Source: a virus
IMG/VR virus record: IMGVR_UViG_3300045988_140747
Length of the DNA: 64,000 nt
Strand: one strand, 5' to 3'
The position numbers and the translations under genes are program-made. Below, piece by piece: positions 1-64,000 of this stretch; positions within the stretch are counted from its first letter, which is position 1, and every line of letters begins with the position of its first letter. A model generated the notes under the pieces. It was not told where the DNA came from. It searched no databases and worked only from the letters and a program-made list of their open reading frames with translations.

Positions 1-194
1 CTTTTTTTTGCGTTTCCGATAAAAAGAGCGGCAAATAAAAGCCAGATGATCATCCTAGTCAAGTGCATATCATCATCTGAAAATCCGGAAATAATTGCAA
101 TTATCACACAGCCAACCGCAATCTTCCCTCTAATTGTTCCTTTAATTATGCTTATGATGCTGTTCGTGTCAACATTACTATGATCTCGGCTCAT
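1..194 (-). CDS. small membrane protein, 3' end beyond window edge
   Basis: ATG (cat at 192-194) with GGAGGA 6 nt upstream on the minus strand (tcctcc 201-206). Reads MSRDHSNVDTNSIISIIKGTIRGKIAVGCVIIAIISGF..., hydrophobic segments. Open to position 1. Confidence 0.5.
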   Translation of the reverse strand, partial: MSRDHSNVDTNSIISIIKGTIRGKIAVGCVIIAIISGFSDDDMHLTRMIIWLLFAALFIGNAKK

Positions 195-372
195 TACGAT
201 TCCTCCTTTATTTTAACACAGTATACCATATTTTCTCCGTACAATGAAACTGCAATTTTTAACAAAGTTTATCAAGAAACTTGTTTGATACAACGGTTAA
301 TGATTGCCATTCGGAAATATTTAGTAAAATACAATAACTTTCGCAAATATTTTGCTTAATTGCCAAAATCTA

Positions 373-400
373 TTGACATGGCAATTGTTTGTGGTACGAT
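373..400 (+). promoter_or_regulatory. conserved phage promoter cassette, copy 1
   Basis: TTGACA 373-378, 16-nt spacer, TGG + TACGAT 395-400. An A-rich leader and GGAGGA precede the ATG at 443. Confidence 0.7.
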
Positions 401-442
401 AAAGTTACGAAAAAATACATCAGAATAACGGAGGACCACAAA

Positions 443-607
443 ATGTACGCTGTTGTAGCCGTTTACCCAAAAGGAGATCGGGTTCTGGTTGGATTTGCTA
501 ACAGCCAGACCGATGTTGATGGTCTGGTTTGTGACTGCATCAATACGAACGGGCGCAAAAACCTCGAAAATGCAGGGATCAGAATCTGCGTAGAGTTGGC
601 ATGTTGA
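443..607 (+). CDS. hypothetical protein (54 aa)
   Basis: Start refined inside ORF 389..607 to the ATG 7 nt after ACGGAGGA. Lies downstream of promoter copy 1. Confidence 0.6.
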   Translation: MYAVVAVYPKGDRVLVGFANSQTDVDGLVCDCINTNGRKNLENAGIRICVELAC

Positions 608-659
608 TTTTTTTTCGGAGTAAAGTTACCGATCGGCAACAGAAACGGAGGACTTGGAA

Positions 660-800
660 ATGCTGTATGATTTGTTGGTTGATCTGATTTGCGCAAGCAC
701 TCAGAAAGACAAAGAACGCGCATATCGACAGCTTGAACGAATTGGCGTTGATCGGGCTACCGCAAACGCTCTTGCTGCCGATATCAAAGCCGGAATGTAA
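660..800 (+). CDS. hypothetical protein (46 aa)
   Basis: Not in the ORF track (<60 aa). ATG 660 lies 7 nt after ACGGAGGA. Reads MLYDLLVDLICASTQKDKERAYRQLERIGVDRATANALAADIKAGM. Its stop abuts the RBS of the next gene. Confidence 0.5.
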   Translation: MLYDLLVDLICASTQKDKERAYRQLERIGVDRATANALAADIKAGM

Positions 801-810
801 GGAGGCTCTC

Positions 811-1053
811 ATGGAGCATGAGTTCATAAGCGACAAGCTTGCTTGCTTTAGGATCAGCGTAACTGATCGAATCTGGTTCTTCAAGCATGATGGCGTTGTT
901 AAAGCTATCGCTGTGCCTGATGGGCTCCACGTCACCCTGAGCGGACGATCCGATAGAGAAGTTATCAAACTGATGAGCGAACGCCCGTTCGGAAAATCGT
1001 ATCCGTCACATGTTCGATGCGCCGTTCTGAGCGTGTTTCGCAATTGGCTATAA
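811..1053 (+). CDS. hypothetical protein (80 aa)
   Basis: ATG 811 lies 5 nt after TAAGGAGG (798-805), inside ORF 733..1053. Confidence 0.65.
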   Translation: MEHEFISDKLACFRISVTDRIWFFKHDGVVKAIAVPDGLHVTLSGRSDREVIKLMSERPFGKSYPSHVRCAVLSVFRNWL

Positions 1054-1066
1054 AAGGAGAAGGAAA

Positions 1067-1615
1067 ATGGATAAGAAAACGCTGAGGAAAGAACTTGAAA
1101 GCAGTATGCCTCTCGAGCTGGTTCTCGACCTGACTACCGGCCAGTGCGGCTGTACGATTTATAAGGGAGTTGGCTTTGACGATGATCCATCTAAGTTCCC
1201 GGATCACATCTGCTACATCCCCGATATGGAGTTGAATGATATTCCGTACAATAAGCCTTTCTTGTCGGATGAAGAAAGAAACACCATCCTCGAATACTGC
1301 TACACCTTCCAAGACTTCATCGACCTGTGCCACGGTGACGTCAACAAGGCAAAGATTGTTTACGACAACTGCGACTGGCAGCAGCCGTCTTCAGAATATG
1401 AGGAAATGAAGCAGATTGGATGGGGCGACGACTATGAGCAGCCGTGGCACGCAGTAACCAGATGGTGCGCCGATGATGTGATTGGAATCGCAAAATCCGC
1501 CGGGATCGAGATGACTGATGAACAAGCCGAAGATTGGTGGAGAGAACATGAACGGGGATTTCGGCAGATGATGGTTCAGGCCGGAAATGAAATCCTCGAG
1601 ACTATGATTAAATGA
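1067..1615 (+). CDS. hypothetical protein (182 aa)
   Basis: AAGGAG 1054-1059 upstream. Acidic, Trp-rich C-terminal half. No motif recognised. Confidence 0.75.
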   Translation: MDKKTLRKELESSMPLELVLDLTTGQCGCTIYKGVGFDDDPSKFPDHICYIPDMELNDIPYNKPFLSDEERNTILEYCYTFQDFIDLCHGDVNKAKIVYDNCDWQQPSSEYEEMKQIGWGDDYEQPWHAVTRWCADDVIGIAKSAGIEMTDEQAEDWWREHERGFRQMMVQAGNEILETMIK

Positions 1616-1741
1616 ACCCGGGCTTGCTTTTATACTGGTTGATTCACACACTCCATCATCTCGGAAAAGATAAGAAGCTCACAGCTTGTTTTCTGCCCAG
1701 AGCGGCAAATGCGCAAAATATTTTCGTCGATACGCCGAAAT

Positions 1742-1769
1742 TTGACATGATCGGTAGGTGTGCTACGAT
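1742..1769 (+). promoter_or_regulatory. conserved phage promoter cassette, copy 2
   Basis: TTGACA 1742-1747, 16-nt spacer (tgatCGGTAGgtgTGc), TACGAT 1764-1769. Confidence 0.7.
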
Positions 1770-1812
1770 AACGTTACGAAAACACACACCAACGAAAATA
1801 TGGAGGTTCAAC

Positions 1813-2142
1813 ATGAAGAACATATCCTTAAAAAGCCATTACGAAAAGCGCCCCACCAACTGCGTTATGCTCCATGAGATGTCTCCAGACTCCTACTGCA
1901 TCGGACTCGTCCACCCGGGAGAGGAGGATGAGCGGGAGATCTACTGGGACATGAGTAATGGCAATATCTATATCGAGCTGAGAGACCCGGATTTTGAGAA
2001 CAGCACTGACTGCTTCGGAATCAAGAACGGCAGGCGCGCTTCCTTTGGTTGGTTTTCCCTAATCGGAAACTGCAAGAGCGAAGATCGCTTTGACGCCGAA
2101 GAAGAGATGCAGCGGCTGATCGAAAATGCAGAGCTTCTGTAA
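1813..2142 (+). CDS. hypothetical protein (109 aa)
   Basis: ATG 1813 lies 6 nt after TGGAGG. The upstream part of ORF 1612..2142 covers the promoter, so it was trimmed. Confidence 0.7.
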   Translation: MKNISLKSHYEKRPTNCVMLHEMSPDSYCIGLVHPGEEDEREIYWDMSNGNIYIELRDPDFENSTDCFGIKNGRRASFGWFSLIGNCKSEDRFDAEEEMQRLIENAELL

Positions 2143-2158
2143 AAATTGGAGGATAAAA

Positions 2159-2656
2159 ATGCTTACTGATGAAATGATTGCTCGAAAGATCGTTTTGGAT
2201 CAAAACAATGGATTTTCCTTGTGCCCTCGTTGCGGCGGGAGGATGCCGGATCCTGTAACTCATGGGGCACTGAGCCGTCATGCTAGTGGCGTATACATCT
2301 GCGAGATGTGCGGCATGGATGAGGCTCTCCGAGACTGGAAGGGGAATGCGTTGCCGTTATCTTCGTGGAAGCTTGTTCGCAGCCGTAGATATATGCACGA
2401 CAAGAAAAAAGCGGAGATCAATGTCGTGGCCGATCAGCCCTCCGGCGGCGTTAAGAACCTGCGATCCATCGGTATGGACTACTTCGGCCGCGAAGTGTTT
2501 GTCGATGAACTGGGCATGGCTTGGAAATACACCGAACCCGGTGCAATGCCACGGGAGCGGCACGACAAGGTTTATACTGCGTCCGGCAATGACCGGGACG
2601 GCGAACCCAGCCTGCCGATGTCGGATGAGTTTGACTACCGGATTATCGACAATTGA
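2159..2656 (+). CDS. hypothetical zinc-ribbon protein (165 aa)
   Basis: ATG 2159 follows TTGGAGGA. CPRCGG...CEMCG cysteine pairs near the N-terminus. Confidence 0.7.
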   Translation: MLTDEMIARKIVLDQNNGFSLCPRCGGRMPDPVTHGALSRHASGVYICEMCGMDEALRDWKGNALPLSSWKLVRSRRYMHDKKKAEINVVADQPSGGVKNLRSIGMDYFGREVFVDELGMAWKYTEPGAMPRERHDKVYTASGNDRDGEPSLPMSDEFDYRIIDN

Positions 2657-2671
2657 CAGGAGGACTAAGCC

Positions 2672-3112
2672 ATGAAGATTATTTCCGGCAAGACCGAGAT
2701 CGCTGCAGCAATCAATTTCGGTCGGTATCCTGTTATCCGAATTGACATGAGTCAGACCGACGACTACGGCGTTATTGGCGCTCCGGTCAGAATTGACAAT
2801 GGCACATTCTCGACAGGTGAGCCGTATTTTGTCCGCTGCCATCTCCGTATATTCAAGGATGAAAACAATCTGGTATTCAATGCAGACGGAGTCGCCCTGA
2901 AAGCGGACCTTAGCTACAAAGACTACGAGCGGATGTTGGAATACGCCAACGCTCCGATCATAAAGCCCGATCAAGACATCATGGTTTGCATGGTAGACAG
3001 CAAGCGTTGCTTTGTTTGTGCGCCCGTTGTCTTGCGGACGGGGAAGCGCGTTGATCCATACTGCGTAACCCCGCTTGATCTGGAGCCGTGCAATATTCCC
3101 GGCTTTGATTAA
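2672..3112 (+). CDS. hypothetical protein (146 aa)
   Basis: AGGAGG 2658-2663 lies 8 nt upstream. Confidence 0.75.
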   Translation: MKIISGKTEIAAAINFGRYPVIRIDMSQTDDYGVIGAPVRIDNGTFSTGEPYFVRCHLRIFKDENNLVFNADGVALKADLSYKDYERMLEYANAPIIKPDQDIMVCMVDSKRCFVCAPVVLRTGKRVDPYCVTPLDLEPCNIPGFD

Positions 3113-3201
3113 ATTGGAGCACGACCTACTGAAGATAATCAAGAAGTTAATCAAGGCCTTGTATAGATGCTCTAATAAATTGCGGTATATCGCAATTTTA
3201 T

Positions 3202-3229
3202 TTGACTAGGTTGGTGGTTGTGCTACGAT
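3202..3229 (+). promoter_or_regulatory. conserved phage promoter cassette, copy 3
   Basis: TTGACT 3202-3207, 16-nt spacer, TGc + TACGAT 3224-3229. Confidence 0.65.
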
Positions 3230-3278
3230 ATAGTCGTAGAAAAACTACACATTATCGGAAAACAGGAGAATTTAACTC

Positions 3279-3560
3279 ATGAAAACTTCTGAAGTTCGCA
3301 GCTCTCTCCTCAATCTCGCTGAAAAACTTGACAGCCAGTGGGCATACGCCAGCCAGCTTGCAAGGAGACAGGAGATCGAAGGGCTTACTCTGTATGATGA
3401 TGAAGGGAAGCCATTCCCTAATGCTGCGCAGATCTCGTATCGCGGGATGACATCCGCCTTCGAATCGCTTGGAGGAGAGTGGCACAGGAAGATCAATGGT
3501 AGCCATCGGCTTTGCCTGTATGGCATGTACGTTGAAACCTATCCAGATGATGAGGTGTGA
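3279..3560 (+). CDS. hypothetical protein (93 aa)
   Basis: CAGGAG RBS. First gene after promoter copy 3. Confidence 0.7.
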   Translation: MKTSEVRSSLLNLAEKLDSQWAYASQLARRQEIEGLTLYDDEGKPFPNAAQISYRGMTSAFESLGGEWHRKINGSHRLCLYGMYVETYPDDEV

Positions 3561-3562
3561 AT

Positions 3563-3901
3563 ATGTTTGATCTGCGAGAACACAAGGGTCTCATTCGTCG
3601 TTTGGTTTCCGAGGCGAACAAAAATGATGCCATTTGGCACTGGTCGCTAAAAGCTCTCAGCAAGACCAAGGCTAGCATCTTCTGGAGTTATCTGGAGTAC
3701 GGAGGCCAGAAGCCGTGTTTCACAATTGAGCTTGACGAGACTGAAGACGACTGCATGATCCGCGCGAAGGACGAGCACGGAGACACCCTCAACTGCGAGA
3801 TGGTTGAGTGCAAAGACCTGCCTCACCTGAATACGCCGATCGAAGAGGCGATCAAGATGATGGCCTACACGATCATCAATACGGCTCACAGTTGCTACTG
3901 A
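3563..3901 (+). CDS. hypothetical protein (112 aa)
   Basis: ATG 3563 lies 7 nt after GAGG (3552-3555). A GTG at 3557 is an alternative start. Confidence 0.7.
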   Translation: MFDLREHKGLIRRLVSEANKNDAIWHWSLKALSKTKASIFWSYLEYGGQKPCFTIELDETEDDCMIRAKDEHGDTLNCEMVECKDLPHLNTPIEEAIKMMAYTIINTAHSCY

Positions 3902-3915
3902 TTGGAGGCTTTGAA

Positions 3916-4512
3916 ATGGATAGCAAGATATTCGATCTGAATGCGGCATTTATTGTGTCCACTGAGTCCAGAAAGTTTCTCGTAGTCATAGAAAACTGCA
4001 ATATTGAATCAGATATTCTGTTTCAGCTCTGCCAACGCATCGTAACTCTCGAAGATGAAGGCTGTGTTGTCACCGGTGTTGTCAGAATCCTTTCTGACGG
4101 AACCAGACCCCGGGTTGCTTTTCGCGGAACAAAAGAGTACAAATCTGCAAAGCGGAACGCGCACAAGTCCTCTGATGCTCTTACTGGTCGGTATGCCAAG
4201 CTCGCTGCCGACCTGAAAGCTGCCTATGAGTACGGCAAGGCACACATGGGTACTGACGATGGCGGGACCTGCAACTTCGATTCTCCGACGCTGTACCTTC
4301 CAAGATGGAACAAGGAACAGGTCAAGGCTGCTGTTAAAGCCGCCGGGCTCAACAGCTTTGAATGGAAACCGTTTGGCAGGCAGAGGGCGTTCTTGGTTGT
4401 GTCTGTCCCATGCGCTGGTCAGGGCTATACAAGAACGAATGCGGCCGAGGCGATGAGTAAGCGACTTGGAGAACTTGGTTACGACTCTGGGATGTACTAC
4501 CAGATGGACTGA
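3916..4512 (+). CDS. hypothetical protein (198 aa)
   Basis: ATG 3916 lies 7 nt after TGGAGG. The upstream part of ORF 3808..4512 overlaps the previous gene out of context. Confidence 0.7.
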   Translation: MDSKIFDLNAAFIVSTESRKFLVVIENCNIESDILFQLCQRIVTLEDEGCVVTGVVRILSDGTRPRVAFRGTKEYKSAKRNAHKSSDALTGRYAKLAADLKAAYEYGKAHMGTDDGGTCNFDSPTLYLPRWNKEQVKAAVKAAGLNSFEWKPFGRQRAFLVVSVPCAGQGYTRTNAAEAMSKRLGELGYDSGMYYQMD

Positions 4513-4518
4513 CTCCGC

Positions 4519-4541
4519 AAAAGGCTCTACAGCCTTTTTAA
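4519..4541 (+). terminator. rho-independent terminator
   Basis: AAGGCT (4521-4526) / AGCCTT (4531-4536) stem, CTAC loop, then TTTTA. Confidence 0.55.
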
Positions 4542-4645
4542 TGATTCGTTAGATACCATCACTCATTGGAAAAATGTTAAATGATTTCACGAATTGCTGA
4601 AAACCTCAACAATCGAAAAATGGACTGAAACACGTCGTTTTCCTA

Positions 4646-4673
4646 TTGACATGGTCGGTAGTTCTGGTACGAT
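4646..4673 (+). promoter_or_regulatory. conserved phage promoter cassette, copy 4
   Basis: TTGACA 4646-4651, spacer tggtCGGTAGTTcTGG, TACGAT 4668-4673. Confidence 0.7.
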
Positions 4674-4716
4674 ACGTTTATCGAAAAACATTACGAATTA
4701 TCGGAGGATTTCAATT

Positions 4717-5010
4717 ATGACTACTTACCGTGAACTTATCGCCCGCCGTGATGAATTTGAATTTATGAGTGTTAGCTGGAGAGGAGTCAACAGTCTCATT
4801 CAGGAGTACCTCAAGGCTCAAATCATCGCCGGTCACATGGAGTTCGCCCGGATGGTTATCGGGGATCTGTGCGATGCCGCAGAATCTGGAGCTTACGACA
4901 ATGACTCGTATTTCAAGAGCATGTATGACGAATGGGTCAGTTGGTTTAAGTTTTGGGGATACAGTGAACAGGCTGACGAACTTGTCGATTTTGTCAACGA
5001 ACCTGCATGA
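4717..5010 (+). CDS. hypothetical protein (97 aa)
   Basis: ATG 4717 follows TCGGAGGA. ORF 4594..5010 was trimmed because it spans the promoter. Confidence 0.7.
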   Translation: MTTYRELIARRDEFEFMSVSWRGVNSLIQEYLKAQIIAGHMEFARMVIGDLCDAAESGAYDNDSYFKSMYDEWVSWFKFWGYSEQADELVDFVNEPA

Positions 5011-5064
5011 TCGGGTCGAAGAGATCGATGGTTGCGCCTTGCTTTACCAACGGAGGAATGAAAC

Positions 5065-5322
5065 ATGAAAAAGGCTGATATAGAACTGATCCATATCGGA
5101 TTGAACACTTTGTCAATCTCTCTCGATACGAACTGGTCCATAATGAACGGACAGAGCGCTAACCCTGAAGAGAAAAACGCCAGCAAGGAGCGGTATCACG
5201 GGATGCTCAAAACGCTCTGTTTCATGGGCGGTGACTGGGCTGTGGATGAAAATGGAAAGCACCGCGTTTTTCTGGCCGGGATGTCCAGCCAAGACGTTGA
5301 TAAATACGTCGGAGAAGAATGA
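5065..5322 (+). CDS. hypothetical protein (85 aa)
   Basis: CGGAGGA RBS lies 8 nt upstream. Confidence 0.7.
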   Translation: MKKADIELIHIGLNTLSISLDTNWSIMNGQSANPEEKNASKERYHGMLKTLCFMGGDWAVDENGKHRVFLAGMSSQDVDKYVGEE

Positions 5323-5414
5323 TCCGCCTGATGATGACCGCCGGCACCGGTCGAAACACCCGAAAGGGTGTCGCGGAAGCCAAACCGCAATGAAAAATCA
5401 AGGAGGATTTTACT

Positions 5415-5627
5415 ATGGAAAACAAAAATGCCGTTGCCGTTCACGAGTGGAAGGATGATCCTAACTGCTTCCTGCGGATGCTGAATAGCCCTGCACAGCA
5501 GCGGAGCCGCGCAGCCCGCCGCCAGAAGGATGCTGACCAGGAGAGGTTCAACAACGTCCTGAACGCCGTTGCCATCGGCGCAGCAGCCTTTGCCGTCACC
5601 CTGCTCGTTATCTGCTTCGTTCTCTGA
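5415..5627 (+). CDS. small C-terminally membrane-anchored protein (70 aa)
   Basis: AAGGAGGA RBS. C-terminal hydrophobic helix AVAIGAAAFAVTLLVICFVL. Confidence 0.7.
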   Translation: MENKNAVAVHEWKDDPNCFLRMLNSPAQQRSRAARRQKDADQERFNNVLNAVAIGAAAFAVTLLVICFVL

Positions 5628-5633
5628 TGGATG

Positions 5634-5777
5634 ATGGCAATGAATCCGATGTATGATTGCTCAGGTTTGCTTGACCGGTTCGGCGGTGTAACGGAGCCGC
5701 CTGACGACCGGGATGTTGAAGATGAACCTGAATGGCAGCGGCCGGAAGAAGCTGATGCTGTTTGCTGGGATGGTTAA
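5634..5777 (+). CDS. small acidic protein (47 aa), tentative
   Basis: Below ORF-track cutoff. Reads MAMNPMYDCSGLLDRFGGVTEPPDDRDVEDEPEWQRPEEADAVCWDG. It exactly fills the gap between neighbouring genes, but there is no clear RBS. Confidence 0.35.
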   Translation: MAMNPMYDCSGLLDRFGGVTEPPDDRDVEDEPEWQRPEEADAVCWDG

Positions 5778-5789
5778 GGAGGTCTACTT

Positions 5790-6215
5790 ATGTTGAACAA
5801 TGGGAAAAACGAAATGCAAGAAAAGAAATTTGAGGTCTTTGCGCAGATTCGCGCCGCTCTGACCCAGCAGGACATCGATGACATCATGGTGTCCGCCCTC
5901 GAAGGCGGCATCAACTACTGGTGCAGGCGCGTTGTCGTGCAGGGTGACTACCTCGGAGAGTATGCCAGCGAGCAGATTTCGCGTGGCGGAAAGCTCGCTG
6001 TCTGGCTCGATGAGCCGTTCGAGGATAACAAGACCTGCTATATACTCGACCGCGACAAGTTCCTTTACGGCTTCAAGCTGTGGCTTGAGAACGCTCACGC
6101 CAACTGTGATGTCGTTGACAATGTTGATGGCTCCGTTGACTGCGGACAGATTGATGCCATCTGCGCAGATGAGATTATCCAGCACGCGCTTTTCGGCGAT
6201 CTGGTGTTTGGCTGA
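5790..6215 (+). CDS. hypothetical protein (141 aa)
   Basis: TAAGGAGG lies 8 nt upstream. Confidence 0.75.
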   Translation: MLNNGKNEMQEKKFEVFAQIRAALTQQDIDDIMVSALEGGINYWCRRVVVQGDYLGEYASEQISRGGKLAVWLDEPFEDNKTCYILDRDKFLYGFKLWLENAHANCDVVDNVDGSVDCGQIDAICADEIIQHALFGDLVFG

Positions 6216-6231
6216 GAAGGGAGGTGGGCTC

Positions 6232-6582
6232 ATGAGCTATACCCCGCCAGAAAAAATGACCATCGAACAGCTCAAAGCAGAGGTCGATGCTTCCTTTGAG
6301 GAGTGGGAACGCATCAAAGAGAATGGGTGTCAAGATCCATCATGGCCTGATGGAGTCAACATGAACCTTGTGCGGAACCACATTATTTTTTGGTATCAGT
6401 ATCTTCAGGAGAGGATCTCTGCTTCGAATGAACAGCTTTCTCTCTTTGACGTGAACAACGATCCAATCGACAAACGCCCTGTTCCACCCGTTGTTCCAAA
6501 TGCCTACATGGCTCCAAATGGAAAGCATTCTCACCGCCTTGACAACGACCCTATGTGGCCTAACATCGTCCACGATATCTAA
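6232..6582 (+). CDS. hypothetical protein (116 aa)
   Basis: ATG 6232 follows GAAGGGAGGTGG. The first 118 codons of ORF 5878..6582 are an out-of-frame overlap of the previous gene. Confidence 0.7.
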   Translation: MSYTPPEKMTIEQLKAEVDASFEEWERIKENGCQDPSWPDGVNMNLVRNHIIFWYQYLQERISASNEQLSLFDVNNDPIDKRPVPPVVPNAYMAPNGKHSHRLDNDPMWPNIVHDI

Positions 6583-6599
6583 CACAAAGGAGAAGTACT

Positions 6600-7223
6600 A
6601 TGAAGAAAATCAAAGTTAAACTGACATTCAAGGAACCTATTCTCGGCACTTGGCCGGCTAATCCCAATGTTGCGCGAGAGTTTATCGCATCGAAGTCCCC
6701 TGATGCTACTACCGTTGAAGATGAAATCGCTGCCCTTGGAGCCGATGCGGTGGCAGACAAAGGGATGACTGTTTTCCCAAGAGATCCCGATGGACGCCCG
6801 ATTTTTTACGATTACCAAATTAAGGGGTTCTTTAAGGACTCCTGTGGTATGCTCTCCAGAATCGGCGGCAAGACCGAAACTGGAAAGAAAAAGGCCGTGA
6901 ATGAGTCTGGAAGGATTACGGCTTACAAGAAGACTATTGACGGGTTGATCTTCGTTGAACCACGCATGATCCCCATTGTGTTTGATGGGGAAATTGGTGA
7001 TTGTCAGCGCCCTCTCCGCGCACAGACAGCGCAGGGTGAGCGCGTCAGCCTCACCAACAGTGAAGAAATCCCTGCAGGAGCTACCTGCGAATTCTCCATC
7101 GTTCTCCTTGATGAAAGCCACGAAAAGGCTGTTCTGGAATGGATGGATTATGGCTCTTTACGTGGTATCGGCCAGTGGCGAAATTCAGGCAAGGGACGTT
7201 TCGACTACGAAATTGTAAAATGA
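6600..7223 (+). CDS. RAMP-like (Cas7/Csm3-style RRM fold) protein, 207 aa
   Basis: AAGGAG RBS. C-terminal glycine-rich loop GIGQWRNSGKGRF (7164-7202) fits the RAMP signature GhGxxxxxGxG. FPRDPDGRPIFYDYQIKGFFKDSCG (6774-6848) resembles the Csm3/Cmr4 motif (d.G.P.IPgSslKG.lR). Confidence 0.45.
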   Translation: MKKIKVKLTFKEPILGTWPANPNVAREFIASKSPDATTVEDEIAALGADAVADKGMTVFPRDPDGRPIFYDYQIKGFFKDSCGMLSRIGGKTETGKKKAVNESGRITAYKKTIDGLIFVEPRMIPIVFDGEIGDCQRPLRAQTAQGERVSLTNSEEIPAGATCEFSIVLLDESHEKAVLEWMDYGSLRGIGQWRNSGKGRFDYEIVK

Positions 7224-7453
7224 ATGCTATGGCACGGCTAAGCCTCGACTCGCAACGACAAGCAAAGGCAAAGCTCGGAGAAGCCCCGAAACGCAGTGGC
7301 CATGATGTGAAGCAAACCGCACAGCAACGGCTTCGATATGAAATGGGAAGCACTGCTATGGAGAGGAAAAGCAAAAAGACGATGCGCATAGCCAAGTCGT
7401 TGTATAGCAAAGATAAGAAATGCGAGGAATGCTCACCGACGCAACTGCAGTGA
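7220..7453 (+). CDS. small basic Lys/Arg/Gln-rich protein (77 aa), tentative
   Basis: ATG 7220 overlaps the stop of 6600..7223 (ATGA coupling). Reads MNAMARLSLDSQRQAKAKLGEAPKRSG... It lies in a purine-rich repeat-bearing region, so coding status is uncertain. Confidence 0.35.
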   Translation: MNAMARLSLDSQRQAKAKLGEAPKRSGHDVKQTAQQRLRYEMGSTAMERKSKKTMRIAKSLYSKDKKCEECSPTQLQ

Positions 7454-7699
7454 ACAGCTGAGAATATCCAGGAAGTGCGGCGCAAAGGCAAGGAATGGCA
7501 AAGAGATGCAGCGGCATTGCCTAGAGAGGTAAGGAACGGCTATGGCATTGCGTAGAACTGACCAGCAAAGAGAAGAACAGCATTGAAAAGGCATGGCTTG
7601 GTGGGTCGTCGCAAGGGCACAGCTCGGAGAGGAAGTGCCTCGCGCAGCAAAAGCAGAGTATAGAGATGAACTGCAAAGGCAAAATGGAGGTTGAACAAC
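7454..7699 (+). other. purine-rich non-coding stretch with degenerate repeats
   Basis: No ORF over 33 codons. GCAAAGGCAA occurs at 7262, 7482 and 7673. AGCTCGGAGA occurs at 7272 and 7621. GGAAGTGC occurs at 7471 and 7631. Confidence 0.4.
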
Positions 7700-8404
7700 A
7701 TGGCAGACATTAAAGACAAAATTTCAAAGCTTTTGGCTCTTGCCGAAAGCCCAAACGAGAACGAAGCCAAGATGGCACTGCTCAAAGCCAGAGAGCTTAT
7801 GGCTCAGTACAAGCTCACACCCGAAGAAATCACCCGGGAGAAAAGTGAGGTCGTGAAACGTGAAGTTCTCGGCATCAAATGCACAAAGATGACCAATGAC
7901 TGGATCCCTACATTGGCAAGTGTTATTGCTTCCCACTACTGCTGCAAGGCATATCTATACCGGGAGCAGTATTCCAAAACCAGTCAGATCGGCTTGATCG
8001 GACTTGAAGATGACTTTGACATCTGCAAAAAGATTATCCTCTATGCGGTTGAGTGCGTTCTGTCTGGAACCCGGCGGATTGTGAAGAACCCTTATGAACC
8101 CGCCGGGAGACACCGTAAGAATTGCAACGCATACGGTTGGGGGTTTGCCAAGGGACTTCGCGAAGCGTATGAAAAACAGGCTGAACAGCACCAAGAGTGG
8201 GGACTGGTTATGAGCGTTCCTTCCGCCGTCACTGATGAAATCAAAAGTCTCTGTGGAAAGGCAAAGCCCAAGCCTTATGGAACTGGGCGCTGTGATCGTG
8301 GCAGTTCCGATTTTGCCCAGTCTGGTTACGAAGCAGGAAAGCAGTTTGATCCGAGCCGCAGAATCGGAAATTCCGAACAGCCCGCATCTACTCTCACAGC
8401 TTGA
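7700..8404 (+). CDS. DUF2786-type protein (234 aa)
   Basis: ATG 7700 lies 9 nt after GGAGG (7686-7690). N-terminus DKISKLLALAESPNENEAKMALLKARELMAQY matches the DUF2786 signature helix pair. Confidence 0.7.
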   Translation: MADIKDKISKLLALAESPNENEAKMALLKARELMAQYKLTPEEITREKSEVVKREVLGIKCTKMTNDWIPTLASVIASHYCCKAYLYREQYSKTSQIGLIGLEDDFDICKKIILYAVECVLSGTRRIVKNPYEPAGRHRKNCNAYGWGFAKGLREAYEKQAEQHQEWGLVMSVPSAVTDEIKSLCGKAKPKPYGTGRCDRGSSDFAQSGYEAGKQFDPSRRIGNSEQPASTLTA

Positions 8405-8420
8405 AAAAGGAGAAAAATCT

Positions 8421-8924
8421 ATGAATGGTACGTTCTATCGTGGTGAGATTTACTACGTCAATCCCGGAAACGGCGAAGTTGGAAGTGAAATCCGAAGTGG
8501 TCGTCCCGGCGTTATCGTCAGCAACGATCTAAACAACAGGCATTCAGCCTTCGTTGAGATTGTATATTTGACAACGAAGGATAAAAAGCCTCTGCCAACG
8601 CATGTTCATGTTGAATCCTCTGGAGTTTCGGCCACCGCGCTGTGCGAACAGGTCGTAACTGTTGATAAAAGCCGCCTGAGCACATACATTGGCACACTTA
8701 CGAGCGCCGAGATGAAAGATGTCGAAAAGAGTATTGTTATCAGCCTTGGACTTGACGATTATGTTGCTGCCTCCAAAGAGAGCGCATTGGACCCAACCAG
8801 ACAGTGTTGCTCTCATTCTGAAAATTTGAAGCTTCGATTCCACAGCGATTCTGAGTATATCGCGGCTTGCGCACAGCGAGATGCCTACAAGGAACTGTGT
8901 ATGAAGCTTATCGATCGAAAGTGA
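8421..8924 (+). CDS. MazF/PemK-family endoribonuclease-like toxin with C-terminal extension (167 aa)
   Basis: GEIYYVNPGNGEVGSEIRSGRPGVIVSND...LTTKDKKPLPTHVHV...CEQVVTVDKSRL follows the PemK/MazF pattern (GdIy.v.f....GsE..g.RPavVvs......vvvpltt......p.hv.l.....s.v.~eqirtid~.RL). AAAGGAG RBS. Confidence 0.65.
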   Translation: MNGTFYRGEIYYVNPGNGEVGSEIRSGRPGVIVSNDLNNRHSAFVEIVYLTTKDKKPLPTHVHVESSGVSATALCEQVVTVDKSRLSTYIGTLTSAEMKDVEKSIVISLGLDDYVAASKESALDPTRQCCSHSENLKLRFHSDSEYIAACAQRDAYKELCMKLIDRK

Positions 8925-8936
8925 GGGAATCCGAAT

Positions 8937-9212
8937 ATGAAAGCTGAAACAATCGAGTGGCATGATATCAAAGAAGATGGATTGCCTGATATTGACGAAA
9001 ACGACTATTGCGAGAACCGTTTCCTTGTTGTCATCCATCACAAATATGTTGCTTTCGATAGAACCATTCAGGATGACGTTTTTGTTCATGAAGCATCAGT
9101 CTTATGTGGCGAGTTTGTAGATGATGAATGTGACAGTATCGAGAGGAAACGAAATGGGCACACTTTCACTATCACTCAGTGGGCAAGAATGCCGAAAGGA
9201 GTACATAAATGA
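8937..9212 (+). CDS. DUF551-like protein (91 aa)
   Basis: IEWHDIKEDGLPD ... ITQWARMPKG resembles the DUF551 frame (W..v....P ... tHWmplP). Confidence 0.55.
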   Translation: MKAETIEWHDIKEDGLPDIDENDYCENRFLVVIHHKYVAFDRTIQDDVFVHEASVLCGEFVDDECDSIERKRNGHTFTITQWARMPKGVHK

Positions 9213-9760
9213 GCAATCTGAAAGACGATGCCATCAATCTTTTGAATGACTTAAACCAGAGCGGCAACTTCAAATACGGAGATTATAGCGTTCTGTTTGA
9301 CGCCATTTGCGAGATCGAACCTTTGCAGGATCGAGACGAACAGCTAGAAGCATTGTGGGATGACTTCGGAAATGTTCCGTACAATGAAGAAACGGAAACC
9401 ATAGAAGAAGACTTTTTGACCTTTTGTGCCGGCACACATCGCTATGATATCTGGAAGTGGTTTGATGAACGGCACAGCAAAGGCGTAGCGTATCTTTTGT
9501 ATAAGTACGGACGGAACAAGTGCTATGTCTTAAAGCACAACAATTATGCTGATGGCGAGGACTTTGAAATTTTCTTCTATGAGGATGCGGCAAGGATTGC
9601 CATGAAGAGCGAGATGGAATCCGTTGTTGAAAACCTGAAGTCCGAAGGCTATGCGCCGGAGATTGTCAATAAGCCTTATCGCCCTGAAGTTTATGTACCT
9701 GATACTGGAATATATTACGACTGGGAAATCTTTCCGTCCTCTGTAAACGTTACCAAATGA
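9209..9760 (+). CDS. hypothetical protein with WFDERHSKG module (183 aa)
   Basis: AAGGAG RBS. Shares the segment DIWKWFDERHSKGVAYLLY with 18836..19498. Confidence 0.75.
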   Translation: MSNLKDDAINLLNDLNQSGNFKYGDYSVLFDAICEIEPLQDRDEQLEALWDDFGNVPYNEETETIEEDFLTFCAGTHRYDIWKWFDERHSKGVAYLLYKYGRNKCYVLKHNNYADGEDFEIFFYEDAARIAMKSEMESVVENLKSEGYAPEIVNKPYRPEVYVPDTGIYYDWEIFPSSVNVTK

Positions 9761-9813
9761 TACGCTATATCCAAATATTACCCAAAAAGATTTCTGAAAA
9801 TCGCTGTTTTGGC

Positions 9814-9841
9814 TTGACTTTACCGGCTGGTAATGTATAGT
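9814..9841 (+). promoter_or_regulatory. promoter, divergent relative of the conserved cassette (copy 5)
   Basis: TTGACT 9814-9819, 16-nt spacer, TATAGT 9836-9841, then leader and TGGAGG before ATG 9884. Confidence 0.55.
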
Positions 9842-9883
9842 AAAACTACGGAAACTATACTGCTTTACATGGAGGCTTGAAAA

Positions 9884-10102
9884 ATGACTAGAACAGCTGG
9901 ACAGGTCCCTGATCTGCCGAAAGAAATCGTTGATCGATGGATGAATGAAAATGGATACCCTTGCGGAGCCCTCAAAAAATGTGATGAATGTACCCCGTCC
10001 ACTTACTCCGCTTGCTCGACTTGGGCAATTTGGTTCAAGAAATCGTGGGGGAATATTTGCTACAATGCGACACAATCGAAAAGGAGAGATCTTGATCTAT
10101 GA
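9884..10102 (+). CDS. hypothetical protein (72 aa)
   Basis: GGAGG lies 8 nt upstream. Confidence 0.65.
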   Translation: MTRTAGQVPDLPKEIVDRWMNENGYPCGALKKCDECTPSTYSACSTWAIWFKKSWGNICYNATQSKRRDLDL

Positions 10103-10461
10103 GCTATGACATCAGTCTCGTTGACCCGGTCACAAAAGAAACTCTTGAGGCCGACTTCGTACACCATATCACTGGTGGATCCTATACTATTGGCGGAACC
10201 AGAAAGCTCGAGCTCAATGTGACATGGAACTACTGTAAGTTCTACTATGGAGACAAGGCCTTCGGGGACAAGGGTATCAAATCGCTTGATGGGATGACAG
10301 GCGCTGAAAGCATTCCTATCCTGAAAAAAGCTATTTCAAACCTTGGAGACGATGTTTCCCCTGTATACTGGGATGCTACCGAGGGAAACGCAAAGAAAGC
10401 TTTGTGCGGGTTGCTCGCACTTGCTCAAATTAGGCCTGACGGCGTATGGGAGGTGGTGTGA
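10099..10461 (+). CDS. hypothetical protein (120 aa)
   Basis: ATGA overlap with the previous stop. AAGGAG at 10081. Confidence 0.7.
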   Translation: MSYDISLVDPVTKETLEADFVHHITGGSYTIGGTRKLELNVTWNYCKFYYGDKAFGDKGIKSLDGMTGAESIPILKKAISNLGDDVSPVYWDATEGNAKKALCGLLALAQIRPDGVWEVV

Positions 10462-10462
10462 A

Positions 10463-10876
10463 GTGGATCTCAATGGGTTCGAAGTATATGATATGAGGGA
10501 TCGTCCCATTGCATTCTCTATCACAGAGAATGGAATCACATTCAATGCAAGCGCTGCTAAAGCCATTGGATATCCAGCGTATGCTACGCTGTATATCAAT
10601 AAAGAGGACCGACTACTGTTATTGATGGCATCCGACAAGTACGACGATAAATCGAAATCCTTTTTCACAGGAAAAAGAAAAAATGCTAATGTCAAAAACG
10701 TGCGATGGAATAGCGAGTCGCTGAATCGGGATGTCATTGATCTCATAGAGGGAGATAAAACCGGTGAACTTTGCATTTCCGACTTCAGGGTTCGTGGAAG
10801 GAAGGTTGATGTTGGAAAAGAGCCTCCGGTACCAGCTGTATTGTTCGACTTAAAAGTTGCGAAGCAAATATTGTGA
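10463..10876 (+). CDS. hypothetical protein (137 aa)
   Basis: GTG 10463 lies 6 nt after GGGAGGTGG. ATG 10493 is an alternative start. The upstream part of ORF 10343 overlaps the previous gene. Confidence 0.55.
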   Translation: MDLNGFEVYDMRDRPIAFSITENGITFNASAAKAIGYPAYATLYINKEDRLLLLMASDKYDDKSKSFFTGKRKNANVKNVRWNSESLNRDVIDLIEGDKTGELCISDFRVRGRKVDVGKEPPVPAVLFDLKVAKQIL

Positions 10877-10886
10877 GGGAGAAGCT

Positions 10887-11069
10887 ATGATTATCTGCGA
10901 TCCCCAGTGCCCTGACAGATTTCCTGGATGCTCAGATCGTTGTGAGCGGTACAAGGAAAGGCGAAAAGATTACGAAAAAAGAATGAAGTATCTGAAGGAT
11001 TTTTCGTTTAATCCGTATTGCAGGCACAAAAGGCACCGTGATATTGTTCGAGACGCAAAAAGAGAATAA
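10887..11069 (+). CDS. small Cys-rich basic protein (60 aa)
   Basis: ATG 10887 follows GAGGGAG. Reads CDPQCPDRFPGCSDRC, then a Lys/Arg-rich tail. Confidence 0.6.
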   Translation: MIICDPQCPDRFPGCSDRCERYKERRKDYEKRMKYLKDFSFNPYCRHKRHRDIVRDAKRE

Positions 11070-11206
11070 TCCCGCTTTGCTTGTATGGCATTTATGAAGG
11101 CATGTGAGGAGGTGCTACTCTTATAAAAAAGAAGAATGTTTATGAAAAAAGGATCAAGGCCCGAAATGATGCAGCACAGATCTTTTGTTGGTGTATCGTT
11201 ATTGCG

Positions 11207-11854
11207 TTGAACCAAGAAGAAGGAATCGGTTCAGAACGGCTCGGAAGAGCTTGTGATGAGATGAAGACTTTTGAGGATAAGTTCAAGAACATGATCCAGT
11301 CTTCCGGCAGAAAAGCTGCTTCTGTCGAAATGGAAAGGCTCTTGGATGGAGTGTGTGATACCGACATTATCCTTCCTTCTCTCAAGTACCCGAAGACACG
11401 CTTTGAAGAGCAAATCCGAATGGCAGAAAACGATGGTGGAAGAATTGCGTGGCTTGTGATGGCTTGCTCCGCTCGGTCTACTTTTGGATTTGGCAAGGAT
11501 CGTCTTGCTCGTCTAAAGAAAGAATCGCTCGATAATTATCGGCAGTATATTGAATGGAAGGAAAGCGCCGGGGAAACGTATGCGCTCGAACAGATCAGGA
11601 GATGCGCCTCTGCTGCACTTAGAGAGACACTGTACATTTCAGACACAAGGAATGACGAGCCTCCCACAAGAGCATACGTTAGAGAGAATGATCCCATTTC
11701 AGCTTTGAATGTTTCATCGGCGGTTTCTGCAAATCTTGCAAGAAAAAAAGGCGTAAAAAGTGTTCCACTTCTCGTTCTTAGCCAAGATGAGGCTCGAAAG
11801 CAAGTAAAAGCTGTCCTTGATTCGCTTTATCCGCAGGCGGGCAAAAAGTGCTAA
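11207..11854 (+). CDS. hypothetical protein (at least 215 aa; start uncertain)
   Basis: The first canonical start in frame is TTG 11207, with no RBS. The frame is open from 11108, and a strong GAGGAGG (11106-11112) sits there, suggesting a non-canonical start near 11120. Confidence 0.55.
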   Translation: MNQEEGIGSERLGRACDEMKTFEDKFKNMIQSSGRKAASVEMERLLDGVCDTDIILPSLKYPKTRFEEQIRMAENDGGRIAWLVMACSARSTFGFGKDRLARLKKESLDNYRQYIEWKESAGETYALEQIRRCASAALRETLYISDTRNDEPPTRAYVRENDPISALNVSSAVSANLARKKGVKSVPLLVLSQDEARKQVKAVLDSLYPQAGKKC

Positions 11855-11955
11855 TTGATAAAATTTCATTGGCCGTTCCTTTCGCCCTGCTGTCTGTGCA
11901 TGTCTATATCCGATATATGACTGTACTCGGTATTCCGTTATGATGGAGAAAAACA

Positions 11956-12120
11956 ATGAGAAAAAGTATTCTGGCGAGGATGACTGACTTTGTGGCCGAT
12001 AGTCGCATTGCTCCTGTTGTCATTGGAATTGGCATAGTTGTTCTTCTGTATGTGCTTGTTTCATTGCCACTTACTGCGCTCAAGTTGAAGTTTTTACAGT
12101 TTGTCATTAGTGCACTGTAG
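11956..12120 (+). CDS. small membrane protein (54 aa)
   Basis: Below ORF-track cutoff. GGAG lies 7 nt upstream. Hydrophobic core APVVIGIGIVVLLYVLVSLPL. Confidence 0.45.
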   Translation: MRKSILARMTDFVADSRIAPVVIGIGIVVLLYVLVSLPLTALKLKFLQFVISAL

Positions 12121-12145
12121 AAAACGAAAATTTTGATTTGAAAGT

Positions 12146-12175
12146 TTGACCTTATTGCAATTTTGATGTATGATA
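12146..12175 (+). promoter_or_regulatory. sigma-70-type promoter (not of the conserved family)
   Basis: TTGACC 12146-12151, 17-nt spacer, TATGAT 12169-12174. Confidence 0.5.
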
Positions 12176-12209
12176 CATAAAAAGGCAAAACGAGAATGGA
12201 GGTGAAACA

Positions 12210-12719
12210 ATGAACGCAAAGGACACCATTACGGCTGCGCTCAAGTCGGTCGGACTTACACAGAAGGAGGCCGCTGCAAAAATAGGATGGTCGCCGTATC
12301 AGATCAATGCCAAAATTGCAAAGGGAACGCTTCGAGCTGACGCATTTTTGAACCTCATGGACAGTATCGGAGTAGATGTTACTCTGACGAACAGAGCAAC
12401 TGGGAAAGAGATCCGCCTGCCCACCGAGGGAGTTGGACGGCGAGTAAAGGCAATGGTTGATCGCGTTATCTACGATACCGCAGCATCCGATGCGCTTGCC
12501 AACAACTTCTACGCAGATGGGAAAAATGAGTACTCCGATGGAATGGCTATGGAACTGTACATCGATCAGAACGGTCGATACTTCTTTGCTTGCTATAGCA
12601 ACCTAGAGGGAGTCAAGGATCGGATCCTTCCCATCTCCGCGTCAGATGCGGCCACATTCATCCGAAGATATGGAACTGCAACACACAAAGAGGATGCAGG
12701 CTCCGAAATTCAAGAATAA
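12210..12719 (+). CDS. HTH (XRE-like) domain protein (169 aa)
   Basis: GGAGGTG RBS. N-terminal LKSVGLTQKEAAAKIGWSPYQINAKIAKG looks like a helix-turn-helix. Confidence 0.65.
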   Translation: MNAKDTITAALKSVGLTQKEAAAKIGWSPYQINAKIAKGTLRADAFLNLMDSIGVDVTLTNRATGKEIRLPTEGVGRRVKAMVDRVIYDTAASDALANNFYADGKNEYSDGMAMELYIDQNGRYFFACYSNLEGVKDRILPISASDAATFIRRYGTATHKEDAGSEIQE

Positions 12720-12730
12720 CTTTAGATTTT

Positions 12731-12768
12731 ACACCCCGACGGAATATCCGCCGGGGTGTTTTCTTTTT
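12731..12768 (+). terminator. rho-independent terminator
   Basis: ACACCCCG (12731-12738) pairs with CGGGGTGT (12752-12759), followed by TTTTCTTTTT. Confidence 0.7.
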
Positions 12769-12877
12769 ATTCCGGCAGAAAGGGCCATTCCTTCATCGGG
12801 TAAAAGATAAAAAGCTACAAACTGTATTCTATACGAAAACCGCAACATGAAAGAATGTTTCGATGCATCGTCAAAAC

Positions 12878-12905
12878 TTGACATGGCCGGTAGTTCTGGT
12901 ACGAT
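12878..12905 (+). promoter_or_regulatory. conserved phage promoter cassette, copy 6
   Basis: TTGACA 12878-12883, spacer tggcCGGTAGTTcTGG, TACGAT 12900-12905. Confidence 0.7.
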
Positions 12906-12955
12906 AAAGTTGTGGAAAAAACCACACGATATCGAGAAAAAAGGAGGTGAATGAG

Positions 12956-13054
12956 ATGAGCAAGGAGTTCTTCAATCTCCCTGAATCCACCAAGAGGATG
13001 ATCTGGGAGGCACTTCTCGCACGGTGGGCAGCAAAAAAGCCCGCCACCCGATAA
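12956..13054 (+). CDS. micro-protein (32 aa), tentative
   Basis: AAGGAGGTG lies 6 nt upstream. Reads MSKEFFNLPESTKRMIWEALLARWAAKKPATR. First ORF after promoter copy 6. Confidence 0.4.
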   Translation: MSKEFFNLPESTKRMIWEALLARWAAKKPATR

Positions 13055-13237
13055 ACGGATGACAGGCTGCAAGATGAGATTTCCAGACCACATCTTGTAG
13101 CCAGTCTACCATCGGAAGGAGATGATGTCAAGAGGTTTCCGGCGGAGTTTGACCTCATAAATCAAGCCCCGCCCCACTACCTCGGCAACAGCCGGGAGAT
13201 TATCTCGATTATACACCGAACAACAGGAGGCTTCGAA

Positions 13238-13570
13238 ATGAGATGCTGTAATCTGGATCCGCTGCCAGTCGTCACCGGCGATCCGTTTGACTGGCACGAT
13301 GACTGCGAGTTTTGCGTCACGCTGGCTGCTCGTGCTGCCGCGATCGTCCAGCAGGTCACAAGATACGCTGTCACTCGGTACACCTGCCCAGGACGACAGA
13401 TTATCGTATCCAAAAGCACGCGCACCACTGGAGGGTGGCAAGTGACCTACTACTGTACCGACCGGATTACCGGGGACATGGTGCCGACAGGACACACCGA
13501 TTGCGACACAGCCGAACAGGTTGCTGGAGAAATCCCAGAAAGCTTTTGCGCAGCCGATGCTGTCGCATAA
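13238..13570 (+). CDS. hypothetical Cys-rich protein (110 aa)
   Basis: CAGGAGG lies 8 nt upstream. Confidence 0.65.
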   Translation: MRCCNLDPLPVVTGDPFDWHDDCEFCVTLAARAAAIVQQVTRYAVTRYTCPGRQIIVSKSTRTTGGWQVTYYCTDRITGDMVPTGHTDCDTAEQVAGEIPESFCAADAVA

Positions 13571-13597
13571 TCACAATCAGAAACAGGAGAATGCAAT

Positions 13598-13921
13598 ATG
13601 ACTACTGAAGAGCTCTTCCATAAAATGCAATGGCATGTCGAACGCGAGGTCAAGCATTACAAGGCAGATTTCGATATCGACAAAGACGATATCCTTGAGC
13701 GCATCGCTAGCCGACGGTTTGGTCAGTACATTTGGGTCACGCGCGAGTGTGGGACTCATTTTGTTTCCACCGGGACATGCGCAGACGATCCGAAGGCTTC
13801 CGAGGAATTCCTCAATGCAATCCGAAGGACTTGGCCTGAGCGCCACGAATACATTATTACAATTTCGTCCACAGGACGCCATAGATTCCAAAGGAATGGA
13901 ATGAAACCGAGTGGAAAGTAA
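13598..13921 (+). CDS. hypothetical protein (107 aa)
   Basis: CAGGAG RBS. Confidence 0.7.
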   Translation: MTTEELFHKMQWHVEREVKHYKADFDIDKDDILERIASRRFGQYIWVTRECGTHFVSTGTCADDPKASEEFLNAIRRTWPERHEYIITISSTGRHRFQRNGMKPSGK

Positions 13922-13972
13922 TTGCGGATTTCTGCTTTTTTGAAAAATCTTCGGAAAAATAGCGATTTTATA

Positions 13973-14000
13973 TTGACTTTTCCGATCGGTATGGTATCGT
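13973..14000 (+). promoter_or_regulatory. conserved phage promoter cassette, copy 7
   Basis: TTGACT 13973-13978, 16-nt spacer, TGG + TATCGT 13995-14000. Confidence 0.6.
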
Positions 14001-14040
14001 AAAGATATGGAAACACAACACGATCAAAAGGAGGCACACA

Positions 14041-14640
14041 ATGGCTGTTTATGCATGTATTTACGGCAAGGAAAACATTGCCGAATATGAAGGATGCGTT
14101 CTAAGAACCTACGAGAAAAACGGCTACGAAGATTCTGACTGGTATGCGGTTTGCTGGGACCGCAGCAAGAAAGCTGTTGTTGATGTGAAGTATGACACAA
14201 CCCGGGCTGGTGGCGGTGGCTCCGCCGTGATCGACGCTACGGATGATGTTATCCGCCTTGCGTATCGGTATTACTGGAGCCTTGGCAGATCCTTCTTCGA
14301 CAACAGATCTAACCCCGACAACGCCAAGATGATTCGCGTTGGCGACACCGTAAAGGTGGTTCGCGGCCGCAAGGTCAAGAAGGGGAGCGAAGGAACCGTT
14401 TTCTGGGTTGGAACCAGAAAGAACCTGTACACCTACCGGGTCGAGGATCGGATTGGAGTGGAAATCAATGGCGAACGAGTGTTCCTTCCTGCCGAATATG
14501 TCGAGGTTATTGGCTGGGAGAAACGCCTCGTTACCGGGAGAGCCAGAAAGCAGAAGATTCGAAACTTAGCCCTGAGCTCTATGCCGAGCTGGGCCATCGA
14601 TAAGCTTGTCAACGGATATAAGGAGGCCGCAAATGATTAA
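14041..14640 (+). CDS. hypothetical protein (199 aa)
   Basis: AAGGAGG RBS. A KOW/SH3-like stretch VGDTVKVVRGRKVKKGSEGTVFWVG. Confidence 0.75.
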   Translation: MAVYACIYGKENIAEYEGCVLRTYEKNGYEDSDWYAVCWDRSKKAVVDVKYDTTRAGGGGSAVIDATDDVIRLAYRYYWSLGRSFFDNRSNPDNAKMIRVGDTVKVVRGRKVKKGSEGTVFWVGTRKNLYTYRVEDRIGVEINGERVFLPAEYVEVIGWEKRLVTGRARKQKIRNLALSSMPSWAIDKLVNGYKEAAND

Positions 14641-15007
14641 GGACTATAAGCCGTCTTTTACGGAGATCATCACCGAGTACAGCCTCGTGTTTGATGATGG
14701 ACACCACAATGGGTTCGGCTTTCCCTGTGATGAAAACGGAAAGCTGCCCGAAAACATGAAGTACGAGAAGCCTGCAGCATTCGACAACTACATCGATTGC
14801 CTGAAGCATCCTGAACGCTTCTTGCGCTTCAATAAGGTCGTCAAGGAGGAACGCAGCGTTCATAACTGCGCATCTGGCGCTTGTTCGTGCGGAGAACGAG
14901 TGTATCTTTATGACCAGTATCAAGGAGCTTGTCAGTGCCCCAATTGCGGAAAATGGTACAACCTGTTCGGACAGGAGCTGATCCCACCTGAAGAGTGGAA
15001 TGATTGA
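14633..15007 (+). CDS. hypothetical zinc-ribbon protein (124 aa)
   Basis: ATG 14633 follows AGGAGG (14621-14626). CSCGERV...CQCPNCG. Confidence 0.7.
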   Translation: MIKDYKPSFTEIITEYSLVFDDGHHNGFGFPCDENGKLPENMKYEKPAAFDNYIDCLKHPERFLRFNKVVKEERSVHNCASGACSCGERVYLYDQYQGACQCPNCGKWYNLFGQELIPPEEWND

Positions 15008-15023
15008 TTGGAGGTTATGTGCC

Positions 15024-15302
15024 ATGACAAAAGAAATGCTGAAGCTGTCTTCAACCGAAGTCCACGCTACAATCCCATACAGTATGATCTGCATGACTCG
15101 GTATGGATGTTCGTGGGACACTGGGAGACGCCGCCGGGCGTGGTTGTCCTACTTTTCCGAAGAAGAGCGGAAAGCGGCTGCACGGCTATTTCCTAAAGCC
15201 CGTGATTGGACTGTTGGCCGGGGAGTTCCCGCGGTTGTCAGAATGAGCGAGAAGACATTCTTCCTGTGGCAGAAGCTCGGAGAGTTCTGTACATCTATCT
15301 AA
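15024..15302 (+). CDS. hypothetical protein (92 aa)
   Basis: ATG 15024 lies 9 nt after GGAGG (15010-15014). Confidence 0.6.
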   Translation: MTKEMLKLSSTEVHATIPYSMICMTRYGCSWDTGRRRRAWLSYFSEEERKAAARLFPKARDWTVGRGVPAVVRMSEKTFFLWQKLGEFCTSI

Positions 15303-15319
15303 AGAGGAGGTTGAAGATA

Positions 15320-15478
15320 ATGTATAAGATTCGTGACAAGTACGTTGGGCTTCCGCGGGAAGGCATCGACGAATTCGATACTCACGAAGAAGCGCTGCTG
15401 ATGCTTTCTGAGTATCGGATTGCTTACGGACCGTTCTGGACGTTCTCTCTCAAGAAGGCTGGTGAAAAAAATGATTAA
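15320..15478 (+). CDS. hypothetical protein (52 aa)
   Basis: ATG 15320 follows AGAGGAGG. Confidence 0.55.
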   Translation: MYKIRDKYVGLPREGIDEFDTHEEALLMLSEYRIAYGPFWTFSLKKAGEKND

Positions 15479-15914
15479 GATGATTAGCAATCGCGACGAT
15501 TTTCTCATGACGGTACTAGAATGTGGGAGAGATGATTTGTCACTCCTTGATGATGTGAACTATGATTGGGGAAACATTTTGGAAGACGGACTCTCCGATC
15601 TGCGCGGCATAAATGACGTTATGTATGCCGTGTTCGAATATGGTATTGCCAGGATCAATGATTCCATAAGTGATCGAATCGCTGATTTGTCCGCTCGCGG
15701 GGAAGAGCTTGACATCGAAGAGAAAAAAGAACTCGAAGAGCTTCAAACTCTTGTCCCAAACGAAGACATTCGCAGCTATCGCAATTGTATTGATACCAGT
15801 GTGTGGGCTGAGAATCATGGTGCTGTTTATAGAAAGTACCTTTCTGATGCGCTTGAAGACTTCAGGTACGGCACTGGATTTTCGATAGATACCGGATGGA
15901 GCGACGATGAATAA
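15471..15914 (+). CDS. hypothetical acidic protein (147 aa)
   Basis: ATG 15471 overlaps the previous stop by 8 nt. Confidence 0.6.
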   Translation: MIKMISNRDDFLMTVLECGRDDLSLLDDVNYDWGNILEDGLSDLRGINDVMYAVFEYGIARINDSISDRIADLSARGEELDIEEKKELEELQTLVPNEDIRSYRNCIDTSVWAENHGAVYRKYLSDALEDFRYGTGFSIDTGWSDDE

Positions 15915-16536
15915 GATTGTAGTTACCGCAGCTGATATCAATAAGGTTCTGGCGTGGCGCGATGAGCATGTTGACCTTGTGAGATCTATGCCACTCGCCC
16001 TGAGCGAAGTCGAAATCCAGTGCGTGGAAAGCGAGATTTCGATCACATGCTACCGGAAGGAACGAAAGCTGAAAATGTACATCAGAGATTCTGATGGACT
16101 TCTCGGGCATTCCACCTTTGTTCCTTATGACGGAAAAATGTGGGAGAGAACGAAGACTACCCTGCCGTCAACACTGTTTGGATCCCAGATTCAGAGGGAT
16201 GCAATCACGGTTTACAGCTCGCTCATGGCGCTGATGGTCTACGGAAAAAACTATCCTGCAAATCAAAATGACAGGAAGACAGCCACCGGGAGTGCTACTA
16301 AGAAGGTCTCCAAGAAGTCAACTTCCGACGTAACATATATCATTCACTCCACTGGAAATCGTGTTTCACTTGTTCAAAAGGGACATCATACAAGCCCTTC
16401 TTGCTCATTTACCGTGAGAGGACACTTTAGACATTACAAGAACGGTAAGACGATCTGGATCTCCGAATATAAAAAAGGAACAGGTGATGAGCACCACAAG
16501 ACGTACAAGATCTCTCCCAATCGAATCTCCATTTGA
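15907..16536 (+). CDS. hypothetical protein (209 aa)
   Basis: ATGA-type overlap with the previous gene. Its stop codon lies inside the -35 box of promoter copy 8. Confidence 0.7.
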   Translation: MNKIVVTAADINKVLAWRDEHVDLVRSMPLALSEVEIQCVESEISITCYRKERKLKMYIRDSDGLLGHSTFVPYDGKMWERTKTTLPSTLFGSQIQRDAITVYSSLMALMVYGKNYPANQNDRKTATGSATKKVSKKSTSDVTYIIHSTGNRVSLVQKGHHTSPSCSFTVRGHFRHYKNGKTIWISEYKKGTGDEHHKTYKISPNRISI

Positions 16537-16560
16537 CATGCTCGGTAGTCATGTTACGAT
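16533..16560 (+). promoter_or_regulatory. conserved phage promoter cassette, copy 8
   Basis: TTGACA 16533-16538, spacer tgctCGGTAGTcaTGt, TACGAT 16555-16560. Confidence 0.7.
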
Positions 16561-16614
16561 AAAGTTATGAACATCAACCTATTATCGACAAAAAATAAAA
16601 TGGAGGACAAAATT

Positions 16615-16728
16615 ATGACTATGGTTGAACTTCGACACAAAATCTGTGAGATGGGAGCTGCCCGGGCGGAGCATCCTTATGGAACCCCTGAGTTTAATGC
16701 TGCTAATGATGTGCATGGAGAAATCTAA
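16615..16728 (+). CDS. micro-protein (37 aa), tentative
   Basis: TGGAGGA lies 7 nt upstream. Its stop is immediately followed by the ATG of the next gene. Confidence 0.4.
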   Translation: MTMVELRHKICEMGAARAEHPYGTPEFNAANDVHGEI

Positions 16729-16911
16729 ATGAAGGACTGTCTTATAAAATGTAAGAAGTGCAAGCACTACTATGCAATCATGATCGGGCCGGGAGGTGCT
16801 GGGTATAATCCCTATCCGTGCTGTCAGCTCTATACCGACACCGGAAAGCATCCTAATGTGCTCACTCAGGAGTGCTTCGAAAAAAGAACTGTAAGGAAGA
16901 AGGTGAAATAA
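16729..16911 (+). CDS. small Cys-rich protein (60 aa)
   Basis: CLIKCKKCKHYY...PCCQ. Confidence 0.55.
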   Translation: MKDCLIKCKKCKHYYAIMIGPGGAGYNPYPCCQLYTDTGKHPNVLTQECFEKRTVRKKVK

Positions 16912-17186
16912 TGTCCGCAATGAAAGCTGCTGCTATTTACCCGGAAATCATCAAAAGGTTCTCTGACTTTAATGATGGTCGTCTCGATGAATGGAATCGA
17001 TACGTTTCCGATGTAAAAGAGAGGTGCGAGTATCACGATTTTCTCACACGGATTTCTTGGGATCTCCTGCGTTTGTGTTTCACCTCCATGGAACTCTGCG
17101 AATGGTACAGGAAGTACAATATCAATGACAATCACATCACCACTGCCGTTCGGAAGGCGTATGTTGAAGTTTTCGGTCCTGTTTAA
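16911..17186 (+). CDS. hypothetical protein (91 aa)
   Basis: ATG 16911 in a TAATG overlap, inside ORF 16872..17186. Confidence 0.6.
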   Translation: MSAMKAAAIYPEIIKRFSDFNDGRLDEWNRYVSDVKERCEYHDFLTRISWDLLRLCFTSMELCEWYRKYNINDNHITTAVRKAYVEVFGPV

Positions 17187-17274
17187 CTCAAAAACGATAT
17201 AAAAGCCGTCGAACTTACATCTTTTACGTCTTTTTATGAAAGTATACTTTAATAAAATGGAAGGTTGGTAAATC

Positions 17275-17706
17275 ATGAAAAACGAATACATGGAACTTCA
17301 GAGCCGCCAGCAGATGGAATTTAATGAGCTGCCCCTCGGATTTGCTTTTAGCGATGAGCAGTTCAAGAAGATGATGGAGGGGTGGGGGCTTACCATCGGC
17401 GACACGGACAAAATCGCCCGCGTCGCTGGCGGCGCGTTCATCCAGAAAAGGGACCTTGACAGCTATCACGAAATTGTCAAGCGTTTTGATAAAGAACTGA
17501 AAGAAGCTATTGCCGCAGACAAAACTGGGGATGGCTTCATCTACCAGATGTTTTTGACAGAGCTTGAGAACCATGAGTACAGCTACACCGGAGATGCAGA
17601 GGACGCGCTTGATGCACTTGGCTACACTATTGATGAAATCTACGCCGATGATCTCCTGCGCCATGGTTTCGAAAAGGCCATCCAGAGAGCTGCAATGGAG
17701 GACTGA
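17275..17706 (+). CDS. hypothetical protein (143 aa)
   Basis: GGAAGG RBS. No motif recognised. Confidence 0.7.
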   Translation: MKNEYMELQSRQQMEFNELPLGFAFSDEQFKKMMEGWGLTIGDTDKIARVAGGAFIQKRDLDSYHEIVKRFDKELKEAIAADKTGDGFIYQMFLTELENHEYSYTGDAEDALDALGYTIDEIYADDLLRHGFEKAIQRAAMED

Positions 17707-17707
17707 A

Positions 17708-18031
17708 ATGGAAAACGCCGAAAAGAAATTCTGGACTCAGAAAGATTTCGATTACTCCAAAGTCAAAATTGGAGACTACGTCGAACAGGCGGTTGTTGAC
17801 GACGCTATGGACTGCCTCCCTCCCGCGAGCATGAGAAGCGACTGTTCGCAGCTCGGAGAGCCTTACTCCACCAGATTCGACCCTGAAAGCGGGAATTGGA
17901 GGTCAACCTACGCAACCTTCAAGCGCGTCTCTGGAGCTTTTCCCAATGGAATTTGGCAGTATTGCGGACATTGCTTTCGCGGAGAAAACGTCGAACGCGG
18001 CAAGGACCTCCAAGTGTGTAAAATTTCATGA
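17708..18031 (+). CDS. hypothetical protein (107 aa)
   Basis: ATG 17708 lies 2 nt after the previous stop, inside ORF 17564..18031. Confidence 0.65.
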   Translation: MENAEKKFWTQKDFDYSKVKIGDYVEQAVVDDAMDCLPPASMRSDCSQLGEPYSTRFDPESGNWRSTYATFKRVSGAFPNGIWQYCGHCFRGENVERGKDLQVCKIS

Positions 18032-18043
18032 TCCCGGATTGCC

Positions 18044-18072
18044 AATCGGAAATCAGCATTTCCGATTGTTTA
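18044..18072 (+). terminator. rho-independent terminator
   Basis: AATCGGAAAT (18044-18053), CAGC loop, ATTTCCGATT (18058-18067), then GTTTAAAAT. Confidence 0.6.
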
Positions 18073-18109
18073 AAATAACGTTGAAAATGTTGAAAGGTGG
18101 TTTTTAATC

Positions 18110-18430
18110 ATGGGCACCCCTAAAATTCCGTACACCATTCAGGCCGGCATAGCTGCATCTGTCAACAATGATGAAGCCGTACTCACAATTATGCAGAGCT
18201 GTATGCAGAGTGTCGTTAACGATGTCCTGCACGGTGTTGTTTACAAGTATAATCTTTTGGATCTTCCTCTCGTACTCGCTGCTGTCAAGCACGCCGTAAA
18301 TGGTCTTGAAACCCTGCTTGACGAAGACGACAAGATGATCGAAGAAACTGCTATGAAAGAGATCGGATGCGTCACCATTGACGCTTCAATGCTTCGAAAA
18401 CTGGCTAAAAAGGAGAAAGACGATGATTGA
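18110..18430 (+). CDS. hypothetical protein (106 aa)
   Basis: GAAAGGTGG RBS. Confidence 0.7.
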   Translation: MGTPKIPYTIQAGIAASVNNDEAVLTIMQSCMQSVVNDVLHGVVYKYNLLDLPLVLAAVKHAVNGLETLLDEDDKMIEETAMKEIGCVTIDASMLRKLAKKEKDDD

Positions 18431-18836
18431 TATGAAATTGATCGATGCCAATGCAGCCATTGAGAATGCAGACAAGCGTTATAACGAATGGAACCTTGCC
18501 ATGGCTGCGGCAGAAGGGAACCGGCAGATTAGCATGGTTTACAAAAAGCAGGAGCTTTTCAAGGCTGTGAAGAAAGTTATTGAAATCTGCCCGTCCATTG
18601 ACCTGGACAGCCTACGACCTGTGTCTGAGTGGGAGCTGAACCCGCATAGATTTTCCTGTGAGCACTTCCGATGCAAGAAATGCCACCACATCAACTGTGT
18701 GGCTGACAAATACTGCGGTGAGTGCGGTGCAAAGATGACGAATGCTGGCGTTAAGCCGGAGGATCTGCCCATTCCTGAAGAGGAACTCCCGAAAAGCTCC
18801 TCTGGATCTTGTGACTTTGAGGAGGTCGAGCTGTAA
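18423..18836 (+). CDS. hypothetical zinc-ribbon protein (137 aa)
   Basis: ATG 18423 follows AAGGAG. CKKCHH...CGECG. Confidence 0.65.
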   Translation: MIDMKLIDANAAIENADKRYNEWNLAMAAAEGNRQISMVYKKQELFKAVKKVIEICPSIDLDSLRPVSEWELNPHRFSCEHFRCKKCHHINCVADKYCGECGAKMTNAGVKPEDLPIPEEELPKSSSGSCDFEEVEL

Positions 18837-19498
18837 TGGGGCGTGAAGTTGTTGATGCCGAAACTCTTACAAAGTTTCTTGAGAACTGGATCAAAGATAT
18901 CAATGACGCTCCGTGCTGGGGTACTCAACGGGCCGCTGTCATGGGATCGGCAATTGGATTGCTCGAAAAAGTCCGCACGTTTGTAAAAGAGTCCAGCACA
19001 CCAGAGTTCGATAAAACCATCGGGCGAAAGATGGAGCCCCTGCAGGAGCGTGATGCTGCACTTGAACAGATCTGGAAGCAATTTGCGGATCATCCCATCA
19101 ACCCAGAAACGGAGAAAATTGAGGCCCCGTTTCTGCATCTGCCCATGAGTAACGATGACTACTTTGTTTCTTTTGATGCAGGAACCACGAAAGAAGACAT
19201 CTGGCGGTGGTTTGATGAACGGCACAGCAAAGGTGTCGTATATCTGCTTTATGGCAGACCGTTCTATGAAAAGGACCCCAATGAGGTATACCCTTTGAGA
19301 GAACTTGTCAAGCAGAATGTTCCGTTCCTACTGAGCGAGATTTTCCACATTCCCGATTCTGAGCTTGCACCGCATATCATTGAAGCCTGCGTAGATGATC
19401 TGTGCGAAAACAGCAATGCCATGTTCGATTACGATTCCATAGATGCACACATTCGTGGCACGTTGGCTGTGTTTGGTATAAATCCTGATGATTATTAA
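18836..19498 (+). CDS. hypothetical protein with WFDERHSKG module (220 aa)
   Basis: GAGGAGG RBS and TAATG overlap. Shares DIWRWFDERHSKGVVYLLY with 9209..9760. Confidence 0.75.
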   Translation: MGREVVDAETLTKFLENWIKDINDAPCWGTQRAAVMGSAIGLLEKVRTFVKESSTPEFDKTIGRKMEPLQERDAALEQIWKQFADHPINPETEKIEAPFLHLPMSNDDYFVSFDAGTTKEDIWRWFDERHSKGVVYLLYGRPFYEKDPNEVYPLRELVKQNVPFLLSEIFHIPDSELAPHIIEACVDDLCENSNAMFDYDSIDAHIRGTLAVFGINPDDY

Positions 19499-19518
19499 GA
19501 ATGATGGAGGACTCTCTG

Positions 19519-19980
19519 ATGGGTGCAATTGATAATACCCGCCTTGAAAACGACATGATCGATCACATGTGGTCGTTTCTGCAAATGGGCGGCTTAAAAT
19601 CCAACTATCCTGCTCTAAAGAGTGCCTGTATGGAACTGCGGCAGATGATGATGCAGAAAACCGCAGGACAGCGTAAAGATCGTCCGCATGACATTCCGTT
19701 TGACAATCTGGAGAGAGTTAAAGCAACAATCATAGTTGAAGCCATGGCTCTGGTTCTATCCGGTGATCTTGAGAACCAGCCGGTTGCAAAAGCCATGAGC
19801 GAGGAAGACCTTGAAGATATGGTGTCAGCTGCAAAGAAGAATGCTTCCGCCCTCAAAGATTTCTGTTTCGAATGGGACTGCTCTGTATGTCCATTTGAAG
19901 AGAGCCAAAAGAAATGTGTTATTCAAACTCCTGCCAGTTGGGATCTTCGTAGATGTGAACTTTTTAAGGAGGAGCGGTAA
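19519..19980 (+). CDS. hypothetical protein (153 aa)
   Basis: ATG 19519 lies 8 nt after GGAGG (19506-19510). ATG 19501 lacks an RBS. Confidence 0.65.
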   Translation: MGAIDNTRLENDMIDHMWSFLQMGGLKSNYPALKSACMELRQMMMQKTAGQRKDRPHDIPFDNLERVKATIIVEAMALVLSGDLENQPVAKAMSEEDLEDMVSAAKKNASALKDFCFEWDCSVCPFEESQKKCVIQTPASWDLRRCELFKEER

Positions 19981-20240
19981 TGACGATCTTGAACTTCTCT
20001 CGTGAAGAAAGAGGCTGCTGTGGACGTGCCGATGTCCGGCTCACGGAAGCCGAAGTAAGGATCCTGAGCAATATTCTTTATAGAATGGACAGCCACGATG
20101 GGGACGTTACTCAAGCGCTCAACAAAGATTTTTTCGTACTGAGGGAACTTCTGCATCATGGCTGGTTTGATAGGCCTGCCATCGAGATTCTTTGTAAAAC
20201 AGCAAAAATTGAAAGGAAGGTAAAAAATGACAATCAATAA
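19980..20240 (+). CDS. hypothetical protein (86 aa)
   Basis: AAGGAGGAG RBS and TAATG overlap. Confidence 0.7.
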   Translation: MTILNFSREERGCCGRADVRLTEAEVRILSNILYRMDSHDGDVTQALNKDFFVLRELLHHGWFDRPAIEILCKTAKIERKVKNDNQ

Positions 20241-20838
20241 AATAAGATACGAGCCTGGGGATATAGTCACTCTGGCAGGAACTGAGTTTGTTGTGCTGGA
20301 TGTTGAGCGTCGTGGCAGCCTGCCGGACAGCCTGTTCCTGCTGGCGCTGGAATCGGTTGGTGCTTCTGAATTTGGCAGCTCTAACAACTACGCAGAGAGC
20401 GATCTGAAGAAGGCCGTGGACAAGTGGTTGGAGGACATGGGCAAGAGGGGCCTCGACAATGCCAAGCTCATCCCCCGCGAGATCGACCTGACCACGCTGG
20501 ACGGTTCCGGCTGCTATGGGAAGTTGTCGGTGAAGGCTGCGCAGCTTACACTGGATGAAGCTCGCGAGTACGCTAGCATCATCCCCAATGCGGAGAGGTG
20601 GTGCTGGCTGGCGACCGGTTGGAGCGGTCCCAGCAAGTCGGACGGTGATCTCGCCCTGTTCGTCTACTTCAATGGCGTCTGGGGCTACGACCGCTGCTCC
20701 TTCTCTGGCGGCATCCGCCCCGCTTTGAAAATCCCCGCTGACCTCTTGCATTACTCTGCGGACAAGTCAGACTTGAGCGAGGTCTCGACAGACACGTTGG
20801 AGAGAGGGGGTGAAGATACAGATGATGCGTCTCGTTGA
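20227..20838 (+). CDS. DUF6273-like protein (203 aa)
   Basis: WCWLATGW...GIRPALKI ending is typical of that Firmicutes family. Recognition from memory only. Confidence 0.55.
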   Translation: MTINKIRYEPGDIVTLAGTEFVVLDVERRGSLPDSLFLLALESVGASEFGSSNNYAESDLKKAVDKWLEDMGKRGLDNAKLIPREIDLTTLDGSGCYGKLSVKAAQLTLDEAREYASIIPNAERWCWLATGWSGPSKSDGDLALFVYFNGVWGYDRCSFSGGIRPALKIPADLLHYSADKSDLSEVSTDTLERGGEDTDDASR

Positions 20839-21172
20839 TGTAAACTCCTACAAGCGCATTTTGGAGGGCTGGCTCTCTGGGGTGCACTCCGGTGGGGACG
20901 AACAGGAAAACGCAGAAGGCCTGTCAATTTCCAACTGCATCCGCCAGCTTGATGACGCTCCCACTATTGACGCCGAGCCCGTCGTACGCTGCAAGGACTG
21001 TGAACACTTCAAGAACTACGGAAAGACATCTTTGCTCGCCGATGGAAAGAACATCAAGGCGGGGTGGTGCTACAGACGGATTCGGTATGATGAGGAGTAC
21101 AGGATGCAGCCGGACGATTTCTGCTCATACGGGAAAAGAAGGAATGGAGGTAATGGCAATGCGAAAAATTGA
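20822..21172 (+). CDS. hypothetical protein (116 aa)
   Basis: ATG 20822 follows GAGAGGGGG and overlaps the previous gene by 17 nt. Confidence 0.6.
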   Translation: MMRLVDVNSYKRILEGWLSGVHSGGDEQENAEGLSISNCIRQLDDAPTIDAEPVVRCKDCEHFKNYGKTSLLADGKNIKAGWCYRRIRYDEEYRMQPDDFCSYGKRRNGGNGNAKN

Positions 21173-21189
21173 GGATACGGAGGAGCAGA

Positions 21190-21753
21190 ATGAGCACTGA
21201 ACACAAAGCTGTCCTCCTGAGTATCCGACCTGAGTGGTGCAGCCGTATCTTTTCGGGCCGGAAAACGGTGGAAATCCGTAAGACAAGACCGGTCTCGTTG
21301 AAAGAACCTTTTAAGTGCTACATATATTGCACGAAAGGAACGAAATTTTTCTGCTGGAAAGCCGTTGACCATTTATATTTCGACGATAGGTCTCATAATC
21401 TATTCGACCGCAGGGCTGACGGAATGGTTGTCGGCGAATTTATCTGCGATGATATTCAATGCATAGGCCCTGAAGAATGTGTTGTGAAAGAGGACATCGA
21501 ATCTGCGATTGCTGGAAGTTGTCTCACTGTTCAGCAGGTCAAGGACTATGCCAGATGGAAGTACGGGATGCGATATGTAGATTTGAAAGACTTGTACGGG
21601 TGGCACATCTCTGACTTGAAGATCTACGATGTGCCGCGCGAACTGCAGAGCTTTACTGGCTTGCAGAAAACGAGATTCGGTTTGCGAGAAGTCGAGATTA
21701 CCAGAGCACCGCAAAGTTGGTGCTATGTTGAAGAAAGGAGTGACCTCAAATGA
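21190..21753 (+). CDS. ASCH (PUA-like, RNA-binding fold) domain protein (187 aa)
   Basis: ATG 21190 follows GGAGGAG. N-terminus AVLLSIRPEWCSRIFSGRKTVEIRKTRP matches the ASCH opening (siKPewaekIlsGeKtvEfRk). Confidence 0.6.
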   Translation: MSTEHKAVLLSIRPEWCSRIFSGRKTVEIRKTRPVSLKEPFKCYIYCTKGTKFFCWKAVDHLYFDDRSHNLFDRRADGMVVGEFICDDIQCIGPEECVVKEDIESAIAGSCLTVQQVKDYARWKYGMRYVDLKDLYGWHISDLKIYDVPRELQSFTGLQKTRFGLREVEITRAPQSWCYVEERSDLK

Positions 21754-21902
21754 TGGCATTTGCTATTGCCTATGCTTCTGAATGGCTTTCTGTTGGAATT
21801 GCGGTATCAACCGCAATTCGTGTTACAGGTAATTGGAAGCTGCTGTGGTTCTTTTTAATTCCTGCATTTTTAGGACCCAGCTATCACCATACCGAAGGTT
21901 GA
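21750..21902 (+). CDS. small hydrophobic protein (50 aa)
   Basis: Below ORF-track cutoff. ATGA overlap and AAGGAG 9 nt upstream. Two hydrophobic stretches (MMAFAIAYASEWLSVGIAVSTAI, LLWFFLIPAFLG). Confidence 0.45.
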   Translation: MMAFAIAYASEWLSVGIAVSTAIRVTGNWKLLWFFLIPAFLGPSYHHTEG

Positions 21903-21916
21903 AAAGGAGAACCATT

Positions 21917-22585
21917 ATGGAAAATTTCAGGTTTGACGGAGTTGATTGCTTTGAAGATTCTTCTGAAGCTGATGAAATCATTCGGGATGCTGTAGAAAAG
22001 CTTCAGGCACTCATGACCGATAGAGCAAAGGAACTCGTCACTGATTACACCAAAGCGTCATCCAATCTTGACCAACTCCGCCGGGAAATCCACTATGCCA
22101 AGGCCGAAAAGAAGCGCGTTCAGGAAGAACTCGAACGTGCAAAAGCCTGTCTCAGCAATTATAAAAGCAACGATTTCCCTCGTGAGCTTGTCCAGAAAAT
22201 GGCGAAAGCCGTTTGCGGAGATTTTGCTCCCGGAGACGAAGTTTGGATTATTAACGGCAACTATAACTCAATGCCATGCTCTTTTTGCCACGAACTCGGA
22301 CAGATTTTCGTTACATTTCCTGATGGCTCAGCTGGTAGCATTAGATGTCCGAAATGCGAAGGACATAAGAAGATTTCTCACTTTCAACACCGAACGGAAA
22401 AGACAAAAATCTCGGAAATTTACATGAAGCTGTGTTTCCGTTCTGATCGGGTTAGTTACTGGGACACGGATACGATCAGAGTTTCAGGATCTGAAACCAG
22501 AGTGCCGCTTGACAACATTTTCAAAACTGAAGAAGAAGCGCAAAAACGCGCTGATGAACTGAACGAAAAGGAACAAAACAAATGA
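21917..22585 (+). CDS. hypothetical coiled-coil / zinc-ribbon protein (222 aa)
   Basis: ATG 21917 follows AAAGGAGA. CSFCHE...CPKCEG. Confidence 0.7.
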   Translation: MENFRFDGVDCFEDSSEADEIIRDAVEKLQALMTDRAKELVTDYTKASSNLDQLRREIHYAKAEKKRVQEELERAKACLSNYKSNDFPRELVQKMAKAVCGDFAPGDEVWIINGNYNSMPCSFCHELGQIFVTFPDGSAGSIRCPKCEGHKKISHFQHRTEKTKISEIYMKLCFRSDRVSYWDTDTIRVSGSETRVPLDNIFKTEEEAQKRADELNEKEQNK

Positions 22586-23142
22586 AATGGATTGAACAGA
22601 TTACGCCAAAGCAGATGACCGAAGAACTGGGAATTCCGTATCATGGCTGGATGCGCGAAATGGATCGTTGCTGGTCTGACGAGAACAGCCAGTATTGTGT
22701 TACATCCCGGCTTCTTCGCACCGAATTGGGAAAGGTTGAGCATGTCTGCATCACGTCGGTCAATGGCTGTGGAAAGTCTGATGGATCCGGGGATATCCCT
22801 TGGGCCGTAAAGCAGGAAATCAAGAATGACCTGTTTGGAGAGAAGCGCTGCGCCATTGAAGTGTTCCCAACCCAAAATAGGCTGGTTGACATGGCCGACT
22901 GCTATCACCTGTGGGTGTTCGAAAAAGGATTTGAGCTTCCGTTCGGCATTCATCCAAAAGACAAGAAGACCACTCCCGTCAACCGTGGTAGCACCCGGAT
23001 GCGTTGTGTCACCAGCGATGGTCGAGAGATCAGCATGAAGGACATGCTCGAAAATACTGGTTCTCTCGGCGTAATGCATGATACCTATGCCGATGGAATG
23101 ATGAATTTTCTTGCCAATAATCAGCTGAAAGGATCAGTATGA
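22582..23142 (+). CDS. hypothetical protein (186 aa)
   Basis: ATGA overlap with the previous gene. Confidence 0.7.
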   Translation: MKWIEQITPKQMTEELGIPYHGWMREMDRCWSDENSQYCVTSRLLRTELGKVEHVCITSVNGCGKSDGSGDIPWAVKQEIKNDLFGEKRCAIEVFPTQNRLVDMADCYHLWVFEKGFELPFGIHPKDKKTTPVNRGSTRMRCVTSDGREISMKDMLENTGSLGVMHDTYADGMMNFLANNQLKGSV

Positions 23143-23459
23143 AACGGATAGTTGATGTTCAGCCACTCATCGACAAGGTTGTGAGCTGCATTCGTACCGA
23201 TGTGCCAAATCCGAAAATCAGCCTCGGAGAATGTCTTTATCATCTGCAGTCTCTTCCCGTGATTTCTGATGACAGAAGTTCGGAGAAGCCTGTCGGCGAG
23301 TGGCTTGTCAGAAAGAGCACTACCTCATCTCTTTTTAGAGAATGCCCGTATTGTGGAAAAAAGTTGTACCCCATGCCAGGGCTGTTGGACACAAAATTTT
23401 GCCCTCGGTGTGGAGTCCGTCTCAAAGAAATGTCTGCGAAGGAGTTTGAAAATGGCTAA
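23139..23459 (+). CDS. hypothetical zinc-ribbon protein (106 aa)
   Basis: ATGA overlap. CPYCGK...CPRCG. Confidence 0.7.
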   Translation: MKRIVDVQPLIDKVVSCIRTDVPNPKISLGECLYHLQSLPVISDDRSSEKPVGEWLVRKSTTSSLFRECPYCGKKLYPMPGLLDTKFCPRCGVRLKEMSAKEFENG

Positions 23460-23742
23460 TTTCATCAAAGAATCCGCTCTCGATAATATTCGGAATCTCG
23501 CCAAACAGTATGCTGCCATTGGGGATGACCGGTGTGCTCAGCTTCTTGATGCTCTTGCAGAATCCACTCACAATGTCAGCATGGTGAGCGATTCCGAGAT
23601 CCTCAAGAAGACCTCAACGCGCGATCTCGTCAAAGAACTCGAATCTAGGACCGATGTGGTTAGGACAACGTGTGTTGATCCTTATGACGTTGGTCATTTC
23701 AGCGTTGAAGGGCCGGCAGTTGTACTGGAAATCGTTGACTAA
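23452..23742 (+). CDS. hypothetical protein (96 aa)
   Basis: ATG 23452 follows AAGGAG (23440-23445), inside ORF 23269..23742. Confidence 0.6.
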   Translation: MANFIKESALDNIRNLAKQYAAIGDDRCAQLLDALAESTHNVSMVSDSEILKKTSTRDLVKELESRTDVVRTTCVDPYDVGHFSVEGPAVVLEIVD

Positions 23743-23755
23743 GGACGGTATACTT

Positions 23756-24211
23756 ATGATTATTATTGGATACCCGGGGATCGGCAAAAGCTCCTATGTG
23801 AGACGCAATGTCTGCGCAATTGATCTTGAAAGCAGTTGCTTTCAAAAAGAAAGCAACTTGGCTGTATCGTACTGCAATGTTGCCATTGATCTTGCAAACC
23901 AGGGTTTTGATGTGTTCGTATCATCACATGATGCCGTAAGAAAGGCGCTCATTGCCTCTGGCTATGATGAACTGTTTGCAATCTATCCTTCTATCGACAT
24001 GGAAAAGCAGTGGGTGACTCGGCTTTATGATCGATATTGGATGACCGGCCTCGAAAAAGATCGGAGAGCCTTTGAGCGAGCGAAAACGCGCTACAGTGCT
24101 GACGTTGCCGCGATTGAAAAAGATGTTCTTAGAATGCGCGGATGGTACGAAATCAAAGAACTGGATTACAGGCTTGAAGACATCATTGAACATTTCCGCT
24201 ACATTTGCTGA
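23756..24211 (+). CDS. P-loop NTPase, nucleotide/polynucleotide-kinase-like (151 aa)
   Basis: N-terminal MIIIGYPGIGKSSY is a Walker A motif at the extreme N-terminus, as in small kinases (compare the T4 Pnk kinase-domain opening). Lies immediately upstream of rtcB. Confidence 0.5.
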   Translation: MIIIGYPGIGKSSYVRRNVCAIDLESSCFQKESNLAVSYCNVAIDLANQGFDVFVSSHDAVRKALIASGYDELFAIYPSIDMEKQWVTRLYDRYWMTGLEKDRRAFERAKTRYSADVAAIEKDVLRMRGWYEIKELDYRLEDIIEHFRYIC

Positions 24212-24229
24212 TAATACAAGGAGAAACGC

Positions 24230-25456
24230 ATGGAAAAAGCAGTTGAAGTCTGCGGAAAGTACACATCCGCAAAGATTTTTACCCATGACTACGATGAGAG
24301 ATCGTTTCAGCAGATCAAGGAGTTCTGTGATAACCCTGCTGCCGCCGGGAACAAAGTTCGCATCATGCCAGATGTACATGCCGGCGCAGGCTGCGTCATT
24401 GGATTCACGGCTGAGTATACCGACAAGATCGTACCCCATGTGATAGGGGTCGATATTGGATGTGGTATGTTAGCCGTAGATCTCGGAATGCGAGACATTG
24501 ATCTCGATGAACTTGATCGGCTTATTCGTGAGCGTATTCCTGCAGGATTCAACGTTCATGACGAGCCAACCATGTCTACCGGAATCCTTGATGGATTGTG
24601 CTGTAGAGACAAGCTTCATAACATTGATCGGATTGAAAGAAGCGTCGGCACGCTTGGAGGAGGAAATCACTTCATTGAACTTGATGTCGATGATGAAGGC
24701 CGAAAGTATCTCGTTATTCATACCGGAAGCCGGAATCTCGGAAAGCAAGTGGCAGACTACTACCAGAATCTTGCCATTTCAAACCTGAAGGGAAAGAACA
24801 AGACTGCTGAAGAGAAAAAAGAGCTTATCCGAAAACTTTCTGCTGAAGGCCGACAGAAGGATATCGCAGAAGCTTTAAAGGCCATCAAGCATGATTCTTC
24901 CGAAGAAATACCCGACCATCTGTGCTATCTTGAGGGCCAAGATATGAAGGAATATCTCGGCGATATGGGGCTGTGCCAATACGTTGCAAGCTTAAACCGC
25001 GGGAAAATACTCCTATCCATCCTCGGAGGACTCAGCCTGCTCAACATCTATCAAGACAGTTCCGTGTTTGAAACTATCCATAACTATATCGATAGCCATG
25101 GAATCATCAGAAAAGGGGCTGTTTCCGCCAAGGCAGGGGAGAAGCTCTTGATCCCGCTGAACATGCGAGACGGAAGTTTGATCTGCATCGGTAAAGGAAA
25201 CCCGGACTGGAACTTTTCTGCTCCGCACGGTGCCGGAAGGCTGTATAGCAGGAAGAAAGCCCGTGAGACATTTAGCGTCGAAGAATATCGGAAGCAGATG
25301 AATGGCATTTTCACCACTTCTGCCGATGCATCTACCCTTGATGAGTGCCCTATGGCCTATAAACCTGCAGATGAGATCATTGAAGCCATCGGCTCGACTG
25401 CGGAGATTGTGAAGCGCATTCGACCGATCTACAATTTCAAAGCAGGAGGCGAATGA
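24230..25456 (+). CDS. rtcB: RNA 3'-phosphate/5'-OH ligase RtcB (408 aa)
   Basis: Hallmark RtcB motifs: MPDVHAGAGCVIGF, GGGNHFIEL, SAPHGAGR. Length matches bacterial RtcB. AAGGAG RBS. Confidence 0.9.
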   Translation: MEKAVEVCGKYTSAKIFTHDYDERSFQQIKEFCDNPAAAGNKVRIMPDVHAGAGCVIGFTAEYTDKIVPHVIGVDIGCGMLAVDLGMRDIDLDELDRLIRERIPAGFNVHDEPTMSTGILDGLCCRDKLHNIDRIERSVGTLGGGNHFIELDVDDEGRKYLVIHTGSRNLGKQVADYYQNLAISNLKGKNKTAEEKKELIRKLSAEGRQKDIAEALKAIKHDSSEEIPDHLCYLEGQDMKEYLGDMGLCQYVASLNRGKILLSILGGLSLLNIYQDSSVFETIHNYIDSHGIIRKGAVSAKAGEKLLIPLNMRDGSLICIGKGNPDWNFSAPHGAGRLYSRKKARETFSVEEYRKQMNGIFTTSADASTLDECPMAYKPADEIIEAIGSTAEIVKRIRPIYNFKAGGE

Positions 25457-25458
25457 GC

Positions 25459-25776
25459 ATGTGTAAGTGGTGCGGACGACCTCAGTGCGCCTTAACGAAA
25501 CGGCAGGCTATCAAGCACGGTCCGATTCTTGAGGATAATGTTTCTTTGATGATGCGCCTGCCGTACAATTGCTACCCAGGAACATACTGCTTTCAAGGCG
25601 TTCCTGCGTATTACAGCTTGAGTGCACTAATTCCTGATGAGGATGAAGAGGATCCTCATGCTTACATAAGATTTGTGTATGATGAAGATATCGATGCTCC
25701 TGACGGATGGGAGTGCCGAGAGGTTCTTGATCCTCTTGAATGGAAAACTGAGGCCGAGATTCAAAAGGCTCTTTGA
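25459..25776 (+). CDS. hypothetical protein (105 aa)
   Basis: ATG 25459 lies 9 nt after AGGAGG. ATG 25453 is in frame but only 3 nt from the RBS. Confidence 0.6.
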   Translation: MCKWCGRPQCALTKRQAIKHGPILEDNVSLMMRLPYNCYPGTYCFQGVPAYYSLSALIPDEDEEDPHAYIRFVYDEDIDAPDGWECREVLDPLEWKTEAEIQKAL

Positions 25777-25950
25777 GGAAAGTTTTTCCAAACGCTTTAT
25801 TGAACGACCCGCTGATTGTAGAATAGTAATCTGCGGTGAACAAAGGGCCTTGCCCAGCATTCACATCGAACCGAAAGGTTCGCCGTCACGCCAAAGGACC
25901 ATTTCCCGGTGTATGGATGCTAAACGTCGTGAAAGGAACGGTACTTAAAA

Positions 25951-26193
25951 ATGAACAGAAATCTTAACGAGGCAATCCTTGACATCGCAAAAGCAGATGC
26001 GCTCATGTACGCGATCGAGAACACCTATCTCGATGCAGATGATGACCATGATGACAAGGAGTTCCGGAACCGCAAGACTGGGGCCTTCTACGCTGTGTGG
26101 GATGCAATCCACAAGGTTGAAGAGGACCTCGATAAGCTCTCTGGGGACTGCACGGTTGTTGATGCCATCCGAGCCGTCAATGAAACCACCTGA
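25951..26193 (+). CDS. hypothetical acidic protein (80 aa)
   Basis: Weak AAAGGAA RBS. Followed by a strong terminator. Confidence 0.55.
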   Translation: MNRNLNEAILDIAKADALMYAIENTYLDADDDHDDKEFRNRKTGAFYAVWDAIHKVEEDLDKLSGDCTVVDAIRAVNETT

Positions 26194-26221
26194 AGCCTGA
26201 GCAAGTAAAATCCTTTCCATC

Positions 26222-26260
26222 AGAGCCGGGAGCCTTCGGGCTTCTGGCTCTTTTGCTTTT
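26222..26260 (+). terminator. rho-independent terminator closing the left-hand + strand block
   Basis: 13-bp stem AGAGCCGGGAGCC / GGCTTCTGGCTCT with a TTCG loop, then TTTTGCTTTTT. Confidence 0.8.
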
Positions 26261-26623
26261 TCATCTTGAAATGCCCGAGGCTCCATTGTATAATGTATAA
26301 ATATGAGGCACCAGCCGTGTTTCATATACCAAAACAGTTACCACATGTATCCCATATCTATAGCAGATGCGATGTTTATTGGATAAAGGTGATGACTGAT
26401 TGCCGAAATTTAATAGTTGGCTCCAGAACAGGGAATATTCGGAGTTTCCGTTGAATTGAATTTTTGTGCATGAATGACCGTTTTTGAGCGATTTTTACGA
26501 CTTTGCAAATTTTATGTACCCGATGTATACGATATTCCAGAAAAAGGAAATTTTTCAATCGTCCCCAAGAAATGAATGATTATTGATGACTTGTGTGTGA
26601 TTATTCACGAACAAGGCAATAGA

Positions 26624-26661
26624 AAGCGCCCTGATCTGATTACTGGATCTGGGCGCTTTTG
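26624..26661. terminator. bidirectional terminator at the 3' end of the integrase gene
   Basis: AGCGCCC-GATC / GATC-GGGCGCT stem (one T.T mismatch). TTTT on the + side and TTTCTATT on the - side. Confidence 0.65.
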
Positions 26662-28377
26662 TTATTCATACTTGAAGCGAACCGTGATTGCGTTTTTAAA
26701 CACCACTGAAGTGACTTTTCCGTTTACGATGTCTATTTCCGCTATGATGGACGTGAAAAACGACTTCTGAATCGACTTGTCCACAGTTTGCGAAAACTTT
26801 TTGTAGTCGATCTTGGAATCGCCTATGAGATTCTCCACCATCACGAAATAGCTTGCTCGGCTTATGAAGTCCTCGCTAGAAATCATTGTTTCTTGATCTT
26901 CGGAACGAATTTCTCCGAGCCTTTTCTCTATATCCTGAAGTTCGGATATGATTTTATTCCGCTCGGAAGCGTACTCTCTCTCGGACATTCCGCTGTCACT
27001 GTACAGATACAATGACTTCAACCTTGATAAAGCTGATTCTTTGCTACGATGCTTACTCTCTAGTAAGCTTTTTTCACTTGAAGTGTTCGACAGGCCGCTT
27101 TCTGCTATAGGAGGATTGTACTCTATGCCGGTCTTACCTGATATGATGGCTTGCTTCAATGCTTCAAGCCCCGGACGCTCGATACCTGTTATTCCGGACG
27201 ACGAAAGATTTTTCAGCAGAATATTCTCAAGGCTGGACAATGTCGTTTGATCGGTAACGGTATCTTTTGCTCTGATGATGTTTGCAATGAAGTTTACTAT
27301 GACCCCTCCGAACGTTGAATCCGACACCATTTTGTTTGAGCAGATGGCGGTATTTTCACGCCTTTTGCGGCAAGTATAGATTGACGGACTCCAACCGTCA
27401 GCATGTGGGCTGTCCAAACTCGCGGTCATGCTAGTTCCGCAGATTCCACACCTCATAATGCCTGCGAATGTGTGAATGTTCTTCCTGAGGTATGTTTTGT
27501 TTTTGGAAACTCCGCCGAGGCAATTGTCCGATAAGGCTTTTGAAATTCTGTCGAAATCTGTTTTCGACACTATTGGCTGATGGTGATTTTCGATTGTTAC
27601 CCACTCATCTTCCTTGTTTTTCTTGTTGCCCTTCCTGTCGTTGTGGACATTATACTGATAGGCACCGATATAAAATGGACTTGTAAGGATTTTGTGTACT
27701 CCGGGAACGTTCCATTCGTTGCCAGCTCGTGTTTTTATGCCAAGATTGTTTAAATGCCTACAAACATAGATTAGCGACCGGTACTGATCGTATAAAAGAT
27801 AAATTTTTTTCACGATGTCCGCTTCTTTGGCATTCACTGAGAACTGCTTCGTCTTTTTGTCGTAATCGTAGCCATATGGAATACGCCCTCCGTTCCATTG
27901 GCCGTTATTCGCTCTGGAAAGCATGACTGCTGTGACGCGCTCTGAAGTCATTTGCCGCTCAAGTTCCGCGAAAACCAGAATGATTTTCAGCATTGCCTCA
28001 CCAACGGCGTTGCTCGTGTCGAACTGTTCATTTTTGCTAACGAATGCAATTCCGAGTTTTTTCAGTTCCGAGTACATCTCTGCGAAATCGAGAAGATTTC
28101 TGCTGATCCGGTCGATTTTCCAAACAAGAAGGTGAGAAAACTCACCGGTGCGAAGACGATCCATCATACGCTGGTAATCCGGGCGGTCCGTGTTCTTTGC
28201 CGAGTAGCCTGCATCCTCAAAAATTACATAATCCGATGTCCCGAGGATCATCTCAGAGTACGCGATCAGCTCCCTGCGTTGAACCTGAAGAGAGTCTTTA
28301 TCAACTTGGTATCTCGTAGAAACACGAATGTAGATTGCCACTTTTTTTGAATTTAGTTTTTCTGATATTGCTGTCAT
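26662..28377 (-). CDS. large serine recombinase (integrase), 571 aa
   Basis: N-terminal resolvase-type catalytic domain (VAIYIRVSTRYQ...SLQVQRREL...VWKIDRISRN), then a recombinase domain and a Cys-rich zinc-ribbon region (CGICG...CRKRR). GGAGGCA RBS. Confidence 0.9.
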   Translation of the reverse strand: MTAISEKLNSKKVAIYIRVSTRYQVDKDSLQVQRRELIAYSEMILGTSDYVIFEDAGYSAKNTDRPDYQRMMDRLRTGEFSHLLVWKIDRISRNLLDFAEMYSELKKLGIAFVSKNEQFDTSNAVGEAMLKIILVFAELERQMTSERVTAVMLSRANNGQWNGGRIPYGYDYDKKTKQFSVNAKEADIVKKIYLLYDQYRSLIYVCRHLNNLGIKTRAGNEWNVPGVHKILTSPFYIGAYQYNVHNDRKGNKKNKEDEWVTIENHHQPIVSKTDFDRISKALSDNCLGGVSKNKTYLRKNIHTFAGIMRCGICGTSMTASLDSPHADGWSPSIYTCRKRRENTAICSNKMVSDSTFGGVIVNFIANIIRAKDTVTDQTTLSSLENILLKNLSSSGITGIERPGLEALKQAIISGKTGIEYNPPIAESGLSNTSSEKSLLESKHRSKESALSRLKSLYLYSDSGMSEREYASERNKIISELQDIEKRLGEIRSEDQETMISSEDFISRASYFVMVENLIGDSKIDYKKFSQTVDKSIQKSFFTSIIAEIDIVNGKVTSVVFKNAITVRFKYE

Positions 28378-28451
28378 TTTTGCCTCCTGCGCATAAAGTG
28401 CTTAGGACTGTCCAACGGATTGTCACGGTGGTTTTCCAAGTCAAATCCAGA

Positions 28452-28495
28452 CATATACCGTAACCGTAACCTTAACCGTAACCATATACCGTAAG
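28452..28495. repeat. cluster of CCGTAA direct repeats upstream of the integrase gene
   Basis: CCGTAA starts at 28458, 28464, 28476 and 28489. CATATACCGTAA is duplicated at 28452 and 28483. Confidence 0.7.
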
Positions 28496-28507
28496 CTATA
28501 TATTTAT

Positions 28508-28538
28508 AAAGCAGGATGCCATGTGACATCCTGCTTTT
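28508..28538. terminator. terminator after the repressor operon (hairpin usable in both directions)
   Basis: 11-bp stem AAAGCAGGATG / CATCCTGCTTT. T-rich runs on both sides. Confidence 0.7.
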
Positions 28539-28540
28539 GC

Positions 28541-29011
28541 TTACTGTTTTTTATCATCGAAGTAGAACAGTGAGAATGAACCGGAATGCAGACAATCTGT
28601 TATGCTTTCCTCAACGTCACTGCTCTGGTCGAAAGTTATCCGACCGTGCTTTGCGAGAAGATCGCAAACGGTGAATGCTTGGCCCAAAGAGCTCAATGCG
28701 AAATCTGCGGCTATCCGATCAAGAGTTTTGCAGTCCCAAGTTGATAGCTCCGAAATGAGCGAAGACTGATCCACATCCGAAATGTTGCTTGACAGGATTA
28801 TCACGACATGACCGGAGGGCGTGACAAATATTGCCTCTATATCAACCCTGCCGCAGGAGCTTGATGCCAATGAAATCCATTGGCCGACACAAGTCAACGG
28901 AGAAAGGTTCTGAGAGGATTTTGAGGGCTTTTTGCTCGCGTCGATAATTTTCCTTGACAGAATCAAATCTTCCGTTAGGCGGGCAGAAGGAGGGCTCTCA
29001 GTGAACATCAT
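28541..29011 (-). CDS. hypothetical protein co-transcribed with the repressor (156 aa)
   Basis: Overlaps the end of the repressor gene by 14 nt. Ser-rich. No motif recognised. Confidence 0.65.
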   Translation of the reverse strand: MMFTESPPSARLTEDLILSRKIIDASKKPSKSSQNLSPLTCVGQWISLASSSCGRVDIEAIFVTPSGHVVIILSSNISDVDQSSLISELSTWDCKTLDRIAADFALSSLGQAFTVCDLLAKHGRITFDQSSDVEESITDCLHSGSFSLFYFDDKKQ

Positions 29012-29351
29012 TCTGCATCACCTTCTTGTACCTGTCAAGAACGGCGTGAACTACGCGGCGATCATCCGCGCTTGCTATGGAGTACAGGGAAGCGATTTCG
29101 GAAACATCCTCTGGGAAAGATGTTGTTAGGTCATGATCCAAGCCGAGAAGCCAGTCTACGGAGACTTCGAAATACTCCGCAATGCGAACAACGTAAGAAA
29201 GATCCGGGTTTCTGGTTCCCGTGAGATACCTCGAAAGCGCAGGGACGCTCACGTCAAGTTCGTCTGCCAGCCGCGCAATTGTAAATCCGCGGCTATCTAT
29301 GAGCCACCGGAGACGTTCTCTGAAGGTGGTTAAGTCAAGAGTTAGAGCCAT
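28998..29351 (-). CDS. XRE-family HTH repressor (CI-like), 117 aa
   Basis: HTH_3-type segment FTIARLADELDVSVPALSRYLTGTRNPDLSYVVRIAEYFEVSVDWLLG. Divergent from a Cro-like gene. AAGGAG RBS. Confidence 0.8.
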   Translation of the reverse strand: MALTLDLTTFRERLRWLIDSRGFTIARLADELDVSVPALSRYLTGTRNPDLSYVVRIAEYFEVSVDWLLGLDHDLTTSFPEDVSEIASLYSIASADDRRVVHAVLDRYKKVMQNDVH

Positions 29352-29400
29352 AATGTGTACACTCCTTGTCCTTGATTATGGTGTTTCATTATCATCTTAT

Positions 29401-29433
29401 AACAAAATTACTTTTTTAGCAACAAAAATTACT
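29401..29433. promoter_or_regulatory. candidate operator repeats of the lysogeny switch
   Basis: AACAAAATTACT (29401-29412) and AACAAAAATTACT (29421-29433) in the 175-nt divergent intergenic region. Confidence 0.45.
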
Positions 29434-29451
29434 AAAAACATCGAAAACTTA

Positions 29452-29480
29452 TTGACTTTTTCCGAATGGTAAACTATAAT
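29452..29480 (+). promoter_or_regulatory. rightward (Cro-side) promoter
   Basis: TTGACT 29452-29457, 17-nt spacer, TATAAT 29475-29480. The palindrome CCGTACGG (29483-29490) sits at the expected start site. Confidence 0.7.
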
Positions 29481-29526
29481 TACCGTACGGAACATAATCC
29501 GAACCGAAAAGCATGGAGGTGATGAG

Positions 29527-29805
29527 ATGGAACCTTTTGCAAAAAACCTTCGATGGATCCGAGGCGCGAGAAGCGCGTTTGGATTCAGTCAAAAGCAGAT
29601 GGCTGATGCGCTCGGAATCTCCGAGAGCAGCTATCAGAAGAAGGAAGCTGGAGACATCCGGTTCTCTGACGGCGAAAAGGTCATGGTTGCGAAGATCCTT
29701 GGATTGTCCATGGATCAAGTTAACCAGATTTTTTTCGGAGGGGAGTTACCAAACGGAAACGACAACAGCTGTTGCGGAAAGACGCTTCCGCCCTTCCTGC
29801 CATAA
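29527..29805 (+). CDS. Cro-like XRE-family HTH protein (92 aa)
   Basis: FGFSQKQMADALGISESSYQKKEAG. GGAGGTG lies 8 nt upstream. Confidence 0.75.
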   Translation: MEPFAKNLRWIRGARSAFGFSQKQMADALGISESSYQKKEAGDIRFSDGEKVMVAKILGLSMDQVNQIFFGGELPNGNDNSCCGKTLPPFLP

Positions 29806-29833
29806 ATTATACAACGAACCGAGGATCAAAAAA

Positions 29834-30334
29834 ATGGGACGTAGAGCCACGAAAGCTGCTGAAAATCCATGGTGTAAAGCCAGATTAGAGGCTGCAAAGT
29901 ATGACGAGAGGCTGTTGAGTCGAGAAGGCGCTGCCGAACGGCTAGGAATGTCCGTTTCCGCAGTATCCGATGCGGAGCTTGGGCTATCAAAATGTATGCC
30001 CGTCGATAAGGCTGTCTTGATGGCTGATCTGTACAGGGCTCCGTACCTGCTTAATCACTATTGCCTCAACGAATGCCCGATAGGCGGAAGACTGCCGATA
30101 TCAGATGAGGTTCTTGGGATTGAACGTGTTACGGTCAAGCTTTTAAAGAATCTCCGAGTAGACGATCTGCGTGATGTTAAGGAAAGACTCATCGACATAG
30201 CGGCCGACGGGATCATTAGTGATGACGAAAAACCTAATTTGGCCGAAGTTATCAAATACCTCGATGGTCTTGCCAAAACCATATCCGAATTAAAAACCGT
30301 TGGACTCATGGCGCTAGGTGACTACGATGGATGA
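29834..30334 (+). CDS. second HTH (XRE-like) regulator with C-terminal domain (166 aa)
   Basis: ATG 29834 inside ORF 29513..30334. LSREGAAERLGMSVSAVSDAELG is HTH-like. The upstream 107 codons overlap the cro-like gene out of frame. Confidence 0.65.
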   Translation: MGRRATKAAENPWCKARLEAAKYDERLLSREGAAERLGMSVSAVSDAELGLSKCMPVDKAVLMADLYRAPYLLNHYCLNECPIGGRLPISDEVLGIERVTVKLLKNLRVDDLRDVKERLIDIAADGIISDDEKPNLAEVIKYLDGLAKTISELKTVGLMALGDYDG

Positions 30335-30491
30335 AAGAGCGAGTCTTGCTGCAATGCTTCAAGAGATTCTGAAGAATGATTATCAGATCACTACCGACGA
30401 AGAACTCAGCAGAGCGATTAACAAAATCGGACATATCGATATTTCGGTATTCTGCTCGCCTATAACGGAAACGGGGAGGACCACCGCATGA
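30327..30491 (+). CDS. hypothetical protein (54 aa)
   Basis: Below ORF-track cutoff. ATG 30327 overlaps the previous gene, and its stop overlaps ATG 30488 (ATGA). Confidence 0.45.
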   Translation: MDERASLAAMLQEILKNDYQITTDEELSRAINKIGHIDISVFCSPITETGRTTA

Positions 30492-31093
30492 AAAGAATCT
30501 GCAAGACAGGGATTGCCGTAGCGATCATTTCCGCGTTGATGGCATCCTCTAATGCGTCCGCTGCAGAGACATGGAATTTTCGCTCACACGAACTTCTCGA
30601 CACCGAGAAAGTGGTTGCCGTATCCGATCCTGCAGATGAAGAATGCGAACTCGAGCTGTGTGTTATCAGTGAGAGAATCCCGCTTTCTCGAAACCTTCAG
30701 GAACGGATGCAAACATTCTGCGGGGATTGCGCCGTTCCGTATGAGATCGCGCTTGCCGTTGTCTACCAAGAAAGCAGGTTTCAGTCTGATGTTGAAAACG
30801 GATCCTGCGTCGGTCTTATGCAAATAAATCAAGTCAACGGAGACAGACTGTTCTCCAAAATTGGAGTGACGGATCTTAGAGATCCAGAGCAGAACCTTCA
30901 GGCTGGAATCTGGATGCTTGGAGAGCTGTTTGAGAAATACGGGGAATGGAACATGGCTCTCACGGCTTATAACAACGGCGAATCCGGCGCCAAGAAAAAA
31001 TTCTTCGACAAAGGAATGATTTCGTGCCCATACAGCGAAAGCGTTCTCAGAAAGAGCGATGAATGGAGAAAAGTGTTGGAGGAAATCTCATGA
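30488..31093 (+). CDS. secreted lytic transglycosylase (SLT domain), 201 aa
   Basis: Signal-peptide-like N-terminus (KTGIAVAIISALMASSNASA). SLT motifs ...YQESRF..., GLMQI, AYNNG. Confidence 0.75.
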   Translation: MKRICKTGIAVAIISALMASSNASAAETWNFRSHELLDTEKVVAVSDPADEECELELCVISERIPLSRNLQERMQTFCGDCAVPYEIALAVVYQESRFQSDVENGSCVGLMQINQVNGDRLFSKIGVTDLRDPEQNLQAGIWMLGELFEKYGEWNMALTAYNNGESGAKKKFFDKGMISCPYSESVLRKSDEWRKVLEEIS

Positions 31094-31704
31094 GCGACAT
31101 TATCGTACCTGATTTTAAAGAACTTGAGTTTGATGATAGCAAACACGTCTACAAACTCAACGGGGCCGAGATTCCGAGCGTGACTACGATCATGAAGCCT
31201 TTGAGCAACGCGGAATATAGCGGAATCAGCGAGCTTACGCTACAAAAGGCTGCAGATAAGGGAACTGCGGTTCACAATGCTGCCGAGAACTGGATTAAAT
31301 TTCAAATCGATGATATCGACCCAGAGTACAGGGGCTACTTCGATGCGTTTCTTGAATGGTGGAACATCAATGATCCGCAAGTGGTTGGGTCTGAGGTTAG
31401 GCTATACCACAAGATCATGCGGTATGCCGGAACTGCTGATCTGATCGCATGGATCGATGGAAAGCTTACGCTTATCGATTACAAAACCACAAGCAAACTC
31501 ATCGAAATGAACTGCGGCGTCCAGTTGGAGGCGTATGCAAAGGCCTTGGCAAGTCATGGAATCGATGTTCAGCAGAAGATGATACTTCATCTCAAGAAAA
31601 ATGGAAAATTCGCTGAAATGAAGTTCCAAGCATCTGACGCTAAACGCTGGACTGTGTTCGGGGCGTTGAAGACGGTGTATGACTACATCGAATCATCTAA
31701 ATAG
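31090..31704 (+). CDS. PD-(D/E)XK (RecB/Cas4-like) nuclease, 204 aa
   Basis: ATG 31090 follows GGAGGA. TADLIAW...LIDYKTT provides the D...(D/E)xK core. Sits upstream of recT. Confidence 0.65.
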   Translation: MSDIIVPDFKELEFDDSKHVYKLNGAEIPSVTTIMKPLSNAEYSGISELTLQKAADKGTAVHNAAENWIKFQIDDIDPEYRGYFDAFLEWWNINDPQVVGSEVRLYHKIMRYAGTADLIAWIDGKLTLIDYKTTSKLIEMNCGVQLEAYAKALASHGIDVQQKMILHLKKNGKFAEMKFQASDAKRWTVFGALKTVYDYIESSK

Positions 31705-31775
31705 TATCCGGTTCGTCTAAAACAACAGATTTTTTAGACGAAAAACATATTATCAAAAAGAAAGGTTGGCTACTT

Positions 31776-32492
31776 ATGGAAAAAATCGTTGCAGGAACAA
31801 GCGCTTTGGAATGCGCCAAGCCCGCTATTGCTGCGGAAACCGAACTTGATCGGGAGGCTTCGATGATCGAGTTGAGAGTGCAGCGGATGGCCGTTTTGAA
31901 CGACACGGATTATGTTTGTGCCGCCGAGATGCTCAAAGAGATCAAGGCTACGCAGAAGAAGGTCACGGAATACTGGGAGCCGCTTCGAGTATCCGCGAAG
32001 GACGCCTATGATCGGGTTCTTTCTCGCAAGAAGGATATGATTGATCCTCTGAAATCTGCAGAGGATATCCTGAAAAGCAAAATGACGACCTACTCTGACG
32101 AGCAGGAGCGAAAGCGAAAGGCTCAGGAAGAAGCGCTGCGCAAGCTTGCCGAGGCTGAGCTTGAAAAGAAACTTTCGGAAGCTACTGCCGCAGAGGCATC
32201 TGGGGACACCGAGGCCGCCAGCAGCGCTATGGCTGAAGCTGAAGTTATGGATGACGTGTCCATTGGCGGAAGCGTCAGTGCCCCGGATGTTAAGGTCAAG
32301 GGTGTGTCCAAGAGCAAGACGTGGAAGATTGTTGGCGTTGACGCTTCCCATGTCCCCGTTGAGATTAACGGCATGGTTATCCGCCCGGTCGATGAAAAAG
32401 CTATTCTGCGGATTATCAAAGCATCTAAGGGAACCATTCGGATTCCCGGTGTTATTTATGAAGAAACCACGCAAATTAGCGCCCGTGGTTGA
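31776..32492 (+). CDS. coiled-coil recombination-module protein (238 aa)
   Basis: Long Lys/Glu-rich helices. Positioned between the nuclease and RecT. Family not recognised with confidence. Confidence 0.6.
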   Translation: MEKIVAGTSALECAKPAIAAETELDREASMIELRVQRMAVLNDTDYVCAAEMLKEIKATQKKVTEYWEPLRVSAKDAYDRVLSRKKDMIDPLKSAEDILKSKMTTYSDEQERKRKAQEEALRKLAEAELEKKLSEATAAEASGDTEAASSAMAEAEVMDDVSIGGSVSAPDVKVKGVSKSKTWKIVGVDASHVPVEINGMVIRPVDEKAILRIIKASKGTIRIPGVIYEETTQISARG

Positions 32493-32512
32493 ATTTAAAG
32501 GAGGTTATTGTT

Positions 32513-33424
32513 ATGGCAAACAATGCACTGAGCAAGGCCGAAAGCAACGCTCTGAGCGTCAGTTATGACGTTATGGGCACGAGAGTTGATCTGGATCTGA
32601 ACTTCGTTAAGCGCTACCTTGTCAGAGGACAGGCCGATCGAGTGACTGATCAGGAGCTGGTGTTCTTTATGAATACCTGCAAGATGCAGAAGCTGAACCC
32701 GTTGGCCTCCGGCGAAGTGTACTGCATCAAGTTTGGCAGTGATCCTGCGCAGATGGTTATCGGTAAGGATGCTTATCTGCGCCGGGCATTCAGCAATCCC
32801 GACTACCTTTATAAGGAAGACGGCATCACCGTTCTGCGCGGAGAGCAGATCGTGCAGAAAGAAGGCTGCTGCCTTTACCCGGGAGAGAAGCTTATCGGCG
32901 GATGGTGTAAGGTCTATTTCATGCGGAACGGCAAGGAACGTACCGCATACAAGGAGGTTTCCCTTGAGGAGTACAACAAGGGCCAGGCGAACTGGAAGAC
33001 AAAGCCGGCGACCATGATCGACAAGGTAGCCGTCTCTCAGTGCGTCCGCGATGCGTTCCCGAAAGACTACGAGGGCCTGTACAGCGAGGATGAAATGGTC
33101 GCTTCTGGAGCGATTCCCGTAAATTTCCGCGAGGTGAAGAACACGGAAAGCTCAAATGCACCGGCGACCGAGGTTGTCGATGCTGATCCCGTCATCTCTC
33201 AGGAACAGCGACAGGCTCTTTTCAAAGCCGCCCAAAAACAGTTCGGCAAGGAAGAAGGCAATGCGGTTGTCAAGAAAATCATCGAGAGTATGGGACTTGA
33301 ATCGACAACGGGAATGACTGAAAGCCAGTATGTCGAAGCTACCGAAAGGCTCATGAAGATGGTTGATGACAGAAAAGCTGCTGTCGCCAGTGAGGAGACT
33401 GCCGCCGATGAAGCCAGCGAATGA
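32513..33424 (+). CDS. recT: RecT-family single-strand annealing protein (303 aa)
   Basis: ATG 32513 follows AAAGGAGG. Overall RecT-like pattern (FMNTCKMQKLNPL..GEVYCIKFG...NWKTKPATMIDKVAVSQCVRDAFP). Confidence 0.8.
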   Translation: MANNALSKAESNALSVSYDVMGTRVDLDLNFVKRYLVRGQADRVTDQELVFFMNTCKMQKLNPLASGEVYCIKFGSDPAQMVIGKDAYLRRAFSNPDYLYKEDGITVLRGEQIVQKEGCCLYPGEKLIGGWCKVYFMRNGKERTAYKEVSLEEYNKGQANWKTKPATMIDKVAVSQCVRDAFPKDYEGLYSEDEMVASGAIPVNFREVKNTESSNAPATEVVDADPVISQEQRQALFKAAQKQFGKEEGNAVVKKIIESMGLESTTGMTESQYVEATERLMKMVDDRKAAVASEETAADEASE

Positions 33425-33459
33425 TCGCTATTATCAAAAGGAGAGGCGGGTGATGCTCA

Positions 33460-34257
33460 ATGGCATGGGTCAGTGTGCATGATACGGTTGACGGGAGGAA
33501 GCTGCGAGAGCTTGCTAAGTCAATCGGATGCACCAAGGAAGAGGCCCTTGGAACATTGGTGTCCCTCTGGATGTGGGGACTCAAGAACGCCGACAAGTTT
33601 GGCAGAATCATAAGCGCGGACAAAACGGATATCCTTGACGCGTTCAGCATGAAGTTGGTTGCAAAAATCCCGAATGTCGTTGATTTGCTCATAGAAAACG
33701 GGTGGATTGACGTTGAAAACGAGAAAGACCTCGTCATCCACGACTGGGATCAATGGCAGGCGTTGTGGTACAAGGCAAACGAGCGGAGAGAGAGCGATGC
33801 AAGGAGAAAGAAGAAGGAACGGCTTAAAAAGCGTGGAACCGCAGATGAACCGGAGCAAACACGCGAAACTGCCGATTATCAAACGACAGAAGCCACCGAA
33901 GAGGCCGAGAACATGAGTTTCCTTCCGAAGGATGAAAAGCCGGTATCCAAGTATTCTGAAGGCTTTGAATCTTTCTGGAAGGCGTACCCAAGAAAAATCG
34001 ACAAGGGGAATGCCTACAAAAAGTATTCCGCTCGAAGAAAAGATGGATTTTCGGACGAGGAACTTATCGAAGCCGCTACTGCTTATGCCGGGGAGTGCAA
34101 TAGGCTTCACACTGAGCAGAACTACATCAAACATCCGAAGACATTCCTGAGCGATAGCTTGCCGTTCACGGACTACATCAAGAAGAAACCCACTTCACCG
34201 GCAGAATGCCAAGAACCGAATACTGCAGATCCGTTTGCGGAATGGGGTGAGCCGTAA
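33460..34257 (+). CDS. replication initiation / replisome-organiser-like protein (265 aa)
   Basis: C-terminal FESFWKAYPRKIDKGNAYKKY motif is common in phage replication-module proteins. Directly precedes the DnaC-like loader. Start uncertain. Confidence 0.55.
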   Translation: MAWVSVHDTVDGRKLRELAKSIGCTKEEALGTLVSLWMWGLKNADKFGRIISADKTDILDAFSMKLVAKIPNVVDLLIENGWIDVENEKDLVIHDWDQWQALWYKANERRESDARRKKKERLKKRGTADEPEQTRETADYQTTEATEEAENMSFLPKDEKPVSKYSEGFESFWKAYPRKIDKGNAYKKYSARRKDGFSDEELIEAATAYAGECNRLHTEQNYIKHPKTFLSDSLPFTDYIKKKPTSPAECQEPNTADPFAEWGEP

Positions 34258-35135
34258 TGTACGAAACAAGCTATCAGATGATGAAAGCAGCGGCTGAAAG
34301 ATGCATGAAAATGCAGAAGGAGAGGCCGGGAGACTATAGGAATAGTCAGGGGCTTCTTGTATGTGGCCGCTGTAAGAGTCTACGACAGAAGATTATGATG
34401 ATTTCCAATCCGACTCCTGAAGACAAGGATCATAAAAGCCAGCTGATTGTTCCGATTCAGTGCAGATGCGATATCTCTGATCGCGAAAAAGGCTTGAAAG
34501 ATAGGGCCGATGCGCAAAATGCCGAAAGGCTTAAAAGGTTGAAAGCGGCCAGTCTGATGGATGAAAAGCTTGCAAATGCATCCTTTGACGGATTTCGGAG
34601 CAATCCATATAATGAGCGAAATCGAAAACTGTGCATCAGCTACGCCGATCGGTTTCAGAAAATGGTTGATAACAATCAAGGACTGCTTTTTTGGGGTGGA
34701 GTTGGAACAGGAAAGAGCTATGCTGCAGCCTGTATAGCCAACAGTCTTATGGGAAAAGGCGTTCCTGTTGTCATGACATCTTTTGTCAAGCTATTGGAGA
34801 TCATTCAATCCACCGGTCAGGAGTCCACAATATTATCAAACCTCAATTCTGCACAACTTGTTATTTTCGATGACCTTGGAGCTGAGCGTGGAACTGATTA
34901 CACGTTAGAAAAGGTTTACAACATTGTGGATAGCCGATATCGGAAAAGACTTCCGATGATTCTGACTACGAATCTTACTATCGAGCAGATGAAGGACGAG
35001 CAAGATATCCGCTACAGCCGAATTTATGATCGAATCTTCGAGTCCTGCTATCCGATGCAGTTCACAGGACCGAGCTGGAGAAAAAAAGAAGCATCCAGAC
35101 GTTTCAAGGAGATTGAAGATCTGCTTGGCAAGTAA
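34257..35135 (+). CDS. DnaC/IstB-like AAA+ helicase loader (292 aa)
   Basis: Walker A GGVGTGKSYAA, Walker B LVIFDDLGAE. TAATG overlap with the upstream gene. Confidence 0.85.
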   Translation: MYETSYQMMKAAAERCMKMQKERPGDYRNSQGLLVCGRCKSLRQKIMMISNPTPEDKDHKSQLIVPIQCRCDISDREKGLKDRADAQNAERLKRLKAASLMDEKLANASFDGFRSNPYNERNRKLCISYADRFQKMVDNNQGLLFWGGVGTGKSYAAACIANSLMGKGVPVVMTSFVKLLEIIQSTGQESTILSNLNSAQLVIFDDLGAERGTDYTLEKVYNIVDSRYRKRLPMILTTNLTIEQMKDEQDIRYSRIYDRIFESCYPMQFTGPSWRKKEASRRFKEIEDLLGK

Positions 35136-35150
35136 AAGGAGATAAACCCA

Positions 35151-35351
35151 ATGAATGAACGTGAGAAAGAAGGAGTCCTTCGCATCTCAAATGAAGCGGA
35201 TCGTATGACTGTCGTTGCCATCCTGTATAAGAACGGATACAGTGTGTCTCCGATTCGGAGGAAGAAAAACGGTAGAAGCTACGAATACTTTATCAAATAT
35301 TCGTACAACGAGAGTATCGATGAAATCGGAGGTACGCCCAGTGACAGTTAA
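35151..35351 (+). CDS. hypothetical protein (66 aa)
   Basis: AAGGAG RBS. Confidence 0.6.
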   Translation: MNEREKEGVLRISNEADRMTVVAILYKNGYSVSPIRRKKNGRSYEYFIKYSYNESIDEIGGTPSDS

Positions 35352-35832
35352 GTTTACCGTTTTTGGACAGCCCATCGGAAAAGGAAGACCAAAGTTTTCT
35401 ACGGTGTGCGGGCATGTGAATACCTACACACCGGAAAAAACTGCAAACTACGAGACGCTTGTGAAGTATGCGTACCAGAGCCAGTGCAGAGGAATTCGGT
35501 TTGACCCAAAGATTCCTCTTGATGTCCGAATCACTGCGTATTTCAAGATACCGTCCAGCTCGAGCAAGAAACGCGCAAAGTTGATGAGAGAGCACATCAT
35601 AAGGCCTGTCGTAAAGCCTGACATCGACAACGTGGCTAAGGTGGTGCTGGACTCCATCAATGGAGTTGCATTTTATGACGACTCTCAGATTGCGGATATG
35701 CAGGTGCGAAAATTCTATGACGACTCTCCCCGGGTGGTTGTCACAATCCGGGACATCCCATTGACTATGCCACGCGATTACCAATCGGAAATTAAACGCA
35801 GAAAACCGGAAATGAAAAGGAGAAAAACATGA
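35341..35832 (+). CDS. rusA: RusA-family Holliday junction resolvase (163 aa)
   Basis: GTG 35341 lies 8 nt after GGAGG. FTVFGQPIGKGRPKF ... KPDIDNVAKVVLDSINGVAFYDDSQI is the RusA signature. Confidence 0.85.
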   Translation: MTVKFTVFGQPIGKGRPKFSTVCGHVNTYTPEKTANYETLVKYAYQSQCRGIRFDPKIPLDVRITAYFKIPSSSSKKRAKLMREHIIRPVVKPDIDNVAKVVLDSINGVAFYDDSQIADMQVRKFYDDSPRVVVTIRDIPLTMPRDYQSEIKRRKPEMKRRKT

Positions 35833-36062
35833 GCAGAGAACTTGAGTTTGACGGCTACTGGGAGGGCGATATTGTCTACTCCTGCGATTGCTGTAACAAG
35901 GAAGAGCGATACCCGTTCACCTCGGAGGAAGAAGCCAAGTCCTACCGAGAGAAAGCCGACCTGAAGAAAAAAGGCTGGCTTTTCACCAAGGTGAACAACC
36001 GATTTGTTGATACATGCTGCGAGTCATGTCGCAACAAGTATATCCGTATGAACACCCTTTGA
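35829..36062 (+). CDS. zinc-ribbon protein (77 aa)
   Basis: CDCCNK...CCESCRNK. ATGA overlap. Confidence 0.65.
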   Translation: MSRELEFDGYWEGDIVYSCDCCNKEERYPFTSEEEAKSYREKADLKKKGWLFTKVNNRFVDTCCESCRNKYIRMNTL

Positions 36063-36082
36063 TATTTTAGGAGGAAACTGAA

Positions 36083-36622
36083 ATGACCAACAACGAAATG
36101 ATCCTGAGCCTGAAGAGCGACACCTTTGCAGCCATGAAGGAGGACTTCGACGGCGTGCTGGCACGTACGATCGGAAACATGGAGATGAAGAACGCTGACA
36201 ACGCCACCATCACCCTGAAGCTTGGCATCACGCTGGACAAGGTCAGCGTTGGCACTCCGAACGGCAATCAGGACATCACCCGTCCGTCCTTCAAGCATGA
36301 CATCAGCTCTGTCATGCAGGTCAAGGACCGCAAGTCCGGCGCTCTTACTGGAGACTATGAGCTCGTCTACGAGGATGGCAAGTATGTCATGCGCCGCATC
36401 GATGACGGCCAGACCAATATGTTTGATGGACAGATTGAGCATGTCGAGCCTTCCTTCGTTGATGCTGACTACAATGATGTTGTGGATGACGACACTGATC
36501 GCCAGAAGGCAATCCCGGCGGCATCTGAGGTAGGCCCTCGTAAGCTTCCCGCAGCATCCACCGATGCTTCCGAGGATGACCCCGAAGATGGTGATTACAC
36601 TTACGACGAGCCGGAAGACTAA
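36083..36622 (+). CDS. hypothetical protein with strongly acidic tail (179 aa)
   Basis: GGAGGA RBS. C-terminus SEDDPEDGDYTYDEPED. Confidence 0.7.
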   Translation: MTNNEMILSLKSDTFAAMKEDFDGVLARTIGNMEMKNADNATITLKLGITLDKVSVGTPNGNQDITRPSFKHDISSVMQVKDRKSGALTGDYELVYEDGKYVMRRIDDGQTNMFDGQIEHVEPSFVDADYNDVVDDDTDRQKAIPAASEVGPRKLPAASTDASEDDPEDGDYTYDEPED

Positions 36623-36658
36623 GTAGGCCATAAAAATCCGTAAAAAGAGGGAAGCTAC

Positions 36659-37390
36659 ATGAAAAGCCCCATCGATGTTGTAAAAGGAACGATAGTAGGT
36701 TATGACGACAGAACCCGAGAGATTATCATCCGAGCGCCTTATGATGATTGGTTCACCATGACAAAGCGAGGCTACTCAAAGTGCAATGTCCAGTTGATAG
36801 ACTCTCGGCCACTGTCTGACAAGCAAAGAAGAACGTGTTACAAGCTCATTAGAGAGATTGCAAACTACACGGGAATGGGACTCGACCCCGCCAAAGAATA
36901 CCTCAAGTTGAAGTTCTTGGTTGAAGATATGGAGTCCACTGCTGACCAGATGTTCTCTTTGAGCGATGCTCCGATGAGCCTTGTGTGCGCGTTTCAAAGA
37001 TTCCTTGTACATTTCATCATCGACTGGGATCTGCCCTGTAGCTTCCCTCTGCTGGATTTTGTAGACGACACACAGGATTACATCTATGCCTGTTTGGCCG
37101 CTAAGAAATGCTGCGTATGCGGAAAGCAGAGTGATCTGCACCACGTTGAGCATGTCGGCACCGGACGAGACAGAGAAGACATCATCCACGAAGGAATGGA
37201 AGTTTTACCATTATGTAGAATCCACCACACAGAAGCGCACCAGATCGGCCAGATCACCTTCAACCGGAAGTACCACATCGATCGGGGCGTAAGGTTGGAC
37301 AAGGATCTCTGCAAGATCTATAGGCTGAAGAGAAAAAAGGAGCAAGAAAATGCTGAATGTAGTGGCGATTATGGGTCGGCTGGTTGCTGA
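36659..37390 (+). CDS. HNH-type nuclease-like protein (243 aa)
   Basis: CCVCGKQSDLHHVEHVGTGRDREDIIHEGMEVLPLCRIHHTEAH (Cys pair plus His-rich HNH-like core). Confidence 0.55.
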   Translation: MKSPIDVVKGTIVGYDDRTREIIIRAPYDDWFTMTKRGYSKCNVQLIDSRPLSDKQRRTCYKLIREIANYTGMGLDPAKEYLKLKFLVEDMESTADQMFSLSDAPMSLVCAFQRFLVHFIIDWDLPCSFPLLDFVDDTQDYIYACLAAKKCCVCGKQSDLHHVEHVGTGRDREDIIHEGMEVLPLCRIHHTEAHQIGQITFNRKYHIDRGVRLDKDLCKIYRLKRKKEQENAECSGDYGSAGC

Positions 37391-37811
37391 CCCTGAGCTC
37401 AGAACCACGCAGAGCGGTACTGATGTATGCAGTTTTCGTATCGCTTGTGATCGTAATTTTGTACGCCAAGGAGAGCAGCGTCAGGCAGATTTCATCGATA
37501 TTGTCGCTTGGCGAAATCAGGCATCCTTTGTAAGCAAGTATTTCCAGAAAGGTAGTCTGATTGCCATTGAAGGCAGTCTTCAGACCCGAAACTATCAAGA
37601 CAAGAATGGCAACAAGCGTACAGCAGTAGAGGTCGTTGCAAACAACATTAACTTCGCTGGCCCCAAGAACAACGGCTCTGGCGGAGGCAATGATTATCAA
37701 AACGCATCCTCTAACACGAGCTATGACGCTGCGGATCCTGCGCCCGCAGAGGATGCAACAGCGGCTGACGATTTCGCTGTCATTGACGATACAGATGACC
37801 TGCCATTCTAG
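37350..37811 (+). CDS. ssb: single-stranded DNA-binding protein (153 aa)
   Basis: MLNVVAIMGRLVADPELRTTQSGTDVCSFRIA...OB-fold pattern. Gly/Asn-rich linker. Acidic tail ending DDLPF. Confidence 0.9.
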   Translation: MLNVVAIMGRLVADPELRTTQSGTDVCSFRIACDRNFVRQGEQRQADFIDIVAWRNQASFVSKYFQKGSLIAIEGSLQTRNYQDKNGNKRTAVEVVANNINFAGPKNNGSGGGNDYQNASSNTSYDAADPAPAEDATAADDFAVIDDTDDLPF

Positions 37812-37824
37812 CGAGGTGTGAAAA

Positions 37825-38232
37825 ATGAGTCTTGCCCGTAAAATGATTCGTTGCAGTCTGCGTACTGGCGGAAAGAGCATAGAGCAAATCCGAGAGATGT
37901 TCAAAGGGCAGGGGCTGACTTACCGGGACTTTGAAAACCTTCAGAAAATGTATGAAGAGTTTGACGGCGCGGAAGTTGTCCTGTCGCTGTGGGACTGGGA
38001 TCGGAGAGAAAGCTATCATCTTGATAGTTGGTCAGCTGCTGATGATGAGAAGGTGATGCGCGGCGTATACTTCGCCGAGCAGACTCATCCGTTCCCGCGG
38101 TACAAAGACAATTTTGAAAAGTTCCAATGCGACTGGAAGGCTGGAAAATATGACTTCGGAGGAGCTTCTTTGACATTTTCACCCGAGGACGTTGAAGAAA
38201 TCGAAGAGGTTATCGGAATGGAGATGCCCTGA
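37825..38232 (+). CDS. hypothetical protein (135 aa)
   Basis: GAGGTG RBS. Confidence 0.7.
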   Translation: MSLARKMIRCSLRTGGKSIEQIREMFKGQGLTYRDFENLQKMYEEFDGAEVVLSLWDWDRRESYHLDSWSAADDEKVMRGVYFAEQTHPFPRYKDNFEKFQCDWKAGKYDFGGASLTFSPEDVEEIEEVIGMEMP

Positions 38233-38235
38233 AAT

Positions 38236-38652
38236 TTGAACAAGAGCTGTGCTATCTGGCTTGACGGGCGCTCTTTTTCTATGAAAGATGAAATTTTACT
38301 GCAATTGGGTAATGATGGAAATCTCAAAAAGTACAATGATGAGTTTGACATCATCATTCATTGCGAAACCGAAAAGGATAGGGAAGATACCATAAGGCTC
38401 CTCAAGAGAGCCGATAGGCTTAGATGGCACGATGTCAACAAGGAAATGCCTAAAGATGACGTGGATCCTTTGGCCAAAGATTGTAGCGTTGAGGTGTATG
38501 TTGTAACCAATGATGGATGGACGGGCATTGCCTTTCATGTCAAAGGTGATCCGGCAGACGAATGGATGTTCGCCGAAGGCTCTGCAAGCTTCGGAACGTC
38601 TTTTGACGGCGTGACCCATTGGATGTATCAACCTGATGCGCCAGACAAATGA
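38236..38652 (+). CDS. DUF551-domain protein (up to 138 aa; start uncertain)
   Basis: C-terminal LRWHDVNKEMPKDD...GVTHWMYQPDAP matches the DUF551 frame. Start is TTG 38236 or ATG 38281. Confidence 0.6.
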   Translation: MNKSCAIWLDGRSFSMKDEILLQLGNDGNLKKYNDEFDIIIHCETEKDREDTIRLLKRADRLRWHDVNKEMPKDDVDPLAKDCSVEVYVVTNDGWTGIAFHVKGDPADEWMFAEGSASFGTSFDGVTHWMYQPDAPDK

Positions 38653-38670
38653 AAGGAATAGACAAGATAT

Positions 38671-39168
38671 ATGAGCGTAGTAGCAGCAAAGGTATATACC
38701 GACCACATCGAAGTGGCAGCGGATTCTATCATTGTCCAAGGCGACATGAAGAGATCTGGCTTTTTTTCAAAGCTTGAATGCATCAACGATATGATTATTG
38801 GAGCTTGTGGGACTGCGAGAGAGGCTTCTTTAATGTGGCAATTTGCAAAGACCCACAAGCCAGAATCTGCCACTGAGAGAGATGTTCTTGCGTACATGGT
38901 CGAATTTCTTAAATGGAAAAAGGATTTCGGAGGAGACGCCGAAATTGAGAATGATTACGTTATTGCTTACCAAGGGCGTCTTTTTGAAATCGAGGAAACG
39001 TTTGTGAATCGAGTGAAAGACTACGTTGCGATCGGAGCCGGCATGTACTTTGCAACTGCAGCTCTTTACCTCGGCCAGAGTCCCAAAAATGCGGTTAAGG
39101 TGGCGTGCGATCTTAACTGCTATGTGGCCGAACCTATTGTGTCTTATGAGATGAAAACAGTTGACTAA
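38671..39168 (+). CDS. HslV / proteasome beta-subunit-like (Ntn-hydrolase fold) protein, 165 aa
   Basis: HIEVAADSIIVQGDMKRSGFFSKLECINDMIIGACGTAREA and YVAIGAGMYFATAALYLG parallel the HslV blocks (vaiagDgqvt.G....k...rKvrrl...vlaGfAGstADa / faiGSGg.yAlaAAra). No N-terminal Thr. Confidence 0.4.
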   Translation: MSVVAAKVYTDHIEVAADSIIVQGDMKRSGFFSKLECINDMIIGACGTAREASLMWQFAKTHKPESATERDVLAYMVEFLKWKKDFGGDAEIENDYVIAYQGRLFEIEETFVNRVKDYVAIGAGMYFATAALYLGQSPKNAVKVACDLNCYVAEPIVSYEMKTVD

Positions 39169-39180
39169 GGAGGTTTTAGT

Positions 39181-39597
39181 ATGAAAGTCATTATCAATAC
39201 CCACGGAAACCCGCTTCCCGCGTCTTACGGCGAGTGGGTCGATCTTTACACCGCAGAAGATGCAACCCTCGAACCGCTGGAGTTTAAGATCATCTCTCTT
39301 GGCGTGTCCATGCAGTTGCCCAAAGGAAAGTATGCCGTCGTGGTCCCACGCTCTTCTGCCTGCAAGAACTATGGTGTCATCATGGCGAACAGCATTGGCA
39401 TCATTGAGAACAGCTATTGCGGCAACAATGACATCTGGGGATTTCCTGCTGTTGCCATCCGGCACACTGAGATTCCGAAGGGAACACGGCTGTGCCAGTT
39501 CCGGCTTGTTGACCAGTCCGAAGCGATCGTGTTTGAACCCGTTGATGACCTCGGGAACCCTGACCGTGGCGGGTTTGGAAGCACTGGCAGCAAGTAA
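39181..39597 (+). CDS. dut: dUTP diphosphatase (trimeric dUTPase), 138 aa
   Basis: Motifs VVPRSS, GIIENSYCG, and C-terminal DRGGFGSTG. AAGGAGG RBS. Confidence 0.85.
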   Translation: MKVIINTHGNPLPASYGEWVDLYTAEDATLEPLEFKIISLGVSMQLPKGKYAVVVPRSSACKNYGVIMANSIGIIENSYCGNNDIWGFPAVAIRHTEIPKGTRLCQFRLVDQSEAIVFEPVDDLGNPDRGGFGSTGSK

Positions 39598-39677
39598 ACC
39601 TCTCTGTTGGGACATTTTCATTCCATTATCTGCCCCTGCTAAAGGATAGAGTGATGACGATGTAGGAGGAAATCAAA

Positions 39678-40214
39678 GTGAGAAGCCCGGAAATCGAGAT
39701 AAAAGAAAGACGGTATGACGTTGATGCCGTAAAGAATCGGCTCAACGCATACCGCGATAAAGAGCGGGAAATCGACGTCAAGGTCGAACGGCTTGAAACT
39801 TTGATTTCCAAAATGAAAAGCATAGAATCCCAGAGGATGTCCGATATGCCTAAAGCTGCCGGAGCCGGAAGTGACAGAATGGCGCGTGATCTTGAGCATA
39901 AGGAAGACCTAGAAAATGCTATCAATGAAGCAATAATGTCGCAGAAGGTCGAAAAGGCCGCTATCAAGGAAGAACTCGAGCAGCTGAAACTTTCAGATGA
40001 AAGAGAAGTTATCCAGATTCGGTATTTTGATTGCAACGGGTGGAGCGATGTTGCCCGGATCATGTTTGGTATGAAACCTGACTATGAGCGAAAGCAAGAT
40101 AGCTATCTTCGACGAGTGTTCAAAATACACGGCTCTGCACTCCTGCACATTGCGATGATCGAAGAGGAAGGAACAATGAATCCGTCCGAGAAGACTTCGG
40201 AAATTGCGAATTAA
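39678..40214 (+). CDS. sigma-70 region-4-like late transcription activator (ArpU/RinA-type), 178 aa
   Basis: GTG start 8 nt after AGGAGGA. N-terminal coiled coil plus C-terminal EREVIQIRYFDCNGWSDVARIMF HTH, as in phage sigma-like activators. Confidence 0.6.
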   Translation: MRSPEIEIKERRYDVDAVKNRLNAYRDKEREIDVKVERLETLISKMKSIESQRMSDMPKAAGAGSDRMARDLEHKEDLENAINEAIMSQKVEKAAIKEELEQLKLSDEREVIQIRYFDCNGWSDVARIMFGMKPDYERKQDSYLRRVFKIHGSALLHIAMIEEEGTMNPSEKTSEIAN

Positions 40215-40224
40215 CGCAATTTAT

Positions 40225-40252
40225 TTGACATGGACGGTAGTTGTGGTACGAT
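40225..40252 (+). promoter_or_regulatory. conserved phage promoter cassette, copy 9
   Basis: TTGACA 40225-40230, spacer tggaCGGTAGTTgTGG, TACGAT 40247-40252. Confidence 0.7.
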
Positions 40253-40293
40253 AACGTTGTAAAAACAAACCCACAACAAACGGAGGAAATACA

Positions 40294-40524
40294 ATGAAGG
40301 CCAAAATGAAGAAGTATTTCGCTGTCAAGAACGTTGAGCTTCCCGATTGCACTTATGTTCCCGGGTACTTCGGAAAGGAGCATTTTGCCTCAACACATCC
40401 GACCCCGAAGGAGATTGAGACGTTTGGCTTTGACACCAGAAATCAGGCGATCGATGAACTTTGCAACCTTGCGAAGATCTTCGGAACCGGGAACGTACAC
40501 GGATACGCTGTTGTTGAACTATGA
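40294..40524 (+). CDS. hypothetical protein (76 aa)
   Basis: CGGAGGA RBS. Confidence 0.65.
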   Translation: MKAKMKKYFAVKNVELPDCTYVPGYFGKEHFASTHPTPKEIETFGFDTRNQAIDELCNLAKIFGTGNVHGYAVVEL

Positions 40525-40547
40525 TTACCGAAAAGGAGGCTGTTTGG

Positions 40548-40775
40548 ATGACCAAGATTGACGCTTTCAAGGAAACTATCAATATCGATATCGCAATGAA
40601 GCGCGGTATGATGAATCGCGACGTTGAAAGCATCAGGAACTGCATTGACAGTGATCCTGTTGCGTTCGCCGATCAGATTCTCAGCTACGCTGAGGATCTT
40701 TCAAGACTTAAGAACGAGATTATCAATCTGAAATCCACCTTGTCTATGCTTGATGCTATCAAAGTATCTGAATGA
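40548..40775 (+). CDS. hypothetical protein (75 aa)
   Basis: ATG 40548 lies 8 nt after AAAGGAGG. ATG 40521 (ATGA overlap) is an alternative start. Confidence 0.6.
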   Translation: MTKIDAFKETINIDIAMKRGMMNRDVESIRNCIDSDPVAFADQILSYAEDLSRLKNEIINLKSTLSMLDAIKVSE

Positions 40776-40792
40776 TCGCGGAGGAAAAGAAT

Positions 40793-41206
40793 ATGAACAT
40801 CAGCTTTGAAGAAAAGAAGACGGAAGCCATCAACCGCATGAAGATGCTCGGAATCTTCCCGGAGACCATCAAGCAGTTCAAGCAGGGGGGCTATGTTAGC
40901 CGGAGTGATCCTCCCTTTGGAGCGTACTACTGGGTAGAAGGCGATGAACTTGATGCCCTTAGAAAGTTTGAGCAAGCGCACAACTGCCTTGTCTACACTG
41001 TCGTTCGAGCTTACACAAGCATCGGCATGATGGACAGCTACCTGTTTGTAAGCGACTGCAAGGATGACTGGGATTCCGATCGAGAGGATCTCAAGGAAGG
41101 GTATGCCTTCTCCTACACAGTCAACTACGATGCCCCTGACTGCTCCGAGTTTGGCACTATTGGGATCAAGCTTGCCGCTGCCGCAGGACTCGTACGGACA
41201 GCGTGA
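40793..41206 (+). CDS. hypothetical protein (137 aa)
   Basis: ATG 40793 lies 8 nt after GGAGG (40780-40784). Confidence 0.65.
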   Translation: MNISFEEKKTEAINRMKMLGIFPETIKQFKQGGYVSRSDPPFGAYYWVEGDELDALRKFEQAHNCLVYTVVRAYTSIGMMDSYLFVSDCKDDWDSDREDLKEGYAFSYTVNYDAPDCSEFGTIGIKLAAAAGLVRTA

Positions 41207-41333
41207 TGGCTGTTTATCAATAAAAAGGAGGAGCGTCTTATGAACGGAAAACCGCCGAGAGATCCGAAGTATCCATACAAATTGCCTATTTGGTGGTGAA
41301 GTTCCAATCCATGCCGGGAGCACCCGGCTTTAT

Positions 41334-41409
41334 CGGGTATTGGCGCAGACGGTAGCGCGCCAGATTTGGGATCTGGAGGCCGTCAGTTCGAATCTGACAT
41401 ATCCGACCA
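41334..41409 (+). tRNA. tRNA-Pro (anticodon TGG), CCA encoded
   Basis: Hand-folded. Acceptor CGGGTAT/ATATCCG, D arm GCGC-AGACGGTA-GCGC, anticodon arm CCAGA-TTTGGGA-TCTGG, T arm GTCAG-TTCGAAT-CTGAC, A73, CCA. Confidence 0.85.
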
Positions 41410-41460
41410 GCGGATCATCTCCGCATCGATTGTCAACACATATAGTCTGGAGGAAATGAA

Positions 41461-41628
41461 ATGCCTACGCAGAGAGAATTTTCTGAAGCTTTCAGGTGGA
41501 TGTTCGGAAGCACTTGGAGAGGAGCTGTTGAGACGTACAAGGAAATGAAACGGAAGGATCCACAGTATATCGAAACAGTCGTGGCCGTCTACCGGAAAAA
41601 TAGCCGAGATGCGTTTTATAACGACTGA
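41461..41628 (+). CDS. hypothetical protein (55 aa) between two tRNAs
   Basis: Below ORF-track cutoff. ATG 41461 lies 7 nt after GGAGG. Reads MPTQREFSEAFRWMFGSTWRGAVETYKEMKRKDPQYIETVVAVYRKNSRDAFYND. Confidence 0.5.
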   Translation: MPTQREFSEAFRWMFGSTWRGAVETYKEMKRKDPQYIETVVAVYRKNSRDAFYND

Positions 41629-41638
41629 TTATCAATAC

Positions 41639-41715
41639 GGGCTAGTAGCTCAGTCGGTCAGAGCCGGCAGCTCATAACTGCTTGGTCGCGGGTTCAAGTC
41701 CTGCCTGGCCCACCA
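41639..41715 (+). tRNA. tRNA with CAT anticodon (elongator Met or Ile2), CCA encoded
   Basis: Acceptor GGGCTAG/CTGGCCC (G1-C72, so not an initiator). D arm GCTC-AGTCGGTCA-GAGC, anticodon arm GGCAG-CTCATAA-CTGCT, T arm GCGGG-TTCAAGT-CCTGC. Confidence 0.85.
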
Positions 41716-41752
41716 TTTTTTTGAATACTACCCCAAAAAGGAGAGATGGATA

Positions 41753-41998
41753 ATGAAAAATTCGAGCGTCAAGGAAATCGTTGAATGGGTTATTGCGAAG
41801 GGGAAAGAGAAGGCTTCGTCTCGTGTCGCGGTTATCCACGAAAGCGAGATTATCAAAGAGTTCGGTGTGGAACCTGGATGGCTTCAGAGCCATGGTCCCG
41901 AAATCTATCATGAGTGCGATCGGCACACAGAAGTTTCGGATTCTCTGATCTACACCGGAAATGACAGGGACTATTGGTCTATTCAGCTCACTTTTTGA
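41753..41998 (+). CDS. hypothetical protein (81 aa)
   Basis: AAAGGAGAG RBS. Confidence 0.65.
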   Translation: MKNSSVKEIVEWVIAKGKEKASSRVAVIHESEIIKEFGVEPGWLQSHGPEIYHECDRHTEVSDSLIYTGNDRDYWSIQLTF

Positions 41999-42035
41999 GC
42001 AAATAATAAGTCAAACGTGAAGGAAGGTTTTCATT

Positions 42036-42407
42036 ATGTTTTATTCGTTCTGCTTCTTGAACGGCAAGATCGGCGTTACTCTTGATCGCTACACCACCAT
42101 CTCACCGAAGTTCCGCTCTTGCATTACCGGAATGATCGTTTCCGAAGATGATACTGAGGCGCTTGGCGATATGATCGGTGAAGAGGGCATTCATCTCCTT
42201 GTTGAGAACGGCTTTCTGATCGAAGAAGGCGAATGGAAAAAGACTCCTGACACCAGATCGTGGCAGGAGCTTTGTGAGTATGGCGAGGTTATCAAAGCGG
42301 TAAGGAAATTCAGGGAAGATCACGATTCCACCCTGAGAGAAGCTCGTGATGCCATTGAGAACTACAAGGCGTTTCTGAAGAACAAGTACGGCAGGAAGGG
42401 AAAGTAA
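42036..42407 (+). CDS. hypothetical protein (123 aa)
   Basis: GAAGGAAGG RBS. Confidence 0.65.
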   Translation: MFYSFCFLNGKIGVTLDRYTTISPKFRSCITGMIVSEDDTEALGDMIGEEGIHLLVENGFLIEEGEWKKTPDTRSWQELCEYGEVIKAVRKFREDHDSTLREARDAIENYKAFLKNKYGRKGK

Positions 42408-42673
42408 TGATGCATCCCAATTATTTCACGGTTCTTGGTTACAACAAGGACGATGGCAGTTACACTCATTTTACGGACTGCTCAAGTTTTCCAAATGCAG
42501 AAAGGTATGCAAGGTACTTGCTTCGGACGGCTCAGGCAAAGCCGGCTGGCGGAAGCTTTGACCAGTTCGAAGTATGGGATATCAACAAGAACCGGGTTGC
42601 AGTGCTATCCCCCGACGGGGGGAAGCGAATCTGTGAGGGCGTGACAAATGCGGATCGAGAAGATTTTCTGTGA
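42407..42673 (+). CDS. hypothetical protein (88 aa)
   Basis: TAATG overlap with the previous gene. Confidence 0.6.
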   Translation: MMHPNYFTVLGYNKDDGSYTHFTDCSSFPNAERYARYLLRTAQAKPAGGSFDQFEVWDINKNRVAVLSPDGGKRICEGVTNADREDFL

Positions 42674-42902
42674 TCGTTGCGGCAAGGAGATTCCAAAGGT
42701 TACAGAGATGAACATTTTGGGCCATGAAGTAGAGAGATATCGGCTTGGGAAGCTAGATTTTGGATTTCCATTCCACGACATCGACCTTAGCCGGTATGGC
42801 ACAGACGTTTGCGAGAAATGCGCTTTTGAAGTAAGCATATTGATGCGCGACCAGAAAGCTAAAATGATTGGAGGCAACGGCTATGGAACACTCAAGGAAT
42901 GA
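42648..42902 (+). CDS. zinc-ribbon protein (84 aa)
   Basis: CDRCGK...CEKCAFE. GAGGG lies 9 nt upstream. Confidence 0.6.
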   Translation: MRIEKIFCDRCGKEIPKVTEMNILGHEVERYRLGKLDFGFPFHDIDLSRYGTDVCEKCAFEVSILMRDQKAKMIGGNGYGTLKE

Positions 42903-43365
42903 CGCCTACAATGCACTGGATACTCTGGCAAGCAACGTCAGAGAAACAGACAACTACGGCATGTTCTGCAGGGACGAGCTGAAAAGCCTGATTGATGACT
43001 ATTTTTCAATTGTAGATCACCTCAAGCAAACGACACTCTGGGATGTCCTGACATATGAAGATCGGCTTGAAAGTCCGGTGCGAATCCTCACAGCAGACAA
43101 TGAGCGGCTGAAGAATGAAAACAACGAGCTTCTTTGCAAGCTCAAACAGTCTGAAAAGTACATAGCTTACGAAGACATCGATGAACAGCTCCGCATTGGT
43201 GATGTAGTTTACTCGAAGATTTTGAAAACGGCTGGAACGGTTCTCCGAGCCGATCCTGATGACTATATTATCGCAGACTTTGATATGAGAAATGGATCGT
43301 CAAAGAGATATGCGTGCAGATGGAATGATATTGTTCTTATAGAACGGAAGGGGGAGCAAAAATGA
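42883..43365 (+). CDS. hypothetical coiled-coil protein (160 aa)
   Basis: ATG 42883 lies 8 nt after GGAGG (42870-42874). Confidence 0.65.
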   Translation: MEHSRNDAYNALDTLASNVRETDNYGMFCRDELKSLIDDYFSIVDHLKQTTLWDVLTYEDRLESPVRILTADNERLKNENNELLCKLKQSEKYIAYEDIDEQLRIGDVVYSKILKTAGTVLRADPDDYIIADFDMRNGSSKRYACRWNDIVLIERKGEQK

Positions 43366-43604
43366 AGTATTTTGTTGAAGCGAACGTTAAGTACCCTTAC
43401 ATGAGCACGACTGCCACGTTTATCATTGATTGCGATTGTACGATCGAATCTGTTGATGGCATCACGTGGCTTGAATCTCAAGCAAAAAGGGCTTTCGATG
43501 AAGAGCCATCCAACCGCAAAGACTACGATGAGTTCATTATTATCTCGTTTTCTCCGCTTGACACACCTACGGGCCCCATTTGCGGAGGTGCAGCTTTGTT
43601 ATGA
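43362..43604 (+). CDS. hypothetical protein (80 aa)
   Basis: AAGGGGGAG RBS. Confidence 0.6.
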   Translation: MKYFVEANVKYPYMSTTATFIIDCDCTIESVDGITWLESQAKRAFDEEPSNRKDYDEFIIISFSPLDTPTGPICGGAALL

Positions 43605-43786
43605 AAAAGAAAGAAAAAACATGCGATCCTGGCACCTGCGACTATTGCCAGTACATTGGCGAAGGTGACTTTTTGTGCGACAAATATCTCGAAGTCGTCG
43701 TAGAGGACTGGGAACCCACCAAAAACTTTTTGATGTGTGCCAAGAAAAAACGGAGGATTTCAAATGACTTTTCTGTGCGTCCCTGA
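43601..43786 (+). CDS. small Cys-rich protein (61 aa)
   Basis: ATGA overlap. CDPGTCDYCQY...FLCD. Confidence 0.5.
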   Translation: MKKKEKTCDPGTCDYCQYIGEGDFLCDKYLEVVVEDWEPTKNFLMCAKKKRRISNDFSVRP

Positions 43787-44003
43787 AAAGTGCGATATCA
43801 GTATTATCACACCTGCAGACAAAGAGACTCCAATTCTCTGCACTGCCCACAATTGCGAGAGAAGAGTCTCTCCTACATGTGGAAGCTGTAAGTTCTATGC
43901 GGAACATGAAGGCGTGTGCTGCTACTACAAGTCGGAACATGTGGCGGATTTTACCGCTCCTGATGATGAATGCCGCTGTTGGAGGAAGAAAGAAGATGCT
44001 TGA
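43764..44003 (+). CDS. small Cys-rich protein (79 aa)
   Basis: ATG 43764 follows CGGAGGA. Ten cysteines. Confidence 0.55.
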   Translation: MTFLCVPEKCDISIITPADKETPILCTAHNCERRVSPTCGSCKFYAEHEGVCCYYKSEHVADFTAPDDECRCWRKKEDA

Positions 44004-44241
44004 TATCGTTCTGAAGATTTCGCAGATCGCTGCCGCCGGCGCTGCGATTTTTATGATTTATCAAAGCGTTAAGCCAAGACCGCTTTGTGATAGATGCAAA
44101 CATCTGATCTGCAAAAGGACGGATGACTACTTCAAATATGTGTGCGGAGCTGGCTCTTTTAGAGAGTTCTATCATAAAGCCCCTGAGATCTGTAACTGTT
44201 TTGAGAAAAAAGTGGAAGGCAATACGTCCCATTTTCAATAA
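43996..44241 (+). CDS. small membrane-anchored Cys-rich protein (81 aa)
   Basis: N-terminal helix ISQIAAAGAAIFMIY. GGAGGAAG lies upstream. Confidence 0.55.
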   Translation: MLDIVLKISQIAAAGAAIFMIYQSVKPRPLCDRCKHLICKRTDDYFKYVCGAGSFREFYHKAPEICNCFEKKVEGNTSHFQ

Positions 44242-44274
44242 TGACAGGAGATAATCTTTAGGAGGAGCTTGTGG

Positions 44275-44472
44275 ATGAAAAAAGCAAACGGCAGGTATAT
44301 GGATGTAGTGTGCGACCGTTGTGGGCGCGATATCCGAGTGGATGACACAAGCAGGGCGCTACTACACGGATGGGGATGGCGAAAAGACACTGGAGACTTA
44401 TGCCCGGGGTGTTATAGCGACTACAGAAAAATGATCTCTGAATTCAAATCCGAGAAGCGCAAAATCCGATAA
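44275..44472 (+). CDS. zinc-ribbon protein (65 aa)
   Basis: ATG 44275 follows GGAGGAG. CDRCGR...CPGC. Confidence 0.6.
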   Translation: MKKANGRYMDVVCDRCGRDIRVDDTSRALLHGWGWRKDTGDLCPGCYSDYRKMISEFKSEKRKIR

Positions 44473-44498
44473 ATGTTAAGATTTAGGAGGAACTAAGC

Positions 44499-44726
44499 AT
44501 GGAAGAATGCAGATTAAAACCATGTCCCTTTTGTGGTGGCGAGGTCACCATCGCTGAAGGCGGCGATGATTTAACTAAGTGGATGTTTGTCACAAGAGGA
44601 AACAAAGAAAACGCTTGCAAGTGCCGCGTATTTATGGAAAGTAAACCGTACTATTCTGATTGCGAAGAAAATGATAAACAAAGTATCAAGCGGAAGCTTA
44701 TCAATGAGTGGAATAAGAGGATTTGA
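44499..44726 (+). CDS. Lar-family restriction-alleviation-like protein (75 aa)
   Basis: LKPCPFCGGEVTI... opening and ...LINEWNKR ending match the Lar family pattern (LkPCPFCGg ... aWNrR). Confidence 0.65.
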   Translation: MEECRLKPCPFCGGEVTIAEGGDDLTKWMFVTRGNKENACKCRVFMESKPYYSDCEENDKQSIKRKLINEWNKRI

Positions 44727-44755
44727 TAAAAGCTGAGATTTAAGGGAGATACATT

Positions 44756-44953
44756 ATGAAAAAGTTCGTTGTTCTTTTTGAAGGTTGGAATGATAAGCAC
44801 GACCGTGAATGTATGCGCTATGTTGTTGATGCAGATGATGGCTTTGAAAGTATTTTGAGTGTTGAAGAACGGGCGGAAAAGATGGCTCGAAGCAAACATC
44901 CTAATCTGAAAAATTTTAAGACGCTTTACATCAAAGAACTGCTTAACAGATAA
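44756..44953 (+). CDS. hypothetical protein (65 aa)
   Basis: AAGGGAGA RBS. Confidence 0.6.
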   Translation: MKKFVVLFEGWNDKHDRECMRYVVDADDGFESILSVEERAEKMARSKHPNLKNFKTLYIKELLNR

Positions 44954-44978
44954 AAACTAAGTTTTAATTAGAGTTGTG

Positions 44979-45158
44979 ATGGAAGAACATGAACTGAAAC
45001 CATGCCCGTTTTGCGCATCGGAGTATCCTCATGTCATGCTAAACGATAGAGGAGCGAAGGCTGGAATGTGGAGATACTTTGTAGAATGCCTTAACTGCGA
45101 AAGCAAAACTGGCATCTATAAAACAAAGGAAGGCGCAATGCAGGCATGGGAGCTGTGA
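44979..45158 (+). CDS. second Lar-family-like protein (59 aa)
   Basis: ELKPCPFCASEY...CLNCESKT...GAMQAWEL. A paralogue of 44499..44726. Confidence 0.6.
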   Translation: MEEHELKPCPFCASEYPHVMLNDRGAKAGMWRYFVECLNCESKTGIYKTKEGAMQAWEL

Positions 45159-45193
45159 GCATATAAAAAATAGGTTCTATGGAGGTTTGTCTC

Positions 45194-45511
45194 ATGGAGA
45201 AAATTAAATTGGTTGATGCAATTTCCATTTCTGATGGATTCAAGAAGGCTGGACTGGAGAAAAAATCTGAGGCAAAGAGGCTTATGGATTCAAAAGATAT
45301 CTATAAGCAACGGAAGGGGATAGTCAAGGACTGTGGAGCTGATATGATCATTGGCCTTGCTGAAGACCTCGCTACATTTCGAGGAATTGATATTGTTGCA
45401 CTCCTCACCGAATATGAGTCGATAAAGACATATACAGATTGTGAAGAATACAGAAAGCAGGGTGCCATTGAGGTTCTCGAGAGGATGATCGACATGCTCT
45501 CTTCAAATTAA
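45194..45511 (+). CDS. hypothetical protein (105 aa)
   Basis: ATG 45194 lies 8 nt after GGAGG. Confidence 0.6.
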   Translation: MEKIKLVDAISISDGFKKAGLEKKSEAKRLMDSKDIYKQRKGIVKDCGADMIIGLAEDLATFRGIDIVALLTEYESIKTYTDCEEYRKQGAIEVLERMIDMLSSN

Positions 45512-45534
45512 ATCTGTAATCGGAGGTTCAATTT

Positions 45535-45834
45535 ATGCCATATTTTGTATGTGAGGAATGCAAAGCTGGCCATTGCGCACGAAGGTCTCCCGGACCGAAT
45601 ATCGTAGTGGATAGAATGTGCGATTTTTTCATTGGATGGTGCGATATCGAAAAATACAAACCGCCGGAATGTACGGAGATTGTAGTCAAGGATTCAAAAG
45701 GCAAAATGCATCTTGCTTTTTATCAGCCTGGTTGGGATGTTGGCTACGCTCATAAGGATCCTGTAGTTATGGACAGCAATACGGGAGAAAAAATCGAGGA
45801 TCCGGCAAAATGGCTCAAAGGAATGCAGCTATAG
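45535..45834 (+). CDS. hypothetical protein (99 aa)
   Basis: CGGAGG RBS. Confidence 0.65.
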   Translation: MPYFVCEECKAGHCARRSPGPNIVVDRMCDFFIGWCDIEKYKPPECTEIVVKDSKGKMHLAFYQPGWDVGYAHKDPVVMDSNTGEKIEDPAKWLKGMQL

Positions 45835-45845
45835 GAGGAATAAAG

Positions 45846-46364
45846 ATGAACGAAGCAAAGATTTTCAAATTTTCCGGGTACGCGGTCGATTCGATTGATC
45901 CGTACTCAAAAGATCAGGTTAAGGATAGCCTTTACGACTGGGCTGACGATCAGTCTTTCCAGTTCCTGCAGCATGTACATGTCGAGGAGGCTGTGTTGCA
46001 AGATGATGATCTGGATGATCTGAGCGTCAAGAACTGCGACTTGTCGCACTGCGAGAAACATTTTCAAAAGCAAGCAAGCGCAGCTGAGTATGACCGGCCC
46101 ATTCCTAAGCCGGGCGAGCACTGGATGCACTTCAAGGCAGGAAAGATGGTCGAGATCGTTGCGGTCAGCCGATGCAGCGAAAGCCCCGATTCTTTCAGCG
46201 TGATCTATCGAGATCCAAACGGCATCGTGTGGGACCGCCCTCTTGATATGTTTATGAGTGAAGTGGATCGCGAGAAATATCCGAATGCTCTCACGAAATA
46301 CCGTTTCGAGAAAGTTGTTGCAAGCTATACGGCGTATTCTGATACCGTTGAACACTACGAATAA
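45846..46364 (+). CDS. protein with C-terminal DUF1653-like domain (172 aa)
   Basis: ATG 45846 follows TAGGAGGA. GEHWMHFKAGKMVEIVAVSRCSESPDSFSVIYRDPNGIVWDRPLDMF fits the DUF1653 pattern. Confidence 0.6.
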   Translation: MNEAKIFKFSGYAVDSIDPYSKDQVKDSLYDWADDQSFQFLQHVHVEEAVLQDDDLDDLSVKNCDLSHCEKHFQKQASAAEYDRPIPKPGEHWMHFKAGKMVEIVAVSRCSESPDSFSVIYRDPNGIVWDRPLDMFMSEVDREKYPNALTKYRFEKVVASYTAYSDTVEHYE

Positions 46365-46374
46365 GGAGGATCGC

Positions 46375-46647
46375 ATGAAAACCATTTTTTACCCGGCTAT
46401 CTTTCACCCGGAAACAACAGGCTATTCCGTTTCCGTCCCTGATATTGAAGGCTGCTTCACTCAGGGAGAGAACATGGAAGATGCCATGTCTATGGCAAAA
46501 GAGGCTGTTAGCCTTATGCTCGAAGAGGCGAGCATATTTCCAAAACCGTCACTCGCCGCTACGATTCGGCTCCACCGTGGAGACTTCATTTCCATGATCC
46601 CATTTGAGCCAAAGGATGCTAAAGCTAAAGGAGATTCTCTGCGATGA
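46375..46647 (+). CDS. HicB-family antitoxin-like protein (90 aa), no HicA partner seen
   Basis: ATG 46375 follows TAAGGAGGA. IFYPAIFHPETTGYSVSVPDIEGCFTQGENMEDAMSMAKEAV is the canonical HicB N-terminal domain. Confidence 0.7.
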   Translation: MKTIFYPAIFHPETTGYSVSVPDIEGCFTQGENMEDAMSMAKEAVSLMLEEASIFPKPSLAATIRLHRGDFISMIPFEPKDAKAKGDSLR

Positions 46648-46943
46648 ATGAAAAAATTGTCGGCCTTTTCAAGTGCCGTAACTGTGGGTCAATCTTTAAT
46701 GAAAAAGTGGAAGTGACGCAGTCTGTAAGTTGGGCAATCAAAGACATGTCCAAGGAAGTTGAATATACCACGACCGCGGCATTCCACGGAACTTCTCTCC
46801 CGGGGCGCTTTATCATTCACCGGTGCAAAAAAGGATGGTTCTGCATTTGCGACCTTGTTGGATGGAAGATTGGAGAGGAGGCGCAGGACGGTTGTGAATT
46901 TGGATGGAATATTGGAGAGGAGACGCAGGACGGTGGTGAATGA
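46644..46943 (+). CDS. zinc-ribbon protein ending in a 14-aa tandem repeat (99 aa)
   Basis: ATGA overlap. CRNCGS...HRCKKGWFCIC. C-terminus is WKIGEEAQDGCEFG / WNIGEETQDGGE. Confidence 0.6.
   Translation: MNEKIVGLFKCRNCGSIFNEKVEVTQSVSWAIKDMSKEVEYTTTAAFHGTSLPGRFIIHRCKKGWFCICDLVGWKIGEEAQDGCEFGWNIGEETQDGGE
46859..46942 (+). repeat. 42-nt tandem duplication (2 copies)
   Basis: TGGATGGAAGATTGGAGAGGAGGCGCAGGACGGTTGTGAATT (46859-46900) and TGGATGGAATATTGGAGAGGAGACGCAGGACGGTGGTGAATG (46901-46942) differ at 4 positions. Confidence 0.9.
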
Positions 46944-47286
46944 GGTTAGGCCTGTAGATGCCAATGAGCTGCTGAAGCAGTCTGTCTACTGTAAAGGCGA
47001 GGACGGGACTATGTTTTATGCTGTACCCGCTAGTTCTATTATCAAAGCTTCAACACTGACACCGAAATACATATGGAACACACCAGACAAGAAGCCAACC
47101 GAGGCGGATGTTGATCGAAGCGGTTACGTTTTGGCAATCCACAAGAACGATACCCATATTGAGAGGTGGCTCGCATACATAGTTGCGGAGCACCCGGAAA
47201 AATTTTATTGCTGGTATCCGTTGCCGGAGCCCAAACTGGAGGTTTTCGATCATGAGCAAAATGAAAAAGCTGATTCTTGCAGATGA
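46936..47286 (+). CDS. DUF551-like protein (116 aa; start uncertain)
   Basis: GTG 46936 in the ORF 46759..47286 frame. C-terminus ...EKFYCWYPLPEPKLE is DUF551-like. The upstream part of the ORF lies in the repeat and overlaps the previous gene. Confidence 0.45.
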   Translation: MNEVRPVDANELLKQSVYCKGEDGTMFYAVPASSIIKASTLTPKYIWNTPDKKPTEADVDRSGYVLAIHKNDTHIERWLAYIVAEHPEKFYCWYPLPEPKLEVFDHEQNEKADSCR

Positions 47287-47677
47287 CCTGTACGACAAGG
47301 TCTCAAGCATGGGTTTGCAGAATGGCTCTGCTCTTGGTCATCACAGCGGCACCGCTGATGTCATTGCGGAGATGATTTGGCGTGCCCCTGCTGTTGACCC
47401 TGCAAGCTGCCTGAACTGGCACACCGGAATGCCGCCCGAGCATGATTCTCAATCAGCAAAGCTGAAAGGAACAGAAAAGTGGCATCCATGGATGTTTGAA
47501 AAAATATCCGACAAGGTTCTTGTGACCATTGAAGATGCAGAAGGCAATCGATGCACCGATGTGTCGCAGACGTTTGACGGGAAATGGAAGGGGTACTACC
47601 AGATGGATGCTTTGAAACTCAAAATCGTTGCATGGACCGAATTTCCATCACCTGCAAAGGAGGCCGACAATGACTGA
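47252..47677 (+). CDS. DUF551-like protein (141 aa)
   Basis: ATG 47252 lies 10 nt after GGAGG. LNWHTGMPPEH ... KIVAWTEFPSPAKE. Confidence 0.6.
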   Translation: MSKMKKLILADDLYDKVSSMGLQNGSALGHHSGTADVIAEMIWRAPAVDPASCLNWHTGMPPEHDSQSAKLKGTEKWHPWMFEKISDKVLVTIEDAEGNRCTDVSQTFDGKWKGYYQMDALKLKIVAWTEFPSPAKEADND

Positions 47678-47954
47678 AATAGAAAAGCTGGATGCCGCTC
47701 TTACCGAAATGAACATCGGCCACGAGCACGTCATTCAGCCTATTGGTGGTGGCGATATGATAATCGCTTACGGTGGAAGATTCGGAACAAAGTATCTGTT
47801 TGACGCGATCTGCAATGAATTTTCATACGGCGGAAGGCAGGGCCTTTTGGAAGTCATGGGCAAATGGCTTATCGGAAACAGGGATGTTATGGGGGGGCTC
47901 ACTGCCGATGAGGTCGTCAAACTCATCAACAAGAAGTTGGAGGAAAAGAAATGA
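47670..47954 (+). CDS. hypothetical protein (94 aa)
   Basis: ATG 47670 follows AAGGAGG. Confidence 0.65.
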   Translation: MTEIEKLDAALTEMNIGHEHVIQPIGGGDMIIAYGGRFGTKYLFDAICNEFSYGGRQGLLEVMGKWLIGNRDVMGGLTADEVVKLINKKLEEKK

Positions 47955-48202
47955 CAGAAAAGATATATGGGCTCACTGAAAAAAGGCGAGGACTCTACGA
48001 AGTTCCCATCGAATATACAAAGCGAGGGAAGATGATAGTTCATGCTGATTCTTATGAAGAGGCCATCCAGAATGCGCTGGATCCGATGTCTGGATCACTT
48101 CCGGTTGATGATGAGGTTGTAATGGGGAGCCTACACATTCCGTTCGAAAAGGAAAATGCTCCATTACACATCAGATTCAAAGAATTGCCAAAATGGCTAT
48201 GA
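47951..48202 (+). CDS. hypothetical protein (83 aa)
   Basis: ATGA overlap. GGAGGAAAAG lies upstream. Confidence 0.65.
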   Translation: MTEKIYGLTEKRRGLYEVPIEYTKRGKMIVHADSYEEAIQNALDPMSGSLPVDDEVVMGSLHIPFEKENAPLHIRFKELPKWL

Positions 48203-48284
48203 GATGCAACAGCTGCATTTTGTATCGCAAACCATTGCTTTCGTGCATTTTGCATAAAAAATCATATAATCGCATAAAAAGTCA

Positions 48285-48314
48285 TTGTAGTACATTATCG
48301 ACCTATGGTATCCT
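48285..48314 (+). promoter_or_regulatory. candidate promoter for the tRNA/ncRNA cluster
   Basis: TTGTAG 48285-48290, 18-nt spacer, TGG + TATCCT 48309-48314. Weak match. Confidence 0.3.
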
Positions 48315-48422
48315 GTATCCTGTCAAGAATGAGCGAGAGGCAAACAGCATCTTGCGATTTCCGATCGGCAACAGCAGGAAACCGATCCGACATGTTCCCG
48401 ACATTTTGCCGGGAACATTCAT

Positions 48423-48498
48423 GCAGCTGTAGTTCAATTGGCAGAGCATCGGATTTCCAATCCGAGTGTTGCGGGTTCGATCCCCGTCAGCTGCTCCA
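48423..48498 (+). tRNA. tRNA-Gly (anticodon TCC), CCA encoded
   Basis: Acceptor GCAGCTG/CAGCTGC, D arm GTTC-AATTGGCA-GAGC, anticodon arm TCGGA-TTTCCAA-TCCGA, T arm GCGGG-TTCGATC-CCCGT. Confidence 0.85.
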
Positions 48499-48925
48499 CC
48501 TGCGTAATGCAGGCCATGAATTGACCAACCTTCACACTGCCATGCTCGGCTCTCCATCACGGTGGAGCGGCAGGCTGCAAGCCGAGCGCTTTATATGCGG
48601 ATAATGGATGCCTTAAATGCGAGGCCCGGTTCGATACCGGAAATCCGCGCGAAAGGGGTGGATGAGATGCTGGAGCTATATTATGTGAAAGGCACTGACC
48701 TTGTATACGTCCGTCTCATCTGTCCGAAAGTGCGATCGATTTCGGCTAAAGGCAACGGAATCCACTCCAATCGTATCAACCGTTCAGCAAAGGCTGAGAC
48801 TGGAGGCGGAGGTTGTAGATACTCTAGGGGCCGACCTGCAACTCGGTTTGAAAGCGGATGTTAAGTAAAGTGGAAGATTATCATTCCCATTGCTGCTGAT
48901 ACCAGCTGATAGTCTTCCACTTTTA
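48499..48925 (+). ncRNA. ~430-nt highly structured non-coding RNA candidate ending in a long terminator hairpin
   Basis: Nested helices: 48499-48513; 48544-50/48581-87 enclosing 48552-56/48563-67; a tRNA-like module GCGGAT 48597-602 / ATCCGC 48643-48 with CCGG-TTCGATA-CCGG at 48626-40; 48661-67/48714-20; 48724-29/48740-45. A 15-bp terminator stem at 48869-48921 plus TTTTA. The only ORF (48562..48864) has no RBS and an implausible composition. Confidence 0.55.
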
Positions 48926-48928
48926 TAA

Positions 48929-49014
48929 GGGCGTGTAGCTCAGAAGGTAGAGCACGCGTGAGTCCAAAAGGTCTCCGCCAGAAGAAGTCGTCGGTTCGAT
49001 TCCGACCACGCCAA
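48929..49014 (+). ncRNA. tRNA-like element with no usable anticodon loop
   Basis: Canonical D arm GCTC-AGAAGGTA-GAGC and T arm GTCGG-TTCGATT-CCGAC. A 6-bp acceptor (G1.A72 mismatch) and no CCA. The 35 nt between the D and T arms fold into an 8-bp hairpin capped by AAAA instead of a 5-bp stem with a 7-nt loop. Confidence 0.5.
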
Positions 49015-49150
49015 GACCGAAAGTATTGAAAGATCATGTGTGGTGCGCAACATACGCGGTCTGGAGACACATAGTAGGCAACAAGGCTCGTGTTAGGTAC
49101 AAGCACGGGTCAAATGCAAGAGAGCTGAAGACGTTCAGCTCTCTTTCTTT
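49015..49150 (+). ncRNA. structured spacer ending in a second terminator
   Basis: AGACCG 49012-17 pairs with CGGTCT 49056-61. Hairpin CTCGTG/CACGGG. Terminator AAGAGAGCTGAA-GACG-TTCAGCTCTCTT (49118-49145) followed by TCTTT, spanning 49118-49150. Confidence 0.4.
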
Positions 49151-49152
49151 AT

Positions 49153-49242
49153 GCAGTCGTACTCAAGTCTGGTTTAAGAGGGCTGTTTTGAAAACAGCTA
49201 GGTGGGTAACACGCGCGGGTTCGAATCCTGCCGGCTGCGCCA
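49153..49242 (+). tRNA. tRNA-Ser (anticodon TGA), class II, CCA encoded
   Basis: Acceptor GCAGTCG/CGGCTGC, 3-bp D stem, anticodon arm GCTGT-TTTGAAA-ACAGC, 16-nt variable arm, T arm GCGGG-TTCGAAT-CCTGC, G73. Confidence 0.85.
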
Positions 49243-49271
49243 TGAAAATAAAAATGAAGGAAGGCCATTTT

Positions 49272-49946
49272 ATGAAAGTTGAAAGACCCAGTTATCAAAT
49301 CCTTACTGAGATCTCAAAAGACGGCATCGAAGAGCTGCAGCGAATTGAACGCGTAGCACGAGTCTGCTATAAGAGCGAGGATAAGATCGTCCCGGATGGC
49401 TCATCGGCGAAGAAGCTGGTGAGCTTTCTTATTAAGCAGGAGCATGAGGCCATGCTGGAGCACTCCCAGCTGTCTGTGCTGTTCACCTGTGACAGGGCCA
49501 TTGCAAATGAACTGGTACGTCACCGCATTGCATCCTTCGCGCAGGAGAGCACCCGCTACTGCAACTATGCAGGGGAGAAATTCGGATGGGAGACTACGGT
49601 TATCAAACCGTACTACATTCCCGGCGATGGGTCTGACGCATATAAAGCTTGGTTCGATGCCTGCTGGGAAGCAGAGCAAAGCTATCTGAAGCTCATTCGG
49701 AGTGGTCTTCGTCCTGAACAAGCACGCTGCGTATTGCCGTTGTGCCTGAAGACAGAGATCGTGGTGACTGCCAACTACCGTGAGTGGCGTAACATTTTCA
49801 AATTGCGTACACATATCGCCGCTCACCCTCAGATGCGCCAGCTTATGTGCCCGCTTCTTCTCGAGCTGCAGAAGAAGATCCCGGTTGTGTTTGATGATAT
49901 CTACACCTACTGGCCGAATGATGACCAGACCGGTAAGAAAGCTTAA
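49272..49946 (+). CDS. thyX: flavin-dependent thymidylate synthase ThyX (224 aa)
   Basis: ThyX signature RHRIASFAQESTRY (RHRxxSxxxxSxR). ATG 49272 lies 8 nt after AGGAAGG. Earlier in-frame ATGs overlap the tRNA. Confidence 0.85.
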   Translation: MKVERPSYQILTEISKDGIEELQRIERVARVCYKSEDKIVPDGSSAKKLVSFLIKQEHEAMLEHSQLSVLFTCDRAIANELVRHRIASFAQESTRYCNYAGEKFGWETTVIKPYYIPGDGSDAYKAWFDACWEAEQSYLKLIRSGLRPEQARCVLPLCLKTEIVVTANYREWRNIFKLRTHIAAHPQMRQLMCPLLLELQKKIPVVFDDIYTYWPNDDQTGKKA

Positions 49947-49972
49947 CCCAAAGCCGTGGAAACACGGCACAT

Positions 49973-50062
49973 CGAGGATTCGCCAAGATGGTAATGCAGC
50001 GGAATTTGACTCCGCCAGTGCTGAATAAGCGATCGCAGGTTCGAGCCCTGCATCCTCGGCCA
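49973..50062 (+). tRNA. 90-nt class II tRNA with TTG (Gln) anticodon; isotype anomalous
   Basis: Acceptor CGAGGAT/ATCCTCG (7 Watson-Crick pairs). Anticodon arm GCGGA-ATTTGAC-TCCGC. A 19-nt variable arm with GCT-GAATA-AGC stem. T arm GCAGG-TTCGAGC-CCTGC. G73, CCA. Confidence 0.7.
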
Positions 50063-50085
50063 TAAAAGCAATCTGGAGGTCGTTC

Positions 50086-50715
50086 ATGGAAAGCAAAGAA
50101 CAGCTGGTGATTTTCGGTGCCGGCCAGCAGGGGCGCGTATGTAAGCGCCTTGCCATTGAAAACGGTTATGATGTGGCAGCATTCATTGATGACTTTGCCG
50201 CAGGATTAGTAGAGGATGTCCCCGTTTATCAAACCATCTATGATATCCCGGACTTCCGAAAATACAAATATTTCGTTGCCATTGGGGATGTCAAGGCAAG
50301 ACGGAAGTTCGTTGACCAGATCTACTCTCAGAAACTTGAATCTGTCAATTTGATCGACAAAGCCGCCTATATCGAAGATGGAGCGCAGCTCGGTACAGGA
50401 AACTACATCTGCAAGCTTGCGATCATCTACGCATCTGCAAAGATCGGAAGCCACAACATTATCAACTGTAAGGCAGTTCTCGCCACGGATACGGTGGTAG
50501 GCACCAACAATAACATCTCAATGGGATGCAACCTATGCGGAAGCGTCCGTGTCGGGAACAACTGCTACATAGGATGTCAGGCGTCCATTGTGAGCGAACG
50601 AACTATTGGAAACGGCTCTACTGTCGCAGCTGGCGCTGTTGTCCTGAAGAATGTCCCTGAGAATTCTTTCGTTGCTGGTGTACCTGCCATTCCGAAGGAG
50701 AGGAAAAGACGATGA
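50086..50715 (+). CDS. NeuD/PglD-family sugar N-/O-acyltransferase (hexapeptide repeat), 209 aa
   Basis: N-terminal LVIFGAGQQGRVCKRLAIENGYDVAAFIDD Rossmann-like opening, plus a left-handed beta-helix repeat region (IGSHNIINCKAVLATDTVVGTNNNISMGCNLCGSVRVGNNCYIG). Confidence 0.75.
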   Translation: MESKEQLVIFGAGQQGRVCKRLAIENGYDVAAFIDDFAAGLVEDVPVYQTIYDIPDFRKYKYFVAIGDVKARRKFVDQIYSQKLESVNLIDKAAYIEDGAQLGTGNYICKLAIIYASAKIGSHNIINCKAVLATDTVVGTNNNISMGCNLCGSVRVGNNCYIGCQASIVSERTIGNGSTVAAGAVVLKNVPENSFVAGVPAIPKERKRR

Positions 50716-51374
50716 AAGTTCTTGTTATCGCACCTCACCCTGATGACGAGATTCTCGGTGTTGGCGGAACGATAGCAAAAAGGGCTGCTGTCGGCGATGA
50801 AGTTACCGTGTGCATCTGTACAAAGGGCGTACACCCTATGTTCGATCAAAAGATTATTAAAGCTGGACGTGATGAAGCCAGAAAGGCTCACACATACCTT
50901 GGTGTCTCAGAAACCATATTTCTGGATCTTCCTGCTGCAGAGCTTGATAGTCTGCCTATGACTGATATCGTGGGAAGGCTCGAGAATGTGGTTTGCGAAA
51001 CACGTCCAGATGAGATTTTCATTCCTCATCATGGTGACATCCACAATGACCATAAGGCTATCTCTGCTGCCGCGATGGTTGCTTTGAGGCCGAAACGGTT
51101 CAAGAAGCCTGTTCGCATTCTCAGCTATGAGGTTCCGTCTGAGACAGGATGGGATACTCCTACTCCAGAAAATGCATTTAGCCCGAATGTATATGAGGAT
51201 ATCACCGACACAATCGGAAAGAAGCTCGACGCTGTTCTTATATACAGATCGCAAGCTGAACAGTGGCCGGGCGCTCGTTCCGCGGGCGCTGTTGAAGCTC
51301 TTGCAAAATATCGGGGATCTACCGTCTGCATCCCTTACGCCGAGGCATTTCAGCTTGTAAGGCAGACACTGTGA
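50712..51374 (+). CDS. PIG-L/LmbE-family N-acetyl-sugar deacetylase (220 aa)
   Basis: VLVIAPHPDDEILGVGGTIAK and HGDIHNDHKAIS are the family zinc-site motifs. ATGA overlap with the upstream gene. Confidence 0.8.
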   Translation: MKVLVIAPHPDDEILGVGGTIAKRAAVGDEVTVCICTKGVHPMFDQKIIKAGRDEARKAHTYLGVSETIFLDLPAAELDSLPMTDIVGRLENVVCETRPDEIFIPHHGDIHNDHKAISAAAMVALRPKRFKKPVRILSYEVPSETGWDTPTPENAFSPNVYEDITDTIGKKLDAVLIYRSQAEQWPGARSAGAVEALAKYRGSTVCIPYAEAFQLVRQTL

Positions 51375-51401
51375 CCAACATCTAAAGAAGAGGGTTCGTC
51401 A

Positions 51402-52055
51402 ATGGAAAAACGAATTGAAGTTTGCAAGATGAGAGCTGGAGATATCAAAACCGGCTTCGGGAATCCCAGAAAGATCAGCAACAAAAAAATGGATGAGCTC
51501 GAGCAGAGCATGAGCACCTTCGGAGATTTCGGGATTTTCCTCATCGACGAAAAGAACAACGTCATCGGCGGAAACCAGCGGTTGAAAGTTGTCAAGAAGC
51601 TTTATGGCGAAGATGCCATGATTGATTGCAAACGGCTCATCGGATATTCTCAATCCGAGCTCAAGGCGATCAACATCAAGGACAACACACACTCTGGTGA
51701 ATGGGACCTTGACTTGTTGGCTGACTGGACTTCTGAACTCGTCATGGACTTCAGCGTTGAGGCCGAGGAGAAGAAGCAGATCGAAGAGCGCGAGATCCCG
51801 GAGATGGAGCTTATCCACTACGAAAAGTACGATTATGTCATGATCGTATGCAACAACGAGCTGGATTACAACAATCTGGTGAGAGCACTTGGCATCGAAG
51901 GCAAGAAAGTTCGGATTTCCAAACGCAAGATCAACGCGCGTGCGGTCTGGTATCACAAGATGAAGGCGAAGGTCATTCCTTACGATGAACTTCCTGAAGA
52001 ACTTCTTGATGATTCTGACATCAAGGCAAGGGATGGCGGTGGCGAAGATGAGTAA
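51402..52055 (+). CDS. ParB/Srx-fold N-terminal-domain protein (217 aa)
   Basis: GFGNPRKISNKKMDELEQSMSTFGDFGIFLIDEKNNVIGGNQRLKVVKKLYG parallels the ParB N-domain (NPR....l..L..si...G...pi.v.....viDGhhRl.a...lg), with GGNQR in place of DGHHR. Confidence 0.55.
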   Translation: MEKRIEVCKMRAGDIKTGFGNPRKISNKKMDELEQSMSTFGDFGIFLIDEKNNVIGGNQRLKVVKKLYGEDAMIDCKRLIGYSQSELKAINIKDNTHSGEWDLDLLADWTSELVMDFSVEAEEKKQIEEREIPEMELIHYEKYDYVMIVCNNELDYNNLVRALGIEGKKVRISKRKINARAVWYHKMKAKVIPYDELPEELLDDSDIKARDGGGEDE

Positions 52056-52671
52056 CAATACTCTCGTTATCCTTGGTGCCGGCCAGCAGGGAAGAAACTG
52101 CCATAGACTGGCTCCCATCAACGGTTATCAAACGGTTGCCTTCGTCGATGATTTCATCACTGACCCAGTGGAAGACATCCGGGTGTATAGCAAGATCGAA
52201 GATATTCCGGATTTCATGGATCATAAGTACATCGTTGCTGTTGGGGATCTTGCGGTCAGAAAAAAGTTCATTGAGCAGATCAATCTGCTTGGCCTTGAGT
52301 GCGCAAACCTGATTGATCCCACCGCTGATATCGAACCCGGAGCCAAGATTGGAACTGGCAACTACATCTACAAGTTCGCCAGCGTGTATGCTTCGGCCAC
52401 AATCGGAGACCACAACATTATCAATTGCAAAGCTGTACTTGCTACCGACAGCGTTATTGGCAACAACTGCAATATCTGCATGGGAAGCAACATCTGTGGC
52501 GCGGTTCATGTAGGAGACAATAGCTATATTGGGTACAACGCAACGGTCGTCAGCGGGAACAACGTGGGGGCGAACGCCACAGTGGAGGCTGGATCTGTGG
52601 TTATGGAGGATGTGCCGGACTGGCTCCGCGTTTCTGGTATTCCGGCTCGAGACGCCGAAGAACTGTGGTAA
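52048..52671 (+). CDS. second NeuD/PglD-family acyltransferase (207 aa)
   Basis: ATG 52048 inside ORF 51985..52671. LVILGAGQQGRNCHRLAPINGYQTVAFVDD. Roughly half the residues are identical to 50086..50715 by eye. Confidence 0.75.
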   Translation: MSNNTLVILGAGQQGRNCHRLAPINGYQTVAFVDDFITDPVEDIRVYSKIEDIPDFMDHKYIVAVGDLAVRKKFIEQINLLGLECANLIDPTADIEPGAKIGTGNYIYKFASVYASATIGDHNIINCKAVLATDSVIGNNCNICMGSNICGAVHVGDNSYIGYNATVVSGNNVGANATVEAGSVVMEDVPDWLRVSGIPARDAEELW

Positions 52672-52686
52672 ACGTAGAGGTGTAAT

Positions 52687-53403
52687 ATGGAAAAGCCAGA
52701 TATTTTCGGAATCTACATTCCGAGCTATAAGAGATCTGATACGATTACCACTCATAAGCTTCTCGAATACTACAAGGTTGTTATTCGCCAGAGCGAATAT
52801 GAAGACTACCTCAAGACCATCCCTGCAGAAAACATCATTGCCGTTCAGGACGATCTTATCGATAGCGTTCCGAAGGTGTGGAACTGGATCATCGACAATG
52901 CAGAGGAGGACTACTTCTGCATTATCGGTGATGATGTTCCAAGGTTCTACTACCGGCTTGAGAAGAGCGAGGCCATCACAGATCCTGAGATTATCACTTC
53001 TGAGATAGAGCGAATCGGCCAGCTTATGATCGATCTCAATATCGGATGGGGATGTGATGATGCCACCAACGTGCCTTGGGGATACGATGCTGAGTTCACG
53101 TTCAAGGGGACTACCGGCGGAATCAACTGGATTAACAGGAAGAAGCTCAAGGGAAGGTTCAATGCGGAAATCGGATACTGCTGCGATACCGATGTCGTTA
53201 TGCAGGAACTTCTGGTAAACCGGATTATTCTCAAACCCAAGTATTTGTGTCCCGGCGGTGGAGCTGACAAAAACAAAGGCGGCAACTCAAAGAAGAGCCG
53301 AGAGAGTATGATTGCCAGCTTCGAACTTATGAAAACGAAGTGGGGCAAGTATTTCGACTACGACCTGAAGACCAACAAGATCTATGTGAGGGTTCCGCGA
53401 TGA
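52687..53403 (+). CDS. unknown protein, possible GT-A-like glycosyltransferase (238 aa)
   Basis: GAGGTG RBS. N-terminal strand IYIPSYKRSD and a DxD-like IIGDDV. Assignment is weak and motif-based only. Confidence 0.3.
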   Translation: MEKPDIFGIYIPSYKRSDTITTHKLLEYYKVVIRQSEYEDYLKTIPAENIIAVQDDLIDSVPKVWNWIIDNAEEDYFCIIGDDVPRFYYRLEKSEAITDPEIITSEIERIGQLMIDLNIGWGCDDATNVPWGYDAEFTFKGTTGGINWINRKKLKGRFNAEIGYCCDTDVVMQELLVNRIILKPKYLCPGGGADKNKGGNSKKSRESMIASFELMKTKWGKYFDYDLKTNKIYVRVPR

Positions 53404-54083
53404 CCGATGTAAGAGTGTTCTCAGGCCATCAGCCAAACTTCCTTCCATACATGGGCGTGTTCTACAAGATGTACCGTTCCAACGTGTTTGTCTTGGATGA
53501 CGATGTGCAGTATTCTAGGGATGGACTTCACAACGCCAACTTTATCAAAGTGAATGGGTCTAAGCACAGGATTACCGTGCCGGTCAAATACAACTTTGGA
53601 GATCCGATCAACAAGGTTGAGATATGCAACGACATGGATTGGGCTGGCAAGATGCTCAAGACTATGAAGTGCGCTTATGCAAAGGCTCCGCATTTTGAAG
53701 AAGGATATGGGCTCTTGGAAAGGCATTTTCAAAACATGCCAACCCGCTTGTCGGACTTGAACATTGGCCTCATCCGCGAAATCGCAGATAGATTCGGGAT
53801 GACGTGCAAAATTGTCGTTGCCAGCGAATCTGTTCCTACGGATCTCAAGAAGAACGAAAGAAACCTCTACCAATGCATCACCCTCGGGGGAAGTGAGTAC
53901 CTGTCAGGAGAGGGAGGAAGGGTATACAACGACGAAGAGCTGTTTGCTGGGCACGGGATCGACGTGAAGTACTCCGATTATCATCCACTCCATTACAGGC
54001 AAGTCGGTAGGGAGTTCATCGAGAACTTATCCGTTATTGACTACATTTTTAATGTTGGATTTGCGATTCCTGAAGAATGGTGA
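53400..54083 (+). CDS. WbqC-like family protein (227 aa)
   Basis: FSGHQPNFLPYMGVFYKMYRSNVFVLDDDVQYSRDGLHNANFIKVNGSKHRITVPV follows the WbqC-like opening (QPnYlPwlGYF.....sDvFV.lDdvqf.....~nRN.Ik..~G..~ltvPv). ATGA overlap. Confidence 0.7.
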   Translation: MTDVRVFSGHQPNFLPYMGVFYKMYRSNVFVLDDDVQYSRDGLHNANFIKVNGSKHRITVPVKYNFGDPINKVEICNDMDWAGKMLKTMKCAYAKAPHFEEGYGLLERHFQNMPTRLSDLNIGLIREIADRFGMTCKIVVASESVPTDLKKNERNLYQCITLGGSEYLSGEGGRVYNDEELFAGHGIDVKYSDYHPLHYRQVGREFIENLSVIDYIFNVGFAIPEEW

Positions 54084-54112
54084 AATAATTCTCGGTGATA
54101 CGTCAAAAATAC

Positions 54113-54140
54113 TTTACAAATGGAATGGTTGTGTTACGAT
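54113..54140 (+). promoter_or_regulatory. conserved phage promoter cassette, copy 10
   Basis: TTTACA 54113-54118, 16-nt spacer, TGt + TACGAT 54135-54140. Confidence 0.6.
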
Positions 54141-54174
54141 ATAGTTATATAAAAACCACATCAGGAGGTTAAAT

Positions 54175-55335
54175 ATGGCTTATCCGTACACAGAGAATGG
54201 CTACAACATGTTCGACATGCTCAGCCTGATTCAGAAATCCATCCGCCGTTCCGACTACAATCATGCAAGCTTCGCAGCAAAACAACTCAAGGGGCGATAC
54301 CGCAGTACAATGTGGAATCGCCTTTTTGTCACCGCATCGGAAGACTGTTTTGGCGTATTATCAAAAGAACTCGTCGAGCTGAGGAAATGTGATGAAGTGC
54401 ATCCCAGCGACCAGAACCTCAGTGATGCACTCGCTCTGATGTGCAGAGCAAAGAAAAGCCGGGATGCCTGCTACTTTGCCTGCAATTTCGTCCTTGCAAA
54501 CAGAAAGCCGCGCAACTTCGAGTTTTCGGAATCGGAGATGTACGGTTTTCATTTGCAGTTGAATAGAATCCATGATCGTATTGCCGGGAAGATCAATCCT
54601 GATGGATGCGATCAGCTCTCTATCGAAGAGAACGGATTCAAAGAAGCTGACATTGACTACTGCGATCTGTTCTGTGAACTCAGCGAGGGAGAAGCCGCAG
54701 TGGCATACAATGGCCTTGCTCTCCAGAAGGCTATGAAACACCGCGACATGGATATGATCGGCTATCACACCAACTTCTTCCGGGAAAATTGCCGAGAGAA
54801 GTTTTGGGAGACACTGCTCGATTACACCCTGACCAATGCGCTGGATCTCTATAGTGAGATTGACGCCCTGCGGATCTGCGATGAAGTTGTCAACAAGAGG
54901 AGAGCACCTCTCGATAAGGACAACATCTTCGTGGCGAAGGCGGTCATGCTGCTGTGCTACTACGAAGATGACCGGTTCGACTCCGTATTATCAAACAAGA
55001 TTGTCAAGTTCGATGAGCTTATCGACTGGTCGCAGTGGGACATTCCTTCCATTGAGCGGGCAAGGCTCGTGAATGGTGAAATCCCTGAGTGGGTATATGA
55101 CTGCCACACCCTGAAGGGAAAGAAAGCGGGGAAAACCGACTGGGATATGACCGTTAGTGAGCAGGCAGCTCTTACACCTCTCCAGCCGGCATACTTCGAT
55201 GAAGCAAGCTGGCTGTACACCTACGAGCAGGACGTGGAGATGGGAGTTCTCGATGAGGTGGGGATGAAGCCCATCCGGGAATTCGCAAAAACGCATCCAG
55301 TGAATCCCGTGGAGGTAATCCCCTATGAGGAGTGA
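54175..55335 (+). CDS. protein with an MgsA/RarA C-terminal-domain-like N-terminus but no AAA+ module (386 aa)
   Basis: YNMFDMLSLIQKSIRRSDYNHASFAAKQL...LFVTASEDCFGV parallels the MgsA_C blocks (hYdliSAfhKSiRGSDpdAAlyWla...lvriAsEDiGlA). No Walker A anywhere in the protein. Confidence 0.5.
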   Translation: MAYPYTENGYNMFDMLSLIQKSIRRSDYNHASFAAKQLKGRYRSTMWNRLFVTASEDCFGVLSKELVELRKCDEVHPSDQNLSDALALMCRAKKSRDACYFACNFVLANRKPRNFEFSESEMYGFHLQLNRIHDRIAGKINPDGCDQLSIEENGFKEADIDYCDLFCELSEGEAAVAYNGLALQKAMKHRDMDMIGYHTNFFRENCREKFWETLLDYTLTNALDLYSEIDALRICDEVVNKRRAPLDKDNIFVAKAVMLLCYYEDDRFDSVLSNKIVKFDELIDWSQWDIPSIERARLVNGEIPEWVYDCHTLKGKKAGKTDWDMTVSEQAALTPLQPAYFDEASWLYTYEQDVEMGVLDEVGMKPIREFAKTHPVNPVEVIPYEE

Positions 55336-55576
55336 GCCTGAAAGAAAGTCCGATAAGGTCCGGAGGTTGGTGGCAGAGGGAAGATACAAGGAAGCCCTGA
55401 GAATTGCCAAGGATTTCCATTTTGGCATATCCAAGGAAGACTCCGACACCATGAAGCGGGGATATGAATGTATGGTATGGCCGGACTTTTACAGGCAGAT
55501 AGGGAAGATGCCCTCTGAAATCTCACAAAAAGCCATAGAAACCGTGCAACGGCTGTATGGAATAAAATCAATCTAA
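55325..55576 (+). CDS. hypothetical protein (83 aa)
   Basis: ATG 55325 lies 9 nt after GGAGG and overlaps the previous gene by 11 nt. Confidence 0.6.
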   Translation: MRSEPERKSDKVRRLVAEGRYKEALRIAKDFHFGISKEDSDTMKRGYECMVWPDFYRQIGKMPSEISQKAIETVQRLYGIKSI

Positions 55577-55597
55577 GAAGATAAAAAACGCTCATAA

Positions 55598-55635
55598 ACA
55601 GCCTCTACGATCAATGCGTAGGGGCTGTAATTTTT
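55598..55635 (+). terminator. rho-independent terminator before the packaging genes
   Basis: ACAGCCTCTACG / CGTAGGGGCTGT stem (one T.G pair), then AATTTTT. Confidence 0.75.
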
Positions 55636-55643
55636 GAAAAAGG

Positions 55644-56255
55644 TTGGTGAAACTAGTGGACGAAAACAAGGAACGGAATGACGCTCCCGAAACGGCGCTT
55701 AAAAGCGCGAAGAAAACGCGAAGAAAACTTTCCCCTCAACTGAAGGAAAATCAATACACCAAGGGGTCCGAAAAGGCAAGAGAGAATGGTCGGAAGGGCG
55801 GGATCAAATCCGGCGAGTCCAAACGGAACAAGAAGGATGCCAGAGAGTCTATCCGGTATATGCTTCAGTTGTCCGCCAAGAAGGGCTGGGAAGCAAACCT
55901 CAAGGAGTTTGGCGTTGCTACGGAAGAGCTGACCAACATGAACGCCCTTAGCGCCAGGCTGTTTTCAATGGCTTTGAGCGGAAACCTTGATGCCTATCTG
56001 ACCCTCATGAAGATGGGAGGATATGATCCCGAAGAAATCCGTAGAGAGCGCGAGAGCATTGCATCCGATGCCCGCCGGGATAAGGAAGTCAATGCTAAGG
56101 TGGAAGCTCTCGGTAATGGGCCGGATGGATCCAGCGCCGCGCTCAACATGAATGACGAGGAAGGCCACAGCGATGTCGTAATCTACATGCCGCAGGTAGA
56201 AAAGTTCGAGGATCTTGAGGAAAAAGACCAAGAGGGCGGCAAGACTGAGGAATAA
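55644..56255 (+). CDS. candidate terminase small subunit (203 aa; start ambiguous)
   Basis: Sits immediately upstream of terL. Basic N-terminal third (KARENGRKGGIKSGESKRNKK). Possible starts are TTG 55644, GTG 55647 and GTG 55656. Confidence 0.45.
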   Translation: MVKLVDENKERNDAPETALKSAKKTRRKLSPQLKENQYTKGSEKARENGRKGGIKSGESKRNKKDARESIRYMLQLSAKKGWEANLKEFGVATEELTNMNALSARLFSMALSGNLDAYLTLMKMGGYDPEEIRRERESIASDARRDKEVNAKVEALGNGPDGSSAALNMNDEEGHSDVVIYMPQVEKFEDLEEKDQEGGKTEE

Positions 56256-56282
56256 TTTTCCAAATTCCGTTCGGAAGGGGTG

Positions 56283-57691
56283 ATGAGTATGCCACAGATC
56301 CTGAAGCCGCAGGAAGGACCTCAGACACGGTTCATGTCTACCCCCGCGAGCATTTGTATCTATGGCGGCTAGGAGCAGCCGGCGGAGGGAAAAGCTTTGG
56401 ATTGCTCATGTCTGCCCTTCGGTACAAGAACGTGCCCGGGTTTGGCTGCACCATATTCCGAAAGAACTTCAACCAGATATTTGCACAGGGCGGTCTGTGG
56501 GATGAATCCATGCAGATCTACCAAGACGTCAAGGGAGCTTGTCCCAAGTTCGCTCGAGGGCAATGGTTGTTCTGCAATGACAAAGGTGAGGTTTTATCAA
56601 AGGTCACGTTTGCTCATATTGAGAAGGATGAGGACGTCCATAAATGGCAAGGCTCTCAGATCTGCGAATTGGGATTTGACGAGCTAACTCATTTTACCGA
56701 GAAAACGTTCTTCTATATGCTATCCCGTAACCGATCTGCCTGTGGTGTTGAGCCATTTGTCAGGGCTACATGCAACCCTGATGCGAATTCATGGGTGGCA
56801 AAGTTCATTGAGTGGTGGATCGATCAGGATACTGGATACCCAATCCCTGAACGGAGTGGGAAGATTCGATGGTTTATCCGCCGGGATGAAGTGCTCTACT
56901 GGGCTAATACCCGGCAAGAGCTCTGGAAAAGATTCAATCTCACTACAGAAGAGGAGAAAAGTGAGCCAAGGTCTGTCACGTTCATAATGTCTAAGTTGAG
57001 CGACAACAAGGAACTTATGAAGGTGAACCCGGGCTACCTTGCAAACCTAAAGGCGCTGTCTCAGATCGAGAGAGAGCGCCTTCTTTATGGAAACTGGAAG
57101 ATCAAGGCCGCTGCTGGTCTCTACTTCAAGAGATCACAGCTTGGAGAGATTCTCAATAGTGTCCCTGCGGATGTCATCCAGTGGGTAAGATGCTGGGACT
57201 TGGCTGCTACGGAAAAGGACGACAAGGGAGACCCGGCATATACTGCTGGCGTCCTTATGGGAAAGCGGAAGAATGGACGATATGTCATTGCCAACGTTGT
57301 CAACAAGCAGATGTCCGCATCTGATGTCCGAAAGACCATCAAGCTCACGGCACAGTCTGATAGAGCTGCCTATAAGCGAGTCCGAGTTCGATTGCCACAG
57401 GATCCCGGACAGGCCGGTAAGGAACAGGCGGAGTCCTACATAAAGTTCTTGGCCGGCTTTGATGTTACGACTGTGGCAGAAAGCGGAACCAAAGAGGCAA
57501 GAGCGGAGCCAATGGCTGCACAATGGCAGGCTGGAAACTTCGACATTGTATACGGCGAGTGGAATGAAGAGTACCTGCTTCAGCTTGAAAACTTCCCAGA
57601 TGGAAAGTTCAAGGATATGGTCGATGCTTCCGCAAATGCTTTTGCAGAGATCGAATCCAGATGCGCATTCAACCTCAGCAACCTGATTTGA
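56283..57691 (+). CDS. terL: terminase large subunit, reading frame broken 5' of the Walker A motif
   Basis: Frame A (56283-56372) reads MSMPQILKPQEGPQTRFMSTPASICIYGG then TAG. The frame of ORF 56354..57691 continues (L)GAAGGGKSFGLL... plus the full ATPase and nuclease domains. Removing 5 nt (TAGGA, 56370-56374) restores ...IYGGAAGGGKS. Confidence 0.8.
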
Positions 57692-57717
57692 TTACCATAC
57701 CGGAAGGAGATATAAGC

Positions 57718-60700
57718 GTGGATAAGATGACACAAGAGGATCGCATCAAGCACTATGCGCATCTGATTCAGCGTCAGACTGGCAAGGCTGTGCGACCGTA
57801 CCGTGCTGACGGATACGTCAACATGGTTAACCGGTATGGCACATCGAAAGATTCGTCCGAGCAGTACAACTTCGTACCGGATGCGCCGGTTGCTGACGAT
57901 GTGCTTGAAATGCACTATGAAAACAACGGCCTGTTTTCCAAAATCATCGATATGCCGGCAGAGGAAGCCATCAAGCACGGCTTTACCATCGAAGACGTAG
58001 AGGACGGAAAGCTGGCTGACTTCTACAGCGAAGCTCTCGACGAACTCAACTGGGAAGAGAACGCCATGACCGCCGTTAAGTGGGCAAGACTGTTCGGCGG
58101 CTCCATTGCCATTATGCTTGTGAACGATGGTCGTGGGCTCGAGGAACCTCTCGATTGGAAGAACATTCAATCCATTGACGATATCCGAGTGTACGACAGA
58201 TCGCTCATTAGCCCTGACTACAGTAGCGTGTTCAACTACGATCCGCAGGATCCATTCCGAGTTCGCGGCAGTCGGCTTGGTATGCCCGAATACTATGATG
58301 TCTATAGCAAGTATGGATCATTCCGAGTACACGACAGCAGATGCCTTGTTTTCCAAAACGGCGTCCTGCCTGAAAATGCAACTAACTCCATCTACCAGTT
58401 TTGGGGAATCCCGGAGTACATCAGGCTGAACAAGGCCATCCGGGATGCGGACATTGCACACCGCAGCGCACCCAAGTTGCTGGAACGGTCTGTGCAGCCC
58501 ATCTATAAGATGAAGGATCTCGCGGCTGAGTTGGCTACAGAACAGGGCGAAGACCGCATTCTCAAACGTCTGCAGGTTATCGACACTGCACGAGGAATCC
58601 TCAACAGCCTTGTCATCGATGCCGATGGCGAAGACTATGACTTCAAGACGTTCCAGTACAACGGTATCACTGACGTTATCAGTGCATCCTGCAATATGCT
58701 CGCTGCCCTGTCCAATATTCCACAGATCATTCTGTTTGGGCAGACCATCAGCGGAATGAGCAGCACTGATGACACCAGCATGGAGAACTACTACAACTAC
58801 GTTGAGCGCATTCAGAAAAGGATGCTGCGGAGTAATCTCCGATATCTACTGTCTGTTGTTTTTCAAGCCGGCCTTGCAACCGGAGAGGTTGATGAAGTCC
58901 CAAAGCTGAAGGTTCAGTTCAATCCTCTGTGGTCTGTCAGCGATTCCGACCAAGCAACTCTGGATCAGCAGAAGGCCCAGACCGAGCAGATCAAGGCGCA
59001 GACTGCCCAGATCTATGTCGGTATGGAAGCCATTGATCCCAGCGAGGTTCGTTCCAAGCTTGCAGATAGCGATGACTTTGATGTCGAGAATATGCTTGAT
59101 GAGTATACTGAAGAGGAACTCGAAGCTGGAATGCCAAGCAATGATGAGAGCCAAGAGCAAACGCCTGATGATGGACAGCCTGCTACTCCTGATTCTCAAC
59201 CTACTGGAAATGATGAAAAAGCCGGACCTGGTCAGCTCCTGAACGAAAAGACTCTCTCTGCTGTTGGAAACAATGCAAAAGATCCTGCCACCATGGAGAC
59301 TAAGGTTAGCTCCGATCCTCATGAAAACAAGGAAGGCACTGAAGGTGATGCCCCTGCATCCGCCCCTGCTGCGACGAAAAAGCCTTCCGACATGGACCCT
59401 GAAGAAAAGGCCAAAGCTGCACAATCGCGCCAAAACAAGGCAAAAGACCGGGAGGACTCACTTCGTACCGATGACAACAATTCTCACTCCGAAGATCAAA
59501 AAGGCTCGGTGGGCGTTATTGTGGTCAATGGGGGCAGAGTCCTGAATGGTACTCGGCACAACGATTTTGGCTACGGCCTTGTCTGTGGCCCCGGCGGTCA
59601 CATTGAAGAAGGTGAAACTCCGGAACAGGCTGCATTCCGAGAGACCAAAGAAGAATTCGGTATTACGCCCAAAAGCCTTATGTGCCTTGGACAAGGGCCT
59701 AAAGAAAAAGATACCGGCCTGAAGCCGTACCTGTTCCTGTGCACCGAATACTACGGCACTCCGAACTGCGAAGATCTCGAGATGACCGGCGCCAAGTTCA
59801 GTACCATTGAGGAATTGAACGAAAAGGCCGAATCCTTGTTCGGCCCGTTCGCAGACGGCCTGAACATCCTGATGGACTGCCTTGAAACCGGCATCTTCTA
59901 TACAGACCCAGCGGAAGGCGTAACTGGCGAGAAACTGAATTCTCATCTGGAAAAGGCTATGAATGCCGATGGAGGTCAAGGATCTGGCAATTTTGGACAC
60001 GAAGGAAGGCCAGGAAAAGTAGGAGGAAGCGCCGAGTCGCACAACTTTGGAGGGCTCAAAAACAGCGAGCTTTCATCTAAGATGAATGGCGTGTTCGATG
60101 ATGCAAAGATAGGAACTCGCTTTTCCGTAAAGATGAACGGCGTTGCCGGAAAAGATGATTATGAAATCTATAAAGTTTCAGATGGATTCTACGTTCGGAG
60201 CAAAAAAGGCGGAAACGATATTGTCAAATCAGTTGACAAGCTCGTCGAGAATTGCGGTGTATACGTCACAAATCTGACCTCTGACAAGGTCATGTATAAG
60301 GAAGCCAACATTGAAGTTGGTGAACCCGAAACAGAAGAAGCACAAAGTTTTACTAGAGCATACGAATCTTGCAGAAAGGAAAGAGAGCGACTTGCATCTG
60401 GGAATTATAAAATCACTGAAGTTGATGATGCTACCGCAAAAAAGTATGCTGACACTTTGAACAAAGCAAGCAAGGCAAAAATCGCAAAACTTGCTATTGA
60501 TGACCCACAGTTCAAGGCTGTTGTTGATAACATTTCTGCGTATACACAGGGAGAATATGTATATCAGCGAAAAGCGACTGAAAAATTCATCAGCAACGGA
60601 TATGACCCATCTAACGATGCAATCCTCGGAGATCGACTTACCGATTCTTTGTATTTATGCAAAGACATGTACAAGGGACAAAATCTTTCCGTTTCCAGTG

Positions 60701-63700
60701 CAAGTGTAACGGAAGGCATGGCGAACTTGACAAAGGCTGTGAATTGCTCCGATCCGTTTGACGGAGAGCTGTACCGAGTTGCTCAGGACAGAAGCCTGAT
60801 GAAAACTGCAGACTCTGGAAACCAGGGAGTATACACTCCGCCAAAACCCGGAGAAACAATATCCATAGTTGCTCCTACTTCGTTCTCAAAGGACAAAGCG
60901 GCTATTGATAAGATTGCCAAAGATAAGTCCGGTGATATCATCTATTACACTGTTCAACCGGGTGCTCATGCCGTAGATGTATCAAAGCTGTCACCGTATA
61001 AGCAAGCTGAACTCCTTACCTGCGGAGAATATGAGGTTGTCAGTGTTGATTCCAAGCCTCAGAGAGTTGTTATGACTCAGATCGATCGTTTCACAAGTGA
61101 AACAATCGATTCGCTGAAGGCCAACAGAGGGGCAACAGTTGACGACGGTTTTGTTAAATTTCCAATCCTTGAAACTCATGTGACTCTTCGCCAGAAAGAA
61201 CCTATTCACATGGATTCTTGCGATGATAGCATCCACAGATACAGACCCGACGATTTTTCCGAACGGATGGTCTATGATGACGAGATTGATCTCGATGGTG
61301 GCCCAGGGTCTGGGAACTATGGGCACGAGGGCGTTCCGGGGCAAGTGGGCGGAAGCGCCCCTAGCACAAGCGGTCCGATTTCCAAAAGTAGCTTTCAGAA
61401 GGGCTCTGGTCACTTTGAAGTAACTGGTGACGTGAAAGATATGTATCTCACAAAGCCGGCAAGAACCAGAATTGAAGGGGCTATTAAAACGGTGAAAACC
61501 GCTAATGACCTCAAGAAATATCTTGAAAATCAAGGAATCAAGCTTGAAACGTCTTATGAACCACTCAAGAAAGCGATGGATAGAGAGATCCCGTCCATCA
61601 AGGAGCAGGCTGATTATGTGATTGCCGCTATTGAGCAGTACAAGGATCTCGGTGGGCTTAAAGCGCTTAAAGCGGTTCACATCTATGACCATGATATTGA
61701 TGCACAGGCGCAGTACAGCTATCGCGCAAAAGGGGAAGGTGATGTTCCAGACGAGGGACATTTGTATATCAGCTACATGGCTAATGGAGAGCAAATTATG
61801 CATGAGTTTGCTCACGCCTATGCTGACTCCACAAAGCCTGATGGAATGGATGTTGTCGAATGGTCAGCGAAGCTCAACCAAGAAGCAGGCCTTTCGAAAA
61901 ACGTAAAATCATACTTCGGCGCGGACAGCGATGCTAAAGAAGCTGAGCGTTTTGCCAATGCGATTGGGTACGCAATTGCGGATGGAGATGGACCGGATGG
62001 CCGACTTGCATTTGCTGCAAATGTTGCGAATATCGTAAGAAATTCCAATGGATCGTCCGCAGGAATGTCCGGCGGAAACCTTGCATTTAGAAGCATGATT
62101 CCGAAAGACAGCTACTTCAACTCTCCATCCTACAAGAAGGCTGTTGAAGCCTACCGCGGAGCCATCAGAAAGCATGACGATGCATGGAAGAAATATAGCG
62201 ACCTCAAGGAAGATCTCAAAGCAGAGTCCGCTCCGAAGCCTGAATCTGAATGGGATGATAACGACATCTTCGAAGATCTCATTGGCCATCGTCCCATGAC
62301 CTACACAGAAAAAGGCAAGAAGATCAAGTCTGAGATGGACAAAGCCTTCAAGGATTCACAGGAATATGACCATGAGCAGACCGAGACTGGCGACAAGCTT
62401 CGCGAGATCAAGAAAAAAGAGCATGACAAGCAGGTGAAGGGCATCCATTTCCAACCGCCTGCTGATGCCTCCTCCGATGATTATGAGGGCTTTACCACTA
62501 AGACCACCGGAACGTCCGCCTATGATGACTACATCAACGGAGAAAGGAACGGAGGCCGAATTGCAGAGATGTCCCCGGCGGAATATCTTCAAAGATGCGC
62601 CTATCAGGTCTTTGAAGATGCTACCATTGAGTCCACTCTGGCTGCTATCGATGAGTCCAACGTTAAGAAGTATGCCGATATGATGAAGAATGGCACAAAG
62701 TTTGACATGCCGTATCTCAATTTCATGTCTGGTCAGCAGGAAGGACGGCATCGAGCCGCTGCTGCCATGCAAGCTGGTATCGATAAGATCCCTGTGCTTG
62801 TGGTCGGAGAAAGGTTTGCCAAGTATGACGGAGGAAAAGGCTCTGGCAACTGGGGCCATGAAGGCCGAAAAGGGAAGCTCGGTGGATCGGCCCCCGGCGG
62901 AGGCGTGCACAACCGGATTTCCGAAGAGGGCGGATCCTACACCTCATTCTCAAAGAAGCAGAAGAAACTTGCCACAACGCACTTTGCCGGCAAGGGGGAA
63001 TTTCACAATCTCCCGGACAAGACTAAGATTGTTGCCGATCTTGTGTTTGGACCGTACTCTATGGTCTATAACGCCAAGCATGGCATGTTCATCGGCGAAG
63101 ACGGTGCCGAAATGAACCCGGATGATGTGACAGACGCTTGCGACAAAGACACTCCTGTTCGAGTGTTCATTCCGAATGAGGCGAGCACGAACTACAACAA
63201 GCTCAAGCAGTCCTTTGATGTTTCCCCGTCCAGAATGGCTGAAGCAAAAGCCTATTCACAGCCAAAGCAAGCCGACAAAGACCTCCGAAAGAAAACCGGA
63301 GAGGTGTGGAAAACGCTTACTGATGGTCAGAAAAAGTCACTTTATGATTATACCGGCGGCTTTTTTATGGACATCAACCACTCCCTGAGAAGTGGTCATG
63401 GAACTGTGCAGAACCAGTCCAAGGCCTCTGACATCACGACCGCCATAGCTAAGAGCAAAACTCAAGAGGATATGTGGCTGTATCGAGGAGTTGGCTTGGA
63501 GGCTGTTCCTAAGATGTTTGGTATTGACTGGGGAAAAATACAGAAGAATGACATTGGTTCTATTGTTGGAATGTCCGGCTCTGACGACGGCTTTATGTCG
63601 TGCGGTACAACTGCTGGCACTGGATATGGAGACGTAACCGATGTCAACATGAAGATTTTCGTTCCGAAGGGGTCTGAGGCTCTATACGCAGAGCCGTTCT

Positions 63701-63897
63701 CAAAGTATGGAAGCAACCCGGATGCCAAGAACTGGAACGGCGAAAGCGATCAGACCTATTTTTCCTCCGAAATGGAGACTATCTTGCAAAGAGGGTCTCA
63801 TTTCCAATGCACAAAAGCCTACTACGATGAGGACAAAAAGAAATACAGTATCGAAGTGGCTGTCACCGGACAAGAATACAAGGAGCTCAATTGGTGA
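57718..63897 (+). CDS. portal protein fused to a polyvalent cargo: Nudix, MuF-like/ART-fold, zincin metallopeptidase, ParB/Srx-like and C-terminal ADP-ribosyltransferase domains (2,059 aa)
   Basis: GTG 57718 lies 8 nt after AAGGAG (ATG 57727 is an alternative start). DUF1073-type portal region at about 57.7-59.1 kb. Nudix box GPGGHIEEGETPEQAAFRETKEEFGI (59587-59664). R / TSFS / QxE triad at 60775, 60877 and 61003. HEFAH at 61801-61815. EGRHRAAAA at 62740-62766. Terminal ART domain with YTGGFFMDINHSLR, LYRG (63484), FMSCGT (63598) and ExE (63769-63777). Confidence 0.8.
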   Translation: MDKMTQEDRIKHYAHLIQRQTGKAVRPYRADGYVNMVNRYGTSKDSSEQYNFVPDAPVADDVLEMHYENNGLFSKIIDMPAEEAIKHGFTIEDVEDGKLADFYSEALDELNWEENAMTAVKWARLFGGSIAIMLVNDGRGLEEPLDWKNIQSIDDIRVYDRSLISPDYSSVFNYDPQDPFRVRGSRLGMPEYYDVYSKYGSFRVHDSRCLVFQNGVLPENATNSIYQFWGIPEYIRLNKAIRDADIAHRSAPKLLERSVQPIYKMKDLAAELATEQGEDRILKRLQVIDTARGILNSLVIDADGEDYDFKTFQYNGITDVISASCNMLAALSNIPQIILFGQTISGMSSTDDTSMENYYNYVERIQKRMLRSNLRYLLSVVFQAGLATGEVDEVPKLKVQFNPLWSVSDSDQATLDQQKAQTEQIKAQTAQIYVGMEAIDPSEVRSKLADSDDFDVENMLDEYTEEELEAGMPSNDESQEQTPDDGQPATPDSQPTGNDEKAGPGQLLNEKTLSAVGNNAKDPATMETKVSSDPHENKEGTEGDAPASAPAATKKPSDMDPEEKAKAAQSRQNKAKDREDSLRTDDNNSHSEDQKGSVGVIVVNGGRVLNGTRHNDFGYGLVCGPGGHIEEGETPEQAAFRETKEEFGITPKSLMCLGQGPKEKDTGLKPYLFLCTEYYGTPNCEDLEMTGAKFSTIEELNEKAESLFGPFADGLNILMDCLETGIFYTDPAEGVTGEKLNSHLEKAMNADGGQGSGNFGHEGRPGKVGGSAESHNFGGLKNSELSSKMNGVFDDAKIGTRFSVKMNGVAGKDDYEIYKVSDGFYVRSKKGGNDIVKSVDKLVENCGVYVTNLTSDKVMYKEANIEVGEPETEEAQSFTRAYESCRKERERLASGNYKITEVDDATAKKYADTLNKASKAKIAKLAIDDPQFKAVVDNISAYTQGEYVYQRKATEKFISNGYDPSNDAILGDRLTDSLYLCKDMYKGQNLSVSSASVTEGMANLTKAVNCSDPFDGELYRVAQDRSLMKTADSGNQGVYTPPKPGETISIVAPTSFSKDKAAIDKIAKDKSGDIIYYTVQPGAHAVDVSKLSPYKQAELLTCGEYEVVSVDSKPQRVVMTQIDRFTSETIDSLKANRGATVDDGFVKFPILETHVTLRQKEPIHMDSCDDSIHRYRPDDFSERMVYDDEIDLDGGPGSGNYGHEGVPGQVGGSAPSTSGPISKSSFQKGSGHFEVTGDVKDMYLTKPARTRIEGAIKTVKTANDLKKYLENQGIKLETSYEPLKKAMDREIPSIKEQADYVIAAIEQYKDLGGLKALKAVHIYDHDIDAQAQYSYRAKGEGDVPDEGHLYISYMANGEQIMHEFAHAYADSTKPDGMDVVEWSAKLNQEAGLSKNVKSYFGADSDAKEAERFANAIGYAIADGDGPDGRLAFAANVANIVRNSNGSSAGMSGGNLAFRSMIPKDSYFNSPSYKKAVEAYRGAIRKHDDAWKKYSDLKEDLKAESAPKPESEWDDNDIFEDLIGHRPMTYTEKGKKIKSEMDKAFKDSQEYDHEQTETGDKLREIKKKEHDKQVKGIHFQPPADASSDDYEGFTTKTTGTSAYDDYINGERNGGRIAEMSPAEYLQRCAYQVFEDATIESTLAAIDESNVKKYADMMKNGTKFDMPYLNFMSGQQEGRHRAAAAMQAGIDKIPVLVVGERFAKYDGGKGSGNWGHEGRKGKLGGSAPGGGVHNRISEEGGSYTSFSKKQKKLATTHFAGKGEFHNLPDKTKIVADLVFGPYSMVYNAKHGMFIGEDGAEMNPDDVTDACDKDTPVRVFIPNEASTNYNKLKQSFDVSPSRMAEAKAYSQPKQADKDLRKKTGEVWKTLTDGQKKSLYDYTGGFFMDINHSLRSGHGTVQNQSKASDITTAIAKSKTQEDMWLYRGVGLEAVPKMFGIDWGKIQKNDIGSIVGMSGSDDGFMSCGTTAGTGYGDVTDVNMKIFVPKGSEALYAEPFSKYGSNPDAKNWNGESDQTYFSSEMETILQRGSHFQCTKAYYDEDKKKYSIEVAVTGQEYKELNW

Positions 63898-63928
63898 TTC
63901 TTGCAATATTCTGAAATGTTTGTTGTTA

Positions 63929-63958
63929 TTTGACAAAACAGAATGTATCTGTTACGAT
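63929..63958 (+). promoter_or_regulatory. conserved phage promoter cassette, copy 11
   Basis: TTGACA 63929-63934, 18-nt spacer, TGt + TACGAT 63953-63958. It is followed by TAGGAGGG and an ATG at 63996 that opens a gene running off the window. Confidence 0.55.
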
Positions 63959-64000
63959 ACGTTTGTAAAAAACATCATGTTCTAGGAGGGATAAAATGGC

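Follow-up and report, generated by a model that had tools for sequence, protein, structure and literature searches.

A phage portal protein extended into a chain of putative effector domains separated by a conserved junction peptide

The window, i.e., the whole stretch of 64,000 nucleotides which was analysed, comes from a phage of gut bacteria, and since it encodes an integrase the phage is taken to be temperate. Close to its end one gene codes for a polyprotein of 2,059 residues with six domains on one chain (Table 1). These were confirmed as a portal (PF06381), a Nudix domain, an internal C3/VIP2-like ADP-ribosyltransferase (ART), an HExxH zincin-like domain, a ParB/sulfiredoxin-fold domain and a terminal PF03496 ART; the five cargo domains called in an earlier note on this DNA hold when profiles, folds and conserved motifs are considered. 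The frame is open from an ATG at 57661 to 63897 on the plus strand (2078 aa, no internal stops). The GTG at 57718, also taken as the start in the earlier note, is, from a reading of the sequence, the likelier one because the Shine-Dalgarno GGAAGGAG lies 8 nt upstream of it. The gene appears to occupy the sole portal position, beside the terminase gene, and in close relatives it is followed by genes for a MuF protein, a DUF2213 head maturation protease-scaffold, a cement protein and the major capsid protein.

Table 1. Features of the polyprotein gene and its surroundings in the window
Feature	Position	Strand	Remarks
TerL gene (terminase large subunit)	56354..57691	+	phrog_979, E 3e-146; directly 5' of polyprotein ORF
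Shine-Dalgarno GGAAGGAG	57702..57709	+	sequence reading; 8 nt 5' of GTG start
Polyprotein ORF	57718..63897	+	2,059 codons plus stop; no internal stop; putative portal-anchored polyvalent effector polyprotein
Portal domain (Phage_portal_3 / DUF1073 type)	57910..58986	+	PF06381 E 3.6e-72, profile positions 5-355 of 357
Acidic, Pro/Ser/Thr/Gln-rich low-complexity tether, portal to Nudix	59110..59487	+	read from translation
Nudix hydrolase domain	59503..59820	+	PF00293 E 5.9e-14; in 119/120 homologues
Junction peptide 1	59968..60033	+	DGGQGSGNFGHEGRPGKVGGSA
Module B	60043..61287	+	small beta-rich N-terminal subdomain, helical region, R-S-E ADP-ribosyltransferase
Junction peptide 2	61294..61359	+	DGGPGSGNYGHEGVPGQVGGSA
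Module C-a, zincin-like metallopeptidase	61372..62073	+	HEFAH 61801-61815, EAERF 61939-61953
Module C-b	62074..62826	+	long helical hairpin plus ParB/sulfiredoxin-fold domain, core about 62491-62808
Junction peptide 3	62827..62892	+	DGGKGSGNWGHEGRKGKLGGSA
Module D	62893..63894	+	N-terminal region plus terminal ADP-ribosyltransferase; Pfam match 63292-63861
Promoter-like site TTGACA-17-TACGAT	63930..63958	+	intergenic, kept in relatives; consensus match only
Start of next gene, cut by window end	63996..64000	+	ATG after AGGAGG

The portal assignment is also given by PHROG (phrog_15528, E 7e-182, spanning about 57742-59160). The tether which follows is kept in 102 of 120 homologues, and its translation does not contain the junction motif described below. 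The Nudix box GGHIEEGE...RETKEE starts at 59593 (pattern match), and the nearest solved structures by sequence are MTH1/NUDT1, MutT and RppH. This closeness to MTH1/MutT/RppH-type enzymes gives no support to NAD or ADP-ribose, the substrates suggested earlier. The profile searches did bear out the Nudix call itself (5.9e-14) and that of the terminal ART (PF03496 / ADPrib_exo_Tox, E 1.2e-20).

Module B has no match by sequence in Pfam, PHROG or PDB, and its identity comes from the fold. An AlphaFold2 model (pLDDT 83.7) was compared to the PDB with Foldseek, and essentially all of the top 50 matches are ARTs of the C3/VIP2/Vis/CDTa/Certhrax type (best E 5.9e-7); the fold thus shows a C3/VIP2-like ART. 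The motifs are ELYR at 60766, PTSFS at 60877 (TSFS at 60877) and KQAE at 61000, and the R, the S and the QxE are invariant in an alignment of homologues. The label "MuF-fold" previously attached to this domain has to be dropped: the ORF gives no Phage_Mu_F match, and close relatives encode MuF, free of toxin, in a gene of its own (311 aa). No immunity gene is found next to module B at locus L129.

The two cassettes of module C are recognised by no Pfam model, the polyvalent-protein domain models included. In C-a the HExxH, the E downstream of it and the EAERFA are invariant among homologues of the zincin module, whose profile weakly matches the catalytic region of anthrax lethal factor (E 0.022); the module occurs alone or within giant proteins, and here it ends in a degenerate junction (ADGDGPDG). 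The AF2 model of C-b has a pLDDT of 93.9. Its fold matches in the PDB agree with one another, being sulfiredoxin 6ky4 (prob 0.97), Osa, Noc, ParB and PadC, but have weak E values (0.06 and weaker), while among viral models (BFVD) ParB/Sulfiredoxin proteins are found with E down to 2.4e-4. The sequence QEGRHRAAAA (QEGRHR) lies at 62737, and QEGRxRA is invariant in the alignment of homologues.

In module D the motifs are YTGGFFMDINHSLR at 63349, LYRG at 63478, FMSCGT at 63592 and EME at 63769-63777. The best PHROG match of the terminal ART is phrog_16625, the Bxa ADP-ribosyl transferase, and among solved structures its closest relatives in sequence are Lmo0066, which belongs to an ART-ARH toxin-immunity pair, and then VIP2. 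The last part of the window (63850-64000), including the 103-base intergenic tail, is identical to the relative L005 in alignment. Promoter-like sites are not more numerous in the intergenic region than in shuffle controls. The gene lists of L005 and L002 show that the relatives' version of the gene starting at 63996 is a Cys-rich ORF of 75 aa, followed by an ADP-ribosylglycohydrolase (PF03747, E 4e-37). The ART tip is linked with the glycohydrolase gene, which is present at 3/3 loci with a PF03496-type ART cassette and at 0/3 loci without one. By analogy the two downstream genes resemble the Bxa-Bsi-BAH toxin-immunity arrangement. A role of the 75-aa ORF as a Bsi-like inhibitor is unsupported because this ORF and the ART tip do not vary together: where two phages share 65% identity in the tip, the ORF is 92% identical.

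Three copies of a peptide with the 21-residue consensus DGGxGSGNxGHxGxxGxxGGS, including five consecutive G-X-Y triplets, are present in the polyprotein; they were overlooked in the earlier note. The peptide is invariant over 206 distinct instances and its flanks vary. The DNA identity among the three copies in this gene is only 66-73%, i.e., synonymous sites have diverged, and since the peptide with its N and H is nevertheless invariant, selection acts on the peptide. Among 150 junction-bearing ORFs sampled from IMG/VR, 56 have a portal as anchor; in most of the others a short leader precedes the junction and the cargo, often in tandem. A junction-tagged protein of 299 aa is also found in the head module of relatives. 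The junctions are most likely processing sites, but they could serve only as a hinge or a recombination joint. Neither the peptide nor the leader-junction-cargo form of gene was found in PMC5512222, PMC9503650 or elsewhere in the searchable literature, and the junction peptide is the most novel lead.

The portal-Nudix core with fused cargo is found in 268 metagenomic homologues of 1,130-2,090 aa. Portals which are 92-100% identical are followed by cargo in which modules are missing, swapped or replaced: the tip of P0001 shows only 65% identity, module C-a is missing from P0002 and module B from P0003 and P0004, and P0006 has neither B nor C-a. The C-terminal tips among the homologues are ART, Ntox50, glutamine deamidase or zeta toxin. 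Junction 2 is the breakpoint of a presence/absence polymorphism of module B relative to L005, the indel falling inside the junction. The cargo is thus cassette-like, with the breakpoints of shuffling in the junction. Fused and split forms of the cassettes are interchangeable. At L003 module B is a separate gene with a leader of 45 aa, the junction and the cargo, and at L127 the ART is a separate gene with a leader of 41 aa and a peptide identical to junction 3 of the window.

The explanation which we favour, with moderate confidence, is that the portal gene has been extended C-terminally into a polyvalent, polymorphic effector polyprotein, the cargo of which would be packaged, cut free and injected. 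The position inside the capsid, the cleavage, the ejection and the targets are what we infer. The N-terminal domain would enter the portal ring of the procapsid, and with the portal C-terminus facing the capsid interior the cargo would be carried in the head with no need for a separate targeting signal. This cargo would consist of cassettes that can be exchanged, in the order ART, zincin-like peptidase, ParB/Srx-fold enzyme and ART, with an invariant junction ahead of each. As the head matures, the junctions would be cleaved by the DUF2213-type maturation protease, whose gene lies a few genes downstream in relatives, or possibly by autocatalysis; the Nudix domain, with no junction in front of it, would probably remain tethered to the portal. 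Once free, the modules would exit together with the DNA and be active in the next host cell before phage gene expression, by ADP-ribosylation of host proteins, proteolysis, and attack on nucleic acids or nucleotides. The terminal arginine-type ART may be restrained in the producing cell or the lysogen by the downstream glycohydrolase, perhaps also by the 75-aa protein. The gene context, with TerL upstream and MuF, protease and capsid genes downstream, fits the idea of capsid-packaged effectors put forward in the earlier note, for which T4 Alt, MuF toxins, polyvalent proteins and Bxa-Bsi-BAH serve as precedents. It should be noted that twelve copies of a cargo of about 170 kDa at one vertex would be unprecedented and could hinder assembly unless processed.

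Other explanations have to be weighed against packaging and injection. That a missed stop, a frameshift or a chimeric assembly joined the portal gene to downstream genes is hardly conceivable. The same cassettes are separate genes in some relatives, but P0001 is a full-length homologue (2,060 aa, 92% identical over 100% of the length) standing for 67 member sequences, more than 100 other fusions of 1,130-2,090 aa were independently assembled (ENA, JGI, Logan, NCBI, MGnify), the frame is maintained across three junctions, and there is no RBS or start context where modules meet. The single-frame fusion claimed earlier is uninterrupted and cannot be put down to a missed stop because it recurs in hundreds of independent assemblies. 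A gene boundary after the portal, which the earlier note would have read as evidence against the fusion, does literally occur at L003 and L127; it represents an interchangeable form, not an error. It is also very improbable that the embedded HExxH peptidase cuts the polyprotein at the junctions. Autoprocessing by MPTases in polyvalent proteins has been proposed with reference to the processed DdrB of P1 (Iyer et al., 2017; PMC5512222), and the HExxH motif is intact and conserved, as is that of the third ligand. However, the junction is present in 113 of the 120 listed portal homologues and the zincin module in only 12, many junction loci have no zincin at all (e.g., L129 and L003), and the module behaves like one more exchangeable cassette. 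With a DUF2213-type protease nearby in relatives, the zincin is unlikely to be the general release protease it was earlier proposed to be.

A hypothesis without any release, in which the cargo remains covalently bound to the portal or works in the producing cell alone and the junction is a hinge and recombination joint, is in our view unlikely. The modules might then modify or protect packaging components, or defeat defences sensing portal or terminase; it has been suggested that head-associated ARTs might counter immunity against the packaging apparatus (Iyer et al., 2022; PMC9503650). The constant Nudix domain probably kept on the portal and the indel breakpoints at the junction agree with this, and the G-X-Y triplets could be purely structural. 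A simple inter-domain hinge would, however, not explain why stand-alone cargo genes retain the short leader and junction at the N-terminus, the invariance of the peptide despite synonymous divergence points to a specific peptide function, and effectors trapped in a capsid are of little use after assembly. Quite unlikely, finally, is that the portal is a mere carrier or expression context for a toxin or fitness factor of the Bxa kind, the modules acting outside the infection cycle and hitting competing bacteria or the animal host after lysis to the benefit of the lysogen population. Bxa, the best PHROG match of the terminal ART, comes from the head module of a prophage, where the ART is joined to a structural protein; it has ARH and small-protein immunity, and reportedly affects epithelial cells and bacteria (PMC11699363). 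Ntox50, glutamine deamidase and zeta toxin are classic tips of toxins used between bacteria, and the phage is temperate. On the other hand, the polyprotein has no secretion or uptake domain, its zincin, ParB and Nudix modules typify injected polyvalent proteins rather than exotoxins, and the fusion to a portal physically puts the cargo within the capsid. Release as a toxin and packaging as effectors are compatible, not exclusive.

In phage T4, Alt and the internal proteins are targeted to the capsid, cleaved by the prohead protease and injected. Like Alt, the polyprotein would bring an ART into the head to be injected with the DNA, and the stand-alone cassettes, with their order of leader, junction and cargo, match the T4 arrangement, in which an N-terminal targeting part is cut off at a specific protease site. 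The signal and the cleavage motif of T4 are unrelated in sequence, the T4 cargo is not fused to the portal, and cleavage would here be a prediction. Pairs of ART and ARH such as Listeria Lmo0066 (PDB 8za7) are similar in that the ART is accompanied by an ADP-ribosylglycohydrolase gene in relatives, but these are secreted effectors of bacteria, whereas here the ART tips a portal polyprotein and a small ORF precedes the ARH.

The MuF polymorphic toxins (Jamet et al., 2017; PMC5576092), a group which includes Bxa with the immunity proteins Bsi and BAH (Alexei et al., 2024; PMC11699363) as well as Apk2, share a conserved head-structural N-terminus, variable C-terminal tips (ART, glutamine deamidase and others) and occurrence in temperate phages of gut bacteria. 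As in the Bxa system a small ORF and an enzymatic antidote come after the toxin, the antidote here being the glycohydrolase, although the 75-aa ORF is only a candidate small immunity gene. The anchor differs, being the portal, and several effectors stand in series instead of one tip. There is also a close likeness to the polyvalent proteins of phages and conjugative elements (Iyer, Burroughs, Anand, de Souza and Aravind, 2017; PMC5512222), later extended to NAD/ADPr domains (PMC9503650). Both have many effector domains on one polypeptide, the ART, zincin-like MPTase and ParB/Srx domains that are the hallmark of the class, and a position among late or virion genes of a phage with terminase and portal; packaging in the head and injection are predicted for both. 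Fusions of Nudix, PBECR, 2H and InPase to portals and of ARTs to head-associated or portal proteins were described in these two studies, and the novelty earlier ascribed to a portal-effector fusion was therefore overstated. The portal fusions in question were called the simplest architectures, a portal plus one effector; here there are five cargo domains, of which the zincin, the ParB and the internal ART are undetected by any Pfam model, and the immunity-like neighbour genes are a trait more typical of polymorphic toxins. The polyprotein is thus a large member of the described class of capsid-packaged polyvalent/polymorphic multi-effector phage proteins and not a new type of system.

The fusion gene lies in a stop-free frame on the + strand which extends to 63897 and can begin either with an ATG at 57661 or with a GTG at 57718. 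The GTG, chosen in the earlier note, is the likelier start because the Shine-Dalgarno sequence GGAAGGAG is found 8 nt upstream of it and because the preceding gene ends at 57691. Gene callers use the equivalent codon as start in close homologues (P0001, 2,060 aa). The preceding gene encodes the terminase large subunit, TerL (phrog_979, E 3e-146), and ends 27 nt before the fusion gene. Six recognisable domains are found within the one ORF in a phage context, and all motifs which the earlier note had placed in it were recovered at the same positions. Direct Pfam matches are Phage_portal_3, NUDIX and ADPrib_exo_Tox (E 1.2e-20), and the PHROGs agree. The portal domain (PF06381 / DUF1073 type) scores 243.5 bits against a cut-off of 33.8 (E 3.6e-72, profile positions 5-355 of 357) and also matches phrog_15528 (E 7e-182). 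The counterpart of the fusion gene is the sole PF06381 gene from TerL to the capsid genes in the related loci L002, L005, L003, L128 and L129.

The Nudix domain (PF00293) reaches 52.7 bits, the cut-off being 21.1 (E 5.9e-14), and its Nudix box has the form GX5EX7REUXEEXGU with Thr as the first U. The nearest sequences and solved structures are MTH1/NUDT1, MutT and RppH, which give no specific support to NAD or ADP-ribose, the substrates thought of earlier.

The middle 920 residues, comprising three modules, gave no match in Pfam, PHROG or PDB sequence searches. They were divided at natural boundaries and then analyzed by homologue alignments and structure prediction. A homology search with module B alone found only 4 proteins, and the homologues of this module were instead taken from the whole-protein search. 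Its predicted structure (pLDDT 83.7) matches, in a Foldseek search of the PDB, essentially only ADP-ribosyltransferases (ARTs) of the R-S-E type (Vis, C3, VIP2, CDTa, Certhrax, Plx2a; best E 5.9e-7). Its alignment (A2), which reaches down to 41% identity, shows no variation at the Arg of ELYR, the Ser of PTSFS or the QxE of KQAE. Because module B combines the predicted ART fold with these invariant residues, the chain contains two ART domains, module B being a predicted internal enzyme of the R-S-E clade (C3/VIP2/Alt-like). The label "ART/MuF-fold" previously given to this region should lose its MuF half; the predicted fold is that of an ART, there is no MuF match in the ORF, and MuF is a separate gene in relatives.

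In the zincin-like module C-a the HExxH and a downstream EAERFA are invariant (alignment A4). The module profile has a weak match (E 0.022-0.38) to the catalytic part of anthrax lethal factor, which Iyer et al. (2017, PMC5512222) also name as a distant relative of the polyvalent-protein metallopeptidase. No Pfam model matched module C-a, and a scan of 14 diverse homologues gave no peptidase family, only coiled-coil noise. Module C-b is predicted to consist of a long helical hairpin and an alpha/beta domain (pLDDT 93.9). Structure prediction was needed here because the coiled-coil matches from the hairpin swamped the search of the PDB with the profile of its alignment (A3). The top PDB matches of the alpha/beta domain are sulfiredoxin, Osa, Noc, ParB and PadC, with weak E values (0.06 and weaker) in a consistent ranking, and comparison with viral models gave ParB/Sulfiredoxin proteins with E as low as 2.4e-4. 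QEGRHRAxAA is invariant, including the GRHR arginines. The predicted ParB/sulfiredoxin (Srx) fold is thus supported; no Pfam ParB model matched the module, nor did one in a scan of 45 diverse homologues, where only coiled-coil noise was seen.

Positions of the fusion gene, its modules and associated features in the window and in related loci or proteins
Feature	Source	Position	Remarks
RtcB-type RNA ligase	window	24230-25456	
Large serine integrase	window	26662-28377 (-)	
RecT-like annealing protein	window	32489-33424	
DnaC-like helicase loader	window	34257-35135	
ThyX-type thymidylate synthase; glucosyltransferase-like gene (phrog_842)	window	49026-54083	upstream of packaging genes
Fusion gene	window	57718-63897 (+)	
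Nudix box	window	59593	
Junction copies 1, 2, 3	window	59968, 61294, 62827	DGGxGSGN[FWY]GHEGxxGxxGGSA
Module B, internal ART (predicted)	window	60043-61287	
Module C-a, zincin-like	window	61372-62073	
Module C-b, ParB/Srx-like	window	62074-62826	
Module D, terminal ART (predicted)	window	62893-63894	PF03496
Stretch identical to L005	window	63850-64000	includes 103 bases past the stop
Promoter-like TTGACA-17-TACGAT	window	63930-63958	TG-extended -10; in 98-nt gap behind fusion gene
ATG of 75-aa ORF	window	63996	
Downstream gene 1	L002, L005		75-aa Cys-rich ORF
Downstream gene 2	L002, L005		ADP-ribosylglycohydrolase (ARH), PF03747, E 4e-37
Downstream gene 3	L002, L005		separate MuF, PF04233, 311 aa
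Downstream gene 4: 299-aa junction-tagged protein	L002; L005	18956-19855; 13624-14523	between MuF and maturation protease
Downstream gene 5	L002, L005		DUF2213 protein, in PHROGs head maturation protease; acidic scaffold-like tail
Downstream genes 6	L002, L005		cement protein, major capsid protein, tail genes
Two PglD_N/hexapeptide acyltransferases, PIG-L deacetylase, TAGT-like gene, WbqC	L002	1536-6366	synteny
Module past junction	L003	7246-7602	tail of 850-aa protein
Three small ORFs (127, 62, 66 aa)	L128	9598-10526	locus with zeta-toxin tip
FP_Brigit portal	L001	5968-8454	alternative junction-position peptide
Alternative junction-position peptide	P0105	residues 1102-1115	

A search of 5.8 billion proteins gave 268 homologues, 120 of which were listed; among these 120 the portal is present in all and the Nudix domain in 119. 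They are 1,130-2,090 aa long and come from ENA, JGI, Logan, NCBI and MGnify. One of them, P0001, has 92% identity from end to end and represents 67 member sequences, and the fusion in a single frame, as first described, is thus upheld by its recurrence. Among cultured phages the nearest is Faecalibacterium phage FP_Brigit, in which an 828-aa "portal protein" consists of portal, Nudix and a short tail. At genome level the matches are to MAGs of Lachnospiraceae and Clostridia and to one isolate, Parablautia intestinalis D8-82.

The cargo was compared among proteins that share 92-100% identity with the window protein in the portal-tether-Nudix part. P0001 has all modules, with an ART tip only 65% identical; P0002 is without the zincin module, P0003 and P0004 are without module B, P0006 is without both, and P0005, P0012 and P0022 have different cargo. 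More distant members end in Ntox50, Gln_amidase (glutamine deamidase), Zeta_toxin or other ARTs. Judged from these sequences, a constant portal-Nudix part with varying cargo is the signature of a polymorphic toxin system.

The same cassettes also occur as separate genes. In L003, which has the same head module, an 850-aa portal-Nudix-junction-small tail gene is followed by an 89-aa ORF and a module-B gene (P0123) in which a 45-aa leader and then the junction peptide precede the ART. L127 has a portal 92% identical to that of the window and a separate 422-aa gene with a 41-aa leader, a junction identical to junction 3 of the window (DGGKGSGNWGHEGRKGKLGGSAPG) and a PF03496 ART. According to the earlier note a gene boundary after the portal in relatives would speak against the fusion; such boundaries do exist in some of them, and what they show is that fused and split arrangements can replace each other, with either a short leader or the portal polyprotein as upstream carrier.

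Other junction-tagged genes were observed as well. The 299-aa protein of the head module, which has no Pfam or PHROG match, starts with a 38-aa basic leader and the junction DGGPGSGNFGHGGRPGKVGGS. In L054, L085, L125 and L019 from IMG/VR three or four leader-junction-cargo genes stand in tandem, and in L054 all four are similar to the terminal ART. Examples of the leader families are MxxGKIxxGxxKFLGKDEAxRxxNRLLNL, MKFSRNPxSGxxExYTDEGVY and basic IRIRHxLRxRR types. In L003 the module past the junction has about 100 residues and contains DPHMYVRAKERKVYPESIQNAL; we take it to resemble the small RNase-type toxin domains described by Iyer et al. as portal-fused.

The junction peptide is placed between the cassettes. 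Its consensus has 21 residues, D-G-G-x-G-S-G-N-[FHWY]-G-H-x-G-x-x-G-x-x-G-G-S, and counted from the G before Asn it forms five G-X-Y triplets. Among 206 distinct instances in the collected proteins the residues D, G, G, G, S, G, N, G, H, G, G, G, G and S are conserved at or near 100%, and the flanks are not conserved. A portal homologue has 0-4 copies, and 113 of the 120 listed (of 268) have at least one. The DNA of the three copies in the window gene is only 66-73% identical, and the conserved entity, as far as the sequences tell, is therefore the peptide and not a stretch of DNA homology. A scan of IMG/VR contigs with a degenerate DNA pattern found the junction in at least 115 stretches. Among the 150 junction-bearing ORFs listed, 56 are portal-anchored and none resembles the MuF of the window phage; in most of the others the junction lies 12-75 residues from the start and is followed by cargo, often in tandem genes, with leaders belonging to a few families. 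A tblastn search of GenBank phages with the junction gave no match, probably owing to the low-complexity filter. The motif was not found in string searches of open-access text, and the words "linker" and "junction" are absent from Jamet 2017 and Iyer 2017; in open-access text we found no description of the peptide or of the leader-junction-cargo gene form.

Two other conserved peptides, DW(D/N)ExxHPR(D/G)xxG(K/R)F and GVPGMKWGV, the latter matching the 25-residue Pfam family DUF7211, were observed in homologues (P0134, P0159, P0176, P0207, P0105 and the FP_Brigit portal). Because they hold positions equivalent to that of the junction, their sequences suggest that several interchangeable junction signals may exist.

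The terminal domain has LYRG, FMSCGT and EME besides its PF03496 match, and its best PHROG is "Bxa ADP-ribosyl transferase". By the R-S-E criteria (catalytic Arg, Ser-x-Ser-type motif, (Q/E)xE) it is a predicted ART enzyme, and its best solved relative comes from a Listeria ART-ARH pair. Since the end of the window, covering the ribosome-binding site and start codon of the 75-aa ORF, is identical to L005 (the locus of P0004), the downstream genes of L002 and L005 are almost certainly also next in the window phage. In all three loci with a PF03496 ART cassette (L002, L005, L127) the ART is followed by the 75-aa ORF and the ARH, and the ARH is absent from all three without one (L003; L128, which has a zeta tip; L129, with module B only); its presence thus follows the ART cassette in 6/6 loci compared. 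A role of the 75-aa ORF as tip-specific inhibitor is unsupported because it does not covary with the ART tip: two phages with tips of only 65% identity share this ORF at 92% identity (their MuF is 100% identical). In L128 three small ORFs replace the 75-aa ORF and the glycohydrolase and are candidate cognate antidotes. The promoter-like site, a consensus match only, is conserved in L002 and L005; because it precedes the 75-aa ORF and the ARH gene, these candidate antidote genes might be expressed independently of the late operon, e.g., in the lysogen.

A serine integrase, RecT, a DnaC-like loader and RtcB are among the other genes of the window, and this gene content marks it as a temperate phage or prophage. 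The RNA repair capacity of RtcB may counter tRNA-cleaving defences. In addition, the ThyX and phrog_842 genes and the genes syntenic in L002 together look like a DNA base hypermodification cluster.

How the cargo is used can be put into a model to which we give slightly better than even chances. Portal proteins form a dodecameric ring at the unique capsid vertex, and their C-terminus faces the capsid interior. By its portal domain the chain would enter the procapsid, the cargo at its C-terminal end lying inside; such packaging is suggested by the portal fusion and the head-module context. The junction peptides would be processing signals, cut during head maturation, and the released ARTs, peptidase and ParB/Srx enzyme would exit together with the DNA to act at an early stage in the following host cell. 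Since no junction precedes the Nudix domain, this domain would remain tethered at the portal, and the glycohydrolase would protect the producer or lysogen. A wider proposal, for which the odds are clearly lower and which we make only tentatively, is that the junction acts universally as a release or packaging signal, so far undescribed, for effectors which phages of gut Clostridia deliver from the capsid. Any cargo following the junction would enter the head and be released by cleavage, whether the carrier is the portal polyprotein or a leader of 12-50 residues. The obvious candidate for the junction protease is the DUF2213 maturation protease. Autocatalytic cleavage at the invariant Asn is speculative; the N-x-G-H of the junction is, we presume, loosely like the NPTH self-cleavage site of FlhB/EscU.

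The junction could in addition serve as a joint for cassette exchange between phages. Indel breakpoints fall within it: P0004 has the upstream flank of junction 1 of the window and then, from the first GATGG, exactly junction 2, and P0003 has another hybrid junction. If the junction were only a hinge and recombination joint, nothing would be released; such breakpoints would suit this explanation, the conserved entity is the peptide and not the DNA, and we consider it unlikely. Release as a toxin or fitness factor in the manner of Bxa, to which the PHROG match of the terminal ART points, we think somewhat less likely still, the ART here being carried on a portal. The embedded zincin, earlier proposed as the release protease, is too rare to be a general junction protease, since only 12 of the 120 listed homologues (of 268) have the module and 113 have junctions; self-processing by the zincin we think improbable. 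An assembly artefact is, given 268 fused homologues from five sources, the least likely explanation of all and is rejected.

If the portal-carried model is right, a dozen copies of a customisable enzyme kit would sit at the capsid exit channel and be delivered before gene expression, and no form of the strategy known from MuF toxins and polyvalent proteins would have a higher stoichiometry. To our knowledge portal-anchored cargo has so far appeared only in sequence surveys and never been demonstrated experimentally. With the junction peptide as a simple sequence tag, effectors delivered from capsids could be recognised in gut viromes; the peptide also offers a defined site at which to look for processing and is possibly a design element where foreign proteins are to be loaded into phage heads. 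The terminal ART and the ADP-ribosylglycohydrolase are a candidate toxin-antidote pair in abundant human-gut Lachnospiraceae/Clostridia phages.

Polyvalent proteins, as defined by Iyer et al. (2017, PMC5512222), are single polypeptides from phages or conjugative elements that combine between two and fifteen different domains and are expected to travel in the virion and enter the cell together with the DNA. Their hallmarks are ART domains, zincin MPTases and ParB/Srx-superfamily domains of the DdrB-like kind with a conserved active-site arginine; portal fusions with PBECR, 2H and InPase domains were noted there. The window gene resembles them in having six domains, including ART domains, in one phage chain. 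It also resembles the MuF polymorphic toxins, such as Bxa and Apk2, with their immunity genes (Jamet et al., 2017, PMC5576092; Alexei et al., 2024, PMC11699363) in that its family has a constant structural N-terminus and variable C-terminal toxin tips. However, no N-terminal MuF match (PF04233 / PF06152-type) is found anywhere in the ORF, and because this defining domain is absent the window gene is not a MuF toxin. The ART with a downstream ARH is similar to Bxa, a MuF-ART which is encoded by a prophage and counteracted by two proteins, the hydrolase BAH and the small Bsi, and to the Listeria pair, since an ARH accompanies the ART in L002, L005 and L127. The window gene is thus a large addition to a published class, in which polyvalent and polymorphic features are joined on a portal anchor.

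Follow-up and report, generated by a model that had tools for sequence, protein, structure and literature searches.

A giant phage protein of 2078 aa, encoded at 57661-63897 on the + strand, carries the same short glycine-rich peptide at several of its domain junctions, which raises the question of what this peptide does and which component of the phage reads it. The gene lies in a window of 64 kb, the whole stretch of DNA that was analysed, and the full virus record of 101.5 kb places it between the terminase and the protease and capsid genes. From the ORF list, the translation and the Pfam and PHROG matches (portal, NUDIX and ADPrib_exo_Tox), we identify the product as a giant portal fusion, or polyvalent, protein: one ORF joins a portal to effector or enzyme domains that are unrelated to one another (Nudix, module A, zincin-like, ParB-like and ART), and the N-terminal domain to which they are fused, PF06381, is a structural domain of the virion head. 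The parts are arranged in the order portal, low-complexity linker, Nudix, motif, module A, motif, zincin-like module, degenerate junction, ParB-like module, motif and ART.

The portal domain (PF06381 Phage_portal_3, aa 84-442, 57910-58986, +; Pfam E = 3.6e-72) is 57% identical to the portal of Faecalibacterium phage FP_Brigit, and the portal-Nudix pair is kept in that phage and in most relatives. Significant Pfam matches also define the Nudix hydrolase domain (aa 615-720, 59503-59820, +; PF00293, E = 5.9e-14) and the ART module (62893-63894, +), in which PF03496 covers 63292-63861 (E = 1.2e-20) and PHROG assigns a 'Bxa ADP-ribosyl transferase'; in the related contig L063, motif and ART module form a separate gene. 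The ParB-like module (62104-62826, +), modelled by AlphaFold with pLDDT > 90, has a GRHR box at 62743-62754 that belongs to a conserved QEGRHR consensus, and its homologue P0182 matches PF02195. The zincin-like module (61360-62046, +; HEFAH at 61801-61815) is modelled equally well (pLDDT > 90), and the best fold matches in a Foldseek search of the combined zincin and ParB-like model against the PDB are zinc peptidases (PPEP-3 and M1 peptidases), at a weak and non-significant E = 0.1. Homologues of the zincin-like module (P0135, P0136, P0139) are stand-alone proteins of 270-300 aa, each with its own header, and the module is best read as exchangeable cargo, not as a processing enzyme. Module A (420 aa, 60034-61293, +), delimited by motif-bounded homology blocks, had no significant match in any family or other database searched, Pfam included. 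A pattern like R...S-x-S...Q-x-E in its C-terminal half is suggestive of an ART/MuF-type fold, and the module is partially similar to the ART-containing protein P0031. The sequence-only reading had placed each motif copy between two recognisable domains. The domain labels are verified for Nudix and ART and supported for the ParB-like module; the zincin label draws on HEFAH and the weak fold matches, and the MuF-like label given to module A has no significant match behind it.

The three copies, DGGQGSGNFGHEGRPGKVGGSA (59968-60033, +), DGGPGSGNYGHEGVPGQVGGSA (61294-61359, +) and DGGKGSGNWGHEGRKGKLGGSA (62827-62892, +), were recovered by translation exactly as first reported, all in frame in the ORF, with identity at 16 of the 22 positions rather than the 15 counted earlier. 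A degenerate DNA pattern for GSGNxGHEG found only these three sites in the 64-kb window, where 100 shuffles predicted 0. The same phage has a fourth copy 2.9 kb downstream, beyond the window, in an ORF of 299 aa that immediately precedes the gene for the head-maturation protease. At the junction between the zincin-like and ParB-like modules (aa 1463-1481, 62047-62103, +), comparison with P0038 and P0050 revealed a remnant ('NGSSAGMSGGNLAFRS' / 'NGSSAGMSGGNLAFRSMIP') where relatives have the full motif; pLDDT is below 50 at model residues 254-260. Pairwise nucleotide identity among the three copies is 0.61-0.73, where independent synonymous codon choice predicts 0.62-0.70, and the same codon is used at only 3-6 of 16-19 identical residues. 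Since nucleotide identity equals the independent-codon expectation and few codons are shared, the constraint lies on the peptide; this upholds the earlier proposal that selection acts on the peptide and that no recent DNA duplication is involved. A DNA-level repeat was rejected because synonymous sites are randomised among the copies. A collagen-like repeat was likewise rejected, given only five in-register triplets (GNF GHx GRP GxV GGS) and invariant N, H and R at X/Y positions.

A profile of the motif matched 6,025 protein clusters, and a single protein can carry as many as 10 copies. Every motif protein sampled belongs to a phage and is a portal, MuF or prohead-protease protein or stand-alone cargo. 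In 278 unique instances the core GGxGSGNxGHxG[R/V]PGxxGGS is near-invariant, and 13 residues are invariant at the peptide level. No Pfam or NCBIfam family covers the motif even at E <= 10, a profile search of the PDB returned 0 matches at E <= 10, and exact-string searches of the literature found no relevant paper. A pattern scan of GTDB yielded 29 stretches only, nearly all in MAGs and none in a well-studied cultured organism. Megablast of the portal-fusion gene against cultured phages gave no match, and neither did tblastn with a motif-containing peptide, which the low-complexity filter masks; the closest cultured relative, FP_Brigit, lacks the motif, and no motif-bearing cultured phage was found. 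Searches for related loci with single modules as query reached close relatives only. The motif appears to be an undescribed, near-invariant peptide that stands ahead of each exchangeable enzyme module; the phage capsid-cargo proteins that carry it number in the thousands.

Its position within these proteins is polar. The first motif lies no more than 80 aa from the upstream stop in 93 of the 155 ORFs complete at the 5' end, and in the 137 ORFs whose 3' end is complete the distance from the last motif to the stop is never 40 aa or less, and is 80 aa or less in a single ORF. The motif never closes a protein but is always followed by a module, which has no fewer than 80-100 residues, and this makes it a header; like a capsid-targeting propeptide, it is placed N-terminally, ahead of what would be the mature part, and no ORF carries it C-terminally. 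Homology blocks shared with relatives start 2 residues past a motif and end 1-2 residues short of the next, some relatives stop exactly where the next motif would start, and in recombinant relatives (e.g. P0040, P0008 and P0012) the crossover falls inside the motif. AlphaFold modelled the motif as disordered (pLDDT 31-47) in two contexts, namely the zincin and ParB-like modules with both motifs (copy 2, residues 1-25, pLDDT < 50; copy 3, residues 513-533) and a DUF2213-like protease with an adjacent motif, and the peptide would therefore be open to a protease. The idea of a modular delimiter is strongly supported by these motif-bounded blocks, the crossovers within the motif and the predicted disorder between well-folded modules. 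The same modules are elsewhere preceded by other short headers, HPRD..GRF and W.T..G.HV.I. Only a handful of cases bear on whether the residue before the latter header obeys the class rule described below for the motif: P0035, P0094 and P0120 have D, and P0096 has S.

The residues before the core behave differently from the core itself. At position -4, the residue before GG, identity is 0.94 within genomes versus 0.19 between genomes, and core positions 12-13 are likewise lineage-specific. Within genomes, the invariant residues agree in codon at a rate of 0.352, where independent draws predict 0.335; judged from these sequences, the flank appears uniform per genome although the copies are old. 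The flank class follows the lineage of the head module. All 15 records with a canonical DUF2213 protease have flank class D, as does this phage; the eight in which DUF2213 matches less strongly and only in part (E 1e-5 to 6e-11) have class A, L or H, and the S78 and S78_2 records have class K. A ClpP-type protease was seen in one fragmentary class D record only. The class E flank reads [L/I]-x-E|GG, with L or I at P3 in 76% versus 16% in other classes, which is the published specificity of the T4 gp21 protease, L/I-X-E (PMC9026906). An association with gp21-type proteases was predicted from this flank before testing, and Peptidase_S77 was found in 4 of 18 class E records versus 0 of 47 others (Fisher p = 0.0045; three of the four are related). 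The class E flank thus fits the specificity of a gp21-type protease; this phage is class D with a DUF2213 protease, and the flank of this class shows only weak preferences beyond P1.

The flank resembles a site at which the head-maturation protease of the phage itself would cut. Prohead proteases are known to cleave themselves at the C-terminus (PMC9026906, PMC5694885), and the flank sequence recurs at the end of the protease domain, a match noticed after the fact. This domain ends in GCG-x-x-R-[A/T]-A in classes A and L, with or without a core after it, in ...RLNID|[G/S] in the clade of this phage, and in LVDN| in the class of L159. The motif follows the prohead-protease domain directly in four independent protease-scaffold proteins, and in L158 the protease is flanked on both sides. 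Flank class co-varies perfectly with protease family and equally with portal family, so that any head-module protein, not necessarily the protease, could read the flank. In the AlphaFold model the motif was not docked on the adjacent DUF2213-like protease, a result that, like the disorder in the zincin and ParB-like model, concerns recognition in cis and neither supports nor refutes recognition in trans; Foldseek searches of this model against the PDB gave non-significant matches, herpesvirus proteases at E = 0.17-2.

We propose, with about an even chance of being right, that the motif combines a cut site for the prohead protease with a conserved cargo tag and is placed ahead of every cargo module in capsid-interior proteins. 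The first part would comprise one to four residues before GG (here x-x-x-Asp), recognised by the head-maturation protease, in this phage presumably the protease-scaffold protein of the DUF2213 type, whose gene lies about 4 kb downstream. The cut would fall between the flank residue and the first Gly (D|GG), in copy 1 after the first residue, Asp, at 59968-59970. The Nudix-distal modules (module A, zincin with ParB-like, and ART) would thereby be freed from the portal inside the prohead, and once released could leave with the DNA. The second part, the disordered core GGxGSGNxGHxG[R/V]PGxxGGS with a Ser/Gly-rich tether, would form the new N-terminus of each module and might have a second, protease-independent role, e.g. 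as a tag for capsid retention or ejection. An in-frame crossover inside the motif would restore a working signal, which would make the motif the place where modules are gained, lost and swapped. The lineage-specific flank and the agreement of the class E flank with the T4 gp21 site lend indirect support to cleavage by the prohead protease, one of the roles suggested earlier. A protease site alone fails to explain why some 20 P'-side residues stay invariant among phages whose proteases belong to four or more families. As a tentative extension that we rate well below even, the invariant 20-residue core may be a universal, portable capsid-cargo address tag, exposed as the N-terminus after the cut and recognised by something that tailed-phage heads share even where their portal and protease families differ; such a tag would govern retention in the capsid or exit with the DNA; HPRD..GRF and W.T..G.HV.I would then be parallel tags.

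The other explanations account for parts of this evidence. A docking or packaging tag without obligatory cleavage, in which the core binds the procapsid interior (HK97-fold shell, scaffold, protease or DNA) and the Ser/Gly linker tethers the module, fits the order of header, flexible linker and module, the N-terminal position in stand-alone cargo, a core that is invariant across head-module lineages except at its lineage-specific positions 12-13, and the use of other short headers before the same modules. We nevertheless regard it as unlikely: targeting would be redundant for modules already on a portal, MuF or protease-scaffold protein, cargo left covalently on the portal could not exit the capsid, and the protease-type-specific flank with its [L/I]-x-E match is left unexplained. 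The docking reading is, moreover, compatible with a cut site plus tag, as the role of the core. Improbable in our view is a self-cleaving linker, in which the invariant Asn and His (N-x-G-H) would cut the chain by Asn cyclisation with no protease. Both residues are kept throughout, the GNFNH and GNHCH variants included, the core does not depend on protease family, and the spacing of N-x-G-H is what we take to be that of the NPTH loop in FlhB/YscU; known Asn-cyclisation sites, however, lie in folded scaffolds, and the motif is predicted to be disordered in both contexts rather than held in a constrained turn, resembles no solved structure and would leave the lineage-specific flank unexplained.

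Very improbable is a pure recombination joint or inert spacer, conserved only as shared sequence for cassette recombination. Motif-bounded blocks and crossovers inside the motif are what it predicts, but the randomised synonymous sites and a median exact run of 6.5-9 bases between copies leave little DNA homology, 13 residues are invariant at the peptide level, and an inert spacer would keep neither N, H and R-P nor a lineage-specific flank. Least probable of all is cleavage by the HExxH (zincin) module of the same protein, the other protease suggested by the sequence-only reading. Zincin-like metallopeptidases have been proposed as processing enzymes of phage polyvalent proteins (Iyer, Burroughs, Anand, de Souza, Aravind 2017, PMC5512222), and the 2078-aa protein does contain the HEFAH module. 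Homologues of this module occur, however, in about 1 of roughly 110 motif-bearing loci, it is itself exchanged as cargo under a header of its own, AlphaFold did not place the motifs against it, and the fourth copy, like many other motif-bearing genes, belongs to a protein without such a module; we abandon this proposal.

Genes for polyvalent proteins rank with the largest and most variable in phages, and the only published proposal on the packaging, separation and delivery of their modules is processing by embedded zincins. A signal shared by thousands of uncultivated phages is a concrete, testable handle on module processing, as it predicts exact cut sites, each tied to the phage's own head protease. 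The motif also gives a rule to parse giant phage ORFs into functional modules and might serve as a general-purpose tag with which to load foreign proteins into phage heads. In evolutionary terms, a crossover within such a signal would yield a functional chimera even without DNA homology.

Several known systems are comparable in part. The pre-toxin motifs of polymorphic toxins (VENN of CdiA; Zhang et al. 2012) are reportedly short peptides at the border between carrier and exchangeable module that serve as cassette-exchange sites; they differ from the phage motif in sequence and delivery system, and occur once per protein rather than before every module. Encapsulin cargo-loading peptides are short Gly/Ser-containing peptides that, with a flexible linker, send cargo into an HK97-fold shell; they are not protease sites and share no sequence similarity with the phage motif, so that this is an analogy only. 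The 2078-aa protein resembles the described polyvalent proteins, chains of effectors (Nudix, ART, ParB-like, zincin) on a virion structural domain that presumably enter the capsid and are delivered along with the DNA (PMC5512222). The words 'linker', 'glycine' and 'GSG' are absent from that text, which does not describe the junction peptide, the header polarity or the lineage-specific flank, and in contrast to its view, zincin processing is not supported for this motif. In T4, the internal proteins and the packaged ART Alt have N-terminal targeting propeptides that are removed by gp21 (PMC9026906; for giant phages, PMC5694885). The likeness lies in short leaders on capsid cargo, including a packaged ART, and in the L/I-X-E flank of class E, with a gp21-type protease encoded nearby in 4 of 18 records. 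T4 signals are leaders of 10-20 residues, one per protein, with an almost unconserved P' side; the motif described here, unlike these, has an invariant P'-side core of 20 residues, occurs up to 10 times per polyprotein and is common to phages with at least four protease families.

All three copies of the 22-residue glycine-rich motif (59968-60033, 61294-61359 and 62827-62892) are in frame within a single ORF, 57661-63897 (+), whose translation is 2078 aa long, and their peptides are exactly those quoted in the sequence-only reading. That reading counted 15 of the 22 positions as identical in all copies; the number is 16. When the window was scanned with a degenerate nucleotide pattern of the core, these three sites alone matched; none is expected by chance. 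Nucleotide identity between copies (0.61-0.73) equals the expectation for independent codon draws from the gene's own usage, so that it is the peptide that is under constraint, as had been proposed. The window corresponds to the minus strand of an IMG/VR virus record of 101.5 kb that is rated 100% complete. A fourth motif copy is present in this record, L006, beyond the window: it occupies residues 39-60 of the 299-aa ORF P0126 (L006:13646-14545, (-)), which lies ~2.9 kb past the end of the giant gene and directly upstream of the genes for a DUF2213-type head-maturation protease-scaffold, a cement protein and the major capsid protein. P0126 consists of a 38-residue basic leader, the motif and a low-complexity tail, and gave no family matches.

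Pfam and PHROGs identified an N-terminal portal (PF06381), a Nudix domain and a C-terminal ADP-ribosyltransferase (ART) in the giant protein. The earlier Nudix and ART labels thus hold. Module A, which fills the 420 aa from motif 1 to motif 2 (60034-61293), has no significant family match, and 'MuF-like' is still a guess for it. In the C-terminal half of module A, the spacing of LYR ... TSFS ... QAE recalls the R-S-E triad of ADP-ribosyltransferase-fold (MuF/ART) domains; if this likeness holds, the giant protein would have two ART-fold modules. Among cultured phages, the closest relative is Faecalibacterium phage FP_Brigit (57% portal identity), whose portal is likewise fused to Nudix but without the GSGN motif. 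An AlphaFold2 model of residues 1212-1744 confidently showed two folded modules (mean pLDDT 87.9), with pLDDT <50 at both flanking motifs and at the junction between the modules. The first contains HEFAH, and its top fold matches were zinc peptidases, at non-significant scores; the second contains a QEGRHR box, and one of its homologues has a ParB_N match. Residues 1234-1722 are two modules and not one, and in relatives a full motif divides them. At this zincin/ParB-like junction (62047-62103) the present phage has lost the motif, leaving the remnant NGSSAGMSGGNLAFRS, so that, if the motif is a cut site, the two modules would remain joined.

The proposal that the motif is a modular delimiter is well supported. 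Shared BLAST blocks begin two residues past a motif and stop one or two residues short of the next, the chains of some relatives end at the exact spot where a motif would start, and several relatives are recombinants with the crossover within the motif. In one such protein, P0040, the flank that precedes motif 1 is connected to the one that follows motif 2, and module A is thereby lost. The delimiter also has a polarity. Among 170 motif-bearing ORFs on the fetched contigs, 155 were complete at the 5' end and 137 at the 3' end. The first motif lay <=80 aa from the upstream stop in 93 of the 155, and the last motif lay <=40 aa from the stop codon in none of the 137 and <=80 aa from it in one. 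As the first motif is often near the start and the last never near the end, the unit is a leader (or preceding module), the motif, a flexible linker and a module; the motif goes with the module downstream. In the related contig L063, the unit of motif 3 and ART is a gene of its own, with a leader of 40-60 residues resembling that of P0126; this sequence likeness may denote a lineage-specific capsid-targeting leader.

The motif is not confined to this phage. Searching for homologues of residues 740-1260 brought up many large phage proteins whose only likeness to the query is the motif. The consensus drawn from 278 unique instances reads [D/K/L]GG[P]GSGN[F/H/W/Y]GHxG[R/V]PGx[V/I]GGS[A][P], followed by a Ser/Gly/Ala-rich stretch and preceded by an unconserved flank; 13 positions are invariant in strict-motif copies. 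Two coupled core subtypes, GN[F]GH[A/E]GRPG[E/K]V and GN[H]GHKGVPGQV, are found side by side within single proteins, among the copies of the window and of relatives, and chimeras of the two also occur. A 34-column profile, derived from instances in the window and in contigs and searched against 50% identity cluster representatives, matched 6,025 clusters at E <= 1e-3 and 953 at E <= 1e-10, with up to 10 copies per protein. A DNA pattern scan found >112 stretches among the matches listed from IMG/VR and only 29 in a set of one genome per prokaryote species; the latter were mostly Clostridia MAGs, the others being from Dehalococcoidia, Omnitrophota, Elusimicrobiales, Terriglobus and Sulfuricaulis. 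In the Logan contig ERR983261_42205 (L007), four adjacent genes carry twelve copies within 10 kb (4905-15088), all with Leu before GG and with near-identical peptides in scrambled codons; no portal is present in the 7 kb upstream of this group. The motif was absent from the Pfam and NCBIfam models and PDB chains searched, was not found in the literature searched, and is mentioned neither in the polyvalent-protein paper nor in the MuF-toxin paper.

The residue just before GG (position -4, the presumed P1) defines the flank classes A, D, E, H, K, L and N. Across 110 loci with 224 strict copies, this residue was identical in 94% of within-genome pairs vs 19% of between-genome pairs. A weaker form of this effect is seen at core positions 12 and 13; being partly lineage-specific, they hint at a second co-evolving partner. 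Within-genome codon identity at the 13 invariant residues was 0.352, vs 0.335 predicted for independent draws from the genes' codon usage. It follows that the copies are old as DNA and that selection has preserved the flank residue they share, which implies a genome-specific reader. Flank class goes along with head-module lineage. Every one of the 15 canonical DUF2213 protease records is class D, as is the present phage; where the DUF2213 match is weaker and partial (eight records, E 1e-5 to 6e-11), the class is A, L or H, and the records in which the protease is HK97-type S78 or S78_2 are class K. Class N goes with a divergent PF04860 portal, its protease family not being recognised. Since portal family co-varies with flank class just as the protease does, this association alone cannot name the reader.

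The flanks themselves point to the prohead protease. Residues farther upstream likewise differ by class (↓, putative cut), being L-R-[A/T]-A↓GG in class A (P3 Arg in 82%), hydrophobic-[R/K]-[T/A]-L↓GG in class L and [L/I]-x-E↓GG in class E (P3 L/I in 76% of copies vs 16% elsewhere); P3 is Val or Ile in class K. The class E flank equals the specificity established by experiment for T4 gp21, an enzyme that cuts after Glu in L/I-X-E (PMC9026906), and class E phages were therefore predicted to encode gp21-type (Peptidase_S77) proteases. Exactly one of the first 50 records had S77; it was class E, and the gene adjoined its motif genes. A dedicated scan for class E copies yielded 18 records, of which four had S77; among 47 non-E records, none did (Fisher p = 0.0045). 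The protease domains themselves end in the same short sequences, a match spotted post hoc: GCG-x-x-R-[A/T]-A in five class A/L proteases, with or without a core behind it, ...RLNID↓[G/S] in the present phage's clade and LVDN↓ in the group of contig L159, where canonical family members read LVDN↓ELSH. In four independent protease-scaffold proteins the motif directly follows the protease domain, and in contig L158 it stands on both sides, the protease (L158:1317-2204) being embedded between two copies in a 973-aa polyprotein. Prohead proteases are known to self-process their C-termini (PMC5694885). The IMG/VR contigs L154-L160 encode a divergent DUF2213-like prohead protease subfamily with the C-terminal signature PDHLA.LP...GACS.EMGCG; a fold search with it gave only weak matches, to herpesvirus proteases. 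Cleavage by the embedded zincin, one of the options raised earlier, is unlikely. AlphaFold gave no docking in cis of the motif on the zincin or on a neighbouring protease, a result that says nothing on recognition in trans. A prohead-protease cut just before GG is the best-supported mechanism, and we consider the chances about evenly balanced that it operates.

A protease site alone does not explain the core, whose 20 P'-side residues stay invariant across phages with at least four protease families. Zincin and ParB-like modules also occur stand-alone with other short headers, at least two in kind: HPRD..GRF (in full, [D/E][W/F]xExxHPR[D/G]xxG[K/R/Q]F; also as NP.HD..GRF) and G.W.T..G.HV.I. 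Alternative headers precede the same cargo modules in the related proteins P0139, P0145, P0147, P0148, P0152, P0160 and P0170-P0176, and in P0094 and P0120 at aa ~750-765. Some occur in the same genomes and at the same junction as the GSGN motif: after Nudix, near-identical portals have either the GSGN core or 'DDDDWITVNGTHVMID', and the FP_Brigit portal (L001:11002) has 'EADHPRDENGQF'. No description of these peptides was found in the literature searched. As the headers replace one another before the same modules and at the same junction, they are interchangeable functional analogues. Our inference is that the core works as a tag, either once cleavage has taken place or regardless of it, and that it may serve retention, ejection or docking.

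From these analyses, we conclude that this element is widespread and new, a variant of the processing signals already known from capsid cargo, and that it falls within the established class of polyvalent proteins. T4 packages the ADP-ribosyltransferase Alt, from which gp21 removes the targeting propeptide (PMC9026906), and Alt is thus a close functional precedent for the ART module of the present phage.
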